In this document: positions 1 to 58,451 of the stretch, piece after piece
How the letters are laid out: every line of letters starts with the position of its first letter
Numbering within the stretch: position 1 is the stretch's first letter
Virus record (IMG/VR): IMGVR_UViG_3300035703_000103
Coordinates: 1 to 58,451 of that record
Source: a virus
Taxonomy: Duplodnaviria; Caudoviricetes
Length of the DNA stretch: 58,451 bases
Direction: 5' to 3' (one strand)
The notes under the pieces: model-generated
Databases searched by the model: none
What the model saw: only the letters and a program-made list of their open reading frames with translations
What the model was told of the DNA's origin: nothing
Made by a program: the position numbers and the translations under genes

Positions 1-5
1 ACCAA

Positions 6-3000
6 ATGGCCGAGGCCATGATCACGCAGATGAAGGACAACCTGGTGTGGCTGCACAACCAGTGGCGTCCTGAACTGCGCGAGCGGTCCCGACTCTGGTA
101 TGTGGGTGGGAATCGAATCTCACACCGCATGGCTTCGCGGTTTAGGACCGAGCCCTGGCGTGTGGCCGCCGTGATTGCGGCGACCAGCCCTCAGAAGGAC
201 TGGTTCCAGAACGTCTCTTTGGCCGAGCGCATTCTGGAGGCTGTGGTCAACAACTCGCAGATGGTCTGGACGGCGCAGATGACCGAGACGGTCAACTCCC
301 GCGACTGGGGCGGCAAGGAGTCGCGCGATCTTGGGTTCACGCCGCGCAATGAAATCTCTCGCCTGCAGGGCAAGACCTTGCGTGATCTGTACGAACCTCA
401 GAATCCGCAGTCTCTTTTGGATATGGCGGTATGGGTTCGCGCTTGGGATGAGACGTACAACCCCCGCATGGCCCGGGTGATCTCGCCTGAAGGCAAGTTC
501 ATTGATGAGTTCGACTCGACCAAGGACGGGCGTCCAATCGGCCTGCGTTGGCAGAGTTTTGCCACCATTGCCAAGACGCTGGACATCCTGACTGCGCCTG
601 ATCGGGCGACAGTGTCTGCCATGATCGGCTCGAACCATAAGGTTCGCTCGTTCTACAACAACATCATCGCGCCGTTTGATGATGAGGACGTGACCATCGA
701 CACCCATGCCGTGGCCGCCGCTCTGATGCGTCCTCTGGGGTCGTCAGCCACCGAGGTGGCTCACAACTTTGGCACCAACGAAAAGGGGATGCCGGGACCG
801 AAGAACAGTGCCATCACGGGACTTTTCGGCACCTACCCGATCTACGCTGAAGCCTATCGCCGTGCGGCCCGCGAGGTTGGGGCGCTTCCCCGTGAGATGC
901 AATCCATCACTTGGGAAGCGGTGCGCGGCCTGTTCCGTCCAGAGCAGAAGAATGAGAGAATCAAGGGCGAGGCAGACCGCATTTGGCGCGAAGTCTCTGA
1001 GGGGGAACTCGATGTCAACGAAGCGCGGCAGCAAATCTCTGGCCTGGTTGGTGGCATCCAAGACCCCGCCTGGGTCAGATCCCCTGCTGGAAGTAATGAA
1101 GCAGCGCGGGATTCCTCTTACGCAGGAGGAGTACCTGAAGATGGCGTACCCGGAAGGGGTGCCCAACCCGGTGCCGCCAGAGGTGATGGCCGAGATGCCG
1201 GCGCAACTCCGGCAAGCCTGAGTCGCGGGCGACGAGTCACGCCCAGCCCTGACTCCGCAAACTTCAAGCGGTGGAGCGGTAACGCACCGCTGATCACCTC
1301 CGCAGCAGCGGTTGACCATGTCTTCAAGACGGGTCAGAAGGTGGTGCTAGAAGGTTTCCACGGCACCGGTCGAGGCGACCGTGTTGGCACCGTGTTCCAG
1401 CGCAAGCGCGCCACCTCCGGCCCGATGGCGTTCTTCACCAGTTCGCCCATGTTGGCCAGCTCCTACGCTCAGGGCAAGCCCGACACCAGCCGCGCACTGG
1501 AGGACAACCCGTTTGAGAGTTGGTTCAAGTTCAAAGGGAAGGGGATGCGAACGGCGGTCAACCTCGACCGCGCGTGGTACTTCCTTGATCAAGAGAGCAA
1601 GGCCAAGATCGCCAAGCGGATGCCTGACATTCGCACGGACGATGACGGCAACATCGTCTACGAAGAGGGCGGCGGCGGCCTTGGCAACTACGACTGGGAA
1701 CTGAAGCAAACCAAGTCGGCCTACCTTCGCGAGGGTAACCCGCTGAAGGCGGCCGTTGAATCTTGGTTGAGCAGCGGCGCCATCTACGGCGACGAGGGCC
1801 GTTTCCGCCAGGTGCTGCGCTTGGCCGGCTTCCCGACGGATGCGCTGGAGTACGACAACCCGCAGGAGACGTACCCGTTCGTCTACAAGGTCTATGTCTC
1901 CATGCTCAACCCGCTGGTGACCAGCGACATTCCGAAGGAAGTGGACGATGCTTTGCGCGCGGCGGCTGCAAAGGACCGCAGCAAGGCCAAGTCACAGTTC
2001 GGCGTGGACTCTTGGGACAAGAACACCCGCACGCTCAAGGAGTGGGTGGGCGAGTATCTGAACCCATCCAACGGGGACAACCGATACGTTTGGACGAGCA
2101 TCCCTGACAAGGTGACCGAGGTCTTCAAGAGCCTGGGTTATGACGGGATCATCGACTACTCGGGGAAGAACGGTTCCACCGAAGTCGCGCCGGTCTACAT
2201 CCCGTTTGAAGAGGGTCAGGTCAAGAGCGCCATAAGCAACAGCGGCGAGTTTGACCGCAGCAAGAAGGACATCCAGGCCAGCAGATCGCGTGAGCGCCTA
2301 CTGTCAATGCCTGCGGTGCCGGTGAGTCCGCTACCTGATGGTATGGCTCTTGGTGATCTTCGTGTCTTGGCTAGTGAGCGGTATAAGGCCGCCGCCAAAC
2401 TTGGCCCCGTCAAGATGATGGATGACCGCGCCGTGCTGCTGACATCGGTCGGGATGAAGAAGTCGCGCAGCCACAGCGCCGACAAGCGGGTGCTGGAATT
2501 GATGGGCTCAATTCGAGAGGTGCTTGGTGCAGCAGAGCCCGTGGCTTCGATTCCGCATCAGCAGGAGAATCCAGGCGACTCAATCCGCGCGTGGCACTAC
2601 TACGGCGCGAAGGTGGATATCGATGGCGAGGAGGCGTTTGCCAAGCTCGTTGTGCGCGAGTCGGTCAACGGCGAGATTTACTACGACACCGACCTGTCTG
2701 GCGTGGAAGATATCAGCGGTCGTGCTGGTGACGCTGCCCGATCCAAAACCGGGGCGGCAGCCGTTTCCGCTGACAAGAGAACTCTAGCCGATCTTCTGGG
2801 CTCAGGCAATCTTGGGAGTGAGGTTGAGTTGAGCCGCGGCCGCTCCGACATCGACCTATGGGGGCAGGCCGGAACCAAGTCGGCTGACTCACTACAGGCC
2901 CTCGCCGATTGGGGTGGGAACAGTATTCTTGGTGACCCCAAAACTGGCAAGCCTGTTGTTTGGTGGGCTTATCGCAGGGCCGGCAGCAAGTCGCGCCTTG

Positions 3001-6000
3001 ACCCAATGCCTTACCCCGACAACGGAATCTATGGCCTGATCGTCACGCCGCTTGGAGTGCAGGCCCGTTTGGACATGGATTCTCCGCAGTCGTGGATCAA
3101 CGAGGCCAATGACTCGGATGAGTATGTCCGCCCGGTGCCAGTCATCATTCGTGGATCGGAAGTGGTGACGGATGATCAACTATTCGACCTGACACAGTCC
3201 AACCCCGGCAAAACCAACGGTCAGATTGCCGCCTCACAAGACATCGCGATGGTGGAGTTGGAAAGCCTGGCTTCCAATCACAAGATCGTTCTCAACCCGG
3301 CTAATGTCATTGAGTTGCGCGGTCCATTACTTGCGCTGATCAACGACGCTGGCAACACCCTGCAGCGTTCTCCTACTGATTACGCCTGGGTGTTCAATGG
3401 GTACGACACCTTGAATGTTGATTCAACCGTGATTACGGAGGATGGGCCTGAGTTGCCGGATGTCAGCTTGAGCCGCGGGCGCGATTCCATGCCGCCCCGC
3501 TTGTACTTGGTCGGGCCGGAACTGGCTGACTCGGCGCAGGGCACGGAAGACATGCCGCGCAGCGCGCAGGATCAGGATGCGCCCCGCCGGACATTCGGCC
3601 TTCGCGGTAAGAGCACGTTCCCTTCGCGGGCTGAAGTGAACTCTATGTCCCGCGAGGAGTTGATCGACTTCCTGCAGGATATGGACCCCAACGGGGACTA
3701 TGCCGATCCTGATCCCGACCCGGATGTGCGCCTGTACCAGACCGCCAGGGGCTGGAACGTGGAGTACAACGAGTACGACGACCCGGGTGAATTCGACTCC
3801 TATGAGAAGGCGTATCGGGCCTACAACGAGGCCAGGTATGCGAATGCCGAGAACCCTCCGATGACGCTGGATCAGGCGCGGGATGCTGCGCTGACGATGC
3901 TGCAGGAGAGCGTGTGGCCGGAGGGCGGCGGCGAGGTGGTGCAGGCGCGGTTTGGAAGGCCGGACATCACGAAGTCCTCTGGCCGTACCACCAGCGCCCT
4001 TGATCTGATCGCCAAGCGCGACGAGATGGGGCGCCTGAAGTTCGGCCTGGGCAGCAAGGCTTACTCCATCGTGGCCGAGATTGCCGGCAATGTGCTGGAT
4101 CGGGTGCGGATGAAGCCCATCTCCGAAGACCTCGCTCGGGCCATGCTCAAGATGAAGGTCGCCATTGAGAAGGCGCAGGAGCGCACGGTGGATGTGGCCA
4201 AGTCCATGAGCGAGTTGGACCCGGCCGAGCGGCAGATGATCTCGGATGTGATCGAGCAGGAACTGACCGCAGGCGTGGTGCCCCCGACTCGGGTTCTGCA
4301 GATCGCGGCGACCATTCAGGGAATCATGTCCGAGCAGTCCAAGGAACTGATTGATTTGGGCATGCTGCGCCAGGAAGACGCCGACCGTTGGGACGGTCGC
4401 TACATCCCGCGCTTCTACGAGCAGAAACTGGGCGAAGAAGCATCGGCCTGGATGAAGGCCGTCAAGCAGTTGTTCACCCGCCCGCGCGCGATGATGGGCA
4501 TCAAGGGCAGCAACCTCAAGTCACGCGGGCTGTGGGAGACGATCCCGGCGGACGAGTTGGATGCTTGGCTGGATGAGGGTTGGGAAGTGCGCGACCCAGC
4601 CTATGACGAGGCCACCTCCACCGAGGTCCGTATCTGGCGCGACTACACACGCCCGGAGCGGGACAGCATGGGCGAGATCCGGGACTCTATGTTCCGATTC
4701 GTCATGGGCTACCAGAAAGCCCAGCGCGACATCGCCTTGGGCAAGATGTACCGGCACATCAACCAGACGATGTCCAGCAGCGCCGAGAAGGATGGATTCG
4801 TTCGGGTGCCGGACTCCAGCATCGACGGCGTGGACGTACCGTCCTACGGCGAGCTGGCCGGCAAGTGGGTTCCGCGCGAGGTGCTGGATCACCTGAGTGC
4901 CTTTGACGCCACGCAGCGCAACGCCCTGACCCGCTTCTACCAGAAGGCCCTGTCCTACTGGAAGGAGGGCAAGGTGGTGCTCAACCCGGTGAGCCACGCC
5001 AACAACATCTTGTCCAACTTGACGATGGCGCACTTCGCAGGCGTTTCATACTGGGACACGCCCAAGTACATGGCCGCGCTGCGGGATATGCACAAGGGCT
5101 CGCCCATGTTGGACGAGGCCAAGGACGCGGGCCTGTTCGTGGGCTCGTTCAACCAGGCCGAGATCGCCAAGGCCCTGCCCGAGCAGTTGAAGGTGCTGGC
5201 CGGCAAGACAGAGAGCAAGGCCGGCAAGGCATTCGACTCGGTCTTCACTTTCTTCACATACTTCCTTCGCAAGCCGATGAACGCGGCCTACGAGCTGGAG
5301 GATCAGTTCTTCCGCTACCTGCTGTACCGCGACGCCCGCACCCGCGGCATGGGGCCTGAGGACGCAGTGCGCCACTCGCAGCGGCACATCTTCACCTACG
5401 ACGATCTGCCGCAGGGTGCTCGCGTGGTGCGCGACACGGCGCTGCCGTTCTTCGCTTACACCTACAAGGTGATCCCGGTCCTGGCCAAGACGGCGCTGGA
5501 GTACCCGCATCGGTACGCAATGCCGGCCGCGATCCTGTACACGATCAATGCACTTGGCTTTGCGATGGCTGCTGGCGACGAGGACGACGGCTGGATGGAC
5601 ATCATCCGGCGCTACTCATCTGACGCCGACTTCCGCAAGAAGGTCAGCGACCTCGAGGGGCAGGAGCGCAAGGACTTGCCGCCGTGGATGCAGGGCGCGA
5701 GTGCTTCGCTTGGCACGCCTAAGGCGATCCGCCTGGGGCAGGATGACAAGACCGGGCTGCCGGTGTACCTGGATGTCAGCAAGATCTTCCCCGGCGGCGA
5801 CCTGTTGGACGTGACGGCCAACGCAGGCGGCCTGCCGTGGCTGCAGCCGCTCACGCCTTCAAGTCCTGTGCTCAACGCGGCCGCGGCTCTGTTCTTCAAC
5901 CGCGACCCGTTCTACGGCAAGGACCTGGTGGACAAGAACGACACGCCGGCAGAGGCTGCAAAGAAGCGCGCCGAGTGGGCCTGGAAGCAGTTCTCTCCGG

Positions 6001-6356
6001 CAATCACGATCTACAACTACCACTGGGACCGCGGCATGAACGTCCTGGCCAACGCCACCGGAACGGACATCCTGGGCTACACCGGGCGCGGCAAGGACGG
6101 CATTCCGGTGGATGCGATGTACGCGGCCATGCAGACCTTCGGCATCAAGGCGCGGCCCATCGACCTGGAGAAGTCAGCCGACATCAACGCCAACAAGGAG
6201 AAGTCCATCATCCGCTCCATTGAGGCAGAAATTTCGCAACTCAAGCGCCTGGAGGCCAAGGGCGCAATGACCTCGGAGAAGGCTCAAAAGCAGATCGACC
6301 TTGAGAACGAGAAGATCCAGCGAATCCGAGACAAGAAGTTGGAGTCAGTTGAATGA
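6..6356 (+). CDS. C-terminal 2116 aa of giant polyvalent (DarB/ddrB-like, probably virion-injected) protein; probably continues from ORF 53444..58451 across the circular junction
   Basis: Modules separated by LSRGR-like linkers. (1) A domain with SPQKDW..N / KVRSFYNNI / VTIDTHA / MQSITWEAVR motifs, HhH-glycosylase-like (tentative). (2) ADP-ribosyltransferase ART-PolyVal-like: FHGT..FFTSSP..YA..VYVSMLNPL..GYDGII..QVKSAISNSGEFD. (3) LPD3-like: WHYYGAKV.IDGE...KLVVRE..NG..YYD. (4) Helical C-terminal region typical of these proteins. Confidence 0.85.
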   Translation: MAEAMITQMKDNLVWLHNQWRPELRERSRLWYVGGNRISHRMASRFRTEPWRVAAVIAATSPQKDWFQNVSLAERILEAVVNNSQMVWTAQMTETVNSRDWGGKESRDLGFTPRNEISRLQGKTLRDLYEPQNPQSLLDMAVWVRAWDETYNPRMARVISPEGKFIDEFDSTKDGRPIGLRWQSFATIAKTLDILTAPDRATVSAMIGSNHKVRSFYNNIIAPFDDEDVTIDTHAVAAALMRPLGSSATEVAHNFGTNEKGMPGPKNSAITGLFGTYPIYAEAYRRAAREVGALPREMQSITWEAVRGLFRPEQKNERIKGEADRIWREVSEGELDVNEARQQISGLVGGIQDPAWVRSPAGSNEAARDSSYAGGVPEDGVPGRGAQPGAARGDGRDAGATPASLSRGRRVTPSPDSANFKRWSGNAPLITSAAAVDHVFKTGQKVVLEGFHGTGRGDRVGTVFQRKRATSGPMAFFTSSPMLASSYAQGKPDTSRALEDNPFESWFKFKGKGMRTAVNLDRAWYFLDQESKAKIAKRMPDIRTDDDGNIVYEEGGGGLGNYDWELKQTKSAYLREGNPLKAAVESWLSSGAIYGDEGRFRQVLRLAGFPTDALEYDNPQETYPFVYKVYVSMLNPLVTSDIPKEVDDALRAAAAKDRSKAKSQFGVDSWDKNTRTLKEWVGEYLNPSNGDNRYVWTSIPDKVTEVFKSLGYDGIIDYSGKNGSTEVAPVYIPFEEGQVKSAISNSGEFDRSKKDIQASRSRERLLSMPAVPVSPLPDGMALGDLRVLASERYKAAAKLGPVKMMDDRAVLLTSVGMKKSRSHSADKRVLELMGSIREVLGAAEPVASIPHQQENPGDSIRAWHYYGAKVDIDGEEAFAKLVVRESVNGEIYYDTDLSGVEDISGRAGDAARSKTGAAAVSADKRTLADLLGSGNLGSEVELSRGRSDIDLWGQAGTKSADSLQALADWGGNSILGDPKTGKPVVWWAYRRAGSKSRLDPMPYPDNGIYGLIVTPLGVQARLDMDSPQSWINEANDSDEYVRPVPVIIRGSEVVTDDQLFDLTQSNPGKTNGQIAASQDIAMVELESLASNHKIVLNPANVIELRGPLLALINDAGNTLQRSPTDYAWVFNGYDTLNVDSTVITEDGPELPDVSLSRGRDSMPPRLYLVGPELADSAQGTEDMPRSAQDQDAPRRTFGLRGKSTFPSRAEVNSMSREELIDFLQDMDPNGDYADPDPDPDVRLYQTARGWNVEYNEYDDPGEFDSYEKAYRAYNEARYANAENPPMTLDQARDAALTMLQESVWPEGGGEVVQARFGRPDITKSSGRTTSALDLIAKRDEMGRLKFGLGSKAYSIVAEIAGNVLDRVRMKPISEDLARAMLKMKVAIEKAQERTVDVAKSMSELDPAERQMISDVIEQELTAGVVPPTRVLQIAATIQGIMSEQSKELIDLGMLRQEDADRWDGRYIPRFYEQKLGEEASAWMKAVKQLFTRPRAMMGIKGSNLKSRGLWETIPADELDAWLDEGWEVRDPAYDEATSTEVRIWRDYTRPERDSMGEIRDSMFRFVMGYQKAQRDIALGKMYRHINQTMSSSAEKDGFVRVPDSSIDGVDVPSYGELAGKWVPREVLDHLSAFDATQRNALTRFYQKALSYWKEGKVVLNPVSHANNILSNLTMAHFAGVSYWDTPKYMAALRDMHKGSPMLDEAKDAGLFVGSFNQAEIAKALPEQLKVLAGKTESKAGKAFDSVFTFFTYFLRKPMNAAYELEDQFFRYLLYRDARTRGMGPEDAVRHSQRHIFTYDDLPQGARVVRDTALPFFAYTYKVIPVLAKTALEYPHRYAMPAAILYTINALGFAMAAGDEDDGWMDIIRRYSSDADFRKKVSDLEGQERKDLPPWMQGASASLGTPKAIRLGQDDKTGLPVYLDVSKIFPGGDLLDVTANAGGLPWLQPLTPSSPVLNAAAALFFNRDPFYGKDLVDKNDTPAEAAKKRAEWAWKQFSPAITIYNYHWDRGMNVLANATGTDILGYTGRGKDGIPVDAMYAAMQTFGIKARPIDLEKSADINANKEKSIIRSIEAEISQLKRLEAKGAMTSEKAQKQIDLENEKIQRIRDKKLESVE
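1012..1221 (+). CDS. Overprinted 69-aa protein nested in +1 frame of giant gene (MSTKRGSK...DPLLEVMKQRGIPLTQEEYLKMAYPEGVPNPVPPEVMAEMPAQLRQA)
   Basis: RBS-like GAGGGGG upstream of ATG 1012; globular-looking sequence; host frame here is G/A/R-rich linker with atypical A/T-ending codons. Confidence 0.7.
   Translation: MSTKRGSKSLAWLVASKTPPGSDPLLEVMKQRGIPLTQEEYLKMAYPEGVPNPVPPEVMAEMPAQLRQA
2711..2775 (-). ncRNA. Putative antisense small RNA with tRNA-Gln(UUG) anticodon stem-loop mimic
   Basis: Minus strand: outer stem UGUCAGCGG/CCGCUGAUA; inner CCCGG-UUUUGGA-UCGGG (5-bp stem, 7-nt loop; 2737-2753); begins about 6 nt after a -10 box. Confidence 0.55.
2781..2809 (-). promoter_or_regulatory. Antisense sigma70-like promoter inside giant gene
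   Basis: Minus strand TTGCCT (2809-2804), 17 bp spacer, TAGAGT (2786-2781). Confidence 0.55.
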
Positions 6357-6373
6357 ACAGAACCGGAATCCCC

Positions 6374-6416
6374 TGTCAATAGGGGGAATTGACACTTCCT
6401 GCAAAAACGCTATCAT
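6374..6416 (+). promoter_or_regulatory. sigma70 promoter with overlapping inverted repeat (possible operator)
   Basis: TTGACA 6389-6394, 16 bp spacer, TATCAT 6411-6416; inverted repeat TGTCAAT-N7-ATTGACA 6374-6394. Confidence 0.65.
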
Positions 6417-6446
6417 TTGCAGTGTCGATAGCGTTTCTTCTCAACG

Positions 6447-6486
6447 GCCCTGCGGAATTACAAGTTCTGGCAGGGCTTTTGTCTTT
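6447..6486 (+). terminator. Intrinsic terminator/attenuator hairpin
   Basis: GCCCTGC-GGAATT-ACA-AGTTCT-G-GCAGGGC followed by TTTTGTCTTT. Confidence 0.65.
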
Positions 6487-6499
6487 CAGGAGGTGAACC

Positions 6500-6733
6500 A
6501 TGAAGTTCAGCGAAGCAATCGACCATCTTCGCCTGGGTCATTTGGTCCAGCACCAGGATTGGGAGCCCACGAGCAAACTGTGGTGGGATGACCAGATGCA
6601 GATCCTGCGCGTGTCCACGCGGCGCGGCGACTTCATCTTTCGTATCGAGTCGGCCGACCTTATGAGCGACGGCTGGCGCCTGTGCGCGCCCGAGCACGAT
6701 GTGCTGCTCCACGAAGAGGCCGCCTGGGTGTGA
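6500..6733 (+). CDS. DUF2829/Tad2-like small protein (possible anti-defence nucleotide sponge)
   Basis: MKFSEAI..LR.G..V....W N-terminus and ADLMSDGW C-terminal motif match the recalled family pattern; strong RBS AGGAGG. Confidence 0.55.
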   Translation: MKFSEAIDHLRLGHLVQHQDWEPTSKLWWDDQMQILRVSTRRGDFIFRIESADLMSDGWRLCAPEHDVLLHEEAAWV

Positions 6734-6977
6734 CCTAGTGCCTTTCGCCGGATGTTCATCGGACTGATGATGGCGCTGTGGGCGTGGACTCGATCAAAGG
6801 TTCCTCTGCGTTGATAGACAGACCCGCCACGGGTCTGAAGATCGGCACGCCCACGCCTCCTGCTGAAGCGGACAACCCGCTGAACATCCCGGCCAGGATC
6901 AAAGCCGCAGAAGACTTGCGCCTCTACAACGAGAGGCGGGGGTACGTTCCGGGGCAGGGGAACGTCATTGGTGTGGC

Positions 6978-7976
6978 TTAGAGCTTCTTCGCCAGGTCTT
7001 CGGCCTTGGGGTTGAAGTAGGTCAACGCCTGGGTGGTGCTTGACCATCCGAACATCTTGCACAACTCCAGCACCCCGAGCTTCCCGGCATTCACGATCTT
7101 GGTGGCCGCAGTGTGGCGGCTATCGTGGAAAGTGAAACCCTCAAGCCCTGCCCGCATCCGCGCACGCCGAAACAGCGTATCAACTGATCGGACGGGCACA
7201 GCGAACACCTCCACGGTGTCGCGCCCCTTCATGCGCTCAATGAGTCCTTGAGCCGCCTCTGAAAGCGGAACCTCTCGCGGTTTCGTCTTGGTCTGCCGAA
7301 GCCGCACGAATGACGGCGCGACATCGGCCCACTTCAGGCCAAACACCTCCCCACACCTCATGCCCGTTTCCAAGGCCAAGAGGAACCCAACGGCTACCGC
7401 TTGGCTTGCCGTGGTCACGGGCGCATCCTCTGCGTACCCAAGCTGCGCCACCACTGCCGCCACCTCCGCATCGGTGATGACGCGATCCCGGTGGTCGGGT
7501 TGCCTGGGCTTTCTGATGTCGTTCACGGCATTGAAGTCGGCCCACTTCCATTCCCTGCGGGCGTGCTCAAAGACGGCTGACATGACGCCGATTTCCCGCA
7601 AGACCGTGTTGGCGGCTTTTCTCTGTGACAGGCGCGAATCCCGCCAATCGGCCAGATGCTCGGGGCGTATCTCAGCCAACGGCTTGTCTAGCGGCAGGGC
7701 CTTGTGGTCGGCAGACTCAAGCCACGAATTGATCCGCACGGTTTCCCAACGGTGTCCGCGCTTGGTTGGCGTCACCTCGTCCCGGTAACGCTCAAGCACC
7801 TGGCGCAGCGTCTTGACATGGGAGCCTTGGCCAGAGGAAAGGGCTAGCAGTTCCGTGCGGGTGCGAACGATCCAGGCTTCGGCTTCGACCTTGGACTGGA
7901 ACGTGCCGCTCAGACGCTGGCCCTTGACCATCATCTGTACGCGCCACACCTTGCCGTCTTTGCGGATGTAGGCCAT
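6978..7976 (-). CDS. int: Tyrosine recombinase (phage integrase)
   Basis: ETGMRCGE (R), FHDSRH (HxxR), GW, C-terminal TYFN tyrosine. Confidence 0.95.
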   Translation of the reverse strand: MAYIRKDGKVWRVQMMVKGQRLSGTFQSKVEAEAWIVRTRTELLALSSGQGSHVKTLRQVLERYRDEVTPTKRGHRWETVRINSWLESADHKALPLDKPLAEIRPEHLADWRDSRLSQRKAANTVLREIGVMSAVFEHARREWKWADFNAVNDIRKPRQPDHRDRVITDAEVAAVVAQLGYAEDAPVTTASQAVAVGFLLALETGMRCGEVFGLKWADVAPSFVRLRQTKTKPREVPLSEAAQGLIERMKGRDTVEVFAVPVRSVDTLFRRARMRAGLEGFTFHDSRHTAATKIVNAGKLGVLELCKMFGWSSTTQALTYFNPKAEDLAKKL

Positions 7977-8114
7977 TACTAAATCCCATGCAATTTCTTA
8001 GTAACCCGATTGAGCAATCAGGTGCATGGGTGGCACTTTACAACGTCAGGAATCGGCTAAGTGCTTGATTTTGTGCGGTGGAGTGCTGTGATTGCATCCA
8101 GTAGCACTGTGCGG

Positions 8115-8128
8115 TGGTGCCCTCGGCC
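8115..8128 (-). mobile_element. Putative attP core = 3' end of a host tRNA (GGCCGAGGGCACCA, tRNA-Leu-like)
   Basis: Ends in discriminator A + CCA; lies between int and xis; IHF/arm-type-like TAAGTGCTTGATT motif at 8058-8070. Confidence 0.65.
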
Positions 8129-8174
8129 TGCATCGGACAGTCAATATCCATGCGGCCTGGGGCGCGTTCGTTCG

Positions 8175-8387
8175 TTATTTTTTCGTTTCCCATTCCATGA
8201 CTTCGGACAGAAGCCACTTGCCGGTGCTGTCCGGTTTTGGGAAGCCTTGGGTCATCATACGCGGCAGGGTGTTGCGGTGGATTCGCAGCCGATCACACAC
8301 CTCGGCGCGGGTCAGGCGTGCGCCTTGCACCTGGGCCAGGTTCATCACCGCACGGGTGAGTAGGTCGATCTTCTCTTCGACGGTCAT
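8175..8387 (-). CDS. Excisionase/AlpA-like HTH protein
   Basis: LTRAEVCDRLRIHRNTL..GFPKP..GKWLLSEV; upstream of integrase. Confidence 0.8.
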   Translation of the reverse strand: MTVEEKIDLLTRAVMNLAQVQGARLTRAEVCDRLRIHRNTLPRMMTQGFPKPDSTGKWLLSEVMEWETKK

Positions 8388-8617
8388 ACTTGCTCCTTAA
8401 CCTTGATCGGTCGCCACGGCTTGCCCTGCAAAGAGGCAGACCGCCCGGTGGTGATGTTGAACCAGATGCCGTCCCGGTACTCTTCGATTGATGGCGCGAG
8501 GTGGTCGGCGTACAGACGTTCGTACAAGCCGTTCCTGGTCGGCTTGGTCGTCCGGTTCCAATCGTCGCGTTTCATTCGGTTATCCACGCGGCACCCCCGG
8601 ACGGCGCGGCTTGTCAT
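8384..8617 (-). CDS. Hypothetical early protein (true start may be downstream, MKRDDW)
   Basis: Overlap-coupled to xis. Confidence 0.5.
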   Translation of the reverse strand: MTSRAVRGCRVDNRMKRDDWNRTTKPTRNGLYERLYADHLAPSIEEYRDGIWFNITTGRSASLQGKPWRPIKVKEQV

Positions 8618-8689
8618 CGCTGAAGATGATGAGCGCGGCCATGACTACGATAATCGCAGGAGCGATCAGGAAGCCTTTGAGGATGTCTT

Positions 8690-8914
8690 TCATGTCCTGT
8701 TCCTGATGGCTTCAGCACAGGCGTAGCCGTGGCTTTCGTGGTCGATGTCGGATTTATCGCTGTAGTCCTCACACACCTTCGCGCATTGCTCTCTTTCGTG
8801 CTCGGCAACAAGGGCGGCGAAGCGTTCCAACATGAAGTAGTCAGTATGTTTTTCTTTGGTCGGGTGATTAAACCCAGCCTCTAGCGCCATGCAAAGGATG
8901 TCAGATTTGGTCAT
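8690..8914 (-). CDS. Hypothetical phage protein
   Basis: LERFAALVAEHEREQCAKVCE..CAEAIR motif common in phage small proteins. Confidence 0.7.
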   Translation of the reverse strand: MTKSDILCMALEAGFNHPTKEKHTDYFMLERFAALVAEHEREQCAKVCEDYSDKSDIDHESHGYACAEAIRNRT

Positions 8915-9144
8915 GTCTGCTCCCTTGCCTTGAGCATTTCATCTGCCATGTGCCACGCTGTAGTCGCATAGATCACATCGTCGCCGTCACCTAGGCGCGA
9001 CCAATCTCCGCTGTGCGCCATCAGACCTTGCAGGGCTGCGGCGGCGAAGTAGTCCCTGAGCGATAGCCCTTGCGCGTGCTCTGCCGGCGTGGTGCTGTGC
9101 GTGTGCAGCACGCTTGGGAATGCGGGGCCGCCGTTATTGCTCAT
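8911..9144 (-). CDS. Conserved hypothetical phage protein
   Basis: GGPAFP..GLSLRDYFAAAALQG..ADEMLKARE motif. Confidence 0.8.
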   Translation of the reverse strand: MSNNGGPAFPSVLHTHSTTPAEHAQGLSLRDYFAAAALQGLMAHSGDWSRLGDGDDVIYATTAWHMADEMLKAREQT

Positions 9145-9430
9145 CACCATCCTCCAAGTCCACCACCTTGTCTGCAATACACGCGATGACATCCTCCAGG
9201 CGCACGACCGTATAGCCGTCAACCATCCCCCTGCGGTGCAGCGTTTGCACACGGCGCAGGAGGTTCACTTGCATGAGCCTCAACACGGCCAGTTGCTTCA
9301 AAAGTTCCTCGCCGTGAGTGATGATTTCGCTTGGGTCAACCTGGTCACCCAGCCTGAGCCTGGAGATGATTTGCTGCATTTGCTTTCGGCCCACGCCGGG
9401 GCGTTGTTCTGCGATCAATGAATTCGCCAT
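9134..9430 (-). CDS. Hypothetical protein
   Basis: Fits coupled leftward operon. Confidence 0.55.
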   Translation of the reverse strand: MANSLIAEQRPGVGRKQMQQIISRLRLGDQVDPSEIITHGEELLKQLAVLRLMQVNLLRRVQTLHRRGMVDGYTVVRLEDVIACIADKVVDLEDGDEQ

Positions 9431-9557
9431 CGCCTAGATCAATCGTTGTCCACCGATGAAGGTTGGCGCACTCTCTGCGCCTGACAACCGCGCCATTCGC
9501 ACGCCGCCTCGTCTCCTTCACCAGCACCCATGTGTTTCCACAAACTGCACACTGCAT
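9345..9557 (-). CDS. NrdR-like zinc-ribbon protein
   Basis: MQCxxC..VKETR..RRRECANLHRWTT. Confidence 0.65.
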   Translation of the reverse strand: MQCAVCGNTWVLVKETRRRANGAVVRRRECANLHRWTTIDLGDGEFIDRRTTPRRGPKANAANHLQAQAG

Positions 9558-9647
9558 TACCAGAACTTCACAACTACGAAACCCAAGACCGCAACAGCGG
9601 CCACCGCTAAAACGAACAACCGGCCCAATACCTCTAGGCCATCGTCT

Positions 9648-9800
9648 TCATCGCGCATTCAGAATCTCCCTGACCAACTGGCGCACCTCTTCAGACACCG
9701 CCCAGCCAAGATCGTCCGGGTCTAGCAGTCGCAACAAGAAGCGGCGCAACTCAACATTTCGGGCGGCCAGTGCTTCGGCGGTGGACTTGTAGTCGGTCAT
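9648..9800 (-). CDS. Hypothetical protein
   Basis: LLRLLDPDDLGWAVS motif; ATGA coupling to MTase stop. Confidence 0.55.
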   Translation of the reverse strand: MTDYKSTAEALAARNVELRRFLLRLLDPDDLGWAVSEEVRQLVREILNAR

Positions 9801-11545
9801 GCCAACTGCTCCTTGATCCTCTTGCCGATCCAATGGACCACGGGAACTGCCCAGCTGTTTCCGAGGGCCTTGTACATAGGTCCGTCTGGCGGCGGCGTCT
9901 TGCCGCGCCACTCCACTTGCATCAGATAGTCGTCAGGGAAACCCTGCAATCTCGCGCACTCGACGGGCGTCAGGCGGCGCACTTGCATGGAAACCGGCAC
10001 GCAGAAGTCCAGCTCGTTCGCGTTGCCTGCGGGTCTGTTGAGGCCACCGCCATTGGCCGCGAGAGTCCCCGCGACGGGTGACATATCGGTCGGCCGCATC
10101 ACCACGGCGTGCTCTGCGTTGGATCGCGCAAGGGTGTGGCACGGATCGCCGGGATTCCTGTTCTGCTTGTTGACCGGCGCAGTGATGTTGAAGAAGTCGT
10201 AGGTGACGGGCTGCATCACGATGGGCAGATCGCACCCGTTGTCCTGCTTGGCGTGCTGAGTCGGGGCGACTGTGATTTCCTTGACGCGGCCGTCTTGGTC
10301 GTGGCGCTCGTAGCACACGGGCTGCATGACTGCCGTCGTGGTGCTGTTCTCCACGCCTGATGGAATGCGTGAGCGCAGACTGCTGCTGACCTCGGTGTAC
10401 GAAGCCACCTGTGCTGTGCCGTCAGTACCGTGGAGGGTCACGCCAACTGGGACGGCCACCGCCCCAACACCCATGCCATCACGGCCTCCGTTGGGGGTGA
10501 GCAGCGCATTGGCCGTGCCGTCCTGCCGAGCCTCTAGATCGCGCCCATCTCCACGGCCACGGATCGCCAGGATGTAGGGCTGCATCACCGCCTGCCCCTG
10601 CGCCTGGTCGAGCGTGTGCGCCACTTCATGCGCTACACCGTGGCCGTTGGCGCTGGTGTTGGCCGTACGGACGGCATAAGCAACTGCCGCAGTCGCGTTC
10701 TCATTGGCCCCTATGGCATGGCACAGATCGGTGCTGCTGATGGGGTCCTGGGTGGGGTGGAAGGCAACTGGCTGCGCCACGGCAAGCATTCCATCGGCAC
10801 GACCCGCAACTCGCATCGTTGGGGCGATGTTTTCAGTTGCATCCCCACCATCATCATTTCTACTGAAAGCCACCGGCACCAACGGCGTACCGCGCCCACT
10901 TCCATCTTCAGAGGCATCAAATCCTTCGCCGCGCAGGGTATGGGCTACATAGGTCGCTTCGTTGGGATCAAGCCTTCCCGTTGCCGTATGCGATGCCGTC
11001 AGTGCTCGAGCGCACTCCCCCCCCCCCTCCGATTCCGAGGGGCACGGGGACGAAGTTGTCGGAGTCCTCTCGGTGACTGCTGTTAGCGCGAGCTCTAAGG
11101 CTTTTGGCAATGTCTTGCCCCTCTTGCTGGCCCGACGAAGGATTCCCGCGCAGGCTTGAGCCGACAGGAAAAAGCGGTCCGGTAAAGAGCCTGTCTCCAA
11201 GACTTCGGACAACGTCGGCTTCGGTGTCGAAAAGCACGGTGCGGGGATCGAGCCGATGTTCATGCCCGACAGCAACGACAAAAACGCGCCGTCTTCGCTG
11301 CGGGACAAAGCCCTGAGCGTCGAGGACACGCCAAGCGAGTCGCCGTCTGGGTCCATCAACCAGACCCGCGTTTGTCCATCCGCTCCTCGAAACGAGGGGG
11401 GCCTCACATCCCGCCAGGCCGGCGAGGAAGCATCCAAATGCGTTGTCCTTGGTGCTGAGAACTCCGGGGACGTTCTCCCAGAAGACGATTGCGGGGTCAT
11501 CGCCTCGGGCGCGTCGAACATCGTCAATTGCATTTGCGATCTCAC
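9797..11545 (-). CDS. C5 cytosine DNA methyltransferase C-terminal part (variable region, motifs IX/X) fused to alternative-frame beta-like peptide
   Basis: RRLTPVECARLQGFPD and YKALGNSWAVPVV; N-terminal part LSEVLETG..FFLSAQACAGILRRA..RGK.LP. Confidence 0.8.
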   Translation of the reverse strand: MRSQMQLTMFDAPEAMTPQSSSGRTSPEFSAPRTTHLDASSPAWRDVRPPSFRGADGQTRVWLMDPDGDSLGVSSTLRALSRSEDGAFLSLLSGMNIGSIPAPCFSTPKPTLSEVLETGSLPDRFFLSAQACAGILRRASKRGKTLPKALELALTAVTERTPTTSSPCPSESEGGGECARALTASHTATGRLDPNEATYVAHTLRGEGFDASEDGSGRGTPLVPVAFSRNDDGGDATENIAPTMRVAGRADGMLAVAQPVAFHPTQDPISSTDLCHAIGANENATAAVAYAVRTANTSANGHGVAHEVAHTLDQAQGQAVMQPYILAIRGRGDGRDLEARQDGTANALLTPNGGRDGMGVGAVAVPVGVTLHGTDGTAQVASYTEVSSSLRSRIPSGVENSTTTAVMQPVCYERHDQDGRVKEITVAPTQHAKQDNGCDLPIVMQPVTYDFFNITAPVNKQNRNPGDPCHTLARSNAEHAVVMRPTDMSPVAGTLAANGGGLNRPAGNANELDFCVPVSMQVRRLTPVECARLQGFPDDYLMQVEWRGKTPPPDGPMYKALGNSWAVPVVHWIGKRIKEQLA

Positions 11546-11840
11546 AGAAAGTCAGGGAAAGGTTGCCGCGGTCATCGTTGAGTGACTGACGCAGACCGGC
11601 CACGGAAAACGCTTGGCATGGGGTTCCACCGCAGAACAGATCGGGCGCTTCAATCTCTCCAGACCTGATCCGATCAGGCAGCACGCTCATGTCGCCCAGG
11701 TTGGGGACATCCGGGTAGTGATGCGCCAGGACTGCTGAAGGGAACGGCTCAATCTCAGCAAGCCATGCGGCCTTCCAGCCAAGCGGGTGCCACGCCACCG
11801 ATGCGGCTTCTATCCCGGAACAAACAGAACCGAATCTCAT
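10968..11840 (-). CDS. dcm: C5 cytosine DNA methyltransferase N-terminal part (motifs I-VIII), truncated by G11 frameshift
   Basis: FGSVCSGIEA, GGTPCQAFS, WENVPG, VPQRRRRVFVV. Confidence 0.9.
   Translation of the reverse strand: MRFGSVCSGIEAASVAWHPLGWKAAWLAEIEPFPSAVLAHHYPDVPNLGDMSVLPDRIRSGEIEAPDLFCGGTPCQAFSVAGLRQSLNDDRGNLSLTFCEIANAIDDVRRARGDDPAIVFWENVPGVLSTKDNAFGCFLAGLAGCEAPLVSRSGWTNAGLVDGPRRRLAWRVLDAQGFVPQRRRRVFVVAVGHEHRLDPRTVLFDTEADVVRSLGDRLFTGPLFPVGSSLRGNPSSGQQEGQDIAKSLRARANSSHREDSDNFVPVPLGIGGGGGVRSSTDGIAYGNGKA
11017..11027 (-). repeat. G11 homopolymer at MTase frameshift point
   Basis: 11 C on + strand; G10 restores one 680-aa ORF. Confidence 0.85.
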
Positions 11841-12088
11841 GCCGCCTCCCGCCACGCCTGCTGCAGCAGATCAAACTGATGCCCCGGCCTGGGCTTTCCT
11901 TTGCCACGCATTGCGGGCCTCGCCACGGCTGCAGGCGCAAGGCCCAAGGCGCGCAACTTGATGTGCAGCGTGGTTTCGCTCATACCGACCGCCGGGGCGA
12001 TGGCCGTGACCGACTCGCCTGCGGCTAGGCGCTGGCAGACCTCGCCGTAGATGGCCCAGGTCAGGCGGCGCTTTTGTGGACGGATCAC
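11837..12088 (-). CDS. Small HTH-like protein
   Basis: GESVTAIAPAVGMSETTL. Confidence 0.6.
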   Translation of the reverse strand: MIRPQKRRLTWAIYGEVCQRLAAGESVTAIAPAVGMSETTLHIKLRALGLAPAAVARPAMRGKGKPRPGHQFDLLQQAWREAA

Positions 12089-12279
12089 TGCTGCCCCTCC
12101 GCAGCTAGGACCGCACGCAGACGCTCAATGCGGGTGGAGTTGTAGGCGGCAAGAGCCTGGGCGTACTCCATCGCAGACTGCGCCTGCAGCCGTTCGCGCT
12201 CGGCTTGTGCAAGCTCGGCCGCGGCCAGCTCAATGGCGGTCTTTTGCCGGAACACGCCCTTGACCATTTCACTCAACAT
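12085..12279 (-). CDS. Hypothetical coiled-coil protein
   Basis: MLSEMVKG..AQSAMEYAQA..RIERLR; coupled operon. Confidence 0.6.
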   Translation of the reverse strand: MLSEMVKGVFRQKTAIELAAAELAQAERERLQAQSAMEYAQALAAYNSTRIERLRAVLAAEGQQ

Positions 12280-12607
12280 CCACAGTCTCCCTTTTCCGTT
12301 TTGCTTGGCTTGCCCGCTCAGATCCCTCGTCAGGGCGGGTGCGCCTGTTGCGCCGCTCCGGTTCAAATAACTTGGCATCCCGGCCACACGGCCCGCTGTA
12401 TCGCGCATCAATGCAGGTGCTGTACTCACGCCGACTCCCCTTGCTTCTTTTGCACACCATCACGCGGTTGATTTCCATCTTTCGCCGCGCCCCACCAACC
12501 GCTTCTGCGTAGTGCCTGCAGGCCATGCAGGTCTTGCGCTCCTCGCCCCAGGTGTATTCGGGCAGGGTCCACTGCGGATCGGCGATGTAGACGCGGCGCC
12601 AGGTCAT
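12269..12607 (-). CDS. Hypothetical Cys-rich protein
   Basis: CxxC and CG..AKLFE motifs. Confidence 0.55.
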   Translation of the reverse strand: MTWRRVYIADPQWTLPEYTWGEERKTCMACRHYAEAVGGARRKMEINRVMVCKRSKGSRREYSTCIDARYSGPCGRDAKLFEPERRNRRTRPDEGSERASQAKRKRETVDVE

Positions 12608-12804
12608 GCCGCCTGTTCAATCGCACGCTGTTGAGCGTTCAGTCGGTCGCGCAGGCGCTCGGCGTTTTCTTGGAAGAACTGGTACTCACCACAAGTTGTG
12701 CCGGTGAATCCATCAACCACGATGAACATCCCGGCGCTGAACATGGATCGTTCAAAGTGAACGAAGTACCGGGCCTTGGGATCGTTTTGGAATGCGAGAG
12801 TCAT
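12604..12804 (-). CDS. Hypothetical protein
   Basis: ATGA-coupled. Confidence 0.55.
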   Translation of the reverse strand: MTLAFQNDPKARYFVHFERSMFSAGMFIVVDGFTGTTCGEYQFFQENAERLRDRLNAQQRAIEQAA

Positions 12805-13415
12805 GCCGCCACCTTTGAAAGCCGCTCAACCATCTGATCAACCTCGATCAGGAACTGCTCAACCTCAAACTCCAGTTCCGCAATGAGCTTGTCGTCGCGC
12901 TTGATGCGCGTGACGAACAACTGCAGATGAGCCGGGAAGCGGTCGTCGTAGCTGACGAAGTCGCACCACCTCCTGCCGGTGCAAGCCATTTGCCACTGCA
13001 TCTGCGTGATGTACTTGCCATCAGGCTTGCCCGTGAGCAGGGTGTTCATGTGCGTGGCGCTGTTGGGCACCTTGATCTCGAGCAGACCATCGGTGTTGAT
13101 AACCCCGTCCGGCGAAGCGCCCGACATCTGCAGTCGGGGGTGCAGGATCAGTCCCACCTCCTCCACGATCTCGCCACTCATGGCCTCGTAGGCCGCTCGG
13201 GCCACCGGCTCCATCTCCGTGCCGCGCTGCATGGCCGCGTTGGTGAAGGACTCCTGCCGGCGCCCGGTCATGCGCTCCAGGACCAGTTCTGCCAAGTAGT
13301 TCTGGCGGGAGGTTGAGTACCCGGACTTGGTCTTGGCAATCACATCGGCCACGCGGGAGGCGGTCACCTTGCCCAGGCGCGCAGCGAACCATTCATCTGT
13401 GCGCTGGTCCATCAC
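12801..13415 (-). CDS. YqaJ/lambda-exonuclease family protein
   Basis: QRTDEWFAARLGKVTAS, ASPDG, LEIKVP, Y..QMQWQM. Confidence 0.95.
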   Translation of the reverse strand: MMDQRTDEWFAARLGKVTASRVADVIAKTKSGYSTSRQNYLAELVLERMTGRRQESFTNAAMQRGTEMEPVARAAYEAMSGEIVEEVGLILHPRLQMSGASPDGVINTDGLLEIKVPNSATHMNTLLTGKPDGKYITQMQWQMACTGRRWCDFVSYDDRFPAHLQLFVTRIKRDDKLIAELEFEVEQFLIEVDQMVERLSKVAA

Positions 13416-14173
13416 TTGACCTCCGCATCGACGACGTTTGCCGCGGCGATGGCTGCGTTGAATGCATCCCGGCGCTGCAGAACCAGGTCTTTCAACTCCT
13501 CATAGCCCGAGACATCACGGGCCGCATTGGCCAGGGCGCACTGCGCCTTCCAGATGCGCTGCAGCTCATCCTTGTCGGGAGCGGCGAGCACCAGGGCCTT
13601 GGCGGCATCCAGGTCGAAGGTGATGATTTCCCCGGTGTCGGAGTTGATGACCTTCGGGGCGACGGATTCAACGATGCGCTCGGCCTCGTCCTGCTCGTAG
13701 ATACCCACGAAGCCAAACGCCAAGCGAGCGCACTGAATCATGCTTTTGTGGCGGAGCATCCTCTTGGGGTGCGACTGCCAGGGGCCGGTGCCGCGCTTGC
13801 ACTCTTCCATCCATTCCGTGACCTTCACCGGGTGAGCGCGGTCCTTGCGGTAGATGATGCAGGTGCAGGACTCGTTGTCCTGCTGGAAGTCCATGCCATC
13901 AAACTGCGGGTGCGTGTTGATGATTCGGCTCCAACCGTCCACGCCGACCACCGGCACGATGCCGTTTGACTTGTCAGGGAAAGCGTAGATTTCCTTGGTC
14001 CAAGGATTCAGGCTGTACTGGTTGGCGACCACCAGCAGCGCGGCCATCTGCGCATCGGAAACCTGGCCCTTGAATGCGGTGGCTTTCAGTACGCCAACCA
14101 ACTCCTCGGGCTCTCCGCCCAGGTTGAGCGCTGCGGCCAGCTTGCTGGCGTTGGCAAGAACGATGTTGCTCAC
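13412..14173 (-). CDS. bet: Phage recombinase Bet/RecT (single-strand annealing)
   Basis: LNPWTKEIYAFP, VVGVDGW, WQSHPKRMLRHK..QCARLAFG. Confidence 0.95.
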   Translation of the reverse strand: MSNIVLANASKLAAALNLGGEPEELVGVLKATAFKGQVSDAQMAALLVVANQYSLNPWTKEIYAFPDKSNGIVPVVGVDGWSRIINTHPQFDGMDFQQDNESCTCIIYRKDRAHPVKVTEWMEECKRGTGPWQSHPKRMLRHKSMIQCARLAFGFVGIYEQDEAERIVESVAPKVINSDTGEIITFDLDAAKALVLAAPDKDELQRIWKAQCALANAARDVSGYEELKDLVLQRRDAFNAAIAAANVVDAEVK

Positions 14174-14613
14174 TTAGATGCTCCCCTCTTGTTCCATGCG
14201 GAAATGTTTGCCCGCGCTGCGGCGCGCTGCTTTTCGGTAACCTTCTTTAGTCCGGTTTCAAATGCATGCCGAATGTTTTTGCTTGCGGTGATCCACTCCA
14301 GGTTTTCAAGGCGGTTGTCGGACTTGATGCCGTTGATGTGGTTAACCTGAAGTGGATCGGCGGCGCCGCCGGAAAAGGAAATCATTACGACCCGATGCAC
14401 CTTTGGGTACTTCCTAATGCCATCCTTGAAAAGGGTCACATACTGATATCCGCACTTGTCGGTGCGGGGCCGCATCCATCGGCCAGTTCCTCTGGACTTG
14501 TTGGGGTATGCCCAAACTCGACCGTCTGCAGATGCTGCATAGCGGCCCTCGTACGCGGGAACTGGCGCAACCAAGACTCCATCTATAAATTGCGCGGTCC
14601 ATATCTCGCTCAT
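14170..14613 (-). CDS. NUMOD4-HNH endonuclease
   Basis: YEGRY..S..GRV; VHRVV..VNHINGIKSDNRLENLEW. Confidence 0.9.
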   Translation of the reverse strand: MSEIWTAQFIDGVLVAPVPAYEGRYAASADGRVWAYPNKSRGTGRWMRPRTDKCGYQYVTLFKDGIRKYPKVHRVVMISFSGGAADPLQVNHINGIKSDNRLENLEWITASKNIRHAFETGLKKVTEKQRAAARANISAWNKRGASK

Positions 14614-14825
14614 TTCTTCCTCTCAAAGATGGCCCGAAGCACTCGGGCGATCAAGTTCTTGTAGTAAGACGCCCGGGTGATCGGGCGGGTGCGTCGGTAA
14701 GGGCCGGTGATGGCGCCCGTGTCAAGCAATCGTTGAATCACCACGGCGCTGCCTCCCAGTTCGGTGCGAGCCTGGGCTTGCGTGTCTTGCGAAACGCTTT
14801 GCCCTTGAAGGTTGGAAATGGCCAC
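14610..14825 (-). CDS. Hypothetical protein
   Basis: Coupled to HNH start. Confidence 0.4.
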   Translation of the reverse strand: MAISNLQGQSVSQDTQAQARTELGGSAVVIQRLLDTGAITGPYRRTRPITRASYYKNLIARVLRAIFERKK

Positions 14826-14960
14826 GCTCCCTCCCGTACAGACTGCGGAATCAGACGATGCCCATCCACCACAGCGCCACCGGCAGGAAGACGCACATGG
14901 CCAGGAACAGCGCGCCGAGCAAGTCCATCGCGCCCTGCCGGCGCTGCTCGTATGTCGTGC

Positions 14961-15164
14961 TCATGCGATTGCATGGTTGGCCAACACGTCGTCTTCGATG
15001 CGGCTGATCGTTTCCGCGTCGAGCTGGCCGGTGATGTCAATGCCACCGACCCAGACCTTGAGGTTGGCCACCGAATCACCGGCGCCGGGCTCGTCGTCGC
15101 GGTCGGCATAACCGGGCTTGATGTCGAACTCGACTTCCACTTCAAGGGTGATTTCGAGGTTCAT
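14961..15164 (-). CDS. Acidic hypothetical protein
   Basis: Coupled operon. Confidence 0.6.
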   Translation of the reverse strand: MNLEITLEVEVEFDIKPGYADRDDEPGAGDSVANLKVWVGGIDITGQLDAETISRIEDDVLANHAIA

Positions 15165-15403
15165 GCGGCCCCCTTGATGCGCTGACGCATGGCAGAAATT
15201 TGGCGCTTACAGGCGATGTCGTAGTCGCTCATGCACCGGACATATGCGGGCACGAAAGCTTGGATTACGGACATCCAGAATGCGCGTGACCGCTCGGACT
15301 TGGCCCGATTCATACGGTTCATGGCCGCAACATTGGGGTTTTGGCACCGCTCAGAGAGAGCTGCAGCGGCGAATACGACCCTGACAGGAAGAACTGCTTT
15401 CAT
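15161..15403 (-). CDS. Hypothetical protein
   Basis: ATGA-coupled start MKAVLP. Confidence 0.5.
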   Translation of the reverse strand: MKAVLPVRVVFAAAALSERCQNPNVAAMNRMNRAKSERSRAFWMSVIQAFVPAYVRCMSDYDIACKRQISAMRQRIKGAA

Positions 15404-15591
15404 GCCGCCACCTCGCTGCGCTGCTCGGCCAGAACTTCGTTGATCGCGTTGGCCAGGGCCTGAGCCTCGTCGGCAGTCAGGTATGCGATCTGGTGGCCGC
15501 TGCGCGACCAAACGGCAAACTGGATGCCGTCTCCGTTGTCATTGACGTGCAGGTTCTGCCCGTCTGCCGTGTCTACTGTCCTGTCTGCCAT
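15400..15591 (-). CDS. Hypothetical protein, first gene of leftward early operon
   Basis: RBS GGAGAGG upstream. Confidence 0.65.
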   Translation of the reverse strand: MADRTVDTADGQNLHVNDNGDGIQFAVWSRSGHQIAYLTADEAQALANAINEVLAEQRSEVAA

Positions 15592-15633
15592 CTGCCTCTC
15601 CTTGTTGCGCTTGGTGCGCTGTTGATGAAGCAG

Positions 15634-15673
15634 ACTGTAGCACCGCTACTTCTCAAAAACAAGAGCAATGCTT
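15634..15673 (-). promoter_or_regulatory. PL-like promoter with two repressor operators
   Basis: Minus strand TTGTTT-17-TACAGT; palindromes GTAGC-ACC-GCTAC (15637-15649) and GAGC-AAT-GCTT (15663-15673) resemble those at PR. Confidence 0.65.
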
Positions 15674-15706
15674 GAGAAATAGTTACTAGAGGAAACCCTG
15701 TGGGAG

Positions 15707-15734
15707 AAAAAAGCCACCCGTTGGGGTGGCTCTT
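15707..15734. terminator. Intrinsic terminator (mainly minus strand)
   Basis: AAAAAA-GCCACCC-GTTG-GGGTGGC-TCTT. Confidence 0.75.
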
Positions 15735-15759
15735 GTGGGGGTGGCAAGTGAGTTAACGA

Positions 15760-15788
15760 TTGACGCTAATAACGCCGGCCGTTATCAT
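15760..15788 (+). promoter_or_regulatory. higBA promoter with operator
   Basis: TTGACG-17-TATCAT; palindrome ATAACG-N5-CGTTAT 15769-15785. Confidence 0.75.
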
Positions 15789-15794
15789 TGCGGC

Positions 15795-16073
15795 ATGATC
15801 CAGAGTTTTGAGTGCAGCGACACCGAGGCCTTGTTTGCTGGTCGCCGCGTCAAGCGCTTCGTCAATATCGAAGGTGTCGCCATCCGCAAGCTGCAACAAC
15901 TCCATGCGGCCACGACTCTGGAGTTCATGCGTGTGCCCCCTGGGAACCGCCTGGAGGCGCTCAGCGGTGACCGCAAGGGCCAGCACAGCATCCGCATCAA
16001 CGACCAATGGCGTGTGTGCTTCGTTTGGGCTGACGGACACGCGCAGCGCGTTGAGATCACGGACTATCACTGA
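15795..16073 (+). CDS. higB: HigB (RelE/ParE family) toxin
   Basis: MIQSF..DTEALF..PPGNRLEALSGDRKGQHSIRINDQWRVCF. Confidence 0.95.
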   Translation: MIQSFECSDTEALFAGRRVKRFVNIEGVAIRKLQQLHAATTLEFMRVPPGNRLEALSGDRKGQHSIRINDQWRVCFVWADGHAQRVEITDYH

Positions 16074-16084
16074 CAGAGGCAACC

Positions 16085-16390
16085 ATGAAGAAGCGAGAAG
16101 TTCCCCTCATGCACCCCGGCGTGATCCTGCTGGAAGACTGGCTCAAGCCGCTGGGAGTGAGCCAGTACCGGCTCGCCCAAGCCATTGGGGTGCCGCCCCG
16201 CCGCATCAATGAGATCGTCAAGGGCCTGCGCGGCATCACGGTCGATACGGCGCTGCGTTTGGGCGCGTTCTTCGGGACGGATGCGCAGAGCTGGATCAAC
16301 CTGCAGACGCACTACGATGCGGAGCAGGCGCGTCAGGCAATGGCCGATGTGATCGCCAAGATCAAGCGGTTTGAGCCTGAGCAGGCTTGA
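16085..16390 (+). CDS. higA: HigA antitoxin (HTH)
   Basis: HPGVILLEDWLKPLGVSQYRLA..RINEIVKG.R.IT.DTALRL..FFGT..WINLQ. Confidence 0.95.
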   Translation: MKKREVPLMHPGVILLEDWLKPLGVSQYRLAQAIGVPPRRINEIVKGLRGITVDTALRLGAFFGTDAQSWINLQTHYDAEQARQAMADVIAKIKRFEPEQA

Positions 16391-16397
16391 TGACGCG

Positions 16398-16736
16398 CTA
16401 CGGCTTGGCTCGAGGTGCGTCGCTTTCGTCTCGCCAGTCGATGTCGCCGAAATCCATGACGCTGTCTTCGGCCGGGCAGTCCATGCTCACGCCCTTCGGG
16501 CTTTCCCAGACATAGCAGATGCGGTAGTCCACATAGATCGTGCCGCTCATCGGGATACGAACCACGCGCAGCGTTGCGTCTGGCATTTCGTAGACCCGCT
16601 CAATAGGGCCTCGCTTGAACATAGCCGCGACCTTGGCGCGCTCCTTTTCCCGGCGCTCCTTGGTCCGCCTTTCCTTGTCTGACTCGCCTGTGCAGCCGGC
16701 CAGCAGGGCCAGAGCGAGGATGGCTGCGCCTTTCAC
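16398..16736 (-). CDS. Lipoprotein co-transcribed with repressor
   Basis: Signal/lipobox ILALALLAGC; GTGA coupling to cI. Confidence 0.7.
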   Translation of the reverse strand: MKGAAILALALLAGCTGESDKERRTKERREKERAKVAAMFKRGPIERVYEMPDATLRVVRIPMSGTIYVDYRICYVWESPKGVSMDCPAEDSVMDFGDIDWRDESDAPRAKP

Positions 16737-17470
16737 AGACCGCCCGATCCAGCCTTGTCGCGCACCCTGCCAATGATGCCGATCTGCTCGATCGCCACCT
16801 CTGGCGGTATTTCCTCATCGCGGGGCAAATGGTCTGGGTTGTCGGAGCGCAAGGTCAGGGTTCCATCTAGGCGGCGGTAGACGCGCTTGATGCGCAGCTC
16901 ATCCCCATATCTTATGGCGTAGACCTTGCCGTTGATGATGTTGACTTCCTGTAGATTGACCAGCACTGAGTCACCGTCGCAAAGCAGTGGGGCCATGCTG
17001 TCGCCGTGAACCTTGAAACGCTTGGCGGCGTTGGGATTGATGCCCATGCGCTGGAACCAGTCTAGGCGGTAGGTCGCGGGGGTGGAGTCGGCCAGCTCGT
17101 TAATGAGTGCGGTGCGCCCTGGGCCCGCGCTGAAACTCACCTCGTGCTCGGGGATGCGGACATATTCGTCGCCAGGGTCTTCCTCATCGTGCAGCACCCG
17201 GACCGGGCGCCCTGTGGCAATGACGGTGGAAGCCGCGTTCTTCGCAACGATTGCCAGTCGTGGGCTGATTTCCTCAAGCGGCACCCCAAACCCACGGGCG
17301 TAGGCGGCGGCCGCCTCCAGGCTCAATGGCCGGCGGCCGTGGATGTGTTGGTTGACCATTGACGCCCCGCCCGGAACGCCGTGCTCACGGGCAAACCGCG
17401 CCTGGTTGACGCCCACGAACCGCTGGGCTAGGCGCTCCAACTCCTCCTCGGAGCTCCAGATTGATTTCAT
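16733..17470 (-). CDS. cI: CI-like repressor (HTH + S24 peptidase)
   Basis: VHGDSMAP..GDSVLV..IKRV; start MKSIW at 17470. Confidence 0.92.
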   Translation of the reverse strand: MKSIWSSEEELERLAQRFVGVNQARFAREHGVPGGASMVNQHIHGRRPLSLEAAAAYARGFGVPLEEISPRLAIVAKNAASTVIATGRPVRVLHDEEDPGDEYVRIPEHEVSFSAGPGRTALINELADSTPATYRLDWFQRMGINPNAAKRFKVHGDSMAPLLCDGDSVLVNLQEVNIINGKVYAIRYGDELRIKRVYRRLDGTLTLRSDNPDHLPRDEEIPPEVAIEQIGIIGRVRDKAGSGGL

Positions 17471-17495
17471 AGGGTAATTCTTGCGCGAAAGATGT

Positions 17496-17535
17496 GGAGC
17501 GATGCTTGACAAGCAAAAAGTTGCTCCGCTACAGT
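17496..17535 (+). promoter_or_regulatory. PR promoter and operators
   Basis: TTGACA 17506-17511, TACAGT 17530-17535; imperfect palindromes GGAGC-GAT-GCTTG and GTTGC-TCC-GCTAC. Confidence 0.75.
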
Positions 17536-17542
17536 AGTGGAC

Positions 17543-17812
17543 ATGAACAAGATCATCATTCGCGCCAGTCAGGTCGTCGGCGGACAGGCCACGCTGGCCG
17601 GCGCTGTTGGCGTGAGCCCGTCTGCCCTGAATCAGTGGGTAATGGGCAGGCGCCCCGTCCCGCCCGAGCGATGCCCGGCCATTGAGCGCGCCACCCGGGG
17701 GATCGTTCCGGTCGAAGAGATCCGATCTGACATCACTTGGATTCGTGTGCGTGACCGCAAGTGGCCGCACCCGGAGGGAAGGCCCTGCATTGATGTGGTG
17801 GTGGATGCCTGA
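17543..17812 (+). CDS. cro: Cro/YdaS-like regulator
   Basis: GGQATLA..GVS...NQW..G.RPVP.ERCPAIERATRG.V; divergent from cI. Confidence 0.9.
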   Translation: MNKIIIRASQVVGGQATLAGAVGVSPSALNQWVMGRRPVPPERCPAIERATRGIVPVEEIRSDITWIRVRDRKWPHPEGRPCIDVVVDA

Positions 17813-17915
17813 GTGCATTTCAGCCCCGCAACTCACGCGCCATCTCCTCCCACTCCCAGGCCGCGTTGTCCATACAGCGCCTGACGACCCAAGCCAGTTT
17901 CTGAGTCGCCCAAAC

Positions 17916-18170
17916 ATGATCCTCGATCCGCTCCATCCGCTTTCCTCTCGTGGGCGCTCAGACGGCACCCTGCAGGTTGAACTCCGAGGGATGTGCCCTC
18001 GGCTGACGGTCGATGTGCTTGATGCCGTGGCTTCTGCCCGTGGCCTCAACCGCACCGACCTCGTCAACGAGCTGCTCTCCAAGTGGGCAGAGCAGCAGTT
18101 GCGAGAAGCAAGTCTCATCGCAAGGGTCACGCGGGGCAATCCCGAGGTCGCGGACGCATTCGGAGTCTGA
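17916..18170 (+). CDS. Small regulator in CII position (ribbon-helix-helix-like)
   Basis: ELRG.CP...DVLDAVA.ARG..RT.LV. Confidence 0.6.
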   Translation: MILDPLHPLSSRGRSDGTLQVELRGMCPRLTVDVLDAVASARGLNRTDLVNELLSKWAEQQLREASLIARVTRGNPEVADAFGV

Positions 18171-18173
18171 TGG

Positions 18174-18539
18174 ATGAACGCTCAACTCGCCATTGACTTT
18201 GACCCGCCGCGCTTGGAGCGGCCGCAGGGCCTGATGCAGTCGGCCCGCAAGCGCGGACAGCGCCTGGGTGACTTGGCCGCAGACCGTGCAGCAGAGGACT
18301 TCCGAGAGCGCGCCAAGGCATTTGCCGTGCGCTACCTGCAGGTGCATGGACCCAGCAGCAGCGAGGTGATCACTGACGCCGCGAAGGCCGCGGGGATCAC
18401 GCCGCCGGATGACCGCGCGTTTGGACCTGTGTATGCGGCCCTGGCCAAGAAGGGCCAGATTGAGTTTGCCGGCTGGTGCGCCCGCGTGAAGGGGCACGGC
18501 ACGGCGGGTGGGCGGCTGTGGAGGGTGGTTTGTGAATAA
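18174..18539 (+). CDS. Hypothetical protein
   Basis: PPDDRAFGPV..KGHG..LW motif of phage proteins. Confidence 0.7.
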   Translation: MNAQLAIDFDPPRLERPQGLMQSARKRGQRLGDLAADRAAEDFRERAKAFAVRYLQVHGPSSSEVITDAAKAAGITPPDDRAFGPVYAALAKKGQIEFAGWCARVKGHGTAGGRLWRVVCE

Positions 18540-18801
18540 GGCCGGCACCCCTACTGGTGCTCAAAAGAGGTTTGCGACCCGCGCCCAGCGGTATCGCATT
18601 TGGTGCTTGCAGGACGGCAAATGTTCGTTGTGCGAGCGTGATTTGGACGATGACTATGAAGTCGATCACATCGTCCCGTTTTCAAAAAATGGAGCTACAA
18701 AGCTATGCAATCTGCAAGCGTTATGCAAGACGTGCCACCGGCACAAGTCAAGGGTCGATGGGAGTACCGGCAAGGGCAATGGACCTTCATCGAATATGTA
18801 A
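18532..18801 (+). CDS. HNH endonuclease
   Basis: CxxC..EVDHIVPFSKNG.T...NLQALCKTCH. Confidence 0.85.
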   Translation: MNKAGTPTGAQKRFATRAQRYRIWCLQDGKCSLCERDLDDDYEVDHIVPFSKNGATKLCNLQALCKTCHRHKSRVDGSTGKGNGPSSNM

Positions 18802-20558
18802 AGCAAGACACGACCAAGTCGAAATATGTGGGTCGATTCCCCACCGGCTATGGAAAGACGGAAATTATTGCTGGAGCGTATGTCGCGCTGCGTGACGCGG
18901 GGCGCGGAAATCGGCTCTTGATAGTTGTCCCGACTTCTACACAGGAAGAGCAGTACGCAAAGGAATTCAGCAAGAAAGCAAAGCGAATGGGGCTGTCCAT
19001 TCGCGCTGTTGTCTGCGCTGACAAGACACCAAGGACGCTCAAGTATCACAAGCGTAACGAAGCCGAGGTTTTCGTAACCACGGTGCAGCGTATGGAGTTT
19101 TCATTCAGCGAGAAGAATCCGCAGGACAACTGGATGAAGGAATTGTTGTCCACGGGACAGTGGATTGGCGCGGCTGACGAGTACCACCACTACTCAGACG
19201 AGAATACTTGGGGCGCGGCGATTCAAAGGGCAGGTATCGCGCAGTGGATCGCCGTGTCAGCCACCCCCACCCGAAAAGTCGGCAACACGGTTTTCGGAGA
19301 GCCGGCTGTGGCCGTTACCTATGAGCAGGCTTTCAATGAAAACCCTCCTGCGGTCAAAGACGTATATGTCAAGGTGCGTGATTACAAGGTTTCAATTGAA
19401 GACGGAACTGGAACGGTTCACGAAATTTCCGCCAGCAGGCTTGCAGAAGAATCCGCTTTAGAAGGGATCGACAAATGGGAGTCGCGGAGGCAACTGCGTT
19501 ATCTGCAGAAGTACTGCAGCCCGATTCTTTTTCACGCTGTTCAAGAACTGAATGCGCTTTCCCTGTATGCCAGACCGGGCGCGAGGCCGCAGCTCCTGGT
19601 CTACGCTCACAGTTGCGCTCATGCACAGGCGCTATGCAGCATTCTAAAGGGTGTGGCGCCAGGGTTGGAGGTCGATTGGGCCGGCACAGGGCTCAACGGC
19701 CGCGACGACACGCCGCAGGTGCTGGAGCGGTTCCTTGACGAAGTCGATGAGGCCGGGAGGGTTGTTCGCTCTCACACGATAGATGCGCTTGTTCAGGTGA
19801 ATGTGGCGGGGGAGGGTTTTGATTCAAAGCCCGTCTGCGTCATTGTTGACCTATCGCTGACTGGACTTGGGCCGATGAAGTTGCAGCAGTGGGGCCGTGG
19901 AACCAGGTTCTATCACGGTATGCCGTTGACAGTGTTTGTTCCATCTGATTCATCAATGGCCGCATACGCCCCGTTGATGCGGGGTGTGTTCGACAGGGAG
20001 GTTGACTCTCTTGAGCCTCCGCCGCCACCCCAGCCGCCAAATCCTGACGGTGACCCGTTTGTGCCTCCGCCACTACCTGATTGCAACGTCATTGATGCGC
20101 TGCTTACAGGATGCTTTGATTACATGCCGACCCAAGAAGAGGTTGTTGGAATTGCGCCATTTATATCGGCCCAATTGGCAAAGAGGGAAGGAAAGGCTGT
20201 GCATCTTGACCCCACGAAAAGCGCTGAAGATTTTGAACTTATTAAGTCTGCCTTGATTGGTTTTCACAAGAAAACTGATGATCAGAGGTCTGAGATGACA
20301 AGACTTGCTGAGTTAAAGGATCGCACAACTAAAGCCGTTGGCCAAGTTGCCGGCGACTTCATTCGGGCAACTATTAAAGGCGGGTTTGAAAAGTCTGCAC
20401 TTGGCGACACCTGTACACGGATCAATTCCTACTGGAAATCTCGACACGGCGGACACGATTCCATGACTTCAAAAGAGTTTGAGGCTAAGTATCGGTGGTT
20501 GTGTGATGTTCAGCAATCTATTCGCAGCGGGGAAGTTCCGTCATGGATGATTCCATAA
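18705..20558 (+). CDS. Superfamily 2 (DExH) helicase/ATPase
   Basis: PTGYGKT, DEYHH, SATP, EGFD, QQWGRGTR; lower GC than flanks. Confidence 0.85.
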   Translation: MQSASVMQDVPPAQVKGRWEYRQGQWTFIEYVKQDTTKSKYVGRFPTGYGKTEIIAGAYVALRDAGRGNRLLIVVPTSTQEEQYAKEFSKKAKRMGLSIRAVVCADKTPRTLKYHKRNEAEVFVTTVQRMEFSFSEKNPQDNWMKELLSTGQWIGAADEYHHYSDENTWGAAIQRAGIAQWIAVSATPTRKVGNTVFGEPAVAVTYEQAFNENPPAVKDVYVKVRDYKVSIEDGTGTVHEISASRLAEESALEGIDKWESRRQLRYLQKYCSPILFHAVQELNALSLYARPGARPQLLVYAHSCAHAQALCSILKGVAPGLEVDWAGTGLNGRDDTPQVLERFLDEVDEAGRVVRSHTIDALVQVNVAGEGFDSKPVCVIVDLSLTGLGPMKLQQWGRGTRFYHGMPLTVFVPSDSSMAAYAPLMRGVFDREVDSLEPPPPPQPPNPDGDPFVPPPLPDCNVIDALLTGCFDYMPTQEEVVGIAPFISAQLAKREGKAVHLDPTKSAEDFELIKSALIGFHKKTDDQRSEMTRLAELKDRTTKAVGQVAGDFIRATIKGGFEKSALGDTCTRINSYWKSRHGGHDSMTSKEFEAKYRWLCDVQQSIRSGEVPSWMIP

Positions 20559-21088
20559 AGGTCTATGCGGATCAGAACAGTTGGCCCGTGAGGTTTCGCG
20601 GGCCGCTGGACGGCGCTGTTCAGGATTGCAGGTGGTTCGCGCACCTTGCTCGCGAGTTCCAACTTGAGAAGCGTTGGCGGGGACTGGCGCAAACCTGGGA
20701 GGGGTTCTGTCAGGACAAGCTCGGATACCCGTCCGAGTTTGTGGAGGCAGTCATTGCCGGTGTGCGGGCCTTGGGGGAGGAGGCCCCGATCCCGATTGAG
20801 GAGGCCGCGAAGGTTGGCAGGGCTGAACGCATTGCCGCATCTAAGCGCCTGGTGCAGGAAGAAGGCAAGTCCCTGCGTGAGGCGGCCAAGGAGTTGGGGG
20901 TTCACCACGACACCGTGCGTGAAGACCTGCGGGTGTCGGAAGTTTCGGCGTACGCGCAGAAATCCGACACGCCACGCAAGGAATCGCGCATCTCCATCTT
21001 CGCCGGCACCAGCCCCGCCACCGCCGCCCAGCGGATTCACGCAACCTTTGGTGGCGAGTTCGCTGCCGCATTGAAGCAGGCCCTGTAA
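20543..21088 (+). CDS. Hypothetical protein with HTH
   Basis: GKSLREAAKELGVHHDTVREDL. Confidence 0.7.
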   Translation: MDDSIKVYADQNSWPVRFRGPLDGAVQDCRWFAHLAREFQLEKRWRGLAQTWEGFCQDKLGYPSEFVEAVIAGVRALGEEAPIPIEEAAKVGRAERIAASKRLVQEEGKSLREAAKELGVHHDTVREDLRVSEVSAYAQKSDTPRKESRISIFAGTSPATAAQRIHATFGGEFAAALKQAL

Positions 21089-21849
21089 TGCCACGCATCC
21101 GCTCGATCAAGCCCGATCTGCCGCAGTCCGAAAGCATGGGCCGCGTCAGCCGCGAAGCACGCCTATGCTTCATCCTGCTTTGGACTGTCGCCGACGATTC
21201 GGGGAGGCTTCGCGGAAATTCGCGAATGCTCGCGAGTCTTCTTTACCCCTACGACGACGACGTTCCGAGGCTCATCGATGGGTGGCTGGACGAGTTGGAC
21301 GCCGAGGGGTGCATCCGTCGCTACGCCGTTGGTGGGGCCACCTACATCGAAATCTGTAAGTGGTTGATTCATCAGAAGATTGACAAGCCCACGCCGTCCA
21401 AACACCCCGAATTCGACCCTTCCTCGCGAATCCTCGCGAATCCTCGCGAATCCTCCCCGCTGGATATGGATATGGATATGGAAATGGAAGGGGATATGGA
21501 TTGTTTGGTCGCGCAACGCGACACGGACCATGACCCCGGCCCGAAACCCAAGCGCAAGGCCGCTCGCAGAACCCGACTGCCCTGCGACTTCACGATCAAC
21601 GAAGTCGGCCTGAAGTTCGCCGCAGACCGCGGCGTTGATGCGCAGGCCGAGTTGCCCAAGTTCATCAACTTCCACACCGCCAAGGGCAGCGTGATGCTGG
21701 ACTGGCAGGCCGCGTGGCGAACATGGGCAGGAAACGCCCGGCCTACCCGGCCGGTGGCCAACGGCAGTCCGCATCTTTCGGCGCATGGAGCGCAGACCGC
21801 GCAGAACGCATCGGTGGCCCGCGAACTTCTCTTCGGGAGTCAGGCATGA
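21088..21849 (+). CDS. Phage replication initiator
   Basis: MPRIRSIKP..ADDSGR..HQKIDKP; C-terminal DWQAAWRTW; internal iteron-like repeats. Confidence 0.8.
   Translation: MPRIRSIKPDLPQSESMGRVSREARLCFILLWTVADDSGRLRGNSRMLASLLYPYDDDVPRLIDGWLDELDAEGCIRRYAVGGATYIEICKWLIHQKIDKPTPSKHPEFDPSSRILANPRESSPLDMDMDMEMEGDMDCLVAQRDTDHDPGPKPKRKAARRTRLPCDFTINEVGLKFAADRGVDAQAELPKFINFHTAKGSVMLDWQAAWRTWAGNARPTRPVANGSPHLSAHGAQTAQNASVARELLFGSQA
21421..21500 (+). repeat. Probable origin iterons
   Basis: 3x TCCTCGCGAA (+TCCTC), then TGGATA-type repeats, inside the initiator gene. Confidence 0.7.
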
Positions 21850-22490
21850 GGCGCGAGGACTACGACAGATTCGCGATGGTGCTCACGGCCACGGCCGAGC
21901 TGTACGGCAAGACCCTGTCGGCCGGCGCCATCACGCTGTGGTGGCAGGCCCTTGAGCGGTTCAGCCTAGAGCAGGTGGGCAAGGCGCTACGCCAGCACAC
22001 CGAGGACGCCGAGCGGGGGCAGTTCATGCCCAAGCCGGCGGACCTCATCCGAGCCTTGGAGGGCACGGCCACCGACAAGGCGGCTCTGGCCTGGGGCAAG
22101 GTGCTGGACGCGACCTCGCGGGTGGGCGCCTACACCGACGTGGTGTTCGATGACCCGGCCATCCATGCGGTGGTGGCCGACATGGGCGGCTGGCCCAAGG
22201 TGTGCCGCACCGAAACCTCCGAGCTGGGCTACCTGCAGCACCGGTTCTGCGAGGCGTACCGCGCTTACGCCGGGCGCCCCACGTTCGACTACCCGCGCCT
22301 GCTGGGCGGCGACCGCAGCCCCGACGAGATGTACATGCGCCGCGGCCTGCCGGCCCCAAAGCCCGCCGTGGTGGGCGATGTGGTTACCGCTCGAATTGTG
22401 TACCAGCGGGGCACGAAGGGTCAGATTTCCATCACGGATGTGGCGGACTTGGCCGTGCAGGCCATCGGACACGATAAGGCGCAGGCATGA
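21846..22490 (+). CDS. DUF6475-like replication-associated protein
   Basis: GQFMPKPAD..AW..VGAY..VVFDDP.IH...MGGW. Confidence 0.75.
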   Translation: MRREDYDRFAMVLTATAELYGKTLSAGAITLWWQALERFSLEQVGKALRQHTEDAERGQFMPKPADLIRALEGTATDKAALAWGKVLDATSRVGAYTDVVFDDPAIHAVVADMGGWPKVCRTETSELGYLQHRFCEAYRAYAGRPTFDYPRLLGGDRSPDEMYMRRGLPAPKPAVVGDVVTARIVYQRGTKGQISITDVADLAVQAIGHDKAQA

Positions 22491-23017
22491 AGATCACCGA
22501 GATCGCCGGCTGCCCCGAGCAGCGCGCCAAGGCCCAGGCCACCATCAAACGCCTCACGGTGGAGGAGGGGGATTGCTTGGTTTGGACTGGTCGCAGCATC
22601 GGCTCCTCGCCGGTTGGCAACCTGTTGCTGTCCATCCGCCCGGTGCGCCGGGTGCAACTGGCGCTGCAGGGCAGGGACATCCCGCCTGGTTGGGTCGTCA
22701 TCGACACCTGCAGAACGCCGGGATGCGTCCACCCGGATCACCTCAAGGTGGCCTCGCGTCAGCAACTCATGCGCCGCACGGGCAAGGAGGGGATGCTGAG
22801 TCTTCCCAGCAAGTCGGCCTCGCTCAAGCGGGCGAGCCGTCAGACAGCGCCAAAGCTCACCCTACAGATCGCCCGCGAGATCCGAGCAAGCGATGAACCT
22901 TCCAAGGTTCTGGCCGAGCGGCACGGGGTGAATGTCTCCCTCATCAACCGAATCCGCCGGGGAAAGGTGTGGGCCGAGGCCGTGCAGGGCTCAAGCGTTT
23001 GGAGTCTTGCGGCATGA
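22487..23017 (+). CDS. Degenerate HNH-like protein with C-terminal HTH
   Basis: CLVWTG..TC..PGCVHPDHL..LAERHGV. Confidence 0.65.
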   Translation: MKITEIAGCPEQRAKAQATIKRLTVEEGDCLVWTGRSIGSSPVGNLLLSIRPVRRVQLALQGRDIPPGWVVIDTCRTPGCVHPDHLKVASRQQLMRRTGKEGMLSLPSKSASLKRASRQTAPKLTLQIAREIRASDEPSKVLAERHGVNVSLINRIRRGKVWAEAVQGSSVWSLAA

Positions 23018-23147
23018 GCATCGACTTCAACGATCCAGCAAGCATCCGCGCCTGGGTGGCCATCCACCCGCAGCGCCACCGGGCCGTCCTGCGCGGGTTC
23101 TGGCGCCTGTGGCCACAGTTTCGCCCGGCGATGCAGGAAGCGATGCG

Positions 23148-23330
23148 GTGAAGTGCGTCATGTGCGGCAAGACCCTCAAGCGTGCAGCCCTGTTGCTGGG
23201 CACGGTGGCCATCGGCCCCAAGTGCGCGGCCAGGATGTTCACCAAGACCGGGCGTGCGCGCATGACGGTTCTGATCCGCAAGCAATCGCCCCAGACGAGT
23301 CCTGACCAAATGAGCCTGGAGTTCGCATGA
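23148..23330 (+). CDS. Small zinc-finger protein
   Basis: CVMCGKTL..IGPKCA. Confidence 0.6.
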   Translation: MKCVMCGKTLKRAALLLGTVAIGPKCAARMFTKTGRARMTVLIRKQSPQTSPDQMSLEFA

Positions 23331-23740
23331 CCGACAAGCAAATCTTCTTCATGGCCCACGACGAGGCGCGGCGTCGGGCAATGGATGCCGTCAGCAAGGC
23401 CCCTGCCGGGTTCAAGGTGACGATTTCACCGCCCACCCGCACCCTTGATGCCAACGCGGCCCTGTGGCGCATCCTGACGCTGTTTTCCGAGCAACTGCTG
23501 TGGCCGGTCAACGGCAACATGGTTCGCATGGAGCCCGAGGAGTGGAAGGCGGTGCTGTCTGCCGGCTTCCGGCAGGAGCAGGCGCGGCTTGCGATGGGGC
23601 TCAACGGCGGGGTGGTGATGCTGGGCTTGCGTACCAGCAAGATGAGCAAGCGGGAATTCAGCGAGTTCCTTGAGTTTCTGCACGCGGTGGCTGCCGAGCG
23701 CGGCGTGGACCTGCAGGAGCGGGTGGAGGCGCACGCATGA
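23327..23740 (+). CDS. ninB: NinB family recombination protein
   Basis: RTLDANAALW..EEWK..TSKMSKREFSEFLE. Confidence 0.9.
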   Translation: MTDKQIFFMAHDEARRRAMDAVSKAPAGFKVTISPPTRTLDANAALWRILTLFSEQLLWPVNGNMVRMEPEEWKAVLSAGFRQEQARLAMGLNGGVVMLGLRTSKMSKREFSEFLEFLHAVAAERGVDLQERVEAHA

Positions 23741-24078
23741 TCCTCACGCTGCCCTGGCCGCCGAAAGACCTGAGCCCCAACGCCCGGGTGCATTGGTCGC
23801 GGCTTGCCAAGGCCAAGAAAGCCTACCGGGCCGCCTGCGCGTGGACCGCCAAGGGGCAGGGTGCTGCCAAGAAAGACGCGCAAAGCCTACAGGTGTCCCT
23901 GACCTTCCACCCGCCAACCCGGCGCGCCATCGACATCGACAACTGCCTGTCCCGGTTCAAGGCCGGCATTGATGGTCTGGTGGATGTCCTGCAGGTGGAC
24001 GACTCCCTGTGGCGCATCACGATTGCCAAGGCCGAGCCCGTCAAGGGCGGGGCGGTTCGGGTGGAGATTGCGGCGTGA
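23737..24078 (+). CDS. rusA: RusA-like Holliday junction resolvase
   Basis: LPWPP..LSPNAR..DIDN...KAGIDG..VDDS. Confidence 0.85.
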   Translation: MILTLPWPPKDLSPNARVHWSRLAKAKKAYRAACAWTAKGQGAAKKDAQSLQVSLTFHPPTRRAIDIDNCLSRFKAGIDGLVDVLQVDDSLWRITIAKAEPVKGGAVRVEIAA

Positions 24079-24226
24079 CGCCCGGTTTGCTCTTCTTGCC
24101 CAAGCGGGCGCGAAGTTCCTCGTTGGCCTCGGCCAGCGACTCCCGCAGTCCGGGCAAGTGCTTCCCGGCGTCGGCCTCAATCACGGCAGCCAGCTTTTCA
24201 ACATCAAACGGCTTGAGCACTCTCAT
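24041..24226 (-). CDS. Small antisense ORF resembling N-terminal part of an XRE-type antitoxin
   Basis: IEADAG..LPGLRESLAEA; occupies the gap between rusA and the next gene. Confidence 0.45.
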   Translation of the reverse strand: MRVLKPFDVEKLAAVIEADAGKHLPGLRESLAEANEELRARLGKKSKPGVTPQSPPEPPRP

Positions 24227-24259
24227 GGTCAGTCGCAGTTTATTCGGGCTGACCGACAC

Positions 24260-24676
24260 ATGAAACGCTCCGGCTTCAAACGCCCGACCTACGAGGCGCC
24301 TCCCGCACCTCCCATTCGCCCGGTGCCGGCAGAACTACGCGCCAGGATCTCCATGCCCCGGTGCGAGCAGACCGCCAAGCCCGAGCCCAAGGAGGGCGCT
24401 TGGCGCAGCGAAGCCTACCGCCGGGCGATTGCCGCCATGCCCTGCAGCGCCTGTGGAGCCCCACCTCCCACCCAGGCCGCGCACGCCAACCACCGCGGCA
24501 AGGGAGTGGGCCTGAAGTGCAGCGACATCTTCTGCTTCCCCCTGTGCCCACCCTGCCACGCCGAATTCGACCAGGGCAAGGCCTACACCCGTGACCAGCG
24601 CCGCGCCCTGGCCGACGACTGGACCCTCAACGCCATTGCCAAGCTAGCCAACGCTGGAAGGATCAAACTCGCATGA
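24260..24676 (+). CDS. DUF968/YbcO-like nuclease-fold Nin protein
   Basis: RSEAYR..PCSACG..QAAH..G.GLK.SD...PLC..CH. Confidence 0.75.
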   Translation: MKRSGFKRPTYEAPPAPPIRPVPAELRARISMPRCEQTAKPEPKEGAWRSEAYRRAIAAMPCSACGAPPPTQAAHANHRGKGVGLKCSDIFCFPLCPPCHAEFDQGKAYTRDQRRALADDWTLNAIAKLANAGRIKLA

Positions 24677-25197
24677 CCAAGCTCCTCAACCGCTACGCCT
24701 CGGCCATCAACTCCGATGACCTCACGAGCAACCCCAAGACGGTCTGGTCGGACTCCGATGTGGTCGGCGCGGCCGGCATCGCATCCCGGCACCACCCGAT
24801 GGCTGCAGCCCTCACCCGGATGCTGCTGGGGGACAAGAAGGCAGCCAACGAGGTGGTGGAGGCTTTGGCCGAGGGCCTGGTGGGCTACGCCTGGCGGCAG
24901 GGCAGGCAGCGCCTTTCGCGGCAGATCGCCACCGAGATCGCCCAAGCCGCCCTCGCATGGCACCGATTCGGCACCTGCACCCACTGCGACGGCACCGGCT
25001 ACGCCAAGGTCAAGGACGCCCCGGTGCGCGTGAACCTTTGCGTGCCCTGCAACGGAACCGGACGCACCCACCTTGAGCACCAGGTCGAGCCGCAATACCG
25101 CCAGCACGCCACTTGGGCGGCAGCCGAGATCGACAGGCGCCTGCACGAAGCAGGGCCGGCCGCCATGCGCTCGCTGGCACCGCAGTTGGCCCTATAG
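24673..25197 (+). CDS. Q-like late antiterminator
   Basis: CxxCxGxG twice; position at end of Nin region. Confidence 0.65.
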   Translation: MTKLLNRYASAINSDDLTSNPKTVWSDSDVVGAAGIASRHHPMAAALTRMLLGDKKAANEVVEALAEGLVGYAWRQGRQRLSRQIATEIAQAALAWHRFGTCTHCDGTGYAKVKDAPVRVNLCVPCNGTGRTHLEHQVEPQYRQHATWAAAEIDRRLHEAGPAAMRSLAPQLAL

Positions 25198-25219
25198 GGT
25201 TTGTCCCTACAAAAAAGGC

Positions 25220-25248
25220 TTGACTGTTAGCGGTAACGGGAATAAAGT
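25220..25248 (+). promoter_or_regulatory. Promoter of two-gene moron with palindrome in the spacer
   Basis: TTGACT-17-TAAAGT; GTTAGCGGTAAC 25226-25237. Confidence 0.7.
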
Positions 25249-25284
25249 CCACCTATCGCAACACGAAACCAAGGGGGATAGACC

Positions 25285-26037
25285 ATGAACACAACGAAGA
25301 CAATTTCGATTCGCTGCAAGCCAGAAGATTTTGAGGCAAGTCATTTTCACTGCGGCCCGAATACCGATCGGGCGTACACTGTATTCAATAAAGAAAGCAT
25401 GGAAATAGATATTTCCGCTCAGAACGAAATAAATGCTTTTGAGGAAGATGGCTTCGAGTATTTTACGATCATTGCAAAGCCAAAATTGATCGACGCCCGA
25501 GTGCTGTGCAGAAACTTGATTGACAAAACCCCAGAGCTTCAGAGTGCCTACGAAGCCGGTGGGCTGCCAGCTGTCAAACAGATCATCAACACAATCACCG
25601 TTGAGTCTCAGGGTTGTGAGATATTCTCAGCAGCGGAATACATCGACTTTTGCGAACAGCACCACAAGGTTTTCGGCAACGCAAACGAAACAACTCTGTT
25701 TCAAGACGCATACTTCGGCTTGGCGGGTTCGGCTGGGTCTTACGGGATAGAAGAATCGTTGCGGCTGTTGGGCGACTGTGTCCATGAAATGCTGAACCGG
25801 GCCAGCGATCCTGACGCGAACATTTTTATAGTCGAGGATGATGCCGAATTCGGCGTTATCTTTAAGAACCTGGCTTGCGAAGCTGCAAAAAATGTTTTAG
25901 GTCGTCGCGCCTTGCGTCTGCTGCAATCAAACGCGGATTACTCAGATGTATTGCGCGCACTGTCAACAATCGAAGCTGTTGCAAAGCTAGAGCATTGCTC
26001 TGTCAAGCGATATGCCGACGAGCTAGCTGGCGAATGA
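25285..26037 (+). CDS. Low-GC hypothetical moron protein
   Basis: 250-aa ORF, RBS AGGGGG, AT-richer codons. Confidence 0.75.
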   Translation: MNTTKTISIRCKPEDFEASHFHCGPNTDRAYTVFNKESMEIDISAQNEINAFEEDGFEYFTIIAKPKLIDARVLCRNLIDKTPELQSAYEAGGLPAVKQIINTITVESQGCEIFSAAEYIDFCEQHHKVFGNANETTLFQDAYFGLAGSAGSYGIEESLRLLGDCVHEMLNRASDPDANIFIVEDDAEFGVIFKNLACEAAKNVLGRRALRLLQSNADYSDVLRALSTIEAVAKLEHCSVKRYADELAGE

Positions 26038-26041
26038 CCGC

Positions 26042-26305
26042 ATGACCGCTAAGACCACCGCAGAGCGCCAGCGGGCTTTCAAGGCCCGCATGGCAGAGCA
26101 GGGGCTAACGCGCTGCTTCGTCTACGTCAAGCCCGAGCACCACACCAAGATCAAAGCGTTTGCAGCCGCGTTGAATGGTGGAAACCCGCCAAAAAACCCA
26201 ACTCTGCCCGTTGATCAACTGACCAGAACCTCGGAAAATGACACCGTCCCCGAGGATTCGGGCTACCCGCAACCACCAGGTTCGGGCCAAGTCGCCGTAA
26301 CGTAA
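26042..26305 (+). CDS. Small DNA-binding (RHH-like) protein
   Basis: KTTAERQRAFKARM...GL.R..VYV motif. Confidence 0.65.
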   Translation: MTAKTTAERQRAFKARMAEQGLTRCFVYVKPEHHTKIKAFAAALNGGNPPKNPTLPVDQLTRTSENDTVPEDSGYPQPPGSGQVAVT

Positions 26306-26331
26306 CGGCCAAACTCACCCCAAAATTTTTG

Positions 26332-26358
26332 AACCCGCCCTGGCAACTCGGCGGGTTT
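26332..26358 (+). terminator. Hairpin/terminator
   Basis: AACCCGCC..GGCGGGTT. Confidence 0.55.
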
Positions 26359-26471
26359 GTCGCTTTCGGGGGCGGTCAATCACTCCGCCAAGCGCTAACC
26401 CTGTGACCTGTCCCCCGACCCTTTCCTCTCCCTGACCGCTCCTCTTTGGAATCTCCTGTCGGTCAGGACTT

Positions 26472-26494
26472 GCCCCATCACCGGGGCTTTTTTT
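26472..26494 (+). terminator. Intrinsic terminator in late leader (tR'-like)
   Basis: GCCCC-ATCACC-GGGGC-TTTTTTT. Confidence 0.65.
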
Positions 26495-26656
26495 ATTCCC
26501 GCAAGCAGCGTGTGCGGCACAACTGCTGCAGCCCTGCGATGTAGACCAGCGCGGCCACGACCTGAGCGCAAACCGCAGTTGCCGATTCCTGGCGCGGAAC
26601 GCGGGCAGGCGCAGGGCGGACAGCCGGGAAAGACCGGCACCACCAAAGGATTCCCC

Positions 26657-26911
26657 ATGAAGTGCATCTGCATCTGCATCGCTGATGACGGCACCTACAC
26701 CGTCCACCCCGAGGAGTACGACGCTCCTCCCGAGGGAGCGCAGCAGTTCGCCTCCGAGGAGGAACTGATGGCCGCTCTGCCTCAGATGCTCTCTGCTGAC
26801 GCCATGCCCGAGGAGGGCGATGTGGAGATGGAGGGCGAGGCCGAAACCAAGGCCATGAACGCCGCCTTTGAGGGTGGGTTCAAGGGTGCGCGTGGGGGCT
26901 CGGGGTACTGA
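26657..26911 (+). CDS. Acidic hypothetical protein
   Basis: RBS AAGGA; MKCICIC start. Confidence 0.65.
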   Translation: MKCICICIADDGTYTVHPEEYDAPPEGAQQFASEEELMAALPQMLSADAMPEEGDVEMEGEAETKAMNAAFEGGFKGARGGSGY

Positions 26912-26912
26912 G

Positions 26913-27401
26913 ATGGCGGCGGCAAAGCCCATTGATGTCCAGTCGCTTCGAGCCCAGGCTTCGGTGTGCGCAGAGCGCGGACTGCTGATCCGCCCTGATG
27001 GCTCTCCTTTCCCTGTCAGGGTTGGCGCCAAGGGCTACGCCCTCGTCACTTTGGGGGGCGTCACCAAGGCGGCTCATCGGCTCATTTGGGCTTTGGCCAA
27101 CGATGCCTCGCCGGATGGGCAGGTGGACCATATCGACGGCAACAAGCTGAACAACCGACCGGCCAACCTTCGGTGCGTCTCTGGACATGTGAATCAGCAG
27201 AACCGCAGAGGCGAAAACCGGAACAACATTCTCGGGCTCATGGGTGTTTCACCGAACCGTTGCAGCACTGTTCGTCCGTTCACTGCACACATCACCATCG
27301 CCGGCAAGAGTAAGTACCTTGGCAGCTTCAAGACTGCCGAGGATGCCCATCAGTCCTACTTGGCCGCCAAGCGTGCTCATCACGCAGGCTGCACCATCTG
27401 A
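26913..27401 (+). CDS. HNH homing endonuclease with AP2-like C-terminus
   Basis: AHRLIW..VDHIDGNKLNNRPANLR; YLGSFKTAEDAH. Confidence 0.9.
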   Translation: MAAAKPIDVQSLRAQASVCAERGLLIRPDGSPFPVRVGAKGYALVTLGGVTKAAHRLIWALANDASPDGQVDHIDGNKLNNRPANLRCVSGHVNQQNRRGENRNNILGLMGVSPNRCSTVRPFTAHITIAGKSKYLGSFKTAEDAHQSYLAAKRAHHAGCTI

Positions 27402-27416
27402 AGTAGAGCGAAGTAG

Positions 27417-27734
27417 ATGGCAAAGGGTGTCAAGACAGGTGGACGCTCGGCAGGGGTGCCCAACAAGGCCACGGGTGAGGCTCGTGCTGCCATTGCTCAG
27501 TTCGTTGACGGCAACGCCCATCGGCTGACCGAGTGGCTGGACCGGGTGGCCAACGGCGACCCCGAGAACGATGTCAAGCCAAACCCGGCCAAGGCGTTCG
27601 AGTTGTTTCAGTCTGTGGTGGAGTACCACATCCCCAAGCTGGCCCGTACCGAGATGACGGGCGAGGGCGGCGGGCCGGTGCAGCACTCCATCAATGTGAA
27701 GTTCGTCAACCCAGCGCCCAAGGGTGACAAGTGA
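27417..27734 (+). CDS. Probable terminase small subunit
   Basis: KTGGR..GVPNK; EMTGEGGGPVQ; directly upstream of terL. Confidence 0.65.
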   Translation: MAKGVKTGGRSAGVPNKATGEARAAIAQFVDGNAHRLTEWLDRVANGDPENDVKPNPAKAFELFQSVVEYHIPKLARTEMTGEGGGPVQHSINVKFVNPAPKGDK

Positions 27735-29011
27735 GCTTGGACGCGGAGTTCCCGGGCAAGCTGCAGTTCCTGTTTGAGCCCTACCGTTACAAGATCGCCT
27801 ATGGCGGCCGGGGATCGGGCAAGTCATGGTCGTTTGCTCGTGCGCTTCTCATCATGGGAGCCCAGGAGCAAACGCGCATCATCTGCGCCCGAGAGGTGCA
27901 GAAGTCCATCAAGGAGTCGGTTCACCGGCTGCTGTCGGACCAGATCGTAGAGCTTGGCCTGGAGGGCTTCTACGAGATTCTGGAGACTGAAATCCGGGGC
28001 AAGAACGGCACCACGTTCAGCTTCAGCGGCTTGGCCTCGCATACGGTGGAGTCGATCAAGTCCTTTGAGGGGGCTGACATCTGCTGGATCGAGGAGGCGC
28101 AGAGCGTTTCCAAGCGGTCCTGGGACATCCTGACGCCGACGATTCGCCGTCCTGGCTCTGAGATTTGGGTGAGCTTCAACCCCGAACTGGACAGCGACGA
28201 GACGTACAAGCGGTTCATCCTGAATCCGCCGCCCAACAGTCGCTCGGTGGAAATCAACTGGCGCGACAACCCCTGGTTCAGCGATGTGCTGGAGCAGGAG
28301 AGGCTGCACTGCAAGGCCACGGCGCCGGAGGATTACGACACGATCTGGGAGGGTAAGTGCCGCTCCGCAGTCGTGGGCGCCATCTATGCCAAGGAGATGG
28401 ACAACGCGGCGCGCGAGGGCCGGATCGCATTCGTGCCTTACGACCCCAAGCTCAAGGTGCATGTGGTGTTCGACCTGGGCTGGAACGACTCAATGGTGGT
28501 GAGTTTCACGCAGCGCCACCTCTCTAGCCTGCGCGTGATCGACGTGATCAAGGACTCGCACCGCACGCTGGACAGTTACTGCCAGGAAATCAAGGACCGC
28601 CGCTACAACCTGGGCCGGGTGTTCCTGCCGCATGACGGGTATCACAAGGACTTCAAGACCGGCAAGAGCGCGGCCGAGATGCTGCAGCGGTATTTCACCC
28701 GCAAGCAGATCAGGCAAGTCCCCAACGAGTCCATCGAGAACGGCATCAAGGCCGCCCGAATGACGCTGCCCATGACGGTCTTTGACAAGACCAAGGCCGC
28801 GCCGATGGTTGAGGACTTAAAGCGATACAGGCGGGCAATCAACTCGCAGACGCAGGAGCCTGGGGCTCCGCTGCACGACAACGCCAGTCACGGCGCGGAT
28901 AACTATCGGTACATCGCGCTGTGTGCCGAGCAGATGGTCAATGAGGAAGAAGGCTCTGTATCGGCCCGCGTGCCGGCCTTCGAGCCCTTTGACGCAACGA
29001 TGGGCGCATAG
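27731..29011 (+). CDS. terL: Terminase large subunit (PBSX/Terminase_3 type)
   Basis: YGGRGSGKS, CAREVQKSI, WIEEA, SFNP, DLG, SHGAD. Confidence 0.95.
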   Translation: MSLDAEFPGKLQFLFEPYRYKIAYGGRGSGKSWSFARALLIMGAQEQTRIICAREVQKSIKESVHRLLSDQIVELGLEGFYEILETEIRGKNGTTFSFSGLASHTVESIKSFEGADICWIEEAQSVSKRSWDILTPTIRRPGSEIWVSFNPELDSDETYKRFILNPPPNSRSVEINWRDNPWFSDVLEQERLHCKATAPEDYDTIWEGKCRSAVVGAIYAKEMDNAAREGRIAFVPYDPKLKVHVVFDLGWNDSMVVSFTQRHLSSLRVIDVIKDSHRTLDSYCQEIKDRRYNLGRVFLPHDGYHKDFKTGKSAAEMLQRYFTRKQIRQVPNESIENGIKAARMTLPMTVFDKTKAAPMVEDLKRYRRAINSQTQEPGAPLHDNASHGADNYRYIALCAEQMVNEEEGSVSARVPAFEPFDATMGA

Positions 29012-29019
29012 GAGAAAGC

Positions 29020-29385
29020 ATGGCAACAAGAAACGCAACCGTGGACTACGAGGTGTCCGAGCGGTGGCACGCGCGTCTGGTGCGCTGGTCGGGCCTGACG
29101 TTCACGACGCTGGACGATGGAGCGCCGGCTCAATGGGTGGAGTTCGCTGACCGCTGCTTCCAAGTCACGGGCACGTTCGGAGCCGGTGGCAGCTTGGTCA
29201 TCGAGGGCTCCAACGATGGCACGACATGGCACGCGCTGAGTGACCCGCAGGGCAACCCCCTGACGTTCACCACGGGCCGGATTGAGCAGGCCCTTGAACT
29301 GCCCCGATTCGTGCGTCCTCGCGTGACCGCGGGTGATGCGACCACCAACCTCACTGTGACGCTGATGATGCGGAGGGTTCAGTAA
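29020..29385 (+). CDS. Hypothetical virion-associated protein
   Basis: QVTGTFG..IEGSNDG..W. Confidence 0.7.
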   Translation: MATRNATVDYEVSERWHARLVRWSGLTFTTLDDGAPAQWVEFADRCFQVTGTFGAGGSLVIEGSNDGTTWHALSDPQGNPLTFTTGRIEQALELPRFVRPRVTAGDATTNLTVTLMMRRVQ

Positions 29386-29942
29386 TGGCAAGCAAGAAAG
29401 TGGACGCCGCTGCGTCCAGCCCCGAGCAGGCGAACTTCATGGAAGCCGCCGACAACATCCGCCGCGCAGCCAAGATGCTTGATGGTTTCCGTCTCGCGGC
29501 CGAGGCGCTGGAGAAGGTCGGCTCGGTCGATCAGGCCCTGCGAGAGCGTGAGGCTGCGCTGGCCGCAGCAGAGTCCGAGACGGTCGAAGTCAAGGCCAAG
29601 CTCGACAAGGCCAAGGCTGCGCTCAAGGGTGCGGAGGCGGAGGCCGAGTCCTTGATTGCTGGCGCTACCGATAAGGCCGAGAAGATCGTGTCCGATGCTC
29701 AAGCACTGGCGAAAGAGGCCGCCGACAACATCGTGGCTCGGGCCAACGCTGACGTGGACAAGACCATCGACCAGGGCAAAGCCGCGCTGCAGGAGCTGCA
29801 GGCCAAGGCCAAGAAAGCCCAGGCCGATGCGGCCGCTGCGCAGGCCAAGGCTGAGTCGATGGCTGCTGAGATTTCGGCCAAGCAAGCTCAACTGGATGCG
29901 CTGCAGGCCAGCCTCGACGCCCTGAAAGCCAAGCTCGCATAA
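29385..29942 (+). CDS. Ala/Lys-rich coiled-coil protein
   Basis: Composition; coupled to previous gene. Confidence 0.7.
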   Translation: MASKKVDAAASSPEQANFMEAADNIRRAAKMLDGFRLAAEALEKVGSVDQALREREAALAAAESETVEVKAKLDKAKAALKGAEAEAESLIAGATDKAEKIVSDAQALAKEAADNIVARANADVDKTIDQGKAALQELQAKAKKAQADAAAAQAKAESMAAEISAKQAQLDALQASLDALKAKLA

Positions 29943-29957
29943 GGCTTGGGGCCATAA

Positions 29958-30365
29958 ATGGTTGACAACACCCGCCTCAACCCAGGGGAGGGCGGGGATG
30001 TCATTGCCGCTGATGATGTCAATGGCGTCAAGTTTCAGCGGGTCAAGCTCACCCTTGGCGGTGACGGCCAAGACCAAGGCGATGTGCATGACGGCAACCC
30101 GCTGCCTGTCATTGACGCATTCGTTGCGGGGTCTTGGGCCTATCTGACGGGGGTGGCCGGGGACGTTCAGTTGCCGCCGCTGTCGCGCGTGCTGAGCATC
30201 AGCGCGGTCACGGGGATGTCTGCTGGGTCGGTGGCTGTGGCTGGTGGGCCGCCCATTGCGTTGCCCGCGGGCTTTGCCCTGACGCTTGAGCCGCGCGGGA
30301 CTTTAGAGGCCCCTGCCGTGTCATTTGCGAACACCCTGAGCTATCTCATTGAGTATGTCGTGTGA
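29958..30365 (+). CDS. Hypothetical structural protein
   Basis: GVKFQRVKL..NPLPV motif. Confidence 0.65.
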   Translation: MVDNTRLNPGEGGDVIAADDVNGVKFQRVKLTLGGDGQDQGDVHDGNPLPVIDAFVAGSWAYLTGVAGDVQLPPLSRVLSISAVTGMSAGSVAVAGGPPIALPAGFALTLEPRGTLEAPAVSFANTLSYLIEYVV

Positions 30366-30604
30366 TGGCCGGGTTTCGTGCAGCGTTTTCGTCCGCTCGG
30401 CCTGCGCCGTATGTCGCGCAGCTCAGCGGCAAGGCGGTCTACATACCGCGCACTGAACACGGGCACTCTTTCGTGGGTTCTGTGGTTGTGCTGACCGAGG
30501 CCGGTGAAGTCGTCTCGGTTGAGGTGGCCATCGACGAGGACGAGGGTGTCTACATCGAATCAAACGTGGACCTGATCTTCCATCGGGTTCGCATCACTTC
30601 ATAA
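30362..30604 (+). CDS. Hypothetical protein
   Basis: Coupled ORF. Confidence 0.55.
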   Translation: MMAGFRAAFSSARPAPYVAQLSGKAVYIPRTEHGHSFVGSVVVLTEAGEVVSVEVAIDEDEGVYIESNVDLIFHRVRITS

Positions 30605-30671
30605 AAAACCAAGACCATCAATAAGAAGGCAATTCGTAAGCGAATCAACCTCATCACATTAGGGATACATC

Positions 30672-31583
30672 ATGGCTTCCAAACAGTATTACCACGACAT
30701 TGACCTCGCAGGCGTTGGTCAACTCCTGGGCGCACGCCTGCAAAACCTGTCTGCCTCTGGCATGGCCGCACTGGCTGCGCAACTGGGCATGGACAACGCC
30801 GGTCTGACGGTCTACTCGACCACGGACAAGCGCATCTACGTGTGGAACGGCGCGGCTTTCGATCCGTTCCAGATCGACGTTGAGGGCGACATCAAGTTCC
30901 GTGGCTCGATCAACGCGGGCAATGCGGGCACCGTTGAGAAGATCAGCGGCTATCAGTATGTCGTGGACATGGCCGGTACGCTCACCGCTGCCGGTGTCAC
31001 GTTCAGCCCGAGCGCCGTTGTCGAGGTGGGCGATCAGGTGCTGTTCATCAGCGCCACTGAGGCTGTCGTCATTCAGCGCAATGATGTCACCGCCACCGAA
31101 ACGGTTGCCGGAAACATCCTGCTGGCCTCGCAGGCTGAAGTCAATGCGGGCATGGTCGCTGACGAGGCCGTCACGCCTGCCACCTTGCACGGCTATCTTG
31201 ACCCGCTGTTTGCTGCGCAAGCCGCGAAGGACGCCGAGCAAGATGCACGCATCCTTGCGACCGAGCAGAAAAACGCCGAGCAGGATTTGCGCCTTGACGC
31301 CGTTGAGGCCGAGAACCTTGCTCAAGACGGTCGCTTGGCTTCCCTTGAGGCTGACCGCCTGAAGCACTACTTCGCTTCGGTGAACTTGGCCGCTGGCGTG
31401 CCCTTCACTGTGACGCACGGCTTGGGCCTCGTTGACCGCGATGGCTTCGTCATCAACACGCAGTTCGGCAACAGCCAGATCAGCTTGGACACCGACTCGG
31501 TGAGCGCCAACGCGATCACGCTGACCTCCTTGGTGCCGCTGACCGGCGTGAAGGTGACCATCATCGGTCGCTCGGCCTCTTGA
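30672..31583 (+). CDS. Fibre/decoration-like structural protein
   Basis: ATETVAG..LASQAEV..AVTPATL; coiled coil; VTHGLG C-terminal domain. Confidence 0.65.
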   Translation: MASKQYYHDIDLAGVGQLLGARLQNLSASGMAALAAQLGMDNAGLTVYSTTDKRIYVWNGAAFDPFQIDVEGDIKFRGSINAGNAGTVEKISGYQYVVDMAGTLTAAGVTFSPSAVVEVGDQVLFISATEAVVIQRNDVTATETVAGNILLASQAEVNAGMVADEAVTPATLHGYLDPLFAAQAAKDAEQDARILATEQKNAEQDLRLDAVEAENLAQDGRLASLEADRLKHYFASVNLAAGVPFTVTHGLGLVDRDGFVINTQFGNSQISLDTDSVSANAITLTSLVPLTGVKVTIIGRSAS

Positions 31584-31597
31584 TGAGGTAGACGCGG

Positions 31598-31891
31598 GTG
31601 GATAAGCAGTCTTTCGAGCAGTGGTTCATGTCCAACTTGGACATGATGGCCGAACTGGGGATCATGCACTACAACTCCCCTTGGGGGAGGACGGTGCGGT
31701 TGTCCTTAGCGGTCAACGCCCCACTGATTGAGGCTCTGTCCACCCGCGTTGATGTGCTCGAAAGGGCACTGGCGCAGGCTCTGGAGCAGATCGAAGCCAA
31801 GACTCAAAAGGTCGAGGCAGAAGTGACGCCAGAGCCTGTACCCAAGACAAGGCGCACGCGCAAGAAAAAGGCAGAGGTTGACGATGAGTGA
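31598..31891 (+). CDS. Hypothetical protein
   Basis: RBS GAGG, GTG start. Confidence 0.55.
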   Translation: MDKQSFEQWFMSNLDMMAELGIMHYNSPWGRTVRLSLAVNAPLIEALSTRVDVLERALAQALEQIEAKTQKVEAEVTPEPVPKTRRTRKKKAEVDDE

Positions 31892-32037
31892 CCTTCTTGC
31901 CAACGGCCTGCTGGTGCCGGTGCTTTCATCGCCTCCTGCGCCGCCAGAACAAGCGGGGCTTATCAAGCTGTTCTACATGGACGGAAGCCTGTTCTCCATT
32001 GATTTCACTGGGGCGGTCGTGAGGCTGACGAACTGAG

Positions 32038-32823
32038 ATGGCTGACCGATTCGGCGTCGCCCCACAAATCCCGGTGCTGGACACAGTGCCACCGGGGTCG
32101 CCTGGATTCCTGCGCGTGTATGGCAGGGGCGACAAGGTGTATGCGGTTGACGAGAACGGTGTCGAGACGCTGCTGACCAACGAAGCCGGTGGCGGTGGTG
32201 GTGGTGGGATTCAGTTCCCCTTTTCCCTGCTATCGGGCCTGACGCAACGAACCTTCCTGAGCACCGTGGAGCAACGAGCCAATTCCGCGTTCAATTTGGT
32301 CAAAACGACCTATCAATACTCAGGCAATTACGGCGCAGCAACTGCCGCCTCAGCCGCAGTCACCGGCAACCGCAACTGGACGAACCCGGCGAACGCACAA
32401 GCTCTGCCCAACGGCACAGTTGCCACATTGACGGCAACGGCAACCGCAGCGGCCAACGCCAACTTGACGCTGACCTACACCGGGTTGACCGGCAAGACGG
32501 CATTTCCGATCACCCAAGTGTTGCTTGTGTTTCATGCCTCGCTGACCGTGGGCACATTGCAAACCGTGAGCATGGTGGGCCGCTACTCGCTCAATGGCGG
32601 CACCAACTACACGCAGCTTTTCTCCCGCAACGCTGCATTCAACAACATTGCAGCCGGTGAGTCGTTTGACATCACCTCTGCCATCGGCGGCAACTGGGCC
32701 AACCTTGCCAACGTGCGCGTACAGATTCAGGGCACTCTGGGCACATCCATTGGAACTGGCACGGCCAGCGTGGATGCTGTTCGGCTTGTTGTCGCAACCA
32801 CTCCAATCGAGGTGATGCAGTAA
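32038..32823 (+). CDS. Beta-rich hypothetical structural protein
   Basis: T/A/N/G-rich, WTNPANA motif. Confidence 0.7.
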   Translation: MADRFGVAPQIPVLDTVPPGSPGFLRVYGRGDKVYAVDENGVETLLTNEAGGGGGGGIQFPFSLLSGLTQRTFLSTVEQRANSAFNLVKTTYQYSGNYGAATAASAAVTGNRNWTNPANAQALPNGTVATLTATATAAANANLTLTYTGLTGKTAFPITQVLLVFHASLTVGTLQTVSMVGRYSLNGGTNYTQLFSRNAAFNNIAAGESFDITSAIGGNWANLANVRVQIQGTLGTSIGTGTASVDAVRLVVATTPIEVMQ

Positions 32824-33197
32824 TGGCCGCAGCTTTTCTCAACAACGGCTTGACGGGCATCCGCGATGGCCTCAAGACCACGTACCCCCAGATCGGGCTT
32901 GCATCGGACAACACGGCCTTTGCCGCCACGCAGACGCGCCTGAATCCATCGGCTGCGGGCACGGTGCTCATCAAGGCCGCGACGTTCACTGACCTGACGC
33001 CCACGAGCTATCGGGGCACGATCAGCGTCAACGGCAGCACCGAGTTCACCAACGCCACGATCTTCACGGTGGGCATTTGCAAGACCACTGACCCGACAAC
33101 GGCTGGATCGCGCTCGGTTCGCACCCAAGGAATCGGCGTGCAGGCGGGCGACAGCTTCACGATTGGCGTGGAGATTGCGGTTTCTGATATTTCCTGA
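32823..33197 (+). CDS. Hypothetical structural protein
   Basis: Coupled, beta-rich. Confidence 0.7.
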   Translation: MAAAFLNNGLTGIRDGLKTTYPQIGLASDNTAFAATQTRLNPSAAGTVLIKAATFTDLTPTSYRGTISVNGSTEFTNATIFTVGICKTTDPTTAGSRSVRTQGIGVQAGDSFTIGVEIAVSDIS

Positions 33198-33312
33198 GAG
33201 ACGACTGCGTAATGCTCCTCGCCCTCCAGAACAACATGCTGCTGATGCGCAGGAACGGCGGCGGCCTCTACATCCTGCAGCGCCGCCGATTCCGTCGCGG
33301 CTGAGGTAACAC

Positions 33313-35574
33313 ATGGACCAGATGACCGATTACACCGAAGACGAGCTGCAGGCGGCCCGGGAAAAGCTCGCCGCAAAGGTCGATTCCTTTGGTGCGGCGC
33401 TCGTGTCCAAGCGGCAGGAGGCCATCACCGGGCGCAAGAACTCGGGCATCGAGGACGAGTGGACCCTGGCCGAAGAAAGCTATCAGGGGGTGGATGACGC
33501 CAACCGAGCCGAAAACCTGGGAAAGCCCAGCGGACACAACGGTGGATACATCAACTCGGCAGTGCGGCCCGCTGCGGGAACTCGCTCAACCGTCTACCTC
33601 AACATTACGCGCCCGTATGTGGACGCAGCGGCCGCCAAGGTGGGCGACATGCTGCTGCCCACGGACGACCGCAACTGGGGCATCAGTCCGACTCCGGTTC
33701 CGGCAATCGCCAAGGTCGAGGAGAGCCAAGAGCTGGCCAACACACCGATGGCGCAGGCGATCCTGGACTTGCAGGCCAAGGCGCGTGAGGCGTGCAAGGG
33801 GGCCGAGCGGCAGATTGAGGACTGGCTGGTGGAGTGCCAGTGGCACGCCGAGTTCCGCAAGGTCATCGAGGACTGCGCGCGACTGGGCACAGGGGTCTTG
33901 AAGGGGCCGTTCCCCACCAAGCGCAAGTCCAAGGCAGTCAAGCGCATCGGCGGCATGACCGCCATGATGATGGAGGAGCGCATTTGCCCAGCCTCGCAGT
34001 GCATCAACCCTTGGAACTTCTACCCCGACCCGTCCTGTGGAGAGGACATCCAGGACGGCAGCTACTGCTGGGAGAAGGACTTGATCAGCGCCAAGAAGCT
34101 GCGCGAACTCAAGGGCATCCCCGGATACCTGAGCTGGCAGATCGACAAGGTGCTGGAAGAAGGCCCGGGCGGAAAGCACAAGACCGAGACGTTTGCCCCG
34201 GGCAAGGTCAAGGCTCAGGACGACGACCAGTTTGAAATCTGGTACTTCCACGGCACCGCATCCCGCGAGGACTTGGAAGCCGCGGGCGTTGAAATCCCGG
34301 GCGATCAGATGTTGGCGGTGCCATGCCTGGTGATCATGGTCAACGACTGCGTGATCCGCGCAGCACTCACGCCGATGGATGACGGGGAGTACCCGTATGA
34401 CGTGATGCCTTGGCAGCGCAAGCCCAACATGCCGTGGGGCACGGGCATCGCTATCCAGATCAACACGCCCCAGCGGATGATCAACGCAGGCGCTCGCAAC
34501 ATGATGGACAACGCCGGCTACTCGGCTGGGCCTCAGATTGCGATGAGACGTGATGCGGTGGAGCCCGCAGACGGCACTTGGCAGATCACGCCTCGCAAGA
34601 TTTGGTTCATCAAGGAAGGCGCGGATGTCAACGCTGTGCAGCAAGCCATTGTTGCCATCAACATCCCCACGATGCAGCAGGAACTGCTGAACATTATTCA
34701 GTTCGCCCTGAAGATGGCCGAGGACGTGACTGGCCTGCCGATGATCATGCAGGGTCAGACTGGGCAGCAGGGCAGGGCGGCCGAGACGGTTGGCGGCATG
34801 CAGATGCTCAACAACAACGCCTCTGTCGTGCTGCGCCGCATCGCCCGTCTTGCTGATGACCGCGTGACCGAGCGCCACATCCGCCGCTATTACCGCTGGC
34901 TGATGGAGTTCCATGATGACGACTCCATCAAGGGTGACTTCCAGATCGACGCCCGCGGCAGCACGGCTCTGGTAGAGCGCGATTTACAGAATCAGACGAT
35001 TCTTGGCATGGCAGAGATGGTCCTAAACCCGGCCTTCGAGGTTGACCCGAAGAAGTGGTTTAGCGAGTTCTTGAAGTCGCAGCGCCTGGACCCCGAGCGG
35101 TTCCAGATGGACAAGGAAAAGCTGGCCGAGGTGCAAGCCGCTGCAGCCCAGCAGCCCCAGGCCCCGCAGATCGCAGCCGCGCAGATTCGCGCCGAGACGG
35201 AACTGCAAAAGACGCAGATGCTGTTGCAGGCCAAGGCTCAGGAGTCGCAGCAGGAGGCCGAGCTTCGCATGATGCAGGCCCAAAGCGAGTACGACCGCGA
35301 TACGGCTTACGTACAGGCAGAGAACCAGCGCACGCAGATTGAACACGAGGCCAAGATGCAGGAACTCATGCTCAAGCGCGAACTCGCCATGCTGGACTAC
35401 GCCAACAAGCGCGAGATGACGCTGGAGCAGGTCAAGGCCGATCTTGCAAAGGAATCCATGCGGATCAACTCGGTCAAGGAACTGGCTGCGATGAAGGCCA
35501 GCGCCGACATGATGCCCAAGCCCCCGGTTGAGCCGGCTGGCAGGGCGCAGAACGGGATGAGCTACCAGCAGTGA
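33313..35574 (+). CDS. Portal protein with C-terminal coiled coil
   Basis: NITRP..GTGVLKGP..FYPDP..WG.G..Q..IN...R..MDN; size and position. Confidence 0.9.
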   Translation: MDQMTDYTEDELQAAREKLAAKVDSFGAALVSKRQEAITGRKNSGIEDEWTLAEESYQGVDDANRAENLGKPSGHNGGYINSAVRPAAGTRSTVYLNITRPYVDAAAAKVGDMLLPTDDRNWGISPTPVPAIAKVEESQELANTPMAQAILDLQAKAREACKGAERQIEDWLVECQWHAEFRKVIEDCARLGTGVLKGPFPTKRKSKAVKRIGGMTAMMMEERICPASQCINPWNFYPDPSCGEDIQDGSYCWEKDLISAKKLRELKGIPGYLSWQIDKVLEEGPGGKHKTETFAPGKVKAQDDDQFEIWYFHGTASREDLEAAGVEIPGDQMLAVPCLVIMVNDCVIRAALTPMDDGEYPYDVMPWQRKPNMPWGTGIAIQINTPQRMINAGARNMMDNAGYSAGPQIAMRRDAVEPADGTWQITPRKIWFIKEGADVNAVQQAIVAINIPTMQQELLNIIQFALKMAEDVTGLPMIMQGQTGQQGRAAETVGGMQMLNNNASVVLRRIARLADDRVTERHIRRYYRWLMEFHDDDSIKGDFQIDARGSTALVERDLQNQTILGMAEMVLNPAFEVDPKKWFSEFLKSQRLDPERFQMDKEKLAEVQAAAAQQPQAPQIAAAQIRAETELQKTQMLLQAKAQESQQEAELRMMQAQSEYDRDTAYVQAENQRTQIEHEAKMQELMLKRELAMLDYANKREMTLEQVKADLAKESMRINSVKELAAMKASADMMPKPPVEPAGRAQNGMSYQQ

Positions 35575-35777
35575 AGCTCACCCAGTACGAACTCCAGAGC
35601 GCCGTGTGGGTGAAGCTGCGCGAGCACCTGGAGCAGCAACTGAATGACTGTCGCTGTCGCAATGACGGCGACTTGAACGAAATCGAGACATCAAGATTGC
35701 GTGGTCGTATCTCGTGTCTCAAAGCAATCCTGGCGATTGGGGAACCAACACCAGAGCAGCCGAGGCCCGACGCTTAA
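35571..35777 (+). CDS. Small post-portal protein
   Basis: W..LR....ND...T..LRGRI motif; typical position. Confidence 0.75.
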   Translation: MKLTQYELQSAVWVKLREHLEQQLNDCRCRNDGDLNEIETSRLRGRISCLKAILAIGEPTPEQPRPDA

Positions 35778-35802
35778 AGCGCCGACGCTTCATCCCCGAA
35801 AT

Positions 35803-35830
35803 GCCCGCCTTGTGCGGGCTTTGTCTTTTC
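35803..35830 (+). terminator. Terminator-like hairpin
   Basis: GCCCGC-CTTGT-GCGGGC-TTTTGTCTTTT. Confidence 0.6.
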
Positions 35831-35840
35831 TGGAGCCCGT

Positions 35841-36722
35841 ATGACCACGGAGGCTATGCAAGAGCAAGTCCAAGATCAAACCACCGTCACCGCTGATGAG
35901 CAGCCGCAGGTCGAGCAATCGACCCCTGCGGTGGAGTCTCAGGAGCAGGCCGCGCCGCCGCAAGACGACGCAGCCGCCTTTGAGGCCGGATTCAATCAGG
36001 CGCAGGGAATCCAAGCCCCTGAACCTGAGCCCGCGCCTCCTCCCGAGCCCGCGCTGATTGCCGGTATGACCGAGGAGCAGATCAAGGAAGCTGTTGCCAA
36101 AGCAGCCGAGGTTGACAAGCTCAAAGAGCAGCAGGCCAAGCTGTTCGGAACCATCGGGAATTTCAAGCAGACGCTGGACCAACTGAAGTCAGCGCCGAAG
36201 CCCACCGCGGCCCAGGTTCAACTGACCAAGGAGAAGTTCGCCCGTCTGTCCAAGGACTTCCCCGAGATGGCCGAATTGATCGCGGCCGACCTCAACGAAG
36301 CACTGCAAGGCGCTGCAGTTGGGGCAGACGCCAGCCAGTTCGAGGGCGTGGTGCAGCAGCGAGTGTCGTCTGCAGTGGATCAGGTGAAAACCGAAATCCA
36401 GCAGCAGTACGAGGCCAAGCTGTTGGCCATTCAGCACAAGGACTGGAGGCAGGTCGTCACATCCAACGAGTTCGCACAGTGGACGCAAACGCTCCCCGAG
36501 GACGTTCGCAATGAACTGGGCAGCACATGGGACTCGACCTTCCTTGGCGACAAGCTCACCGAGTTCAAAGCCTGGAAACAGCAAAGCGCCACAAGTGCGC
36601 AGACCAAGCAAAAGCGCCTGGAAGCGGCCATCACCCCCAAGGGGACGCCGACAACTGGGAGCAATCAGTCCGAGTACGACGCCTTCGTGAGCGGCTTCAA
36701 GTCCGCCCGAGGCATCACCTGA
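35841..36722 (+). CDS. Scaffolding protein
   Basis: Acidic/Q-rich, upstream of capsid gene. Confidence 0.75.
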   Translation: MTTEAMQEQVQDQTTVTADEQPQVEQSTPAVESQEQAAPPQDDAAAFEAGFNQAQGIQAPEPEPAPPPEPALIAGMTEEQIKEAVAKAAEVDKLKEQQAKLFGTIGNFKQTLDQLKSAPKPTAAQVQLTKEKFARLSKDFPEMAELIAADLNEALQGAAVGADASQFEGVVQQRVSSAVDQVKTEIQQQYEAKLLAIQHKDWRQVVTSNEFAQWTQTLPEDVRNELGSTWDSTFLGDKLTEFKAWKQQSATSAQTKQKRLEAAITPKGTPTTGSNQSEYDAFVSGFKSARGIT

Positions 36723-36742
36723 AATCAATCGAAAGGTAAATC

Positions 36743-37810
36743 ATGGCTACTCAACTCTTTGGCACCGGCAATGTCGGCGCCACCCAAGCAGCGCGCATCG
36801 GCAAGCTCAAGGGAGAAATCCTGGCACACGCCATCCCCGTCGAAGTGCTGGGCATGTGCGGTTCGCAAAAGCAAATCCCGAAGAACGCGAGCGACACCGT
36901 GGTGTTCCGCCGCTGGACGCTCTCTGGCCCCGGCTCGGTGGACAACCGCTGGATCACGGGCGCCAACGTGGGCACCTATGCCTCGTCGCACCTGACCACC
37001 GAAGGCGTTACGCCCACCGCTGATGCGCTTTCGGCAACCGACATCACCGCAACGCTCAACCAGTATTCGTGCCTGTACTCGGTCACTGACAAGACCGTGG
37101 ATATGTACGAGGACGATGTGCCCGCGGAGATGAAGAAGCACACGGGCGAGCGTATCGGTCTGGTGCGCGAGATGGTGCGCTACGGTGTGGTGAAGTCCAT
37201 GACCAACGTGTTCTACGGTGGTGCGGGCTCCTCCAAGGCCACGACCAACGGCACCGTGTCGCTGAACATGCTGCGCAAGATCACGCGCTCGATCAAGGCC
37301 AACCACGGCAAGATGATCACCTCCACCCTGGCGGCAAGCCCCAACTTCGCCACCACCCCGGTTGAGGCCGCGTACATCGTGTTCTGCCACAGCGACCTGG
37401 AGCCGGCGATCCGCGATCTGCCCGGTTTCAAGCATGTGTCGGAGTATGGCCAGCGCAAGCCGGTTCACGAAATGGAAATCGGCTCCTGCGAGTCGTTCCG
37501 CTTCGTGCTGTCGCCCGAACTCGCTCAGGACATCAACGCCGGTGCTGCCGTTGGCGCCACGGGCCTGCAGTCCACGGGCGGCGCGAACATCGACCTCTAT
37601 CCGATGATCGTGTGCGGTGAGGACGTTTGGGGTCAGGTCGCTCTGCGCGGCATGGACTCTCTGGACGTGACCTATATCGCCCCCGGCCAGAAGGACAAGA
37701 ACGATCCGCTGGGCCAGCGCGGCTTCATCGGCGCGAAGACCTACTTCACGGCCGTGATCCTGAATCACGGCTGGGGTGCCCTGGCCTGGGTCGGCACGCC
37801 CAGTCTGTAA
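36743..37810 (+). CDS. Major capsid protein, N4-gp56 family
   Basis: FRRW, EGVTP, EIGSCE.FRF, DPLGQRG. Confidence 0.92.
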   Translation: MATQLFGTGNVGATQAARIGKLKGEILAHAIPVEVLGMCGSQKQIPKNASDTVVFRRWTLSGPGSVDNRWITGANVGTYASSHLTTEGVTPTADALSATDITATLNQYSCLYSVTDKTVDMYEDDVPAEMKKHTGERIGLVREMVRYGVVKSMTNVFYGGAGSSKATTNGTVSLNMLRKITRSIKANHGKMITSTLAASPNFATTPVEAAYIVFCHSDLEPAIRDLPGFKHVSEYGQRKPVHEMEIGSCESFRFVLSPELAQDINAGAAVGATGLQSTGGANIDLYPMIVCGEDVWGQVALRGMDSLDVTYIAPGQKDKNDPLGQRGFIGAKTYFTAVILNHGWGALAWVGTPSL

Positions 37811-37813
37811 CTT

Positions 37814-37840
37814 GAAGGAGGGGCTGCGGCCCCTCTTTCT
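37814..37840 (+). terminator. Terminator after capsid gene
   Basis: GAGGGGC-TGCG-GCCCCTC-TTTCT. Confidence 0.65.
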
Positions 37841-37862
37841 CCCAACTCAATAGGAGCCCAAC

Positions 37863-38054
37863 ATGGCACTTCCCGAGTCCGTGTCGCAGAGCCTTGCGGC
37901 ACTGCAGATTGACCAGATGAGCGAGCGCGAACTGCGCAAGCTCTTGGCCGCCCTGGTTGATGGCATTCAAGCCATTGCCACCAAGCTCGACGCCGATGCC
38001 GGCGTGACGGCCACCGACTTCGCGGCGACCTTCGCCAACTTCGTGCGCGACTAA
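37863..38054 (+). CDS. Small virion protein
   Basis: RBS AGGAG; KLDADAGVT.TDF. Confidence 0.75.
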   Translation: MALPESVSQSLAALQIDQMSERELRKLLAALVDGIQAIATKLDADAGVTATDFAATFANFVRD

Positions 38055-38076
38055 GCCTCAAGCACTTCAACCCCCA

Positions 38077-38110
38077 AAGCCCCCACGGTTCGCCCTGGGG
38101 GCTTTTTCTT
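38077..38110 (+). terminator. Intrinsic terminator
   Basis: AAGCCCC..GGGGCTT + T tract. Confidence 0.7.
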
Positions 38111-38126
38111 TGCCAGGAGAAAAGCA

Positions 38127-38612
38127 ATGCCCCGTGGAATCCCCAACTCTCGCTACCAAGACGCCGCCGAAGTGGCACAGCGCCCCGGCCTGGACATCCC
38201 CACCACCGGCTCGATTGACGACATCAAGCGCACCGACCTGCAGGTCGAAATCGCCACGCCCGATATGGCTGGCGACTACGCCGCGCAACTCGCGTTCATG
38301 GAGGAGAAGCTGGATGTGATCGTCCACGAGTCCACTGACAAGAACGCGGACCCCATCGTAGAAGTCTGGTGCAACGGCACTCCCCAGCGATTCGTTCGCG
38401 GGCAGGTGCAGACCGTCAAGCGCAAGTTCGTTCAGATTCTGGCGGACTCGCGCGAAACGTCCATCCAGACCAAGAACATGACGGGCAGTGATGGCGAGGT
38501 CATGCAGCGCATCAACAAACACACTGCGCTGTGCTATCCGTTCTCGGTGGCCAGCGACCCCAGTGGCCAGCGCGGCGCCCTGTGGCTCAAGCAGGCTCTT
38601 GCGGCGGCCTGA
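38127..38612 (+). CDS. Hypothetical virion protein
   Basis: FMEE..NG..RG..VKRKFV..YPFSV..DP..G..WL. Confidence 0.75.
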   Translation: MPRGIPNSRYQDAAEVAQRPGLDIPTTGSIDDIKRTDLQVEIATPDMAGDYAAQLAFMEEKLDVIVHESTDKNADPIVEVWCNGTPQRFVRGQVQTVKRKFVQILADSRETSIQTKNMTGSDGEVMQRINKHTALCYPFSVASDPSGQRGALWLKQALAAA

Positions 38613-38614
38613 GC

Positions 38615-39286
38615 ATGGCGACGTTTCTGGAACTGTGCCGCGACTTGCGGCAGGAAGCTGGCATCGCCGGGACTGGACCCAACTCTGTGCTGGGTCAGTC
38701 GGGCGAGTCCAAGCGCATCGTGGACTGGGTGCGCCGGTCCTACAACGACATCCAGTTGGAGTCCTCTCAGTGGCGGTGGCTCACGGCGCAGTTCCAGTTC
38801 ACGACGACACCGGGCAAGCAGTCTTACAGCTCGCTTGAGGCGGGCATTACCGCTAGGTTTGATCGGTGGAATCCCCGCTCAATTCGGTTGAGTCTCGAAG
38901 GCGTACAGGATCAAATCGAACTCCAGTACATCAGCTACGACGAGTTCCGCTCGATCTATCTGACTGGGCCTCGTCCAGAGGTTCGTCCCACGGTGGTCAG
39001 CATCTCGCCGCAGCAAGAACTGTTGCTGGGTGACGTGCCAAATCTCGCATACACGGTGGTCGGTGAGTATCAGAAGACCCTGCAGACACTGCAGGCTGAC
39101 TCCGACGCCCCCGAGATGCCGGCGCAGTACCACGATGCAATCCTGTACTGGGCCTTGACGAAGTACGCGCGCTACGAGTCTGCCCCGGAAATCTACCAGG
39201 ACGCGATGGACAACTACCGCAGGCTGATGGGTGGACTTCGCCAGCATCAGTTGCCGTTCATTGCCCAGGCGGAGCCGCTGGCGTGA
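38615..39286 (+). CDS. Head-tail adaptor (tail tubular A-like)
   Basis: MATFLELC..W.W..P.MP.QYH.AI...AL. Confidence 0.75.
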   Translation: MATFLELCRDLRQEAGIAGTGPNSVLGQSGESKRIVDWVRRSYNDIQLESSQWRWLTAQFQFTTTPGKQSYSSLEAGITARFDRWNPRSIRLSLEGVQDQIELQYISYDEFRSIYLTGPRPEVRPTVVSISPQQELLLGDVPNLAYTVVGEYQKTLQTLQADSDAPEMPAQYHDAILYWALTKYARYESAPEIYQDAMDNYRRLMGGLRQHQLPFIAQAEPLA

Positions 39287-41301
39287 TCACGAAGTTTTCA
39301 GACACCCGCTACGACTTTGCTCGGCTGGCCGGGGGTCTGGATCAGATCACCCCGACACTCGCACTCAAGCCAGGTATTGCGCGGCGCGCAGCCAACTTTG
39401 AGTGCTCGATCACGGGCGGCTACACGCGAATTCAGGGCTACGAGCGGTTTGATGGCCGTGCGCGCCCATCGGCAGCGAACTATGTGGCTGTCGTCGTGGC
39501 CAGCGCCTCGGGGTTCGTGGTCGGCCAGTCCGTCACGACCGCCACAGGATCGGGTGTCCTGGTTGCCATCAGTGATGCGACCCTGGTGCTCACCAAGGTC
39601 ACCGGCTCATTCAACCCCGGGCAGGCTATCGGCGGCACCGCGGTCATCTCGTTTGCCTTGATCGTGGCCAGCCCGTCCGACGATGCAAGGTATCGGCATC
39701 TCGCAGCAAACGAGTACCGCAAGGACATCGGTGCCGTGCCCGGCGCAGGCCCCGTGCTTGGCGTGGCGTACTACGGCGGCAAGGTCTATGCGTGGCGCAA
39801 CAACGCCGCGGGCACGGATGCCGTGATGTGGTTCTCCAGTGCAACCGGCTGGCAGCCCGTGACCTTCTTTGAGGAAGTGAAATTCACCAACGCCAACACC
39901 AGCGTCATTGAAGGTCAAACGCTGACGCAGGGTGGCGTCAGTGGGCTGATCCGGCGCGTGGTTTTGGAGAAGGGCTCGCTGGCCTCATCGACAAATTCTG
40001 GTCGTCTGATCATCAGCGGACGCACGGGGGGCAGTTTCTCTGCCGCCGCCGCGACCTCAAGCGGTGGAGGGCTCCTGACCCTGGGCGGCTCCGAGTCTCA
40101 AATCCGTCTCCTTCCCGGTGGCCGCTTCAATTCAGCGGTGGCCAACTTTGGCGGCGGGCCGCAGAACCGGCGTCTGTACGTGGCAGATGGGGTCAATCGC
40201 GCCTTTGAGTTTGACGGCGACGTGCTGGTTCCCATCTCCACGGGCATGACACCGGACAGGCCCGCCCGGGTGATGGTTCATCGGCAGCATCTGTTTCTGA
40301 GCTTTGGCTATTCGCTTCAGTATTCGGCGGTCGGCTTTCCGTACTCGTTCAGCCCGATCTTGGGTGCCGGCGAGATTGCCATGAACACCGACATCACCGA
40401 TCTGGTGCAGTTGCCCGGTGATCAAGCCACTGGCGCGCTGGCGGTATTCACGACCGACGAGACGGCAATTCTGTACGGGTCCAGCGCCCAGAACTTCCAG
40501 CTTTCAAACTTCAACACGCGCACGGGCGCTGTTGTTGGAACCGCACAGAACCTGGAGCAAACCTACATCCTGACGGATCAGGGCGTGGTGAGCCTGTCGG
40601 TGACGCAGCAGTTCGGTAACTTCCTGCCCGCATCGCTGACGACAACGCTGCGCCCGTTCATTCGCCAGCACCTGTCTCTTGCAAGCTGCAGCGGTCTGAG
40701 CCGCGAGAAGGCGCAGTACCGAGTCTTCTTCTCGGACGGCTTTGGCCTGTACGTCACCGTTCGCAATGGGCAGTTCCTTGGCGCGATGCCGGTTCAGTTT
40801 CCTGACCCGGTGATCTGCATGACCGAAGGCGACCGGGCTGACGGCAGCAAGACCAGCTACTTTGGATCCAACAACGGCTATGTCTACGAGATTGACGCGG
40901 GCACGTCTTTCGATGGCCAGGACATCCCGGCCAACGTGAGTCTGGTGTTCAACGCGATGGGTAACAGCCGATTGCTCAAGCGTTACCGTAAGGCTTCGTT
41001 TGAGATTTTTGGTGACGCCTACGCCAAGTTCGCTGTGGGCTACGACCTGGGCTACCGCTCGATGGAGTACGAGCAGGCCGCAGATGCGCCCAACGAGACT
41101 GACCTTCGATCTTCGTACTGGGACCAGTTCACCTGGGACGACTTTCTTTGGGACGGCAAGGAGCTGGCCCCGGCCGAGTTTGATGTGACCGGCAGTGCCG
41201 AGAACGTGGCCTTCCGAATTTCATGTGTGGCCCCGGATGTTGAGCCGTTCACGGTCAACAGCATCACGGTTCACTACAGCCCAAGACGGGGTATCCGATG
41301 A
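39283..41301 (+). CDS. Tail nozzle/tubular protein B-like
   Basis: GGLD..GGY.RI.GYERFDG; beta-rich; position. Confidence 0.75.
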   Translation: MITKFSDTRYDFARLAGGLDQITPTLALKPGIARRAANFECSITGGYTRIQGYERFDGRARPSAANYVAVVVASASGFVVGQSVTTATGSGVLVAISDATLVLTKVTGSFNPGQAIGGTAVISFALIVASPSDDARYRHLAANEYRKDIGAVPGAGPVLGVAYYGGKVYAWRNNAAGTDAVMWFSSATGWQPVTFFEEVKFTNANTSVIEGQTLTQGGVSGLIRRVVLEKGSLASSTNSGRLIISGRTGGSFSAAAATSSGGGLLTLGGSESQIRLLPGGRFNSAVANFGGGPQNRRLYVADGVNRAFEFDGDVLVPISTGMTPDRPARVMVHRQHLFLSFGYSLQYSAVGFPYSFSPILGAGEIAMNTDITDLVQLPGDQATGALAVFTTDETAILYGSSAQNFQLSNFNTRTGAVVGTAQNLEQTYILTDQGVVSLSVTQQFGNFLPASLTTTLRPFIRQHLSLASCSGLSREKAQYRVFFSDGFGLYVTVRNGQFLGAMPVQFPDPVICMTEGDRADGSKTSYFGSNNGYVYEIDAGTSFDGQDIPANVSLVFNAMGNSRLLKRYRKASFEIFGDAYAKFAVGYDLGYRSMEYEQAADAPNETDLRSSYWDQFTWDDFLWDGKELAPAEFDVTGSAENVAFRISCVAPDVEPFTVNSITVHYSPRRGIR

Positions 41302-42623
41302 GCAACGAGTTTTTCAATCAGACCGGCAACCCCCAGCCCAACTCCCCGGGGGCGAGCAATCAGGTTCGCTCGGAGTTCTTGCTGGTCCAAAACGCCTTTG
41401 ACAAGCTGCCCTCTATGACGGGCAATGGCGGCAAGGTCGTCATCGTCAATCCCTTTGGCACCGGGATGACAACGACGATGACCCTGAGCGGGTTCTCTAT
41501 CGTTGGCGGAACTGTCAATGGCGCTGTGATTGGAGCCCTGACACCCGCAGCCGCGGCCTTCACGAGCGCATCGGCGTCTGCTGGATTCTCTGGAAATCTG
41601 ACGGGCAATGTGGCCGGTGATGTGGTTGGCAACGTCACCTCCAGCGGAAGCTCTACGTTTGAAAACGTGACCATCAACGGCACGCTCAACATGAACCTGG
41701 GGACGACCGGGACGATCACCGGCCTGACATCCCCCACTGGCGCCACAGATGCGGCCACCAAGGGCTACGTCGATTCCTCGATTGCAAGCCTTGTCGCATC
41801 GGCCCCTGGTACGTTGGACACGCTCAACGAGTTGGCCGCTGCGCTTGGCAACGACCCCAACTACGCCACAAGCACCGCCAATCTGATCGCCACCAAGCTG
41901 TCCCTGACAGGCGGCGCGCTCACGGGCGTCCTGTCGATGGGCGGCAACAAGATCACCAATCTGGCAACGCCTACTGCAAGCCCTGATGCGGTGAACCTGG
42001 GCTACGTCACCACGCTGTTCGGCTCGACCGCATCAGCGGCGGCCAGCGCGACATCGGCAGCCACGAGTGCAAGTCAGGCGCAGGGCTTTGCAACTTCTGC
42101 CAGCAACAGCGCCACGGCAGCGCAAGCGGCGCAGGCTGCGGCCGAGGCGGTGTACGACAACTTCGATGACCGATACCTCGGGCCAAAGTCAAGCAACCCA
42201 ACCGTGGACAACGATGGAAACGCGCTGCTCACGGGTGCGCTGTACTTCAACACCTCGGCAACGCCGCCCGAGATGCGGGTCTACACCGGCACCGCATGGG
42301 TCACGGCCTACAACGCGGGAATTGCGCCCAACACATTCGGCGTGGTCAGCGGAAATACCGGAACGGCCAATGCCGATCAGTCTGGTGACACGCTGGCGAT
42401 TACTGGCGCGAACGGGTTGAGCACTACCGCAACGGACACGCCTGACGGTCTGGTGATTGAGCCGACCTACGGCTCACCCGCAGCCCTCGGTCCCTCTGCA
42501 TCGGCGGGTACGCAAAACACATTTGCAAGGTCTGACCACGTTCACCAATACCCGACCCCAGAGCAAATTGGCGCGGCCACAAGCTCCCAATCCATCGTTT
42601 ACAGCCTGATCTTCGGAGCCTGA
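41298..42623 (+). CDS. Tail fibre protein
   Basis: DAATKGYVD, APGTLDTLNELAAALGND, FDDRYLG..DNDGNAL..GALYFN, ARSDHVH. Confidence 0.85.
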   Translation: MSNEFFNQTGNPQPNSPGASNQVRSEFLLVQNAFDKLPSMTGNGGKVVIVNPFGTGMTTTMTLSGFSIVGGTVNGAVIGALTPAAAAFTSASASAGFSGNLTGNVAGDVVGNVTSSGSSTFENVTINGTLNMNLGTTGTITGLTSPTGATDAATKGYVDSSIASLVASAPGTLDTLNELAAALGNDPNYATSTANLIATKLSLTGGALTGVLSMGGNKITNLATPTASPDAVNLGYVTTLFGSTASAAASATSAATSASQAQGFATSASNSATAAQAAQAAAEAVYDNFDDRYLGPKSSNPTVDNDGNALLTGALYFNTSATPPEMRVYTGTAWVTAYNAGIAPNTFGVVSGNTGTANADQSGDTLAITGANGLSTTATDTPDGLVIEPTYGSPAALGPSASAGTQNTFARSDHVHQYPTPEQIGAATSSQSIVYSLIFGA

Positions 42624-42624
42624 C

Positions 42625-43482
42625 ATGACATTCAAAGTCGCAGCCGTTGCCCTTGCCGCAGCAGACACCACCGTATTTGAGACACCCATCAACATCGAGG
42701 GCGCGATGCACGGGCTGGTGTTCACCAATCCCACCGCAGGCGCTCTGAGCTTGACCTTCAAGTTCTTCGACGCCTCAGAAGGCACCACGCGCACGATCCT
42801 GTCGGGCTTCAGCATCGCGGCCAACGCCCAGTTCACTTGGCCCAAGCCGATCAACCTCAACGCGGGTGATCGGATCATCGCCTCGGGCAACGGGCTGGTC
42901 GCGCTGCACTCCACCTTCATCGCAGAGGCCGTGCCGCTTGCCCGAGGGTTCACGCCCAGAGGCGAGTGGACAAGTGCTGCGGCATACCAGACCAACGACA
43001 TCGTGTCGTACCTGGGCTCAAGCTACATCGCCATTCAGGCCAACACCAATCAGCAACCCAACACCAACCCGGATGACTGGCTGCTGCTGTTTGCCACGCC
43101 CTCCACCCTGACGGATGTGTCGCTTGTGCGGCCCACGACCCGCTCGGTGCGCCAAGTCACGCAGTCCTTCAGTCCGACCAGCGGCTCAACGGTGACCTTT
43201 GACTTGTCGCAAGCCAACGTGTTCGTGGTGACGCTGCCCGCCTCGGGATCTGTGACGATTGCAGCGCCGACCAACGCACCGGCAAGCGGGACTGAGTTTG
43301 ACTTCCTGATGCAGTTCAAGATCACCGGCACGGCTGCGCTGACTTTCAACAGCGTCTTCAAATTCCCCGGTGGTGTTGCGCCGACTTTGACCGTGACCAA
43401 CGGCAAGACCGACACGCTGGCCGCGTACACCACGGACGGCGGCATGACCTTCCAAGCCTTCACCGTGGGGCAAAACGCATGA
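42625..43482 (+). CDS. Tail fibre-associated protein
   Basis: RGEW....Y..NDIVSY.GSSY; FPGG.APTL..TTDGG. Confidence 0.75.
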   Translation: MTFKVAAVALAAADTTVFETPINIEGAMHGLVFTNPTAGALSLTFKFFDASEGTTRTILSGFSIAANAQFTWPKPINLNAGDRIIASGNGLVALHSTFIAEAVPLARGFTPRGEWTSAAAYQTNDIVSYLGSSYIAIQANTNQQPNTNPDDWLLLFATPSTLTDVSLVRPTTRSVRQVTQSFSPTSGSTVTFDLSQANVFVVTLPASGSVTIAAPTNAPASGTEFDFLMQFKITGTAALTFNSVFKFPGGVAPTLTVTNGKTDTLAAYTTDGGMTFQAFTVGQNA

Positions 43483-45476
43483 GCCGCACCCTGAGCATCC
43501 TGGGCGCTGCCTCGGGCCTTGCCGGGGCTGTTGATGAAGCCTTCGAGAACGTCACCCTCCTGCTGACCGGAGACGGGACGAACGGAGCGCAGAACAACAC
43601 TTTCTTTGACTCATCGGCCAACAACTTCTCGATCACCCGGTTCGGGAATGTGACGCAGGGGAATTTCTCGCCGTTTGGGAATCGGTGGAGTAATTATTTC
43701 CCCGGCCCAAACAGCGCGTCAAGTTTAACTTTCACCGACCCCGCGACACTTTTTTCAGCCGCTTTTAATTTTGGAGTTGGTGATTTTACCGTTGAATTGT
43801 TTGTTAGACCGGAGATAGCTTCCGGCGTTAACTCAACAATGGGATATGTAGATTTTCGTGGGAATTCATACACGGAAAATCATCTAGCGTTATTCCAGTC
43901 TGGAGGTGTATTTAGGGTGGAAAGGGCGGCTTCTCCTATAATTTCTGGCGGAAGCGTCTCTACAAATCAGTTCACGCATGTCGCGCTGGTTAGGAGAACC
44001 GGCACTTTAACTCTTTATCTTAACGGAACTTCTGTTGGTTCTACATCTGACACCACTTCTTATGGTAATTCCTACGCCAGAGTTGGCAGACTAGCAGAAG
44101 ACTACCCTGCTAGTAACCCAGGGATGTTCGGAAATATCAGCAACGTCCGAGTCGTAAAAGGCACAGCCCTCTACACCGCCAACTTCACCCCTCCCACTGC
44201 ACCCCTCACCGCAGTCCCTGGCACATCCCTGCTGACCTGTCAGAGCAACCGCTTCATCGACAACAGCGCCAACAACTTCGCCATCACCCGCAACGGCGAT
44301 GTGAGCGTCCAGCGCTTCAGCCCGTTTGCTCCAAGTGCTGTTTACAACCCGGCGACGGATGGGGCGAGTGCTTATTTTGATGGCAGTGGGGATTATCTAC
44401 AATTACCCACCACTTTCCCAACATTTTCGGGCGACTTTACAGTAGAACTTTGGGTATACAGAACTTCTGCAAGTAACCAAGGTGATTTTGTTGCATTTAA
44501 TAGAGACGGCGGCACTGGCGTTTGCTCAATACAAATCTACTCTGGCACGACTGGGTCTGTTGTCGCACTTCTTTCTACTAATGGCTCTTCACAGACGACG
44601 CTGTCTTACTCAAATATCGCTATTGCAAATCAGTGGAATCATATTGCAGTAACAAGATCGGGTAGCACTGTTAGGTTATTTGTTAATGGGGTTTCTTCGG
44701 GATCAACGGCAACGGTTTCTGGAGCACTATATTCTGGTTCTACCACAAACTACGTTGGTTTTGGTAATTTTGAATACTTGGGCTATATGTCCGGCCTTCG
44801 AGTTGTTCAGGGCACCGCCCTCTACACATCCAATTTCACCCCACCCACCGCACCTCTCAACCCCATCACCAACACCTCCCTCCTGCTTAACTTCACCAAC
44901 GCAGGCATCGCTGATGCAAGCGGCATGAACGTTCTGGAAACCGTAGGCAATGCTCAGGTTTCAACGGTGGTCAAGAAGTACGGCACGGGGGCGATGGCGT
45001 TTGATGGGAATGGGGATTGGTTACAGGCTCCCGCATCTTCTAGCTTCGCGCTTCGCAACACCTTCACGGTGGAAATGTGGATCTATCGTGTCGGAACCGC
45101 TGTTCAGTGGCTTGTGGGCAACAACACCGGCAGCGGGAATGACGCTTGGCTTATTGAGATTGAAGCCAACAACACGGTCTATGCGGGAGGCTGGACGGTC
45201 GGTACGCAAACCACGGCCACGGTTCCCTCGGGCGCTTGGTGTCATTTGGCTCTTGTTTGCAACGCCGGGACGCTCAGTCTTTATTTGAACGGTGTGCAGT
45301 CTGGAACTCCCGCTACCGGCATGGACTTCAGCAGTGCCAACGCGCTTTTTGTTGGGTCGATGTCAGGTGGCGCTCGTGGGCTGAGCGGCTACATCGACGA
45401 CCTCCGCATCACCAAAGGCGTTGCCCGGTATCTCGCCAATTTCACCCCGCCCACGGCTCCCTTGCCCCTTCGATAA
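43479..45476 (+). CDS. LamG/concanavalin-like repeat tail protein (receptor-binding candidate)
   Basis: Three LamG-like units: FTVE.W, HVALVR, GYIDDLRITKG.ARY..NFTPPT. Confidence 0.85.
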   Translation: MSRTLSILGAASGLAGAVDEAFENVTLLLTGDGTNGAQNNTFFDSSANNFSITRFGNVTQGNFSPFGNRWSNYFPGPNSASSLTFTDPATLFSAAFNFGVGDFTVELFVRPEIASGVNSTMGYVDFRGNSYTENHLALFQSGGVFRVERAASPIISGGSVSTNQFTHVALVRRTGTLTLYLNGTSVGSTSDTTSYGNSYARVGRLAEDYPASNPGMFGNISNVRVVKGTALYTANFTPPTAPLTAVPGTSLLTCQSNRFIDNSANNFAITRNGDVSVQRFSPFAPSAVYNPATDGASAYFDGSGDYLQLPTTFPTFSGDFTVELWVYRTSASNQGDFVAFNRDGGTGVCSIQIYSGTTGSVVALLSTNGSSQTTLSYSNIAIANQWNHIAVTRSGSTVRLFVNGVSSGSTATVSGALYSGSTTNYVGFGNFEYLGYMSGLRVVQGTALYTSNFTPPTAPLNPITNTSLLLNFTNAGIADASGMNVLETVGNAQVSTVVKKYGTGAMAFDGNGDWLQAPASSSFALRNTFTVEMWIYRVGTAVQWLVGNNTGSGNDAWLIEIEANNTVYAGGWTVGTQTTATVPSGAWCHLALVCNAGTLSLYLNGVQSGTPATGMDFSSANALFVGSMSGGARGLSGYIDDLRITKGVARYLANFTPPTAPLPLR

Positions 45477-45486
45477 GGACTGAACC

Positions 45487-46026
45487 ATGCTCATCGCTGA
45501 ACTGACAAACCCTGTGCCGTTGGACTACCGGGCGGCTTTCCCGAACACGAGCTTCCCCCAGTCCGGGCCTGATGATGATTTCCTGGCGGCCAACGGATAT
45601 GCGCGTGTCAACGCTTTCAAAGAGCACGACCGCGCCACGGAAAAGCTCATCCCTGCCGAGCCGTACTTTGAGGCACCTTGGGTCTACACCGTGGCCGTGG
45701 CCCCCAAGAGCGCCGAGGAATTGGCCGCAGAGCAGGCCGCAGCCGTGCAAGCCCTGCAAGCCGGGATCGTGGCCGCAGTGCAGGCCCGCCTGGATGACTT
45801 CGCACGCACACGCAACTACGACGGCATCCTGAGCGCGGCTACCTATGCAGCCTCTACGGTGCCCAAGTTCGCAGCCGAGGGGCAGTACGCGGTGACCGCA
45901 CGCGATCAGACCTGGGCCACGCTCTACGCGATCCTGGCCGAAGTGCAGGCCGGTACGCGCCCAGTGCCCACCGGGTATGCCGACATTGAGGCTGATCTGC
46001 CCGTGCTTGAGTGGCCTGCTGCCTGA
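45487..46026 (+). CDS. Tail fibre assembly-like protein
   Basis: FPNTSFP; LDDFA.TRNYDGILSA.TYA. Confidence 0.7.
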   Translation: MLIAELTNPVPLDYRAAFPNTSFPQSGPDDDFLAANGYARVNAFKEHDRATEKLIPAEPYFEAPWVYTVAVAPKSAEELAAEQAAAVQALQAGIVAAVQARLDDFARTRNYDGILSAATYAASTVPKFAAEGQYAVTARDQTWATLYAILAEVQAGTRPVPTGYADIEADLPVLEWPAA

Positions 46027-46028
46027 CC

Positions 46029-46256
46029 ATGCGCCAACGCCTGCTGTTCATGTTGATTGCGCTCGACCAGTTCCTGTGGTGCTGGCTGACGCTTGGCCGG
46101 TATCACCCGGACATCACGCTGTCTGCCCAGGCATGGCAGTGGGAGTTGGACGGCAAGCGGACATGGCCGCGCAGGCTAATTGATTGGTTGTTCTGGCCTA
46201 TTGAAAAAGACCACTGCCGCATGGCATGGATTGCTGAAAGGGAAGGGAAGGTGTGA
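46029..46256 (+). CDS. Small conserved phage membrane-associated protein
   Basis: LIALDQ..PD.TLSA.AW..ID.LF..DHC. Confidence 0.75.
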   Translation: MRQRLLFMLIALDQFLWCWLTLGRYHPDITLSAQAWQWELDGKRTWPRRLIDWLFWPIEKDHCRMAWIAEREGKV

Positions 46257-46639
46257 TGGACAACTCACAAAACATCGAAGTGAAGTTGGCGCAGTTGGAG
46301 TCCAAGATCGAATCCATTGCGGACTCGTTGGATGAGGTCAAGCGTGGTCTTATCGGCCTGGGCGACTTGCGCGAGGACTTGGCGAAGTTCGCCATCCACC
46401 ACGAGCAGTTCAGGAACGAAGCCAAGACCATGTGGGTGCGGATTGATGAGCAGCGCGACGAAATCAAGCGACTCAACAGCACCATCGACAACTGGAAGGG
46501 CCGGTTGCAGATGGTCGGCGGGGTGCTCACTGTCCTCGGTGCGCTTGGTGGTGGTGTGCTGACTTGGACATGGAGCCAAGTGCAGACCGTACCGGTGCTT
46601 ATCGAGCGCATCAACAACCTTGAGCAGACGCGCAAATGA
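46253..46639 (+). CDS. Coiled-coil protein with C-terminal TM helix (lysis-associated?)
   Basis: Heptads then VGGVLTVLGALGGGVLTWTW. Confidence 0.65.
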   Translation: MMDNSQNIEVKLAQLESKIESIADSLDEVKRGLIGLGDLREDLAKFAIHHEQFRNEAKTMWVRIDEQRDEIKRLNSTIDNWKGRLQMVGGVLTVLGALGGGVLTWTWSQVQTVPVLIERINNLEQTRK

Positions 46640-46878
46640 CGCAGAACCTGGAATTTCCGAGCCAGGGTTTCTATAGCCCGCAGGAGTTAAGCACTCGGCT
46701 TTTCCAACTCGACTTGCAGGTCAGCAACCTTGCCATGATGGTCAAGCGCCTCTACACCGAAGTCCACGGCGACCACGCGCACATTGCCCAGATTGACGCG
46801 CTCTTGGCTGACATGCAGGCGCAAATCCGAGAGTGCCGTGGGCTGCACGATAAAGACATTGAGGGAGCACCAATATGA
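46636..46878 (+). CDS. Hypothetical protein
   Basis: ATGA-coupled. Confidence 0.55.
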   Translation: MTQNLEFPSQGFYSPQELSTRLFQLDLQVSNLAMMVKRLYTEVHGDHAHIAQIDALLADMQAQIRECRGLHDKDIEGAPI

Positions 46879-47366
46879 TCGAACTCCTGGGCGGTGCCGT
46901 GGGGGGCATCTTTGGCGGCTTGTTCCGGCTGGCTCCCGAGGTCATCAAGTTCTTCGACCGGCGCAACGACCGCAAGCACGAGTTGGAAATGCTCAAGGTG
47001 CAGGTTGACCTTGAGAAGACCCGTGGCGAATTCAAGCTGGCCGAAGTCGGCGTGATGCGCGACATGGCGGTTGACACCGCTGCGCTTGGGGCTTACACCG
47101 CAGCCATCAAGTCCCAGGCTGACATGAGCAAGGCCGCAGGCGGCTTTGCGGCCACGGCATCGGCCCTGGTGCGGCCCCTCATCACGTATGCCTTCGTGGG
47201 CACGTACCTGATGCTGACCATCATCATTGCCGGTGAGATGCTGATGCGTGGGGTGGCCTTGGCTGACGTTGCGCGGTACGTACTCACGCCGGACTTCATC
47301 GCCATTGTGAGCGGCATCGTGTCGTTCTGGTTCCTCTCGCGCACGCTGGAGAAGCGCGGGCTATGA
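46875..47366 (+). CDS. Holin-like membrane protein
   Basis: VRP.ITY + two TM segments + FWF.SR; next to lysozyme. Confidence 0.7.
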   Translation: MIELLGGAVGGIFGGLFRLAPEVIKFFDRRNDRKHELEMLKVQVDLEKTRGEFKLAEVGVMRDMAVDTAALGAYTAAIKSQADMSKAAGGFAATASALVRPLITYAFVGTYLMLTIIIAGEMLMRGVALADVARYVLTPDFIAIVSGIVSFWFLSRTLEKRGL

Positions 47367-47812
47367 AGGCGCTGGAGATTGCCGCAGAGATGTGCGCGGC
47401 TTTCGAGGGCTTGAGCCTGACGGCCTATGTGTGTCCAGCCGGGTACATGACCATCGGCTTTGGAAGCACCCGCTATCTTGACGGGAGGCCCGTGGCGCAG
47501 GGTGACAAGATCACACGGGCAGATGCCGAAGAACTGCTGCTGCGATCCTTGGCGTCCGTCTACCTCCCAGCAGTTCAGCGTCATTGCGCCCCGGCACTGC
47601 CAAGCGACAACCGCACGGCGGCGCTGCTTGACTTCGCCTACAACATCGGTTCCGGTGCCCTGCAAACGTCTACGCTTGCCCGCAAGGTTCGGATGCAGGA
47701 CTGGGATGGTGCTGCTGCTGAGTTCCCACGGTGGAACAAGGGCGGTGGCCGCGTGCTTCCAGGCTTGGTGCGCCGCCGCGCCGCCGAGCGCCAACTGTTT
47801 GAGGCGGCGTGA
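47363..47812 (+). CDS. Endolysin, GH24 lysozyme
   Basis: FEG..L.AY.CPAG..TIGFG.T; FAYNIG; GLVRRR.AE. Confidence 0.95.
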   Translation: MKALEIAAEMCAAFEGLSLTAYVCPAGYMTIGFGSTRYLDGRPVAQGDKITRADAEELLLRSLASVYLPAVQRHCAPALPSDNRTAALLDFAYNIGSGALQTSTLARKVRMQDWDGAAAEFPRWNKGGGRVLPGLVRRRAAERQLFEAA

Positions 47813-48030
47813 TGGAAGACCTCGACATCGCCGCCGAGCGCGAACAGATGGAGCGTGACTACCTTGTCGCACAGATTCGCCGCCATCCAGGCAGCGGGCT
47901 CATTGCCTGCGGTGAGTGCCACTTCTGCGCTGAGCCTGTTTCAAGCAATCGCTTGTTCTGCAACAGCGAGTGCGCCGAGGACCATGAGCATGAATCAAAC
48001 CGGCGCGCAAAGCGTCAAGTTGGGGAATAA
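47809..48030 (+). CDS. TraR/DksA-like C4 zinc-finger protein
   Basis: D.D.AAERE..R; CxxC..FC..EC. Confidence 0.65.
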   Translation: MMEDLDIAAEREQMERDYLVAQIRRHPGSGLIACGECHFCAEPVSSNRLFCNSECAEDHEHESNRRAKRQVGE

Positions 48031-48032
48031 CG

Positions 48033-50855
48033 ATGGCCACTAATCCGCTTGGGATCAAGATTCAGGAAACTCCCGGAAATCCCAATACGGGCAACGGCTT
48101 GATTCAGACGGCCATGACCGCTGGTATTGAGGTTGACGACAAGCAGACTGTTGCGGGTCAGGTCCGCAATCTGTTGGCAAACGAGAGTCCGCTGCTACAG
48201 CAGGCTCGCGCAAGAGCTGCCGGCGCTATGAATGCCCGCGGCCTACTCAACAGCAGCATGGCACTCGGGGCGGCCGACTCTGCCATGTATGAGGTGGCCC
48301 TGCCGATTGCGCAGCGTGATGCGGACACATACGCGCAGGCCGCGCGGCAGAACTCGCAGCAGTTCAGCGAGTCATTGAGGTTCAACGCTGCAGAGGCCAA
48401 TAAGTTTGGACTGCAGCGCGACCAGCAGGGTTTCGTGACGCGGGAGCGCGAGGCGGCGCAGGGTTTTCAGACCAAAGAGCGCGAGTCGTCGCAAACATTC
48501 CAGTCTCTTGAGGCGATCAAGGTTCGTGAGTTTCAGGGTGTTCAGGCCGACCTTGACCGAGCCCAGCAGATGCGCGTCGTTGAGTTGCAGGAGTCCGGGC
48601 AGTCAGCCCGCGCTGCTGCAGCGATTGCGGCGCAGGAGCGCCAGCAGAGGGAGGCTCAGGCATTCCAGGCCGCAGAGAACCGTGCGCGAGAGCAGTTTGA
48701 CGCGCAGCAAAGTAAAGCGCAGCAGGAGTTCACTGCGCAGCAAAGCAAGTTGGCGCGTGAGCAAGAGGCCACTCTGCAAAAGGCCCAGTTTGAGTTCACT
48801 GCGGCGCAAGGAGACTTGGACCGCGCTGAGCGGCGGTACGCCACAGACAAGTCGGTGGAGGCTCAGCAAGCCCTGGAGTTGTCACGGCAGCGGTTTCAGC
48901 AGGCCGAGAGCAATCTTGACCGCTTGTTCCAGGCGCAGACGAACGCGGATAACAGGAACTTCACTGCTGAGCAAAGCGCGCTTGATCGCACTGGGCGCCT
49001 GGACCTGCAGCGTGAGGCTCAGTCGTTCAGTGCTTCTCAGGCTGAGCAAGACCGAGCCCAGCAAATTATGCTGGCTGACAGGAACATTACCGCTCAGCAA
49101 GCCTTGGAGAAAGCAAGGCAAGAGTTCCAGGGCGGTCAGTCGGCTCTGGACAGGGCGCAGCAGGTTTCGCTTTCACAGGCGGCCCAGTCGTTCCAGGCGT
49201 CTCAGGCCGAGCAGGACCGCGCCCAACAGATCATGTTGGCTGATCGGAACATCACGGCCCAACAGGCGTTGGAGCGTTCGAGGCAAGAGTTTCAGCGGGG
49301 GGAGTCGGCGCTGGATCGCACGCAGCAGGCATCGCTTGCTCAAGCGGCTCAGTCGTTCCAGGCAAGCCAAGCTGAACTTGATCGAGCCCAACAGTTGATG
49401 CTCACGGACAAGAGCATTTCTGCGCAGCGTGCGCTTGAGATGTCTCGTCAGGAGTTCCAGGGAAATCAGTCTGCGCTTGACAGGGCGCAGCAGGCGTCCC
49501 TGTCCCAAGCCGCCCAGTCATTTCAGGCTTCGCAGTCTGAGCTTGACCGCGCTCAGCAGATCATGCTGGCCAACAAGCAGATCACGGCCCAACAAGCACT
49601 TGAAACGGCTCGGCAGGAGTTTCAGCGAGGAGAGTCCCAACTTGACCGCGCACAGCAGTTGGCATTGAACCAAGCTGCTCAGTCTTTCCAGGCGTCTCAG
49701 GCAGAGAGGGATCGGGCGCAGCAGATCATCCTTGCGGACAAAAACATAACAGCCCAACAGGCTTTGGAGCAGGCCCGCCAGGAGTTTCAGCGTGGCGAGT
49801 CTGCCTTGGATCGTGCGCAGCAGGTTTCTCTGAGTCAGGCCGCGCAGTCGTTCCAGGCATCGCAGTCCGAGAAGGACCGCGCTCAGCAGATCATGCTCGC
49901 CGACAAGAGCATCAACGCCCAACAGGCGCTAGAGCAGGCGCGGTTCCAATTCCAGGCCGAACAGTCTGGACTTGATCGCACCCAGCAGTCCAACCTGGAG
50001 GCCAATCGCATCCAAGCCCAGAAGGACTTGCAGAAGGATCAACAGACGTTTGCATCCGGTGAGGGATTGCTTTCGCGGGAGTTCCAGGCGGGGCAGTCCG
50101 CCCTTGATCGAGCGCAGCAGTCCACGCTGGAATCCAATCGGATTCAAGCCCAAAAAGACTTGCAGACGAACCAGCAGAGTTTTGCATCTGGAGAGGCCGA
50201 CAAGGACCGCGCGCAGCAGGGGCTGATCCTCAAGACCCAGCAGGATTTCCAGTCGAATCAAAACCAAGCCCAACGCGACTTTGAATCTGGCGAGCGCCGG
50301 CTTGATCGGATTTCTGCTGCAGAAGCCGCACAACTCAACCGCGACTTCCAAGCCACGCAGTCGCAACTGGACCGCGACCAACAAACCAGCGTCATCAAGC
50401 TGCAGGACTCTCTGACGCAGGCCAACATCAGCCGCTCGTTCGCCATGAACATCAGCAGCACAACGCTCAACTCCATGAACGCGATTGCTGCCGACCCGAA
50501 TCTGGACCCGGCTTCAAAGAAGGCAGCAATCCAAAACGTGATTGATCAGGCCAACTCCACGATTGCCTGGGGCTCTGCTTTCTTCAACACGCCGCTGCCG
50601 CCTGTGTCTACGCCCGGCTCTGCTGTCGGGCAGTCTGGTTCGGTTGGCGGTTCATCGGGTGGCGGTCTTACTGGGTCCGTCATTACCGGCCCAGGCGGCC
50701 AAGCGCAGCCCGCTCCTGATTACTTCTCGCGCAACCCCGATGTTGGGCGGGCGTATGAGGAGGAGGGTGCGGCCGAGCGCGGCATTGATCCAGAGCAATT
50801 CGCGCAGATTCACTACGACAGCTTTGGCCGAGCTGAGGGCCGCGCGGCTCCGTGA
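48033..50855 (+). CDS. Gln/Ala-rich repeat protein, probable DNA ejection/pilot protein
   Basis: RGLLNSSMA motif; 55-aa tandem repeats; position among ejection genes. Confidence 0.75.
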   Translation: MATNPLGIKIQETPGNPNTGNGLIQTAMTAGIEVDDKQTVAGQVRNLLANESPLLQQARARAAGAMNARGLLNSSMALGAADSAMYEVALPIAQRDADTYAQAARQNSQQFSESLRFNAAEANKFGLQRDQQGFVTREREAAQGFQTKERESSQTFQSLEAIKVREFQGVQADLDRAQQMRVVELQESGQSARAAAAIAAQERQQREAQAFQAAENRAREQFDAQQSKAQQEFTAQQSKLAREQEATLQKAQFEFTAAQGDLDRAERRYATDKSVEAQQALELSRQRFQQAESNLDRLFQAQTNADNRNFTAEQSALDRTGRLDLQREAQSFSASQAEQDRAQQIMLADRNITAQQALEKARQEFQGGQSALDRAQQVSLSQAAQSFQASQAEQDRAQQIMLADRNITAQQALERSRQEFQRGESALDRTQQASLAQAAQSFQASQAELDRAQQLMLTDKSISAQRALEMSRQEFQGNQSALDRAQQASLSQAAQSFQASQSELDRAQQIMLANKQITAQQALETARQEFQRGESQLDRAQQLALNQAAQSFQASQAERDRAQQIILADKNITAQQALEQARQEFQRGESALDRAQQVSLSQAAQSFQASQSEKDRAQQIMLADKSINAQQALEQARFQFQAEQSGLDRTQQSNLEANRIQAQKDLQKDQQTFASGEGLLSREFQAGQSALDRAQQSTLESNRIQAQKDLQTNQQSFASGEADKDRAQQGLILKTQQDFQSNQNQAQRDFESGERRLDRISAAEAAQLNRDFQATQSQLDRDQQTSVIKLQDSLTQANISRSFAMNISSTTLNSMNAIAADPNLDPASKKAAIQNVIDQANSTIAWGSAFFNTPLPPVSTPGSAVGQSGSVGGSSGGGLTGSVITGPGGQAQPAPDYFSRNPDVGRAYEEEGAAERGIDPEQFAQIHYDSFGRAEGRAAP
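49020..49990 (+). repeat. About 6 x 165-bp (55-aa) tandem repeat
   Basis: CAGTC(G/A/T)TT anchors at 49020, 49185, 49350, 49515, 49680, 49845. Confidence 0.9.
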
Positions 50856-51295
50856 TGCAGATCCGCAAAGCCAAGCCGTCTGACATTCCTGCGGTGGTGG
50901 ACATCGCGGTGGAGTCGGTGTCGCGCAATGCGTGGCCGGTTGAGATTGACCGGGCGGCGATGACCGAGACGGCGCAGCAGGCGCTGAACCCCGCGCATTT
51001 CCTGTGGGTGGCTGAAGCGGACGGCAAGGTGGTGGCCGCATTCGGCGCGGTGGTGCAGCCGAGCTTCTGGTTCAAGAAGCTCTCCTGCTCGGTGCTGCTG
51101 TTCTACAGCCGCGTGCCGGGGGCGGGTCTGCCGCTGATCCGCGAGTTCATTCGGTGGTTCAAGGGTCGCAGCGCCATCAAGTGCGTGATGTGGGAGGTGG
51201 AGCAGGAGTGTGATCAGCGAATCACCAAGTTCCTGCGCCGTGCTGGTTTCAATCGTGAGGCTCGAACCCTCACTTATGTAAGGGGGTTGACATGA
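50852..51295 (+). CDS. GNAT-fold acetyltransferase-like protein
   Basis: IRKA..SD; WVAEADGKVV; RAGF. Confidence 0.7.
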   Translation: MMQIRKAKPSDIPAVVDIAVESVSRNAWPVEIDRAAMTETAQQALNPAHFLWVAEADGKVVAAFGAVVQPSFWFKKLSCSVLLFYSRVPGAGLPLIREFIRWFKGRSAIKCVMWEVEQECDQRITKFLRRAGFNREARTLTYVRGLT

Positions 51296-51927
51296 GTCGT
51301 GCGGTGAAGTCGGTTGGCAGAGCCATCGGCAAGGTGGTGTCTGGTGTTGGCGATGCCGTCAAGAAGGTGGCCAAGTCCAAGTTGGGTAAGGCGGTGCTGA
51401 TTGCCGCTGCGGTGTACTTTGGCGGCGCGGCGCTGTCTGGTGCTATGAGCTCAACTGGCACGGCCATGCAAGGAATCAGCAATGCCTGGACAAGCCTGAG
51501 TACAGCAGCAGGTCAGGCGGCTGGAGCGATGACAGGGGTGGAGGGCGCGTCGTTTGCGAATGCTGGCAATGCGTTGTCAGCGGGATTCGGCGGATCGGCC
51601 GCGACTATGGAGGCGGGCAGCCTCGTGACGCAAGGATTCGCTCCCGCAGCTAAAACAGCGGCTGGCGCCGTCAACCCCATCACACAGGCCGCCGCCCCAC
51701 TTGACCCGATCAGCGGCAATCCGCTGATGCCCGTTACCCCCCCGGCCGCGCCCCCTCCTAGCGGGATGCTGGCCAACATGATGAGCAGCAAGTACACCGC
51801 GCCTGCGCTGATCCAAGCCGGCACCGGCCTCATCGGCGGGGCAATGCAAGCCAAGGGCCAAGCGCAGCAGACAGCAGACGAGCGCGCCCGCTACAACCGC
51901 AACATCGGAACCCGCCTGTGGGGCTGA
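51292..51927 (+). CDS. Gly/Ala-rich internal virion/ejection protein
   Basis: Composition and position. Confidence 0.65.
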   Translation: MSRAVKSVGRAIGKVVSGVGDAVKKVAKSKLGKAVLIAAAVYFGGAALSGAMSSTGTAMQGISNAWTSLSTAAGQAAGAMTGVEGASFANAGNALSAGFGGSAATMEAGSLVTQGFAPAAKTAAGAVNPITQAAAPLDPISGNPLMPVTPPAAPPPSGMLANMMSSKYTAPALIQAGTGLIGGAMQAKGQAQQTADERARYNRNIGTRLWG

Positions 51928-51938
51928 AAGGAAACACC

Positions 51939-52451
51939 ATGAATGGATTGATTCAGCAGGCACGGGGTCCGCAAAATCCGCAGATGCCACAAGAGCCTGA
52001 TGCGATGAAGCCAGATCAGGCCGCTGCGGCAGACCAAGGTGCGCCCGAGGATGACGCCGGCTACGACCAAGCGATGACGTTTGCGATGGAAGTCCTCTAC
52101 AAGCAGAAAGCCGCCATCGACGTGGCCAAGTCGCTCAAGGGCAGTGATCCGGTGGAATCCCTCGCCAACACGGCATACGAGGTCGTTAGCATCGTTGACG
52201 AGCGGACTGATGGTGCCGTGCCGGATGAACTTCTCGTGCTGTTTGCAACGCGAATCCTGGAAGAAGTGGCTGAGATTGCCGAGGCTGCGGGGATTGAGGT
52301 GAAGCCCTCGACGGTTGCACAGGCGCTCAAGCAGATGATCCTGCGCTATCTGGGCGAGCAGGGTATCGACTCGCGCGAGCTGCAGGCGGCGATGGACAAG
52401 GTTGACCCGGCCGAGTTTGACCGGATGGCCGAACAGGAGATGGCAGCATGA
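51939..52451 (+). CDS. Hypothetical protein
   Basis: RBS AAGGA; acidic, helical. Confidence 0.7.
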   Translation: MNGLIQQARGPQNPQMPQEPDAMKPDQAAAADQGAPEDDAGYDQAMTFAMEVLYKQKAAIDVAKSLKGSDPVESLANTAYEVVSIVDERTDGAVPDELLVLFATRILEEVAEIAEAAGIEVKPSTVAQALKQMILRYLGEQGIDSRELQAAMDKVDPAEFDRMAEQEMAA

Positions 52452-53431
52452 GCGGCTTGATCTGGAGTGCGCTGGGCAATGCGGTGTCGAATTTCGGCAC
52501 CAACTTTGGCAACGGCATGATTCGCCAGATCGAGCGCGATGAGCAGGAGCAGCGCGAACTGGAGCGGGAGAGGCGGGCCGACCAGCGTGATGAGGCCAAG
52601 TTCCAGCGCCGCAAGGAGGCCGAGGAAGCCGAGCGGATGAAGCAGGCGGGCATCTTTGATCAGGCTGAGAAGAATGCCCTTGTCTCCGCAGATCGGGAGC
52701 GATTTGAGAAGTTCCGAAAGGACGCCAAGACTTCTGGCTCCGAGGCGGATGACGCGACCCTTCGTAAGTTGTTCGACGAGAACTACAACGATCAGGTAGT
52801 AGCCGGCTCTGACCGCTACACGACCAAGTACAGCCGTGACCGCCAACTGGTTCTTGATGAGGTTCGGCGCTTGGGAGGCAACAGCGAGTCGATTCGCTCG
52901 GCCCAGCAGTCCGTCAAGGATGCGCAGACTGCGGAGGATCAGGCTGCGCGGCGAGCCATCGAGCGGGCTGATCTTCTGGCCCGCGAGAAGAAGGGCGACC
53001 AGCAATTTGCAGTCTTGATGCAGCGTGATGAAACAACTCGTCGCGGGCAGGACATCCGGCGTGATTCCCCTGGCGGCGGTAAGGGAGGTAGCCCAGAAGA
53101 AAGGGCCGCCACAACAGCAGACCTTCAGCGTCAGGTGGATAACGCAGAGGCTCGGATGTTGATGATCGTTGGCGGATCAAACAAAGATTTGATGGACAAC
53201 ATCAATCGACTTCGCAAGAAGGCAGACCAGGGCGATCAGGCCGCGAAAAAGAAGTTTGAGGAACTGGAGCCCATGTATCAGCGGTGGGTTTCCGCATCAG
53301 ATCGACTTGATGCCTACAAGAACCCGACAGCTTCCGGTCAAGGTTCGTCTTATTCAGCAGCGCCTGGCAAGCCTGCTGGCAGCAAAGACCGCCCCCCGCT
53401 TTCATCCTTCCAACTCCCCACCAAGAACTGA
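52448..53431 (+). CDS. Probable ejection protein (charged coiled coil)
   Basis: Gly-rich N-terminus, coiled coil; precedes giant gene. Confidence 0.65.
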   Translation: MSGLIWSALGNAVSNFGTNFGNGMIRQIERDEQEQRELERERRADQRDEAKFQRRKEAEEAERMKQAGIFDQAEKNALVSADRERFEKFRKDAKTSGSEADDATLRKLFDENYNDQVVAGSDRYTTKYSRDRQLVLDEVRRLGGNSESIRSAQQSVKDAQTAEDQAARRAIERADLLAREKKGDQQFAVLMQRDETTRRGQDIRRDSPGGGKGGSPEERAATTADLQRQVDNAEARMLMIVGGSNKDLMDNINRLRKKADQGDQAAKKKFEELEPMYQRWVSASDRLDAYKNPTASGQGSSYSAAPGKPAGSKDRPPLSSFQLPTKN

Positions 53432-53443
53432 GACAGGGTCACC

Positions 53444-56400
53444 ATGCGCTTTGATGTCAACGCCGCTCGCAAGGCTGGGTACACCGACGACGAGATTGCC
53501 GACTACCTTTCTGAGCAGCGCGGGTTTGACATTGGCTCGGCGCGGGAATCTGGCTATTCGTCTCGGGAGGTCTTGGACTTTCTGAGCAAGCCTGAGGCCA
53601 AAAAGCCGGCAGCCGCCAACACACCGGCCTATGTCGAGGAGCCCATCAACTACGACGATGCGGCGACTTCGATGGTGGGCACGCCTTCGCAATCAAGCGG
53701 TGGCGGCGTCCTTCAGCGCATCGGCGCGGCGCTGCGGCCTGACCAAAATCGCAGCGTGCTTGAGGGTTACAAGCAACCGGAGGCCGAGCGCCAAGCGGAG
53801 GTTGACCGTCGCCTGTCCTACGGTCAGGGTCCAATCAGTCAGAAGGTCGCGGCCGATGCTGACCGTGTTCGCAGTGCGCGTGGCACGAACGACCAGATCA
53901 AGTTCACCAACCCCACCTATGAGGGCCGGGTGCGGGGTGTCGTTGACGCGATGGATGAGCGTGGTGAGCGTTCGTTTGGCGACCTTGCCGCGCTCGGGCG
54001 TGATGGCGAAATTCAGCGGGCATTGACTCAGAGCAAGGCCGACGAGTTCCGCTCTGCCGGCGAGTGGGCCATCGACACCGCATCCAATGTGATGCAAGGC
54101 GCCGTGTCTCTGGCGCAGATGCCGGTCAATCTGATCGCGCCTGATGGCTCTCTGGCCGAGTCGCTGCGGCAGACTCAGAAGGAATTGCAGGCTGAGGAGT
54201 CTGATGTCCTCAAGGCCAGCCGCGAAGTCCTCAAGCAGCGGGTGATGAACGAGGAAGGCTTCTTCGGTCAGTACGCCGCGACGGTCAAGCAACTGATCAC
54301 AAACCCGACGCTTGCCATCTCTGAGGGCTTCAAGCAGTTGCCGATGTTCCTCGGGATCGTGGGCGCAGCCCGTGGGGGCGCGGCGGCGGGTGCTGCCGGC
54401 GTGGCCGCTGCAGGGCGTGCAGCCCCTACGGTTGCGCTGGCCGATGCAATTGGTGGTGGCGCACTGACGGCGCGGGCCGCCGCTATTGGCAGCACTGTGG
54501 GCGGTGGCGCCGCAGCGGTGACGATGGCCGCAGGCGATGCGGCCGGTCAGACCTACGAGGAACTGACTGATCCCCGGCGCACTCCGCGAGAAACCTGGGA
54601 GCAGAACCCAGACTATCAGCGCCTCGTGGCCGAGGGCAAGACGCCTGATGAGGCGATCAACGAGTTGGCCGTTGCCAAGTCGCGCATGGCCGCACTCGTG
54701 GCCGCGCCACTTGGCATCTTGGGCTTCATGGGCGCCGAGGCAGCAGTTGCTGGTCGCGGCATTGTGCAGGCCGCAAGAGATGCGCTGACCTTCAAGGGTG
54801 CCGCAAAGTCTTTCGGCAAGGAAACGATTGGTGAGCAGTTGGAGGAGGGCGGTACACAGGCCGCATCCAACTTCGCCGTTTCTACGGTCAACCCCAACAA
54901 GTCAATCCTTGAAGGCGTGCCTGAGGCGATGGCGCTGGCCGGCGTCACTTCGACGCCATTCGGCGCGGTTGGCGCCTTGAGCAACTATCAGCAAGCGCGG
55001 GCTCAGTTGGAATCCGGCCCGAACGTGGCGCCACTGGTCGACCTCGAAGGTCAAGCCGCCATTGATGACCGTTACGGCGACACCCTGCGCCCTGAGCGAG
55101 TGGCCGCCGAGCGCGAGCGCCTGGAGCGGATGCGCCGCCTGTCTGAAGCGCAGAGCGTGGATGAGGCGATTGTGCTGGCCAACGAGGTGGCGAATTCGCC
55201 TGTGGCGCCGCAGACGCCTGCTTCACCTGTGGTTCCGGTAAACGCCGGGGATGATCCGGTTCTGAGCAATGTGCTGACATCGCTCGGGGCACTGAGCAAT
55301 CAACCAGGAGGCGTCAATGTCGGGGCATCAAATCAGCCTGCACCCACAGCTACAGGAGGCATTGGAGTTGGGGGCGGTGACGTTCTCGGAAGCCTGGTTA
55401 CTGATGGACGAAATCCTGCTGCAGGACTGCGAGGTGGTGATGATGCCGGCGGAGTACCTGGTGTTAGTAGCCAAGGTGCAGTTGTGCTGGGCGGAGGTGC
55501 CGCCGGGGGTGGTCGTCCAGTAGTTCTCCAGAACCGCGACCGATCAACGGCGGCGTCCATCTCGCAGATGAACAGCATCGCGGCCGCACCCGACTATCTC
55601 AGGACTGGCCCTAGCCGTGAGATGGTCACGGGCGCTCCGGTGGTGTTCGGTGATGTGCCGGAGTCTGCAGCGATGGGGCGGCAGGAGACGGTGGTGGACG
55701 GTCGCGGCAATCGAGTTGCCGTGCAGTACGCCGTGGTGGATGCGGCCGATCTGATCCCGTCTAACCGCGCAGATGGCACCCCGGTTGCCGAGTACGAGCA
55801 AGGCGCATCGGGCAAGTTGCGTGCGGTGGCCGGCAACGGCAGAACGGCCGGCCTGAAGGAGGCGTACAACCGGGGCACGGCAGGTGCCTATCAATCCGAG
55901 ATGATGGCCGACTTGCCCAATCTCGGAGTTGATCCGGCTGCGGTGCAGTCGATGCAGCGTCCGGTCTTGGTGCGGGTCATGTCGCAAGATGATGTGACGC
56001 CCGACATGGGCGACCGCACGAACACGGCGGTGACGCAGAACCTCAGTCCTGTTGAGCAGGCGGCCAACGATGTGCGCCGGGTGGACGTTCGCGGGTTTGA
56101 GTTCACCGACGCAGGCGACCCGACGCCGCAGACGGTTCGTTCGTTCGTGTTCTCTTTGCCGGAGTCCGAGCGCGGCAACTTGCTCAACGCGGACGGCACG
56201 CCCACTCGACAGGCGGTTGATCGGCTTATGGGCGCCACATTCCGTGCCGCCTATGGCAATGATGGGTTGGTGCAGTTGTACGCGCAGGCCACCGACCCGG
56301 ATGCGCGGTCGGTGATCAACGCCGCGGCGATGGCGGCTGGCTCCATGTCCAGCCTGGTTGGGTCCGCCCCGGAGTTCGACATTCGAGGCGTGGTGTCGGA

Positions 56401-58451
56401 TGCCATCGGTATGGCGGTCAACGCCTCTAGGCAGGGAGTTCGCCTCGCGGACTATGCGGCCAACACCGATCTGACCACAGACGCTTATGCGGCTGACATT
56501 GCAAGGTTCCTGGGTGAGAATATCCGCTCACCCAAGAAGATGGCCGAGGGGCTGCGGGCGATGGCGAACTTTGCCGCGCAGCAGCAGCAGGCTCTGGTCA
56601 GCAACGCCACCAATGCCGGCCTGTTCGGGGATCAGCCCACGGCCAGCCGCCAGGAGATCATCAATGCCGTCTTCGGACAAGCCAACGGTCAACCCCAAGT
56701 CGCTGCTAGAAACGCCGCAGTGGCGCAGGATGGCGGTCAAGGTGCTCAACGGGCAGCAACCGACCCAGCAGGAGCAGGACGAGTTTCAGTCGATGGCGCT
56801 GCAGGAAGCCAAGCGGCGACTGGACGAAATGAGCAAGGCTCAGACCAGCAAGGACTGACATCTCCCACGGTCGATCAGGTTCTGCAGCAGCAGGACCGTG
56901 CGGCCAATGAAGCGGAACTTGATCAGCGTGATCAGGTTCGACGCGAGAGCGAGGCGGGCGCCGATCAGTTCACGCTGCAGGCGCAGGATGGCCGGGTAGA
57001 CAACACCGGCAGCCTGTTCTCAAACGACAGGGAGCAGCAGGACGAGGACTTCCTGCAGACCCTGTTTGGTGAAAGCGCGAACCAGGGTGGCACCGCGCCG
57101 CCCCGTGAAACCCCGCAGCAACGACAAGAGCGCCTGCAGCAGGGCGCGCAGAAGCTGCAGCAGTCGGTGGCGCAGGAGATTGAATCGGTCGAGGCGCAGA
57201 TTGCCGACTGGTCGTCCCGCGAGTACAAGGGCAACAAGACCGCGATTGAGTTGCGCGGGGATGGGCCGTCCAATCAGGAGTCCCTGACGGTTGGTTCAAT
57301 CAACGAGGGTCGGCGCCTGAAGGCCATCACCGGCCTGCGCGAATCCTCTGCCGGGCTCAAGCGACTGGCTCAGACGCTGTCCAACCCGCAGCAGGCGGCC
57401 TCGCAGATGGAGCAGTTCGACTCCATCATGGACGATGTCGAGCGTGACTTTGCCACGGGCGGTCGCACGATGTTCAAGACCCCGGATCAGGAGTTCGAAT
57501 ACCGGGTGCTGTCGTCACTTGGCGCGACCTCGCAAGCCGGCAAAGGCGCGGTGACTTCCAGTGGCTTGAGCAAGGCCATACTGCGCGCGGTCAAGCAATC
57601 CCGCGCACAAGGCAAGACCAGCAACTCCGCTTCCCGCCTGCCGACCGTGGAGGGCGTGGGCTCTGTTGTGCAGATGAAGGTCGGGCAGACCTTCCAGATC
57701 CGCGACCAAGGTCAGGTCCACCAGGTCCGCGTGGTAGATGCCAAGTCGGCAGGCATCTCGTCCAAGGCTCTGGACATTGTCGCCAAGGTGTTCGGCAAGC
57801 GTGTGGTGTTCGTGGACCCCGGCACCTTGGATGTGGACGGATTCGTGCGGCCTGACGACAACCGCAACATCTACATCAGCGTGCGCTCCAGGATCAACCC
57901 GTTGGCCGTACAGGGCCATGAGTTGACGCACCTGCTCAAGCGCGACAACCCGCAAGCCTACGCCGCCTTGGAGGCGGTGGTGATGCGCGAACTGCGCGAG
58001 GGTGCGGGAAAGAGCTTCTCGGCCTACTACGGCCCTGGCGCCAACACCGAGGAGTTGGTGTCCGACCTGGTGGGCAACCGCCTGATGGACAAGGATTTCC
58101 TGGTCAGATTGTTCGCCGAGATCCAGGCCCAGAACCCGCAGGGCGCGCAGGGCATCATCGCCAAGTTGGCCGCGATCATCAACCGGGTTGTGTCTCGGTT
58201 CATGGAGTTGTCCAAGCAAGCCGGCTTTGAGACGGACGCCTTGGTCAAGCGGGTGGCCCCGATTCAGGATGCGGTGCGGCAGGCTCTGAAGGAGTACGCG
58301 CTGCAGCAGGGTCTGCGGCCGGCTCAGATGGAGGTTGCGCTGGCGCGTGCGGGAGCGGGCTTGAGCATTGAGGGTGCGGCGCCCGTGCGGCGCAGTCCGG
58401 TTCGACCGGCCAGCGCGGATCGTGCAGACCTCAACCGTTCGCTCGGCGCGC
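53444..58451 (+). CDS. N-terminal about 1669 aa of giant polyvalent protein (runs off window end; missing from ORF track)
   Basis: Starts MRFDVNAARKAGYTDDEIADYL; same frame at all points checked; ddrB-like ParB domain (LQNRDRS..AGNGR..PVLVR, about 55520-56650); zincin HELTH at 57917-57931. Confidence 0.85.
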   Translation, partial: MRFDVNAARKAGYTDDEIADYLSEQRGFDIGSARESGYSSREVLDFLSKPEAKKPAAANTPAYVEEPINYDDAATSMVGTPSQSSGGGVLQRIGAALRPDQNRSVLEGYKQPEAERQAEVDRRLSYGQGPISQKVAADADRVRSARGTNDQIKFTNPTYEGRVRGVVDAMDERGERSFGDLAALGRDGEIQRALTQSKADEFRSAGEWAIDTASNVMQGAVSLAQMPVNLIAPDGSLAESLRQTQKELQAEESDVLKASREVLKQRVMNEEGFFGQYAATVKQLITNPTLAISEGFKQLPMFLGIVGAARGGAAAGAAGVAAAGRAAPTVALADAIGGGALTARAAAIGSTVGGGAAAVTMAAGDAAGQTYEELTDPRRTPRETWEQNPDYQRLVAEGKTPDEAINELAVAKSRMAALVAAPLGILGFMGAEAAVAGRGIVQAARDALTFKGAAKSFGKETIGEQLEEGGTQAASNFAVSTVNPNKSILEGVPEAMALAGVTSTPFGAVGALSNYQQARAQLESGPNVAPLVDLEGQAAIDDRYGDTLRPERVAAERERLERMRRLSEAQSVDEAIVLANEVANSPVAPQTPASPVVPVNAGDDPVLSNVLTSLGALSNQPGGVNVGASNQPAPTATGGIGVGGGDVLGSLVTDGRNPAAGLRGGDDAGGVPGVSSQGAVVLGGGAAGGGRPVVLQNRDRSTAASISQMNSIAAAPDYLRTGPSREMVTGAPVVFGDVPESAAMGRQETVVDGRGNRVAVQYAVVDAADLIPSNRADGTPVAEYEQGASGKLRAVAGNGRTAGLKEAYNRGTAGAYQSEMMADLPNLGVDPAAVQSMQRPVLVRVMSQDDVTPDMGDRTNTAVTQNLSPVEQAANDVRRVDVRGFEFTDAGDPTPQTVRSFVFSLPESERGNLLNADGTPTRQAVDRLMGATFRAAYGNDGLVQLYAQATDPDARSVINAAAMAAGSMSSLVGSAPEFDIRGVVSDAIGMAVNASRQGVRLADYAANTDLTTDAYAADIARFLGENIRSPKKMAEGLRAMANFAAQQQQALVSNATNAGLFGDQPTASRQEIINAVFGQANGQPQVAARNAAVAQDGGQGAQRAATDPAGAGRVSVDGAAGSQAATGRNEQGSDQQGLTSPTVDQVLQQQDRAANEAELDQRDQVRRESEAGADQFTLQAQDGRVDNTGSLFSNDREQQDEDFLQTLFGESANQGGTAPPRETPQQRQERLQQGAQKLQQSVAQEIESVEAQIADWSSREYKGNKTAIELRGDGPSNQESLTVGSINEGRRLKAITGLRESSAGLKRLAQTLSNPQQAASQMEQFDSIMDDVERDFATGGRTMFKTPDQEFEYRVLSSLGATSQAGKGAVTSSGLSKAILRAVKQSRAQGKTSNSASRLPTVEGVGSVVQMKVGQTFQIRDQGQVHQVRVVDAKSAGISSKALDIVAKVFGKRVVFVDPGTLDVDGFVRPDDNRNIYISVRSRINPLAVQGHELTHLLKRDNPQAYAALEAVVMRELREGAGKSFSAYYGPGANTEELVSDLVGNRLMDKDFLVRLFAEIQAQNPQGAQGIIAKLAAIINRVVSRFMELSKQAGFETDALVKRVAPIQDAVRQALKEYALQQGLRPAQMEVALARAGAGLSIEGAAPVRRSPVRPASADRADLNRSLGA
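55317..55523 (+). CDS. Overprinted 68-aa protein nested in +1 frame of giant gene
   Basis: RBS AGGAGG before ATG; hydrophobic/acidic globular sequence; host frame is Gly-rich linker. Confidence 0.65.
   Translation: MSGHQISLHPQLQEALELGAVTFSEAWLLMDEILLQDCEVVMMPAEYLVLVAKVQLCWAEVPPGVVVQ
56664..56858 (+). CDS. Overprinted 64-aa protein nested in +1 frame of giant gene (MPSSDKPTVNPKSLLETPQWRRMAVKVLNGQQPTQQEQDEFQSMALQEAKRRLDEMSKAQTSKD)
   Basis: RBS AGGAG before ATG; host frame has A-ending codons (gga/gca/caa/cga). Confidence 0.65.
   Translation: MPSSDKPTVNPKSLLETPQWRRMAVKVLNGQQPTQQEQDEFQSMALQEAKRRLDEMSKAQTSKD

What the first reader, a model, noticed from the sequence alone, without database searches (positions are those of the whole stretch)
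1..6356. Candidate new system: giant injected multi-effector protein with embedded antidotes (overprinted proteins plus an antisense tRNA mimic)
Seen: the ~3787-aa gene (53444..58451 + 1..6356) strings together a ddrB-ParB-like, a zincin (HELTH), a glycosylase-like, an ART-like and an LPD3-like domain. Its linkers hide three +1-frame ORFs with RBSs (55317, 56664, 1012) and one antisense promoter plus structured RNA (2809-2711). Three of these four sit directly downstream of an enzymatic-looking domain; 55317 precedes one. Established: phage polyvalent proteins (P1 DarB/ddrB-related) are thought to be packaged and delivered with the DNA. Inference: each module travels as an effector plus antidote cassette. 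The antidote would be made in the producing or lysogenic cell but not packaged, so the effector acts only in the newly infected cell.
Basis: partly seen in the sequence, partly recalled or inferred. Interest (0 to 1): 0.92.

Follow-up and report, generated by a model that had tools for sequence, protein, structure and literature searches.

The report
Small hidden genes inside giant phage gene
A giant multi-domain phage gene carries three small genes in a second reading frame at its domain junctions; two belong to widespread unnamed families that follow the same domain in many phages, but the proposed antisense tRNA mimic is not there.

Summary
The giant gene is real, but the contig ends cut it. 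A 95%-identical relative (L003) has one 4189-aa ORF across the junction, with 57 extra codons.

All three +1-frame ORFs behave like genes. ORF counts alone match chance. Against L003, though, the longest stretches free of synonymous changes fall on them, and 7 of 7 substitutions inside A and C are silent in the +1 frame (background 12.7%).

- **ORF C (1012-1221):** belongs to an unnamed small-protein family found after DUF7178 in 76 of 81 viral loci, 75 of them in the +1 frame. It is nested in 57 and free-standing in 19. Codon-position variability follows the small frame. A complex model supports binding to DUF7178 (0.72; best control 0.23).
- **ORF B:** a divergent member of a second family, found after the ddrB-ParB/DdrB-like module in 23 of 70 loci and in Bacillus phage Dartukuta.
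- **ORF A:** lineage-specific, supported only by close relatives.
- **Antisense "tRNA mimic":** not supported.

The module-plus-partner cassette idea holds for C, partly for B, and not for A. The antidote role is untested. No paper found describes embedded genes in polyvalent proteins.

The parts
53444..58451 (+). 5' part of the giant polyvalent-protein gene (runs off the contig end)
   Evidence: ORF open to the end. It continues in frame into base 1. L003 has one ORF across the junction with 171 extra nt.
1..6356 (+). 3' part of the same gene, stop at 6354-6356
55317..55523 (+). ORF A: 68-aa acidic protein in the +1 frame; lineage-specific embedded gene (likely real)
   Evidence: AGGAGG lies 5 nt before the ATG. 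Third-position changes vs L003: 0 against 9.7 expected (P 6e-5). All 4 of 4 substitutions are silent in +1 and none is silent in the main frame. The main frame there is 58% G/A/P/S. No homologue was found beyond L003.
55235..55584 (+). 350-nt conserved block around ORF A; extends 82 nt upstream and 61 nt downstream of the ORF
   Evidence: It is the largest gap between third-position substitutions in its 3.6-kb block. The same boundaries appear in contigs of coded runs X1 and X2. It holds a 9-nt direct repeat (CTGAGCAAT, twice) just upstream of the ATG.
55523..56701 (+). ddrB-ParB plus DdrB-like module (main frame), the module that precedes ORF B
   Evidence: Pfam ddrB-ParB; phrog_5143; P1 DdrB 28% identity and Dartukuta gene 57 40% identity; 70 related viral loci.
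56664..56858 (+). ORF B: 64-aa protein in the +1 frame; divergent member of a small-protein family that starts at the end of the DdrB-like module
   Evidence: The family HMM hits 23 of 70 loci plus Dartukuta, always at this junction and in the +1 frame; it is free-standing in L116, L159 and L117. The window's copy scores 11.7 bits, and 0 of 1000 shuffles reach that. It has 0 substitutions vs L003.
56493..56521 (+). Sigma-70-like site (9 of 12) about 145 nt upstream of ORF B; a possible internal promoter, unproven
   Evidence: 1 site found against 0.2+-0.5 in shuffles. This is a consensus match only.
57917..57931 (+). HELTH (HExxH) motif of a possible zincin-like module
   Evidence: Only sub-threshold Pfam hits.
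3..1013 (+). DUF7178 module (main frame), the module that precedes ORF C
   Evidence: Pfam. AlphaFold2 (AF2) model with pLDDT 90.1 and pTM 0.87. No PDB fold or sequence relative.
1012..1221 (+). ORF C: 69-aa protein in the +1 frame; member of a widespread unnamed family of small partner genes of DUF7178
1836..2684 (+). ART-PolyVal (1836-2252) and LPD3 (2385-2684) domains
2711..2809 (-). Claimed antisense structured RNA / tRNA mimic: not supported

Best explanation
WHAT IT IS. The giant gene is a chain of two-gene cassettes joined by read-through. Each cassette was a large domain gene followed by a small partner gene that overlaps its 3' end in the +1 frame. In the fused form the long frame does not stop. 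It crosses the small gene one register off, as a Gly/Ala/Pro/Ser-rich linker, and runs into the next module. The small gene keeps its own SD and ATG and is translated by internal initiation.

SHOWN.
- The small frames are the frames under purifying selection.
- The C and B families recur at the same junction.
- They occur nested, overlapping and free-standing.

MODELLED. Small protein C binds the DUF7178 domain encoded just upstream.

INFERRED. The small proteins hold their domain inactive or transfer-competent in the producing cell. They are stripped off when the giant protein is packaged and ejected, so the domain acts only in the newly infected cell. This is an immunity-like or chaperone-like 'holding' partner.

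ORF A is a younger, lineage-specific gene of the same layout. There is no antisense RNA component.
For: 1. UNBIASED SUBSTITUTION SCAN, WINDOW vs L003 (557 substitutions; 418 at codon position 3).
- The largest position-3-free gaps in their blocks are 55234-55585 (over A) and 1010-1271 (over C).
- There are none from 56458 to the block end at 57066 (over B).
- Expected against observed position-3 changes: A 9.7/0, B 9.15/0, C 6.2/0.
- Inside A and C, 7 of 7 substitutions are silent in +1. Outside, 70 of 550 are (P 5e-7; 4e-6 if the adjacent pair counts as one event).

2. C FAMILY.
- tblastn at E<=1e-3 hits 76 of 81 DUF7178 loci. In 75 the hit is +1 to the domain frame. In 72 the ORF is intact at >=50 aa.
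- Layout: 19 free-standing (ATG about 20 nt before the domain gene's stop), 37 nested at the 3' end, 20 inside giant genes.
- Variability by codon position of the small frame is .383/.294/.546 over 55 unique sequences. The order is the same in all three layout classes, so main-frame position 3 is the least variable.
- SD-like 4-mers precede 34 of 54 unique ORFs, against 9.4% of random positions.
- 59 protein clusters of the family have been called by other pipelines. All are unnamed and without Pfam.
- In bacterial genomes and MAGs of many phyla the family hits 19 of 38 loci, 15 of them in +1 right after the domain.

3. BINDING MODEL. Complex prediction of DUF7178 with small protein C scored 0.72, 0.72 and 0.73. 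The best of 3 controls scored 0.23.
- The mark was reached by 58 of 80 solved complexes and 2 of 110 mismatched pairs.
- The runs share >=81% of contacts and the partner's pLDDT is >=78.
- My own alignments were used, so those counts hold only roughly.
- No solved relative exists, so the pass is unlikely to come from memory.

4. B FAMILY.
- The HMM hits 23 of 70 loci (12 seeds, 11 others) plus Dartukuta, all at the module end.
- All are +1 to their own domain match. This is my arithmetic from the coordinates.
- It is free-standing where the main gene stops (L116, L159, L117).
- Main-frame position 3 is again the least variable (.587/.504/.570).
- Window ORF B scores 11.7 bits; 0 of 1000 shuffles reach it.
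- 15 unnamed clusters exist in the public protein set.

5. LINKER COMPOSITION. The main frame over A, B and C is 51-58% G/A/P/S against 33% gene-wide, at the 96th-99th percentile of 69-aa windows.

6. VIRION CONTEXT. The gene follows tail genes and precedes the integrase. In L116 the domain gene and small gene B are followed by a Phage_Mu_F gene.
Against: - No expression, proteomic, toxicity or binding experiment exists. Translation of the small ORFs is inferred from evolution only.
- ORF counts and SD+ATG counts in the window equal chance.
- ORF A has no homologue outside one 95%-identical contig. None was found in GenBank phages, IMG/VR, the metagenome contigs or the 5.8-billion-protein set. 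It does not travel with either flanking module. Its conserved block is wider than the ORF. Recent recombination could explain the low divergence, though not the frame bias.
- ORF B's region has no substitutions at all over about 600 nt, which is wider than the ORF. It abuts a swapped segment, so the pair says nothing on frame. Its family membership is weak: 6.8 bits against the first HMM and 11.7 against the second.
- B is absent from 47 of 70 loci with the module. C is undetected in 19 of 38 bacterial-genome loci.
- The modelled C interface touches only 4 of 48 invariant DUF7178 residues (P63, Q64, K191, K213). Active-site blocking is therefore not indicated.
- DUF7178 has no known activity, so 'effector' is an assumption.
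- One locus (L199) has the C-family segment in frame with a DUF7178 C-terminal fragment. That fits a subunit or domain role as well as an antidote.
Confidence: 0.6

Rival explanations
1. The small proteins are real partners, but they are permanent subunits or folding/packaging chaperones of their domain. They would resemble secretion chaperones, or the helper proteins needed to load P1 Dar proteins into heads. They would not be antidotes, and the domain would not be toxic to the producer.
For: The binding model and the tight co-occurrence fit this equally well. The C family is acidic, with median net charge -5.5. L199 has the C segment fused in frame to a DUF7178 fragment. The interface touches few invariant residues. 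Head-morphogenesis context is seen in L116.
Against: Nothing here argues directly against it. The free-standing, overlapping layout is also typical of toxin-immunity pairs. The N-terminal 20 residues of C are disordered, and the protein alone folds with only pLDDT 70.
Confidence: 0.2
2. The small ORFs are real genes with no functional link to the flanking domains. They would be independent accessory or anti-defence genes that were trapped when neighbouring genes fused by read-through.
For: ORF A does not travel with either flanking module. Two other loci (L101, L105) hold protein-like +1 ORFs at the same junction that are not detectably homologous, which looks like a hotspot. B is missing from 47 of 70 loci.
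Against: C follows DUF7178 in 76 of 81 viral loci across 40-99% domain identity and in several phyla. The complex model passes its controls.
Confidence: 0.1
3. The nested ORFs are chance open frames in GC-rich DNA. The low divergence would come from recent recombination, or from DNA/RNA-level signals such as recombination linkers for module shuffling or internal promoters.
For: ORF numbers equal the shuffled expectation. The conserved blocks around A and B are wider than the ORFs. B's block abuts a swapped segment. Module swaps between the window and L003 are real.
Against: All 7 of 7 substitutions are silent in +1, against 12.7% in the background. Codon-position variability follows the small frame. 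Free-standing homologues have their own start and SD. Other pipelines and 15 protein clusters for the two families. For C and B this rival is essentially excluded; for A alone I would give it about 0.15-0.2.
Confidence: 0.04
4. The +1 segments are reached by programmed ribosomal frameshifting from the main frame. This would give truncated products that end in the small domain, rather than separately initiated proteins.
For: Both frames are open. L199 shows the small segment in frame with a DUF7178 fragment.
Against: An ATG with SD enrichment precedes 34 of 54 ORFs against 9.4% background. In free-standing and separated layouts the main gene has already stopped. No slippery site was looked for, so this rival is not formally tested.
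Confidence: 0.04
5. One reading: one module (ART/LPD3) is guarded by an antisense promoter plus a tRNA-like RNA at 2809-2711.
For: A stem-loop can be drawn with MFE -36.6 kcal/mol. By my reading, a weak 8-of-12 hexamer pair lies at the 5' end.
Against: z is -1.15, and it ranks 48th of 190 windows. There is no tRNA and no Rfam match. The promoter scan is silent there. L003 differs at 4 of 99 bases (4.0%), no fewer than the block's overall 3.5% divergence, with 2 uncompensated pair breaks. Substitutions there follow the main frame.
Confidence: 0.02

Closest known systems
Phage polyvalent proteins (Iyer, Burroughs, Anand, de Souza & Aravind 2017, PMC5512222); P1 DdrB/DarB
   Same: It is a giant multi-domain protein of a phage late region with ddrB-ParB, ART-PolyVal and LPD3 domains and a P1 DdrB-like stretch. 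Modules vary between close relatives.
   Different: Small genes embedded in a second frame at the module junctions. In the passages I searched, that paper has 0 occurrences of 'overlapping', and its 2 uses of 'nested' concern a hairpin fold. DUF7178 is not in any paper of the library.
Rz/Rz1 spanin genes of lambda-like phages
   Same: A small gene lies wholly inside a larger gene in the +1 frame, and the two products bind each other. As I recall, the same family occurs in embedded, overlapped and separated layouts, which is what the DUF7178/small-gene pair shows here.
   Different: Spanins are lysis proteins of the cell envelope. Here the host gene is a giant polyvalent protein, there are three embedded genes in one ORF, and the long frame goes on for kilobases after each one. 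There is no sequence relation.
Polymorphic toxin / immunity cassettes, including MuF-fused phage toxins (mentioned in PMC9503650, passages read; details recalled)
   Same: A variable effector-type domain is followed directly by a small cognate partner gene. The setting is temperate phage and head-packaging. Cassette shuffling occurs.
   Different: Immunity genes there are separate downstream genes, not overprinted inside the effector ORF. Toxicity and immunity are not shown here. The small families match no Pfam, PHROG or named protein.
P1 iddB, a gene annotated inside ddrB
   Same: It is a precedent for a nested ORF annotated within a DdrB-type gene; its function is unknown.
   Different: iddB lies on the opposite strand. 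The B-family HMM gives no significant hit in the P1 locus (best E 7.4).

Membership tests
Phage polyvalent protein | Several polyvalent-protein-associated domains (LPD, ART-PolyVal, ddrB-ParB and the like) in one very large polypeptide | tested here: met
   Pfam finds ddrB-ParB, ART-PolyVal, LPD3 and DUF7178 above their cut-offs. One ORF of about 3.8-4.2 thousand codons.
Phage polyvalent protein | Encoded by a phage or conjugative element | tested here: met
   Virus record. Portal, tail-fibre, baseplate-like and integrase genes lie around it.
Phage polyvalent protein | Packaged in the virion and delivered with the DNA | not testable with these tools
   Context only: it follows tail genes, and a Mu F gene lies next to the split form in L116.
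Embedded (overprinted) protein-coding gene | Second frame kept open, and its protein conserved, in diverged relatives | tested here: met
   C: 76 of 81 viral loci and 19 of 38 genome loci. B: 23 of 70 loci plus Dartukuta, with the window's copy weak. A: only one 95%-identical relative, so this is inconclusive for A.
Embedded (overprinted) protein-coding gene | Substitution pattern follows the second frame, with synonymous sites of the host frame suppressed | tested here: met
   For B in the window itself the pair is uninformative, because there are no substitutions.
Embedded (overprinted) protein-coding gene | Own translation start signals | tested here: met
   ATG plus SD-like motif at all three ORFs. 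In the C family 34 of 54 ORFs have one, against 9.4% background.
Embedded (overprinted) protein-coding gene | Product detected | not testable with these tools
   No RNA holder was listed. No proteomics is at hand.
Toxin/effector with cognate immunity (antidote) protein | Small gene directly downstream of, and co-inherited with, the effector domain | tested here: met
   C with DUF7178. B in part. A not.
Toxin/effector with cognate immunity (antidote) protein | The two proteins bind | tested here: inconclusive
   Model only, and for C only: 0.72 against a best control of 0.23. The mark was reached by 58 of 80 solved and 2 of 110 mismatched pairs; contacts agree >=81%; partner pLDDT >=78.
Toxin/effector with cognate immunity (antidote) protein | The domain is harmful alone and is neutralised by the small protein | not testable with these tools
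   DUF7178 has no known activity and no solved relative.
tRNA or tRNA mimic | Cloverleaf or tRNA-model match; stability and conservation above background | tested here: not met
   ARAGORN finds 0. No Rfam match. z -1.15. Rank 48 of 190, with uncompensated changes.

The most novel reading that the evidence does not exclude
Polyvalent phage proteins are assembled by read-through fusion of two-gene effector/immunity cassettes. They therefore carry their own antidote genes overprinted in the linkers. The antidotes are made in the producing or lysogenic cell and bind each domain. They are shed on packaging or ejection, so the multi-warhead protein is armed only in the next host. The DUF7178 and DdrB-like junction families would be the first two of many such hidden immunity families, spread over many bacterial phyla.
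Probability: 0.3. Interest if true: 0.9.

Novelty: new variant of a known kind. Interest (0 to 1): 0.8.

Why it matters
- **Rarity.** Long same-strand gene overlaps are held to be nearly absent in prokaryotic genomes. That statement comes from the abstract of bioRxiv 10.1101/724807, which I saw only in the listing. Annotation pipelines discard such overlaps.
- **What is new here.** Two small-protein families are conserved for long evolutionary spans. They are embedded in the +1 frame of giant phage genes in dozens of uncultured phages, in prophage-like loci of many phyla, and in one cultured Bacillus phage. All copies are unnamed.
- **Why the linkers look as they do.** The finding explains the Gly/Ala-rich linkers of polyvalent proteins. 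It suggests how these proteins are built, by fusing cassettes without losing the partner gene. It also gives a direct handle on an open question: how a phage can make a chain of potentially harmful enzymes without harming the cell that produces it.
- **Testability.** DUF7178 is a confident new fold with no solved relative, and it now comes with a predicted binding partner. That makes its function testable.

Tried and rejected
**Known families for the small proteins.** Pfam and PHROGs gave nothing significant for A, B, C or six C-family members. The ESM Atlas gave nothing usable.

**GenBank phages.** tblastn with A, B and C at E<=1 found no match. BLAST is too weak for these short, diverged proteins: the B-family HMM later found the Dartukuta copy.

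**ORF A relatives.**
- IMG/VR gave only the L003 contig plus a weak in-frame similarity (34% over 62 aa) to a 478-aa protein of unknown family in L005. I do not build on it.
- jackhmmer over 19,457 six-frame ORFs found only A's own copies.
- The 5.8-billion-protein search found no candidate.
- The metagenome scan found none.
- A second metagenome scan with the upstream module found two relatives, L160 and L161. Neither has A.

**Function of DUF7178.** There is no PDB fold match and no PDB sequence match (best E 0.71). BFVD returned only uncharacterised phage proteins. The lytic-transglycosylase rows have E of about 2 and TM <=0.21, so I reject 'glycosylase-like'.

**HELTH region.** Only sub-threshold hits.

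**Expression.** No RNA holder was listed for the stretch, so nothing can be said on expression.

**Reads and contigs.**
- The best holder, X1, may be the source sample. It carries both the window's and L003's alleles, so it is not independent.
- Contigs of X2 (55154-55427) and X4 (55251-55403) come from another study. In the part of table 3 that was printed, their only difference inside 55235-55427 is 55400 A>G, which is silent in ORF A. X2 also has 8 substitutions and 21 gapped bases in the 80 nt just upstream.
- Depths are 4-7 and 53 rows were not shown. I treat this as a hint only.

**Literature.**
- 'polyvalent protein' + 'overlapping': 32 papers, 15 listed, none on embedded genes.
- 'DUF7178': 0 papers.
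- 'polyvalent protein' + 'immunity protein': 3 papers.
- I read passages only of PMC5512222, PMC13551039, PMC11879866 and PMC9503650.
Domain tables in the supplements of PMC5512222 might list DUF7178-like regions under another name.
- Subscription journals are not covered, so 'not in print' is limited to these searches.

Full report
**What the window is.**
The window is a whole IMG/VR virus record of 58,451 b. It is classed linear, with 76% estimated completeness. It carries portal, tail-fibre, baseplate-like, amidase and integrase genes, so it is a temperate tailed phage. The reported gene runs off the 3' end (53444..58450) and in from the 5' end (3..6356). Joined, the two parts read in one frame for 3787 codons, and there is no end repeat.

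A relative from another IMG/VR contig (L003, about 95% nucleotide identity) has a single 4189-aa ORF that spans the junction. It holds 171 extra bases between the positions matching window 58451 and window 1. So the gene is real and does cross the contig ends, but the contig probably lacks about 57 codons.

The two phages also differ by module swaps. Window 57066-57617 is replaced by 47 nt in L003. Window 2853-3963 is replaced by 2649 nt that hold a further LPD3 and ART-PolyVal pair.

**Domains.**
- Pfam supports ddrB-ParB, DUF7178, ART-PolyVal and LPD3.
- A stretch after ddrB-ParB resembles P1 DdrB (28%) and gene 57 of Bacillus phage Dartukuta (40%).
Its AlphaFold model is confident (pLDDT 90.1, pTM 0.87).
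- That model has no PDB fold match (best E 1.2) and no PDB sequence relative. It matches only uncharacterised phage proteins in BFVD.
- HELTH is present once, at part-1 aa 1492, with sub-threshold zincin-type hits only.

**The nested ORFs as bare ORFs.**
They exist exactly as described, each with an ATG and an SD-like motif. That alone is not evidence. In 500 synonymous-codon shuffles of the gene, the number of +1 ATG ORFs of >=64 aa is 6.99+-1.80, against 7 observed. A fifth of the shuffles have three or more SD+ATG ORFs of >=60 aa.

**The turn: substitutions between the window and L003.**
Of 557 substitutions in the gene, 418 are at codon position 3. An unbiased look at where position-3 changes are missing picks out the three ORFs.
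- The largest gaps in their alignment blocks are 55234-55585 (over ORF A) and 1010-1271 (over ORF C).
- There are none from 56458 to the block end at 57066 (over ORF B).
- Expected against observed position-3 changes are 9.7/0, 9.15/0 and 6.2/0.
- The few changes inside A (4) and C (3) are all silent in the +1 frame. In A, none is silent in the main frame.
- Outside the three ORFs only 70 of 550 substitutions are silent in +1 (P 5e-7, or 4e-6 if the adjacent pair is one event).
- The three small proteins are 100% identical in the two phages.
- The main frame over them is 51-58% Gly/Ala/Pro/Ser against 33% gene-wide. It reads like a linker, while the +1 frames read like proteins.

**ORF C is a member of a widespread family.**
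A profile of the main-frame DUF7178 module fetched 80 IMG/VR loci.
- With L007 added, tblastn of ORF C hits 76 of 81 loci at E<=1e-3. In 75 of these the hit is +1 to the DUF7178 frame.
- Four of the other five loci have weaker hits (E 0.005-0.11) in the same place and frame. One has none.
- 72 loci keep an intact ORF of >=50 aa. Four are interrupted near the start by my extraction.
- The layout varies. In 19 loci the DUF7178 gene stops, and the small gene is free-standing with an ATG about 20 nt before that stop. In 37 it is nested in the last 200 nt of the domain gene. In 20 the long frame runs on for 0.7-3.7 kb.
- Over 55 unique sequences, variability by codon position of the small frame is .383/.294/.546. 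The order is the same in each layout class. So the least variable position is the one that would be the wobble position of the long frame.
- SD-like 4-mers precede 34 of 54 unique ORFs, against 9.4% of random positions in the same loci.
- Other pipelines have called 59 clusters of this family as proteins. All are 'hypothetical' or unnamed, with no Pfam domain.
- In one-genome-per-species bacterial contigs, the DUF7178 profile found 39 loci in MAGs and genomes of many phyla. The C-family HMM hits 19 of the 38 loci where the downstream region is held.
- Of those 19, 15 are in the +1 frame right after the domain. Two are free-standing in another frame, one is far away on the other strand, and one (L199) is in frame with a C-terminal DUF7178 fragment.

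**Does C bind its domain?**
The complex model of the window's DUF7178 module (39-row alignment) with ORF C (41-row alignment) scored 0.72, 0.72 and 0.73. The best of three controls scored 0.23.
- The mark was reached by 58 of 80 solved complexes and 2 of 110 mismatched pairs.
- The runs agree in >=81% of contacts and the partner's pLDDT is >=78.
- My own alignments were used, so those counts hold only roughly.
- With no solved relative of either chain, the pass is unlikely to come from memory.
- The conserved core of the small protein (residues 20-28 and 40-49) lies on helices around residues 127-139 and 185-213 of the domain.
- Only 4 of the 48 invariant domain residues are in the interface, so the model does not indicate active-site capping.
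- Alone, the small protein is modelled as three or four short helices after a disordered 20-residue head (pLDDT 70).

**ORF B.**
A profile of the ddrB-ParB/DdrB-like module fetched 70 loci. BLAST with ORF B found only the L003 copy. By eye, however, many loci had a protein-like +1 ORF starting where the module ends.
- An HMM built from 12 of these ORFs hits 23 of the 70 loci (11 of them not seeds), plus Bacillus phage Dartukuta (E 1.6e-17). All hits are at that junction.
- By my arithmetic on the coordinates, every hit is +1 to its own domain match.
- In L116, L159 and L117 the domain gene stops there and the small gene is free-standing. In L116 a Phage_Mu_F gene follows.
- Codon-position variability is near saturation, but it is again lowest at the long frame's wobble position (.587/.504/.570).
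- The window's own ORF B is a weak member. It scores 6.8 bits against the first HMM and 11.7 bits against the 22-member HMM, which 0 of 1000 residue shuffles reach.
- 47 of the 70 loci lack the family. Most of these are a more distant clade in which the main frame reads like ordinary protein.
- 15 unnamed clusters exist in the public protein set.

**ORF A.**
It has the strongest pairwise signal but no family.
- None of the 70 loci with the downstream domain has it.
- None of the 4 loci that share most of the upstream module (L094, L107, L160, L161) has it.
- Two loci (L101, L105) have different protein-like +1 ORFs ending at the same junction, over a similarly Gly-rich main frame. They are not demonstrably homologous.
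- The conserved block (55235-55584) is wider than the ORF. It holds a 9-nt direct repeat just upstream of the ATG.
- I read A as a young or recently acquired embedded gene, with about a 0.75 chance of being real.

**The antisense RNA.**
Nothing supports it.
- z is -1.15, and it ranks 48th of 190 windows.
- There is no tRNA and no Rfam match.
- No promoter-like site lies there.
- Substitutions there follow the main frame.
- Two of the four differences in L003 break predicted pairs without compensation.

**How it most likely works.**
- *Shown:* the +1 frames are under protein-level selection. C and B are members of families tied to the end of one particular module. The same pair occurs separated, overlapping and embedded.
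- *Modelled:* C binds DUF7178.
- *Inferred, step 1:* the giant gene arose by loss of stops, so that the long frame reads through each small partner gene in another register and uses it as a linker.
- *Inferred, step 2:* the small proteins are made by internal initiation on the late mRNA. A sigma-70-like site 145 nt before ORF B hints at separate transcription, no more.
- *Inferred, step 3:* each small protein binds the domain made just before it and holds it inactive or transfer-competent until packaging.
- Whether that is immunity or chaperoning cannot be told from sequence. I put immunity-like holding slightly ahead.
- That the giant protein is packaged and injected rests on P1 Dar biology and on the proposal of Iyer et al. 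2017 (PMC5512222, passages read), not on this work.

**Comparison and novelty.**
The gene is a member of the polyvalent-protein class. Its layout works like Rz/Rz1 spanins: a +1 embedded partner whose product binds the host gene's product, in embedded, overlapped and separated forms. This comparison is recalled, not checked here. Its logic resembles polymorphic toxin/immunity cassettes.
- I found no paper describing embedded genes in polyvalent proteins. 'polyvalent protein' + 'overlapping' gave 32 papers, of which 15 were listed.
- 'polyvalent protein' + 'immunity protein' gave 3 papers, and DUF7178 gave 0.
- The 2017 survey has no occurrence of 'overlapping'.
- Supplements and subscription journals were not seen.
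- I rate it a new variant of known kinds, and of high interest. Two conserved families of same-strand embedded genes have been missed by annotation, and they give a concrete, testable answer to how a phage handles a chain of effector domains.

Noticed in passing
window 58451 / 1 (contig ends); L003 12648-12818: The contig breaks inside the giant gene. The close relative L003 has 171 nt (57 in-frame codons) between the two ends, so the record is probably a nearly closed circle or a permuted genome missing a short piece.
   Followed up: partly
window 57066-57617 and 2853-3963; L003 11766-11813 and 15671-18319: There are module swaps between 95%-identical phages. A 551-nt segment is replaced by 47 nt. 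A 1110-nt segment is replaced by 2649 nt that carry an extra LPD3 + ART-PolyVal pair.
   Followed up: partly
window 56459-57056: About 600 nt show no substitution against L003. This is much wider than ORF B and ends at the swapped segment. It may be a recent recombination tract, or a further constraint.
   Followed up: no
window 6177-6322: 146 nt at the 3' end of the giant gene have no substitution, in a block that is otherwise about 10% diverged. About 9.6 third-position changes would be expected (my arithmetic). No protein-like alternative frame and no Rfam match were found. The integrase lies just downstream, so an attachment or regulatory site is possible.
   Followed up: partly
L101 2753-3001; L105 2783-2986: Protein-like +1 ORFs (82 and 67 aa) end exactly at the start of ddrB-ParB, over a Gly-rich main frame like ORF A. 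They are not detectably homologous to A or to each other. This junction may be a hotspot for embedded small genes.
   Followed up: partly
L199 3881-4483: In an Acidobacteriaceae MAG contig, a C-terminal fragment of DUF7178 and the C-family segment lie in one frame in a roughly 200-aa ORF. It is a fused or remnant form.
   Followed up: no
L089 7133-7300 (Bacillus phage vB_BspP_Dartukuta, inside gene DARTUKUTA_57): A cultured phage carries an unannotated B-family ORF in the +1 frame of its 4203-aa 'putative methyltransferase' gene. This makes it a possible experimental system.
   Followed up: partly
L002 (phage P1) 4207-4605 and 6630-6938: The P1 annotation has iddB nested antisense within ddrB, and hxr overlapping the end of ddrB by 11 nt. 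Neither matches the B family.
   Followed up: partly
window 55262-55300: A 9-nt direct repeat (CTGAGCAAT, twice, 30 nt apart) lies just upstream of the SD of ORF A, inside the conserved block. It is a possible regulatory site.
   Followed up: no
window 55100-57100 in coded run X1: The best-holding DNA run contains both the window's and L003's alleles at similar depth. Two close strains of this phage therefore coexist in that sample.
   Followed up: no
window 53444-53590: The giant protein starts with a twice-repeated short motif (A/S-R-x-x-G-Y-[T/S]-x-x-E-[I/V]-x-D-[Y/F]-L-S). A long Gly/Ala-rich hydrophobic stretch follows around aa 300-400. This N-terminal module is shared with L094, L107, L160 and L161.
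   Followed up: no

What the first reader, a model, noticed from the sequence alone, without database searches (positions are those of the whole stretch)
2711..2809. Antisense promoter and ~65-nt RNA with a tRNA-Gln(UUG) anticodon arm immediately after the LPD3-like nuclease domain
On the minus strand, TTGCCT-17 bp-TAGAGT is followed about 6 nt later by a 9-bp closing stem (UGUCAGCGG/CCGCUGAUA). This encloses CCCGG-UUUUGGA-UCGGG, which has canonical anticodon-arm geometry (5-bp stem, 7-nt loop, U33, anticodon UUG, purine 37). There is no D/T arm or CCA, so it is not a tRNA gene. It lies at the 3' end of a domain resembling LPD3, proposed to belong to the barnase/EndoU/colicin/RelE RNase fold. 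Inference: an RNA antitoxin or decoy (type III TA-like) for an anticodon nuclease, which predicts tRNA-Gln as the target.
Basis: partly seen in the sequence, partly recalled or inferred. Interest (0 to 1): 0.9.

Follow-up and report, generated by a model that had tools for sequence, protein, structure and literature searches.

The report
Antisense small-RNA gene inside phage polyvalent-protein gene
Inside the gene for a giant injected phage protein, the stretch that codes for a floppy linker after the LPD3 domain also carries, on the opposite strand, a conserved promoter and a roughly 70-base hairpin RNA that most likely switches the giant gene down, but the idea that it mimics a glutamine tRNA is not supported.

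Summary
Minus strand: -35 TTGCCT 2804-2809, 17 bp, -10 TAGAGT 2781-2786, closing stem 2767-2775/2711-2719, inner hairpin 2737-2753.

The region is not intergenic. It is codons 902-935 of a 2116-aa polyvalent-protein ORF (6..6356, +) in a temperate-phage contig, and it encodes a predicted disordered linker after LPD3.

On the window alone the hairpin is not unusual for this Ala/Gly-rich coding sequence (synonymous-recoding null). The comparative evidence from 14 homologous loci is strong:
- TTG-N3, an exact 17-nt spacer, then a -10-like hexamer in 14/14 loci (TAnnnT in 11/14).
- A four-helix rod with compensatory changes, some of which change amino acids.
- An invariant apical UUUG.
- Synonymous-codon identity of 0.68 in the linker against 0.40 in the LPD3 core.
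- Rare codons (Lys AAA, Leu CTA/TTA, Ile ATA) fixed where they build the loop and the -10.

G.U pairs and the promoter both point to the minus strand.

Best reading: a new cis-antisense small RNA, comparable to lambda OOP or IS10 RNA-OUT, that down-regulates the polyvalent-protein mRNA.

The tRNA-Gln decoy / type III antitoxin reading is not supported. The "32/38" positions covary as a base pair, giving a pentaloop. There are no repeats. LPD3 shows no nuclease fold or homology.

No RNA-seq data were available, so expression is unproven.

The parts
6..6356 (+). Polyvalent-protein ORF (2116 aa here; probably the C-terminal part of a protein of about 4000 aa) that contains the whole element
   Evidence: Pfam: DUF7178 aa 186-308, ART-PolyVal 611-749, LPD3 794-893. 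A 97%-identical 4189-aa representative, P0014.
2385..2684 (+). LPD3 domain coding region (aa 794-893)
   Evidence: Pfam PF18798, E 2.1e-11. AF2 model has pLDDT > 90 over the core.
2709..2810 (+). Codons 902-935: linker/tail after LPD3 (DISGRAGDAARSKTGAAAVSADKRTLADLLGSGN) that overlaps the RNA gene
   Evidence: aa 904-924 have pLDDT about 50 (disordered), followed by a short helix TLADLLG. Synonymous-codon identity is 0.68 here against 0.40 in the core.
2804..2809 (-). -35 hexamer TTGCCT
   Evidence: TTG is at this aligned place in 14 of 14 loci (TTGAC in 7, TTGCC in 7), always 17 nt from the -10.
2781..2786 (-). -10 hexamer TAGAGT, built from Thr ACT + rare Leu CTA
   Evidence: TAnnnT in 11 of 14 loci. 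CTA is 7 of 158 Leu codons in this ORF and 1 of 79 in L009.
2773..2775 (-). Predicted transcription start (G2774), at the first base of the closing helix
   Evidence: Inference from the 6-nt (12 of 14 loci) or 7-nt (2 of 14 loci) distance between the -10 and the helix. No transcript data.
2768..2774 (-). Helix 1, 5' arm (GUCAGCG)
   Evidence: RNAalifold pairs 11-17/69-75 of A4. Six of the 8 tested pairs of this helix show changes on both sides.
2712..2718 (-). Helix 1, 3' arm (CGCUGAU)
2758..2761 (-). Helix 2, 5' arm
   Evidence: A4 columns 24-27 paired with 60-63.
2724..2727 (-). Helix 2, 3' arm
2754..2756 (-). Helix 3, 5' arm
   Evidence: A4 columns 29-31 paired with 53-55; 13-14 of 14 loci paired.
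2732..2734 (-). Helix 3, 3' arm
2748..2752 (-). Apical helix 4, 5' arm
   Evidence: A4 columns 33-37. 16 G.U cells, so this helix forms on the minus strand only.
2738..2742 (-). Apical helix 4, 3' arm
2743..2747 (-). Apical pentaloop UUUGG. UUUG is invariant and is the complement of C + Lys914 AAA
   Evidence: UUUG in 14 of 14 loci. AAA is 7 of 113 Lys codons in this ORF. In L010 the same letters sit in another codon register (CCA AAG).
2703..2711 (-). Pyrimidine/U-rich tail after the closing helix (AUAUCUUCC). Possible termination point
   Evidence: The tail is UUUUUUCU in L013 and L016 and UUUGCAUUUUGU in L010. Weak in the G+C-rich members. Termination is inferred.

Best explanation
The segment has two functions.

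Plus strand. It encodes a disordered linker between the LPD3 domain and the next module of a giant, probably virion-delivered, polyvalent protein of a temperate phage.

Minus strand. It is a small-RNA gene with these parts:
- a sigma-70-type promoter (-35 at 2804-2809, -10 at 2781-2786);
- a start at about G2774;
- a rod of four helices about 64 nt long (2774-2711), capped by a UUUGG pentaloop;
- a pyrimidine/U-rich tail.
The RNA would be about 70 nt.

Proposed mechanism (inferred). The RNA is fully complementary to the polyvalent-protein mRNA. Its invariant loop fits the YUNR U-turn motif that speeds loop-loop contact in antisense systems. It therefore most likely acts as a cis-antisense repressor: the loop kisses the complementary CCAAA loop in the mRNA, the duplex extends, and the mRNA is then cleaved (RNase III type) or ribosomes are blocked. 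This would hold down expression of the ART/LPD3-bearing protein, for example from leaky transcription in lysogens.

Shown: the conservation of promoter, structure and loop, and the nucleotide-level constraint.

Inferred: that the RNA is made, where it ends, and what it does.
For: (1) Promoter.
- TTG plus an exact 17-nt spacer plus a -10-like hexamer sit at the same aligned place in 14 of 14 loci.
- TAnnnT holds in 11 of 14, including TTGACA-17-TATGCT (L012) and TTGACA-17-TATACT (L010).
- Indels occur inside the RNA in L003/L004, L013/L016, L015 and L014, but never between the two hexamers.
- The loose pattern occurs only 7 times on both strands of the window.

(2) Codon choice.
- The 'TA' of the -10 comes from CTA, TTA or ATA codons. 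The final T comes from Thr, Ser or Asn codons, which all start with A.
- CTA is 7 of 158 Leu codons in the window ORF. In L009 it is 1 of 79, and that one is at this site.
- The loop Lys is AAA in 13 of 14 loci, although AAA is 7 of 113 Lys codons in the window ORF.

(3) Structure.
- 12-sequence alignment: 96.2% of 236 cells paired, against 27-49% for slid controls. Nine pairs change on both sides. Covariation score 0.508 against 0.255 for shuffles (0 of 500 reach it).
- 14-sequence RNAalifold: 19 pairs, 11 with compensatory change.
- Some compensations change amino acids: Ser AGC/Ala GCT, Gly GGC/Ala GCC, Ser AGT/Thr ACT, Ala GCC/Gly GGC.
- Position-specific recoding null: 13-19 of 17-19 consensus pairs are kept, against null means of 8-14. 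P <= 0.002 in 13 of 14 loci.

(4) Synonymous constraint.
- Identical-codon fraction is 445/1104 = 0.40 over the LPD3 core and 210/310 = 0.68 over the linker.
- Among deep lineages only it is 0.38 against 0.66. None of 65 core blocks of equal length exceeds 0.46.

(5) Strand.
- 44 cells are G.U on the minus strand, against 5 that would be G.U on the plus strand, out of 266 cells.
- The minus-strand consensus energy is -23.67 kcal/mol against -18.35 for the plus strand.

(6) The protein does not need this sequence. AF2 gives pLDDT of about 50 for aa 904-924.

(7) The element persists without an intact domain. In L017 only an 87-codon remnant of the LPD3 ORF remains, but promoter and RNA are intact (18 of 19 pairs).

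(8) Context. The phage is temperate: integrase at 6978-7976 and a CI-like repressor at 16733-18139.

(9) YUNR loops as rate enhancers of antisense pairing: a passage of PMC4485353.
Against: - No transcript evidence. No RNA run was listed, which is reported only as something tried.
- The window's own hexamers match only 8 of 12 consensus positions and fall below the scan's threshold.
- Three of 14 loci lack TAnnnT: L011 TTTGCT, L003 AAGAGT, L004 CAGGGT.
- The U tract is weak in the G+C-rich members, including the window, so the 3' end and length are uncertain.
- The window's MFE is ordinary given its protein sequence.
- The plus strand can form most of the same rod (17 pairs, 8 with compensatory change), so an mRNA structure is not excluded.
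- The G.U count is biased, because the structure was derived on the minus strand.
- In one freshwater run, short contigs share only 2713-2772. The 3' flank consensus of two of them (2 reads, agreement 0.68) shows no obvious -10.
- The 14 loci represent about 10 independent lineages, not 14.
- A target in the middle of a 6-kb or longer ORF is unusual for translational control.
Confidence: 0.6

Rival explanations
1. Plus-strand reading. The conserved hairpin and the fixed rare codons (AAA, CTA/TTA/ATA, GAA) act in the polyvalent-protein mRNA itself. They form a translational pause or RNA-processing site at the LPD3/next-module boundary, which would aid co-translational folding of a giant multidomain protein. 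There is no antisense RNA.
For: - The rod also folds on the plus strand: RNAalifold gives 17 pairs, 8 with compensatory change. The window's plus-strand fold is -44.2 kcal/mol over 111 nt.
- The element sits exactly at a domain boundary in a disordered linker.
- The fixed codons are all rare A/T-ending codons in these G+C-rich genes.
Against: - It does not explain TTG at an exact 17-nt spacing from TAnnnT in 14 of 14 loci, nor the constant 6-7 nt from the hexamer to the helix.
- The apical helix needs 16 G.U cells that would be A.C mismatches on the plus strand. Overall the count is 44 against 5.
- The minus-strand consensus is more stable and has the larger covariation term, -3.57 against -1.25.
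- The element is intact in L017, where the ORF is an 87-codon remnant.
Confidence: 0.12
2. The small RNA is a protein-binding antitoxin or decoy (type III TA-like) that presents a tRNA-Gln(UUG) anticodon-arm mimic to an LPD3 anticodon nuclease.
For: - The 7-nt window N-U-U-U-G-K-N is present in 14 of 14 loci, with 'U33' and 'UUG' invariant and a purine at '37' in 11 of 14.
- The RNA always travels with this LPD3 subfamily, whatever module follows.
- The LPD3 core has conserved His/Arg/Tyr/Glu positions. Its model topology is helices followed by a 4-stranded antiparallel sheet. From recall, that topology does not exclude a BECR-like fold.
Against: - '32/38' can pair in 11 of 14 loci and covaries (AU 4, UA 3, GC 3, GU 1), so the conserved loop is 5 nt.
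- The 5-bp + 7-nt geometry holds in only 8 of 14 loci.
- U replaces the purine at '37' in 3 of 14 loci.
- There are no tandem repeats and only one copy.
- ARAGORN and Rfam find nothing.
- No nuclease fold or homology was found for LPD3. The passages of Iyer 2017 that I read give LPD3 no function.
- The co-occurrence with LPD3 is trivial, because the RNA is embedded in LPD3's own tail codons.
Confidence: 0.08
3. A small RNA is made as in the best explanation, but it acts in trans rather than on its own mRNA. Possible targets are host transcripts or the homologous LPD3 module of a competing or superinfecting phage. Alternatively it works as a protein sponge (for example of an RNA chaperone or a defence protein).
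For: - The promoter and RNA evidence is the same as for the best explanation.
- The element is retained in L017 in a 192-kb MAG contig beside an HsdR-like gene, although the LPD3 ORF is reduced to a remnant. There a cis target no longer exists in full.
- The RNA core is the only part of 2400-3100 shared with several short freshwater contigs.
Against: No candidate trans target was tested or found. Full complementarity to its own mRNA makes a cis action the default. L017 may simply be a recent remnant.
Confidence: 0.1
4. A DNA-level or neutral explanation. The inverted repeat is a DNA site (protein binding, recombination at module borders), or a quasi-palindrome kept symmetrical by template-switch repair. 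The promoter-like hexamers are by-products of the conserved peptide HTLxxLLxG(N/K).
For: - Watson-Crick pairs dominate (200 of 266 cells).
- Module exchange happens close by. The L002 match ends about 40 nt downstream of the element, and the L003/L004 matches end within it.
- The -35 TTG largely follows from the conserved Asn/Lys codon.
Against: - 44 G.U cells are tolerated on one strand, against 5 on the other.
- The rare-codon 'TA' of the -10 and the AAA loop codon are not required by the peptide.
- Breakpoints between relatives lie beside the repeat, not at it.
- The structure has persisted down to 43-46% protein identity with many independent compensations.
Confidence: 0.06

Closest known systems
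Phage lambda OOP RNA (antisense to the 3' end of cII)
   Same: - A short RNA of a temperate phage made from its own promoter on the strand opposite a protein-coding gene.
- It overlaps the end of a coding unit whose product is harmful when over-made.
[quoted passage not shown] I saw this only as titles of Krinke & Wulff 1987/1990 in the reference list of PMC5869508, plus that paper's title and abstract. Its length and other details are recalled.
   Different: - No sequence or Rfam relation.
- Here the RNA lies wholly inside one giant ORF, at an internal domain boundary, not at a gene end or intergenic junction.
- It is co-inherited with a protein-domain module across many different polyvalent proteins.
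- Its action is untested.
IS10 RNA-OUT and plasmid/TA antisense RNAs with YUNR loops (CopA, Sok, FinP types)
   Same: - A promoter inside the target gene on the opposite strand.
- An RNA that is essentially one long imperfect hairpin starting at +1.
- A recognition loop fitting YUNR (UUUG/UUGG), which is described as a general enhancer of antisense pairing (passage of PMC4485353). The shapes of RNA-OUT, CopA, Sok and FinP are recalled, not checked here.
   Different: - Those RNAs overlap 5' UTRs, ribosome-binding sites or leader regions. This one overlaps the middle of a long ORF.
- The target is not a transposase, a replication protein or a small toxic peptide.
- No homology.
Type III toxin-antitoxin RNA antitoxins (ToxI type) and tRNA anticodon-arm mimics
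   Same: A small structured RNA physically linked to a protein module of a conflict system. The loop contains U-UUG-R.
   Different: - No tandem repeats and only a single copy.
- It is antisense to the coding sequence and inside it, not upstream on the same strand (the ToxIN layout is recalled).
- The loop is closed to 5 nt by a covarying pair.
- The partner domain is not shown to be an RNase.
Polyvalent proteins / LPD3 (Iyer et al. 2017, PMC5512222)
   Same: The host gene is a typical phage-type polyvalent protein (DUF7178, ART-PolyVal, LPD3), with mosaic module order among relatives.
   Different: In the text of that paper the word 'antisense' occurs 0 times. An RNA gene embedded in an LPD linker is not described in the passages I read. 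Its supplementary files could not be seen.

Membership tests
Cis-encoded antisense small RNA (OOP / RNA-OUT / CopA / Sok kind) | Own promoter on the strand opposite the target gene, within or next to it | tested here: met
   TTG-N3, 17 nt, -10-like hexamer conserved in 14 of 14 loci, with TAnnnT in 11 of 14. Supported by rare-codon fixation. This is sequence evidence only. Promoter activity was not measured.
Cis-encoded antisense small RNA (OOP / RNA-OUT / CopA / Sok kind) | Stable stem-loop RNA with a recognition loop (often YUNR) | tested here: met
   Four-helix rod with covariation. Loop UUUGG/UUUGU contains YUNR in 14 of 14 loci. The motif definition comes from PMC4485353.
Cis-encoded antisense small RNA (OOP / RNA-OUT / CopA / Sok kind) | Defined 3' end (intrinsic terminator) | tested here: inconclusive
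   The closing helix is followed by a U/C-rich run. It is strong in L013, L016 and L010 and weak in the window (AUAUCUUCC). The terminator scan does not list it.
Cis-encoded antisense small RNA (OOP / RNA-OUT / CopA / Sok kind) | The transcript exists and lowers expression of the overlapping gene | not testable with these tools
   No RNA run was listed for this sequence. All relatives come from metagenomes or MAGs.
tRNA / tRNA-like anticodon-arm mimic | tRNA-like fold recognisable by tRNA finders or Rfam | tested here: not met
   ARAGORN finds 0 genes in the window. Rfam has no match at the element in the window or in 10 homologous loci.
tRNA / tRNA-like anticodon-arm mimic | 5-bp stem with an open 7-nt loop, U33 and purine 37, conserved among relatives | tested here: not met
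   5 bp + 7 nt in 8 of 14 loci. '32/38' can pair in 11 of 14 and covaries. U33 in 14 of 14. UUG in 14 of 14. R37 in 11 of 14.
Type III toxin-antitoxin (ToxIN-like) | Antitoxin RNA made of tandem direct repeats that are processed by the toxin | tested here: not met
   No tandem repeat in 2000-3600. The covariance model finds one copy in the window.
Type III toxin-antitoxin (ToxIN-like) | The partner protein is an endoribonuclease | tested here: inconclusive
   The LPD3 model is confident (pLDDT 84, pTM 0.79). There is no PDB fold hit at E <= 0.001 and the top weak hits are NTF2/cystatin-like. The PDB profile search gave nothing relevant. Activity was not tested.
Type I toxin-antitoxin | The antisense RNA controls a small hydrophobic toxic peptide | tested here: not met
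   The overlapped gene is a multidomain protein of 2116 aa or more.
Any curated Rfam family | Match at or near the gathering score | tested here: not met
   no match at the element at E <= 1.

The most novel reading that the evidence does not exclude
LPD3 and its embedded antisense RNA form one mobile, self-contained cassette that moves between polyvalent proteins. It consists of a harmful effector domain whose own disordered linker has been shaped into the gene for its neutralising RNA.

The RNA would silence or neutralise the domain in the producing or lysogenic cell. It could do so by antisense action, by binding the domain, or both. The domain would then be active only after delivery as protein into a new host.

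This would be a new layout of toxin-antitoxin logic: an antitoxin RNA gene encoded antisense inside the toxin's linker. It would also be the first regulatory RNA tied to polyvalent proteins.
Probability: 0.17. Interest if true: 0.85.

Novelty: new variant of a known kind. Interest (0 to 1): 0.66.

Why it matters
Polyvalent proteins are giant, mosaic effector proteins that phages and conjugative elements deliver into new hosts. How their expression is kept harmless in the producing cell is unknown. In the text of the founding survey (PMC5512222) the word 'antisense' does not occur.

A conserved small-RNA gene written into the linker of one of their domains would have three consequences:
- It would give a first handle on that control.
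- It would give a clean natural example of a protein linker whose sequence is dictated by an overlapping RNA gene and promoter. Rare codons form the -10, and a Lys codon forms the loop.
- It would add an RNA family that is absent from Rfam.

It also gives a directly testable prediction, because synonymous changes should abolish the promoter or the loop without touching the protein.

If the RNA also neutralises LPD3, it would point to the still unknown activity of that domain.

Tried and rejected
- tRNA or known RNA family. ARAGORN found 0 genes. Rfam at E <= 1 found nothing at the element in the window (1-8000) or in 10 homologous loci.
- Cultured phages and plasmids. tblastn with aa 766-1098 found no match in either collection. 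blastn with the 116-nt element found no match in either.
- More family members.
  - An IUPAC pattern from the RNA core in viral contigs gave 5 stretches. Only one (L034, the L006 contig) is a member and the other four are unrelated.
  - Model R1 over 26 sources (163 kb) found only the 14 loci it was built from, plus a truncated copy of one of them.
  - R1 over 151 genomes found the known G001 copy plus two 27-bit hits. On inspection both are unrelated hairpins.
  - A PF18798 search of 400 genomes found 5 with a match. Those more distant LPD3 tails lack the motif.
- Expression. No RNA holder was listed, so expression is untested.
- Reads laid from four freshwater DNA runs gave only short contigs. 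Parts without cover say nothing.
- Single-sequence folding statistics as evidence. Rejected, because synonymous recoding folds as well and a 7-bp helix is common (the script crashed at a stop codon after 7 of 14 loci and was replaced by the position-specific test).
- Type III-like repeats: none.
- Supplementary files of Iyer et al. 2017, which hold the LPD3 alignment and notes, could not be seen and might state a fold prediction for LPD3.
- The Pfam comment text for PF18798 was not shown by the tool.


Full report
1. WHAT IS AT THE COORDINATES

- TTGCCT at 2804-2809, 17 bp, then TAGAGT at 2781-2786.
- Six bases later, UGUCAGCGG (2767-2775) pairs with CCGCUGAUA (2711-2719).
- This encloses CCCGG / UUUUGGA / UCGGG (2737-2753).

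The element does not lie after a gene. It is codons 902-935 of a 2116-aa open reading frame, 6..6356 on the plus strand.

Pfam finds three domains in that protein: DUF7178 (aa 186-308), ART-PolyVal (611-749) and LPD3 (794-893). It is therefore a phage-type polyvalent protein.

The window is an IMG/VR virus record estimated 76% complete. It carries an integrase (6978-7976, minus), a CI-like repressor (16733-18139, minus), Bet/Exo recombination genes, replication genes, terminase, portal, major head and tail genes. It is a temperate tailed phage.

The open frame at the right end (53444-58450) ends in sequence that, in the 95%-identical relative L002, runs on into the start of the left-end frame. 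About 55 residues in between are missing from the window. A 97%-identical representative is 4189 aa long. The real protein is therefore probably about 4000 aa.

2. IS IT MORE THAN CHANCE IN THE WINDOW ALONE?

Only weakly.
- Dinucleotide shuffles give z -2.97 for 76 nt and z -3.36 for the 72-nt predicted RNA.
- This is Ala/Gly/Ser/Arg-rich coding sequence. Recoding it with synonymous codons drawn from the gene's own usage gives equally stable folds (z +0.55 plus strand, -0.17 minus strand).
- A perfect 7-bp long-range helix appears in 20% of recodings (that script stopped after 7 loci).
- The hexamers match 8 of 12 consensus positions and are not reported by the consensus scan.

On this sequence alone the finding could not be told from chance.

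3. RELATIVES

Sources of related sequence:
- Peptide-pattern scans and tblastn brought in related LPD3-plus-tail loci from viral contigs (L002, L003, L004, L006), metagenome contigs (L009, L010, L011) and MAGs of Proteobacteria (L012-L017). With the window that makes 14 loci, about 10 independent lineages, down to 43-46% protein identity.
- The exhaustive protein search found only 210 cluster representatives at E <= 0.001 among 1.84 billion proteins. By a motif test, 17 of the 150 I examined carry this tail.
- Nothing similar is in the cultured-phage or plasmid collections.

The tail peptide is conserved: E-x-(I/V)-x-G-R-x-G-D-A-x3-K-x-x-A-A-x-V-S-x-D-x-H-T-L-x-x-L-L-x-(G/V)-(N/K). The modules that follow it differ between relatives.

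4. A CONSERVED NUCLEIC-ACID STRUCTURE

Folding each locus showed a long-range closing helix at the same place but with different letters:
- UCAGCGG/CCGCUGA (window, L002, L006, L009)
- UCAGUGG/CCACUGA (L011, L012)
- UCGGCGG/CCGCCGA (L017)
- UCGCCGGA/UCCGGCGA (L013)
- UCGCCAG/CUGGCGA (L016)
- a 12-bp helix of other sequence in L003/L004

Several of these exchanges change the amino acids on both sides (Ser/Ala, Gly/Ala, Ser/Thr, Ala/Gly). They match the third base of one codon to the first base of its partner codon.

On the minus-strand alignment of 12 loci, RNAalifold predicts 20 pairs in four helices. Counting gives:
- 96.2% of 236 cells paired, against 27-49% when partners are slid by 1-3 columns;
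- nine pairs with changes on both sides;
- a covariation score of 0.508 against 0.255 for shuffles (0 of 500 reach it).

With all 14 loci there are 19 pairs, 11 of them with compensatory change.

Its outermost closing pair and first inner pair are not conserved.

A position-specific null keeps each protein and recodes it synonymously. It retains on average 8-14 of the consensus pairs. The real sequences keep 13-19 of 17-19, with P <= 0.002 in 13 of 14 loci and P = 0.016 in L011. The structure was derived from these same sequences, so this test is not fully independent.

5. NUCLEOTIDE-LEVEL CONSTRAINT

Take pairs of sequences that have the same amino acid in a column and count how often they use the identical codon:
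- LPD3 core: 445/1104 = 0.40.
- Linker: 210/310 = 0.68.
- Five deep lineages only: 0.38 against 0.66.
- None of 65 core blocks of the same length exceeds 0.46.

The constrained stretch is about 35-45 codons. That matches promoter plus RNA.

Rare codons are fixed:
- The invariant Lys is AAA in 13 of 14 loci, though AAA is 7 of 113 Lys codons in the window's gene and 8 of 54 in L009.
- The Leu/Ile of 'T-L' is CTA, TTA or ATA. CTA is 7 of 158 Leu codons in the window. In L009 it is 1 of 79, and that one is at this site.
- In L010 the loop letters CCAAAG are kept in a different codon register (Pro CCA, Lys AAG).

AlphaFold2 models the LPD3 core with pLDDT above 90. It gives aa 904-924 a pLDDT of about 50, followed by a short helix (TLADLLG). 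The protein gives no evident reason for the conservation of the linker.

6. THE PROMOTER

Anchoring all loci on the Lys codon shows, on the minus strand, TTG-N3, exactly 17 nt, then a hexamer, in 14 of 14 loci:

| -35 | -10 | Locus |
|---|---|---|
| TTGCCT | TAGAGT | window |
| TTGCCC | TAGAGT | L002, L009, L017 |
| TTGCCG | TAAGGT | L006 |
| TTGACA | TATGCT | L012 |
| TTGCCG | TATAGT | L015 |
| TTGACG | TATGTT | L013 |
| TTGACG | TAAGGT | L016 |
| TTGACA | TATACT | L010 |
| TTGCCG | TAGACT | L014 |
| TTGACA | TTTGCT | L011 (its ORF is broken) |
| TTGACA | AAGAGT | L003 |
| TTGACG | CAGGGT | L004 |

- TAnnnT holds in 11 of 14.
- The 'TA' is the end of the rare CTA/TTA/ATA codon. The last T is the complement of the first base of Thr, Ser or Asn codons.
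- Indels occur inside the RNA in several lineages but never between the hexamers.
- The closing helix starts 6 nt (12 loci) or 7 nt (2 loci) after the hexamer. That puts the expected start at G2774, the first paired base.
- After the helix comes a pyrimidine/U-rich run. It is AUAUCUUCC in the window, UUUUUUCU in L013/L016 and UUUGCAUUUUGU in L010.
- The loose pattern TTGNNN-17-TANNNT occurs only 7 times on both strands of the whole window.

7. WHICH STRAND?

- Of 266 cells in the 19 consensus pairs, 200 are Watson-Crick. 44 are G.U on the minus strand (A.C on the plus strand). 5 are the reverse.
- The apical helix has 16 G.U cells and forms only on the minus strand.
- The minus-strand consensus is more stable (-23.67 against -18.35 kcal/mol) and has the larger covariation term (-3.57 against -1.25).
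- The G.U count is biased towards the strand on which the structure was derived. The promoter points the same way.

Anticodon-arm geometry.
- The 7-nt window N-U-U-U-G-K-N is always present (U33 and UUG in 14 of 14 loci; purine '37' in 11 of 14).
- The flanking '32/38' positions can pair in 11 of 14 loci and covary (AU 4, UA 3, GC 3, GU 1). The conserved loop is therefore the pentaloop UUUGG/UUUGU.
- A 5-bp stem with a 7-nt loop holds in 8 of 14 loci.

Other tests.
- There are no tandem repeats and no second copy.
- ARAGORN and Rfam find nothing.

LPD3.
- The passages of Iyer et al. 2017 that I read say the functions of LPD1-40 remain elusive.
- They name LPD3 once, in a Helicobacter phage context. 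They make the BECR RNase prediction for PBECR domains. Their supplements could not be seen.
- The LPD3 model (pLDDT 84, pTM 0.79) has helices followed by a four-stranded antiparallel sheet.
- It finds no PDB fold at E <= 0.001. The best weak hits are NTF2/cystatin-like, with TM-scores of 0.37 or less.
- A profile search of PDB sequences gives nothing relevant.

The decoy/antitoxin model is not excluded, but none of its specific features is supported.

9. MECHANISM

What is shown:
- a promoter-like signal with fixed geometry;
- a covarying rod hairpin that begins where transcription should start;
- an invariant loop;
- a U/C-rich tail;
- all of this under nucleotide-level selection, inside a disordered protein linker.

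What I infer: an RNA of about 70 nt is made from the minus strand.

The RNA is perfectly complementary to the polyvalent-protein mRNA. Its loop fits the YUNR motif, described as a general enhancer of loop-loop antisense pairing (passage of PMC4485353). The most economical function is cis-antisense repression of the giant gene by duplex formation, followed by cleavage or a ribosome block.

Comparable cases:
- IS10 RNA-OUT (recalled).

A temperate phage would plausibly need such a brake on an ART/LPD3-bearing effector in lysogens. That step is speculation.

My estimates:
- about 0.8 that a real antisense RNA gene is present;
- about 0.6 for the full statement, including cis-antisense action.

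Rivals:
- an mRNA pause or processing structure (0.12);
- a trans-acting RNA (0.10);
- a DNA-level or neutral palindrome (0.06).

10. CAVEATS

- No RNA data exist for this sequence.
- All relatives are metagenomic.
- Three loci have a poor -10.
- Termination in G+C-rich members is uncertain.
- Short freshwater contigs that share only 2713-2772 have other flanks. The 3' flank consensus of two of them (2 reads, agreement 0.68) shows no obvious -10.
- The family is small.

11. NOVELTY

Antisense small RNAs of phages, plasmids and transposons are a known kind. This one differs in four ways:
- it matches no Rfam family;
- it sits in the interior of a giant ORF at a domain border;
- its promoter, stem and loop are written in the codons of a disordered linker;
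- it travels with a protein-domain module among mosaic polyvalent proteins.

In the polyvalent-protein survey the word 'antisense' occurs 0 times in the main text. My three literature searches listed no paper on an RNA gene inside a polyvalent-protein gene. They were not aimed at that question, so this is weak evidence that it is not in print.

I rate it a new variant of a known kind, with interest 0.66.

Noticed in passing
window aa 405, 942, 1155 of ORF 6..6356 (nt about 1218, 2829, 3468): The motif [L]SRGR (ASLSRGRR, VELSRGRS, VSLSRGRD) recurs three times at apparent module borders. It also recurs three times in the 97%-identical P0014. The window and L002 are about 95% identical up to ELSRGRS and then carry different modules. 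The motif may mark module junctions or processing sites.
   Followed up: partly
window 53444-58450 (+) and 3-6356 (+): The open frame at the right end of the contig and the one at the left end are two parts of one giant gene. L002 shows the same sequence running continuously, with about 55 residues that the window lacks between its ends. The joined frames give 3787 codons without a stop. A 4189-aa representative (P0014) exists.
   Followed up: partly
window 6389-6416 (+): A near-consensus sigma-70-like site (TTGACA, 16 nt, TATCAT; 11 of 12 positions). It lies just after the stop of the polyvalent gene, in the gap before the integrase gene (6978-7976, minus).
   Followed up: no
L014 / L019 / L024 (one MAG contig, G005:C277): One 2422-aa frame holds three LPD3 domains. 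Only the first has this tail. That tail is lengthened by an insertion containing a second, similar hairpin-like segment (loop GAUUGG) upstream of the promoter-proximal one.
   Followed up: partly
L017:1516-1779 and flanks: In a 192-kb MAG contig only an 87-codon remnant of the LPD3 end remains, yet promoter and RNA are intact. It abuts an HsdR-like type I restriction gene (1776-3194). A P-loop (zeta-toxin-like) gene lies upstream on the other strand.
   Followed up: partly
window 2713-2772, runs X3: In one freshwater metagenome run, three short contigs match only the RNA core (80-98% alike) and have unlike flanks on both sides. This suggests further variants of the element in other contexts. 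The sequences were not retrievable.
   Followed up: partly
L015:532-960 (+): Sub-threshold Rfam match to the cspA thermoregulator (47.4 bits; gathering score 78) upstream of the LPD3 region in a Burkholderiales MAG contig.
   Followed up: no
window 9797-11545 (-): A 582-aa protein with DNA methyltransferase matches in its C-terminal half, in the early region of the phage. The N-terminal half has no PHROG match at 1e-5.
   Followed up: no

Follow-up and report, generated by a model that had tools for sequence, protein, structure and literature searches.

The window, by which we mean the whole stretch of DNA that was analysed (58,451 nt, IMG/VR record IMGVR_UViG_3300035703_000103, Caudoviricetes), carries at its two ends the parts of one giant gene for a virion-type polyvalent protein of about 3,800 aa (Table 1). 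In G001, a 95%-identical relative that was counted together with the window as one lineage, the host gene is one uninterrupted 4189-aa ORF, in which 171 nt connect the end of the window to its start.

A preliminary description of this DNA had proposed that a 68-aa gene was overprinted on the giant gene just before its ddrB-ParB domain. ORF1 lies at this place, shifted one base 3' relative to the host frame, whose start is at 53444; this is the +1 frame that had been named, and the perfect AGGAGG ribosome-binding site is present as claimed. Among 293 internal alternative-frame ATGs, that of ORF1 was the only one with the full motif. The host frame had been described as Gly-rich, with A/T-ending codons, over exactly the span of the small gene. 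Residues 625-693 of the host protein are indeed rich in G, A, V, S and P, and GC3 over the ORF1 span was 0.30 in the host frame, compared with 0.73 for the whole host gene, whilst that of the nested frame was 0.855. The best-scoring +1 codon segment (55299-55520) starts just past the upstream stop and ends at the last sense codon. The stop also falls where the domain had been said to begin, as it overlaps the VV of the host sequence VVLQNRDR; similarity to other ddrB-ParB proteins sets in at this point, and the Pfam match runs from residue 695.

Table 1. Features of the giant gene and of the ORFs nested within it (positions in the window)
Feature	Position	Strand	Details
Host gene, 3' part	3..6356	+	2117 aa; DUF7178, ART-PolyVal, LPD3; joined to 5' part across contig ends
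ORF3, second putative conserved nested gene	1012..1221	+	69 aa; +1 frame, directly after DUF7178; 35-bit codon segment
Host gene, 5' part (giant polyvalent protein)	53444..58450	+	1669 aa, open at window end
Block 5' of ORF1 ATG	55235..55316	+	0 differences to G001 and to one contig of run X2
TGA in nested frame	55293..55295	+	Nearest upstream in-frame stop, 7 codons 5' of ORF1 ATG
Shine-Dalgarno AGGAGG	55306..55311	+	5-nt spacer to ORF1 ATG
Low-complexity host-frame linker	55316..55522	+	Host residues 625-693; G/A/V/S/P-rich; overlaps ORF1
ORF1, putative nested gene	55317..55523	+	68 aa then TAG (55521-55523); +1 frame of host gene
ddrB-ParB domain	55526..55981	+	Host residues 695-846; Pfam PF18763, E 3.1e-19
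ORF2, third nested candidate	56664..56858	+	64 aa; +1 frame; AGGAGA at 56652-56657; 42-bit segment

Codon usage and further nested ORFs

By chance, the host gene should contain about 7.6 open +1 runs of 68 codons or more, and the open frame of ORF1 is by itself at chance level; its AGGAGG, codon score, substitution pattern and full-length homologues are beyond chance. ORF1 ranked first in codon score among the 66 same-strand embedded ORFs of at least 50 aa in the window, and the codon LLR over its span was +0.50 bits per codon in the nested frame and -0.41 in the host frame. The top +1 codon segments of the giant gene scored 39.8, 42.1 and 35.2 bits, compared with 15 bits or less for the best segment of every other gene. 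In the low-GC relatives described below, the codon score of the nested frame was negative in absolute terms, and in the L032 locus it was not extreme, with 8 of 169 windows equal or higher. The nested frame was ahead in genome-likeness of codon usage in the window and in L031, and the host frame was ahead in the low-GC loci; as a test of which frame is older, codon usage was inconsistent across loci.

ORF1 does not seem to be the sole nested gene of the giant gene, which probably contains two others at least. ORF3 has a homologue that is 74% identical (P0007), and a further homologue, also nested, follows DUF7178 in the G006 genome (GC 0.385). The codon segment of ORF2 ends on the last sense codon, and host GC3 there is 0.37. 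No homologue of ORF2 was found in a word-index protein search; positional analogues occur in L009 and L011, and ORF2 showed no significant similarity to either of them (L009n and L011n).

Conservation of ORF1 in close and distant relatives

Between the window and G001, 152 of the 190 differences in the 5' part of the host gene, and 263 of all 327 differences outside the nested ORFs, were at host codon position 3. Inside ORF1 and ORF3 this was the case for none of the 7 differences (Fisher p 1.5e-5 compared with outside), and all 7 (four of four in ORF1, three of three in ORF3) were synonymous in the nested frame. Given a neutral expectation of 28% synonymous each, this corresponds to p 1.4e-4, or 5e-4 with an adjacent pair counted once, in a shallow test that rests on 7 differences only. 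The proteins of ORF1, ORF2 and ORF3 were 100% identical in the two genomes. A low-difference block (55235-55584) extends past ORF1, and another block of 500 nt (56544-57043) has no differences to G001, so the low divergence may partly reflect recombination. The phage is present in subsurface and freshwater samples (runs X1-X5). Both known genotypes are represented among the contigs of run X1, which are probably not independent, and runs X2 and X4 add one change only (55400 A>G).

Four full-length matches of 67-69 aa, aligned from residue 1, were detected by phmmer among 1.84 billion proteins (E 3.6e-10 to 1.9e-4). The homologues P0003-P0006 are known from protein sequences alone and may include free-standing copies. 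Homologues were located in five viral loci, of which four (L031-L034) were new, and in all four of these the homologue is nested in the +1 frame of an ORF of 1402 to 2217 aa. The preliminary description had made its proposal depend on conservation of the frame, and a homologue of 66-69 aa is present in these four further viral contigs (GC 0.44-0.64), which are otherwise unrelated. With the frame conserved in relatives and the substitutions following nested codon positions, the proposed overprinted gene is supported. Every relative has an ATG, a purine-rich Shine-Dalgarno-like stretch 5' of it (GGGGAG, GGGGAA, AAGGAA and AGAGGA in L031-L034) and a nearby upstream in-frame stop. As judged from these loci, the nested arrangement is demonstrably conserved across otherwise unrelated phages.

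Nucleotide identity among the homologous nested loci was 0.47-0.65. In the deep pairs, whose alignments were guided by the nested protein, there were 317, 219 and 378 differences at nested positions 1, 2 and 3, respectively, with the fewest in all 10 pairs at position 2, where the host codons wobble; the counts at the same positions in host-only control regions were 143/121/211 and 176/125/219. In every one of the 10 pairs, identity was higher in the nested frame than in the host frame. The shallow and deep substitution patterns together show that it is the nested frame on which purifying selection acts. Across the overlap with ORF1, the host frame was open in six of six loci, with a chance probability of 3e-4 to 1e-3 in each low-GC locus, which shows that it has been kept open despite its low complexity.

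Other searches were negative. A word-index protein search with ORF1 gave no candidate, blastn of the region against GenBank phages gave no match, and when ORF1, ORF3 and the L033 homologue were run by tblastn against the GenBank phages, one 30-bit match was all that came up. No cultured relative was found by tblastn among GenBank phages, no prophage copy in two scans of genome contigs and no usable match in the ESM Atlas. The L005 match (34% over 62 aa, with CWAEVPPG in common) falls within the main reading frame of a 478-aa protein, unrelated and without a Pfam family, and was taken as chance, since it reached only 30 bits and had been picked by an exact 8-mer pattern.

Predicted product, neighbouring module and possible role

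The predicted ORF1 protein has the N-terminus MSGHQISLHPQLQE, no N-terminal hydrophobic stretch and Cys residues at 38 and 57. With a pI of 4.09 and a net charge of about -8, it matches the acidic product that had been expected. Three helices were predicted by AlphaFold2 from nine sequences (pLDDT 76.8). Searches of Pfam-A and PHROGs with ORF1 and three homologues gave no family at E<=1, except for one 11.5-bit chance match, and in structure searches the ORF1 model matched nothing at E<=0.001 in either PDB or BFVD, where the matches at E<=10 numbered six and 30, respectively. The best structural match, A8HNW3, is an entry without a name (probability 0.98, TMq 0.73) and was not significant (E 0.56). 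A complex prediction for the ORF1 protein with host residues 280-624, run without controls, gave a score of 0.00 (mark 0.32). The idea of a transmembrane chaperone was rejected, as a single marginal hydrophobic segment was predicted in the upstream module of the window and none in that of four relatives.

The preliminary description had placed the small gene just before the ddrB-ParB domain; this is correct as to position, whereas the link to that domain is incidental. None of five other ParB-bearing records had an ORF1 homologue at E<=1, tblastn found none in 11 loci, and none of four distant host proteins had a Pfam ParB match. A single metagenome scan, with the host ParB alignment, recovered one locus, without ORF1. 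L032-L034 share a homologous host module upstream, and by sequence comparison it is this module, not ddrB-ParB, that is the conserved neighbour of ORF1. The capsid protein of the window had no match in G002-G006, and the ORF3 family keeps its place after DUF7178 in the window and in G006.

On sequence grounds, ORF1 is very probably a real gene for a protein, placed out of frame (+1) within an inter-domain linker of the giant polyvalent protein gene, and the amino-acid sequence of linker residues 625-693 is dictated by it. On the late transcript of the giant gene, ribosomes would start independently at the conserved Shine-Dalgarno sequence and ATG, and the product, a 68-aa acidic three-helix protein, would be made together with the giant protein. 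As ORF1 travels with the upstream module, and a second family with DUF7178, the small protein may be the cognate partner of the module that precedes it, for example a chaperone, assembly factor or inhibitor; this proposal is drawn from co-occurrence, and we consider it tentative, at somewhat less than even odds. The linker may have originated by fusion of neighbouring module genes through read-through of a small intervening gene. A wider and more doubtful extension is that giant polyvalent proteins in general are module genes fused across small partner genes, which survive as +1 nested linker genes, each the chaperone or inhibitor of the preceding module, in what could be called hidden operons. 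Such an operon would here consist of one long frame and several short ones; this phage would have three nested genes or more, and its relatives would add other families.

An alternative role for a real nested gene is that its product acts apart from the giant protein, as a factor directed at the host or against its defences, for instance an acidic mimic, which would use the unconstrained linker as spare coding room and be expressed from the late mRNA. The strong acidity of seven of the nine family members (pI 4.0-4.7) is in keeping with this, as are the description of polyvalent proteins as conflict weaponry in the available text of PMC5512222 and the statement, in that of PMC8227390, that nested proteins of other viruses are often suppressors of host defence. 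However, the gene was found only with the same upstream module, in phages without detectable capsid similarity, and the second nested family keeps its fixed place after DUF7178, which fits a module-specific role better than free-riding; we regard an independent factor as unlikely, though a serious competitor.

Programmed +1 frameshifting could instead yield a truncated isoform of the giant protein with a 68-aa alternative tail and no free small protein. Strong internal Shine-Dalgarno-like elements, of which that at 55306-55311 would be one, can stimulate frameshifting, as in RF2 (prfB) and dnaX. The TGA at 55293 confines any such entry to a short stretch, and inspection of the sequence between 55296 and 55317 revealed no slippery or stop-containing shift site. 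In five of five lineages ATG-TCx-Gxx (M-S-A/G) is the first start past the in-frame stop, and the open nested frames of the relatives (70-86 aa) exceed the proteins (66-69 aa) so little that 3-19 codons are left for a shift. Alignment of the phmmer homologues from residue 1 also argues against this explanation, which is very improbable.

It is slightly less probable still that ORF1 is unexpressed, being either a chance ORF of the kind typical of GC-rich DNA or the remnant of an ancestral linker or domain in which a frameshift was compensated. Open +1 runs of its length are expected by chance, and its high alternative-frame GC3 could be the fossil of an older frame, but this reading is largely refuted by the retention of start, stop and length across GC 0.44-0.64, by the seven nested-synonymous changes out of seven, by the order of differences in the deep comparisons (position 2 < position 1 < position 3) and by full-length matches at E 3.6e-10 in so large a protein set. 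Least probable of all is that the conservation is due to an element acting in cis at the nucleic-acid level (a regulatory or packaging site or an RNA structure), as the greater length of the low-difference block might suggest, or an antisense gene, given that the RNA fold of 55235-55340 was not significant (z -1.16), that block 55235-55316 contained no sigma-70-like promoter or other promoter- or terminator-like sites, that the periodic position-3 pattern and protein-level homology at such low nucleotide identity indicate coding, and that the antisense ORFs over the span are of 41-81 aa, the longest being low-complexity.

Relation to known nested genes

Gene callers discard ORFs nested in longer genes, and such proteins are consequently absent from phage annotation. 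Two independent small-protein families are conserved (GC 0.39 to 0.64) in the linkers of giant injected proteins, and more candidates exist. If the arrangement is general, polyvalent-protein genes would encode more products than had been thought, low-complexity linkers would be partly by-products of the sequence of another gene, and the nested proteins would be prime candidates for folding, silencing or loading very large proteins. The locus would also provide a clean natural case of a linker and a folded protein sharing one stretch of DNA.

Nested genes in the linkers of polyvalent proteins appear to be undescribed in the literature searched, where no mention of DUF7178 was found. The available text of PMC5512222 contains neither 'overlap' nor 'frameshift', and 'nested' and 'embedded' refer there to hairpins and peptidase domains. 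In P1, iddB is annotated as an internal ORF of the gene for the ddrB-ParB protein and in this respect resembles ORF1, but it lies on the opposite strand, inside the ParB region, and gave no match in tblastn against GenBank phages.

In the lambda-type spanins Rz/Rz1, the small gene Rz1 lies entirely inside the larger Rz, in its +1 frame and with a start of its own, and one late mRNA yields both products; Rz1 is a secreted lipoprotein encoded inside a lysis gene of roughly 150 aa. ORF1 is likewise small and wholly +1-nested in a larger phage gene, with its own putative start, but its product has no signal peptide or lipobox, its host encodes a giant polyvalent protein and the two genes overlap only within a linker. 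In phiX174 and other small phages, too, genes overlap out of frame on the same strand and each has a ribosome-binding site of its own, and this is read as genome compression; here, in contrast, the phage is a 58-kb dsDNA phage with overlaps specifically in the linkers of one giant gene.

In polymorphic toxins a small, free-standing immunity gene lies directly downstream of each toxin module and is inherited together with it. By analogy, ORF1 is a small gene directly 3' of a module and appears to be inherited with it, although it is nested, not free-standing, and the upstream module has no known toxic activity. Such toxin cassettes are mentioned in the available text of PMC5512222.

According to the available text of PMC8227390, the inter-domain spacer of the hepatitis B virus polymerase is encoded in an alternative frame of preS/S, and its author proposes that a short gene between two domain genes was later fused with them. 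Hepatitis B virus infects animals and is reverse-transcribing, its overlap is far longer and stands in another frame relation, and it has no sequence relationship to the present locus. The two cases are nevertheless alike in that a flexible linker lies over a smaller gene, and an origin by fusion is proposed for ORF1 as well.

Structure of the giant host gene

The window, a viral contig from IMG/VR 58,451 nt long, includes portal, major-head and tail genes; the nearest GenBank capsid to its own (72 % identical) comes from an uncultured Caudoviricetes record. The polyvalent-protein gene containing the nested ORF1 lies in two parts at opposite ends of the window. In the relative G001 (IMGVR_UViG_3300035703_000115) both parts are fused as a single continuous ORF of 4189 aa; the end and start of the window correspond to G001 positions 12793 and 12965, with ~171 nt of the gene absent between them and the reading frame continuous. 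The window is therefore a permuted, near-complete genome with one giant polyvalent-protein gene. G001 was about 95 % identical to the window over this gene (95–96 % at window 53368–58451 and 1–2853), compared with 67–90 % for most other aligned parts (67–96 % for all of them), suggesting a recent exchange of the gene between two phages co-occurring in sequencing run X1. Several overlapping, offset matches of 48973–49985 to a single G001 region (4392–5068) indicate internal repeats within the gene at 48033–50855, which encodes a 940-aa protein.

Coordinates of the host gene and of nested features in the window and in other ParB-type polyvalent-gene loci (L009, L011 and L014)
Feature	Position	Length	Remarks
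Host gene, 5' part	53444 to 3' end of window (+)	1669 aa	Runs off 3' end; ddrB-ParB domain, residues 695–846
Host gene, 3' part	3–6356		5' end open; DUF7178, ART-PolyVal, LPD3
TGA	55293		Upstream of and in-frame with ORF1
AGGAGG	55306–55311		5-nt spacer before ORF1 ATG
ORF1	ATG 55317 to TAG 55521–55523	68 codons	One base downstream of host frame
ORF2	56664–56858	64 aa	+1 candidate; AGGAGA 6 nt upstream; strongest codon segment in gene (42 bits)
ORF3	1012–1221	69 aa	+1; directly after DUF7178 of the same gene; conserved
L009 ORF	2324–2551	75 aa	+1; behind AGGAG
L011 ORF	1912–2160	82 aa	+1; behind AGGAG
L014 ORF	4368–4742	124 codons	+1 candidate; behind AGGAG; 47 bits

Sequence features and conservation of ORF1

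The open frame of ORF1, taken alone, means little, as ~7.6 open +1 runs of its length are expected by chance in the giant gene. Among the 66 embedded same-strand ORFs of the window (≥50 aa, within genes ≥250 aa), ORF1 ranked first by codon log-likelihood (+0.50 bits per codon; next +0.15; host frame −0.41), and among 293 internal ATGs in alternative frames only its own followed a complete AGGAGG. A maximal-segment scan placed a +1 signal of 39.8 bits at 55299–55520 and two more in the same gene, at 56676–56855 (42.1 bits) and 973–1236 (35.2 bits); the best +1 segment of every other window gene reached at most 15 bits. The preliminary description had reported the ribosome-binding site, the +1 frame, a shift in host-frame composition, a stop at the start of the VLQNRDR domain and an acidic product, all of which were recovered here. 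Over the ORF1 span GC3 was 0.30 in the host frame (0.73 gene-wide) and 0.855 in the nested frame, host residues 625–693 were rich in G, A, V, S and P, and the stop overlapped VVLQNRDR, the onset of homology to other ParB proteins. The predicted 68-aa product has a pI of 4.09 and a charge of about −8 (pI 4.0–4.7 in seven of nine family members). An AlphaFold2 model from nine sequences (pLDDT 76.8, pTM 0.56) contained helices at residues 10–17, 23–35 and 45–58; it had no significant structural neighbours, and the product matched no Pfam or PHROG family.

A word-index search with ORF1 gave no match. Exhaustive phmmer comparison with 1.84 billion representatives returned four proteins of 67–69 aa (E 3.6e-10 to 1.9e-4; 41–50 % identity, aligned from residue 1), all from short Logan and ENA contigs. 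Scanning IMG/VR with a pattern from their alignment yielded 15 candidate stretches and five confirmed loci: G001 and the new G002 (GC 0.64), G003 (0.44), G004 (0.44) and G005 (0.49). All four new homologues (66–69 aa) begin ATG-TCA-GC, 3–7 nt after a purine-rich stretch, with no earlier ATG between this start and the in-frame stop upstream of it (open frames of 70–86 aa), and are nested +1 in giant ORFs of 1402, ≥1886, ≥1901 and 2217 aa. These comparisons show conservation of the start signals. Frameshifting appears a weak explanation of the ORF1 frame.

Host translation across the homologues was also of low complexity, with recurring AGGV-like stretches that are the host-frame reading of the conserved nested motif EAWLLQD. 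Across the five lineages, differences at nested positions 1, 2 and 3 numbered 317, 219 and 378, with position 2 (the host wobble position) lowest in 10/10 pairs and position 3 highest in nine, and nested-frame identity (0.35–0.58) exceeded host-frame identity (0.10–0.39) in 10/10 pairs, in alignments that were guided by the nested protein and so somewhat favour its frame. Host-only control regions had the usual pattern (143/121/211 and 176/125/219 at host positions 1/2/3). The host frame is open despite a chance of 3e-4 to 1e-3 per low-GC locus, so both frames are maintained. By self-trained codon scores the nested span was the extreme of the gene in three of the further loci (L031, L033 and L034; no window as high or higher), whilst in L032 8/169 windows scored as high or higher; in low-GC loci its score remained negative, and codon usage gives no decision on which frame is older.

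The aligned giant genes of the window and G001 differed at 334 positions, 327 of them outside the three nested ORFs, where 263 (80.4 %) fell at host position 3. None of the four differences in ORF1 (55361, 55362, 55400 and 55460) or the three in ORF3 (1077, 1179 and 1200) did so (Fisher p 1.5e-5). All seven were synonymous in the nested frame and five altered the host residue; two were AGA>CGA, synonymous in both frames. Against a neutral expectation of 28 % nested-synonymous changes this gives p 1.4e-4, or 5e-4 with the adjacent pair as one event, on small numbers (n=7). Together, the deep and shallow comparisons show dual coding in which the nested frame dominates selection and the host frame is kept open; that the ORF1 signal is a relic is a poorly supported alternative.

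Difference density was 1.9 % in ORF1, 1.4 % in ORF3 and 0 % in ORF2, compared with 4.9 % outside. A low-difference block (55235–55584) extends beyond ORF1, and a cis-element offers a weak account of conservation there. ORF2 lies in a 500-nt block identical to G001, which demonstrates the existence of recombination patches; both blocks temper the substitution result. In a freshwater contig (run X2), 55180–55234, immediately upstream of the conserved block, carried eight substitutions and deletions totalling 21 nt, in frame overall; from 55235 onward there was only a single-base difference, a sharp boundary.

Host modules and further nested genes

The preliminary description had placed ORF1 just before the ddrB-ParB domain. 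ORF1 is not associated with that domain: the ParB module occurs in 11 further loci whose linkers are unrelated and which lack an ORF1 homologue, the family profile matched 0/5 other ParB-bearing records at E≤1, and Pfam ParB had no match in four distant host proteins. Upstream of ORF1, window residues about 349–514 had weak but recognizable homology in L033 (E 3.6e-4) and L034 (E 3.2e-8), with common motifs such as GDAA..YE and EEGGTQ. The window capsid protein matched none of G002–G006, and the upstream module travels between otherwise unrelated phages.

A predicted protein (P0007) is 74 % identical to the ORF3 product, and in contig G006 (GC 0.385) a homologue of 65 aa lies in the +1 frame of an ORF of 2679 aa, directly after DUF7178 as in the window; the model of this ORF3-family protein had a pLDDT of 73. 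Over ORF2 host GC3 falls to 0.37; no homologue was detected, and its identity in G001 precluded a substitution test. The nested ORFs of L009 and L011, whose products are 54 % identical (E 1e-22), follow the ParB module at the position that ORF2 has in the window. None of these further candidates, including that of L014, belongs to a known family. In phage P1, ddrB (L029) has an annotated internal ORF, iddB, which is antisense and was rejected as an analogue of ORF1 for its opposite strand.

Proposed expression and origin, and known systems

Ribosomes would initiate independently at the nested gene on late mRNA, and the role of its product may be tied to the preceding module. Nested +1 genes are already known in phages, as in Rz/Rz1 and phiX174. 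Their setting inside a giant polyvalent protein is apparently not in print, going by the literature searched and the available portions of the founding polyvalent-protein paper (PMC5512222), which make no mention of it. The linker over ORF1 may have originated when module genes fused across a small gene, a scenario parallel to that proposed for the hepatitis B polymerase spacer (PMC8227390).
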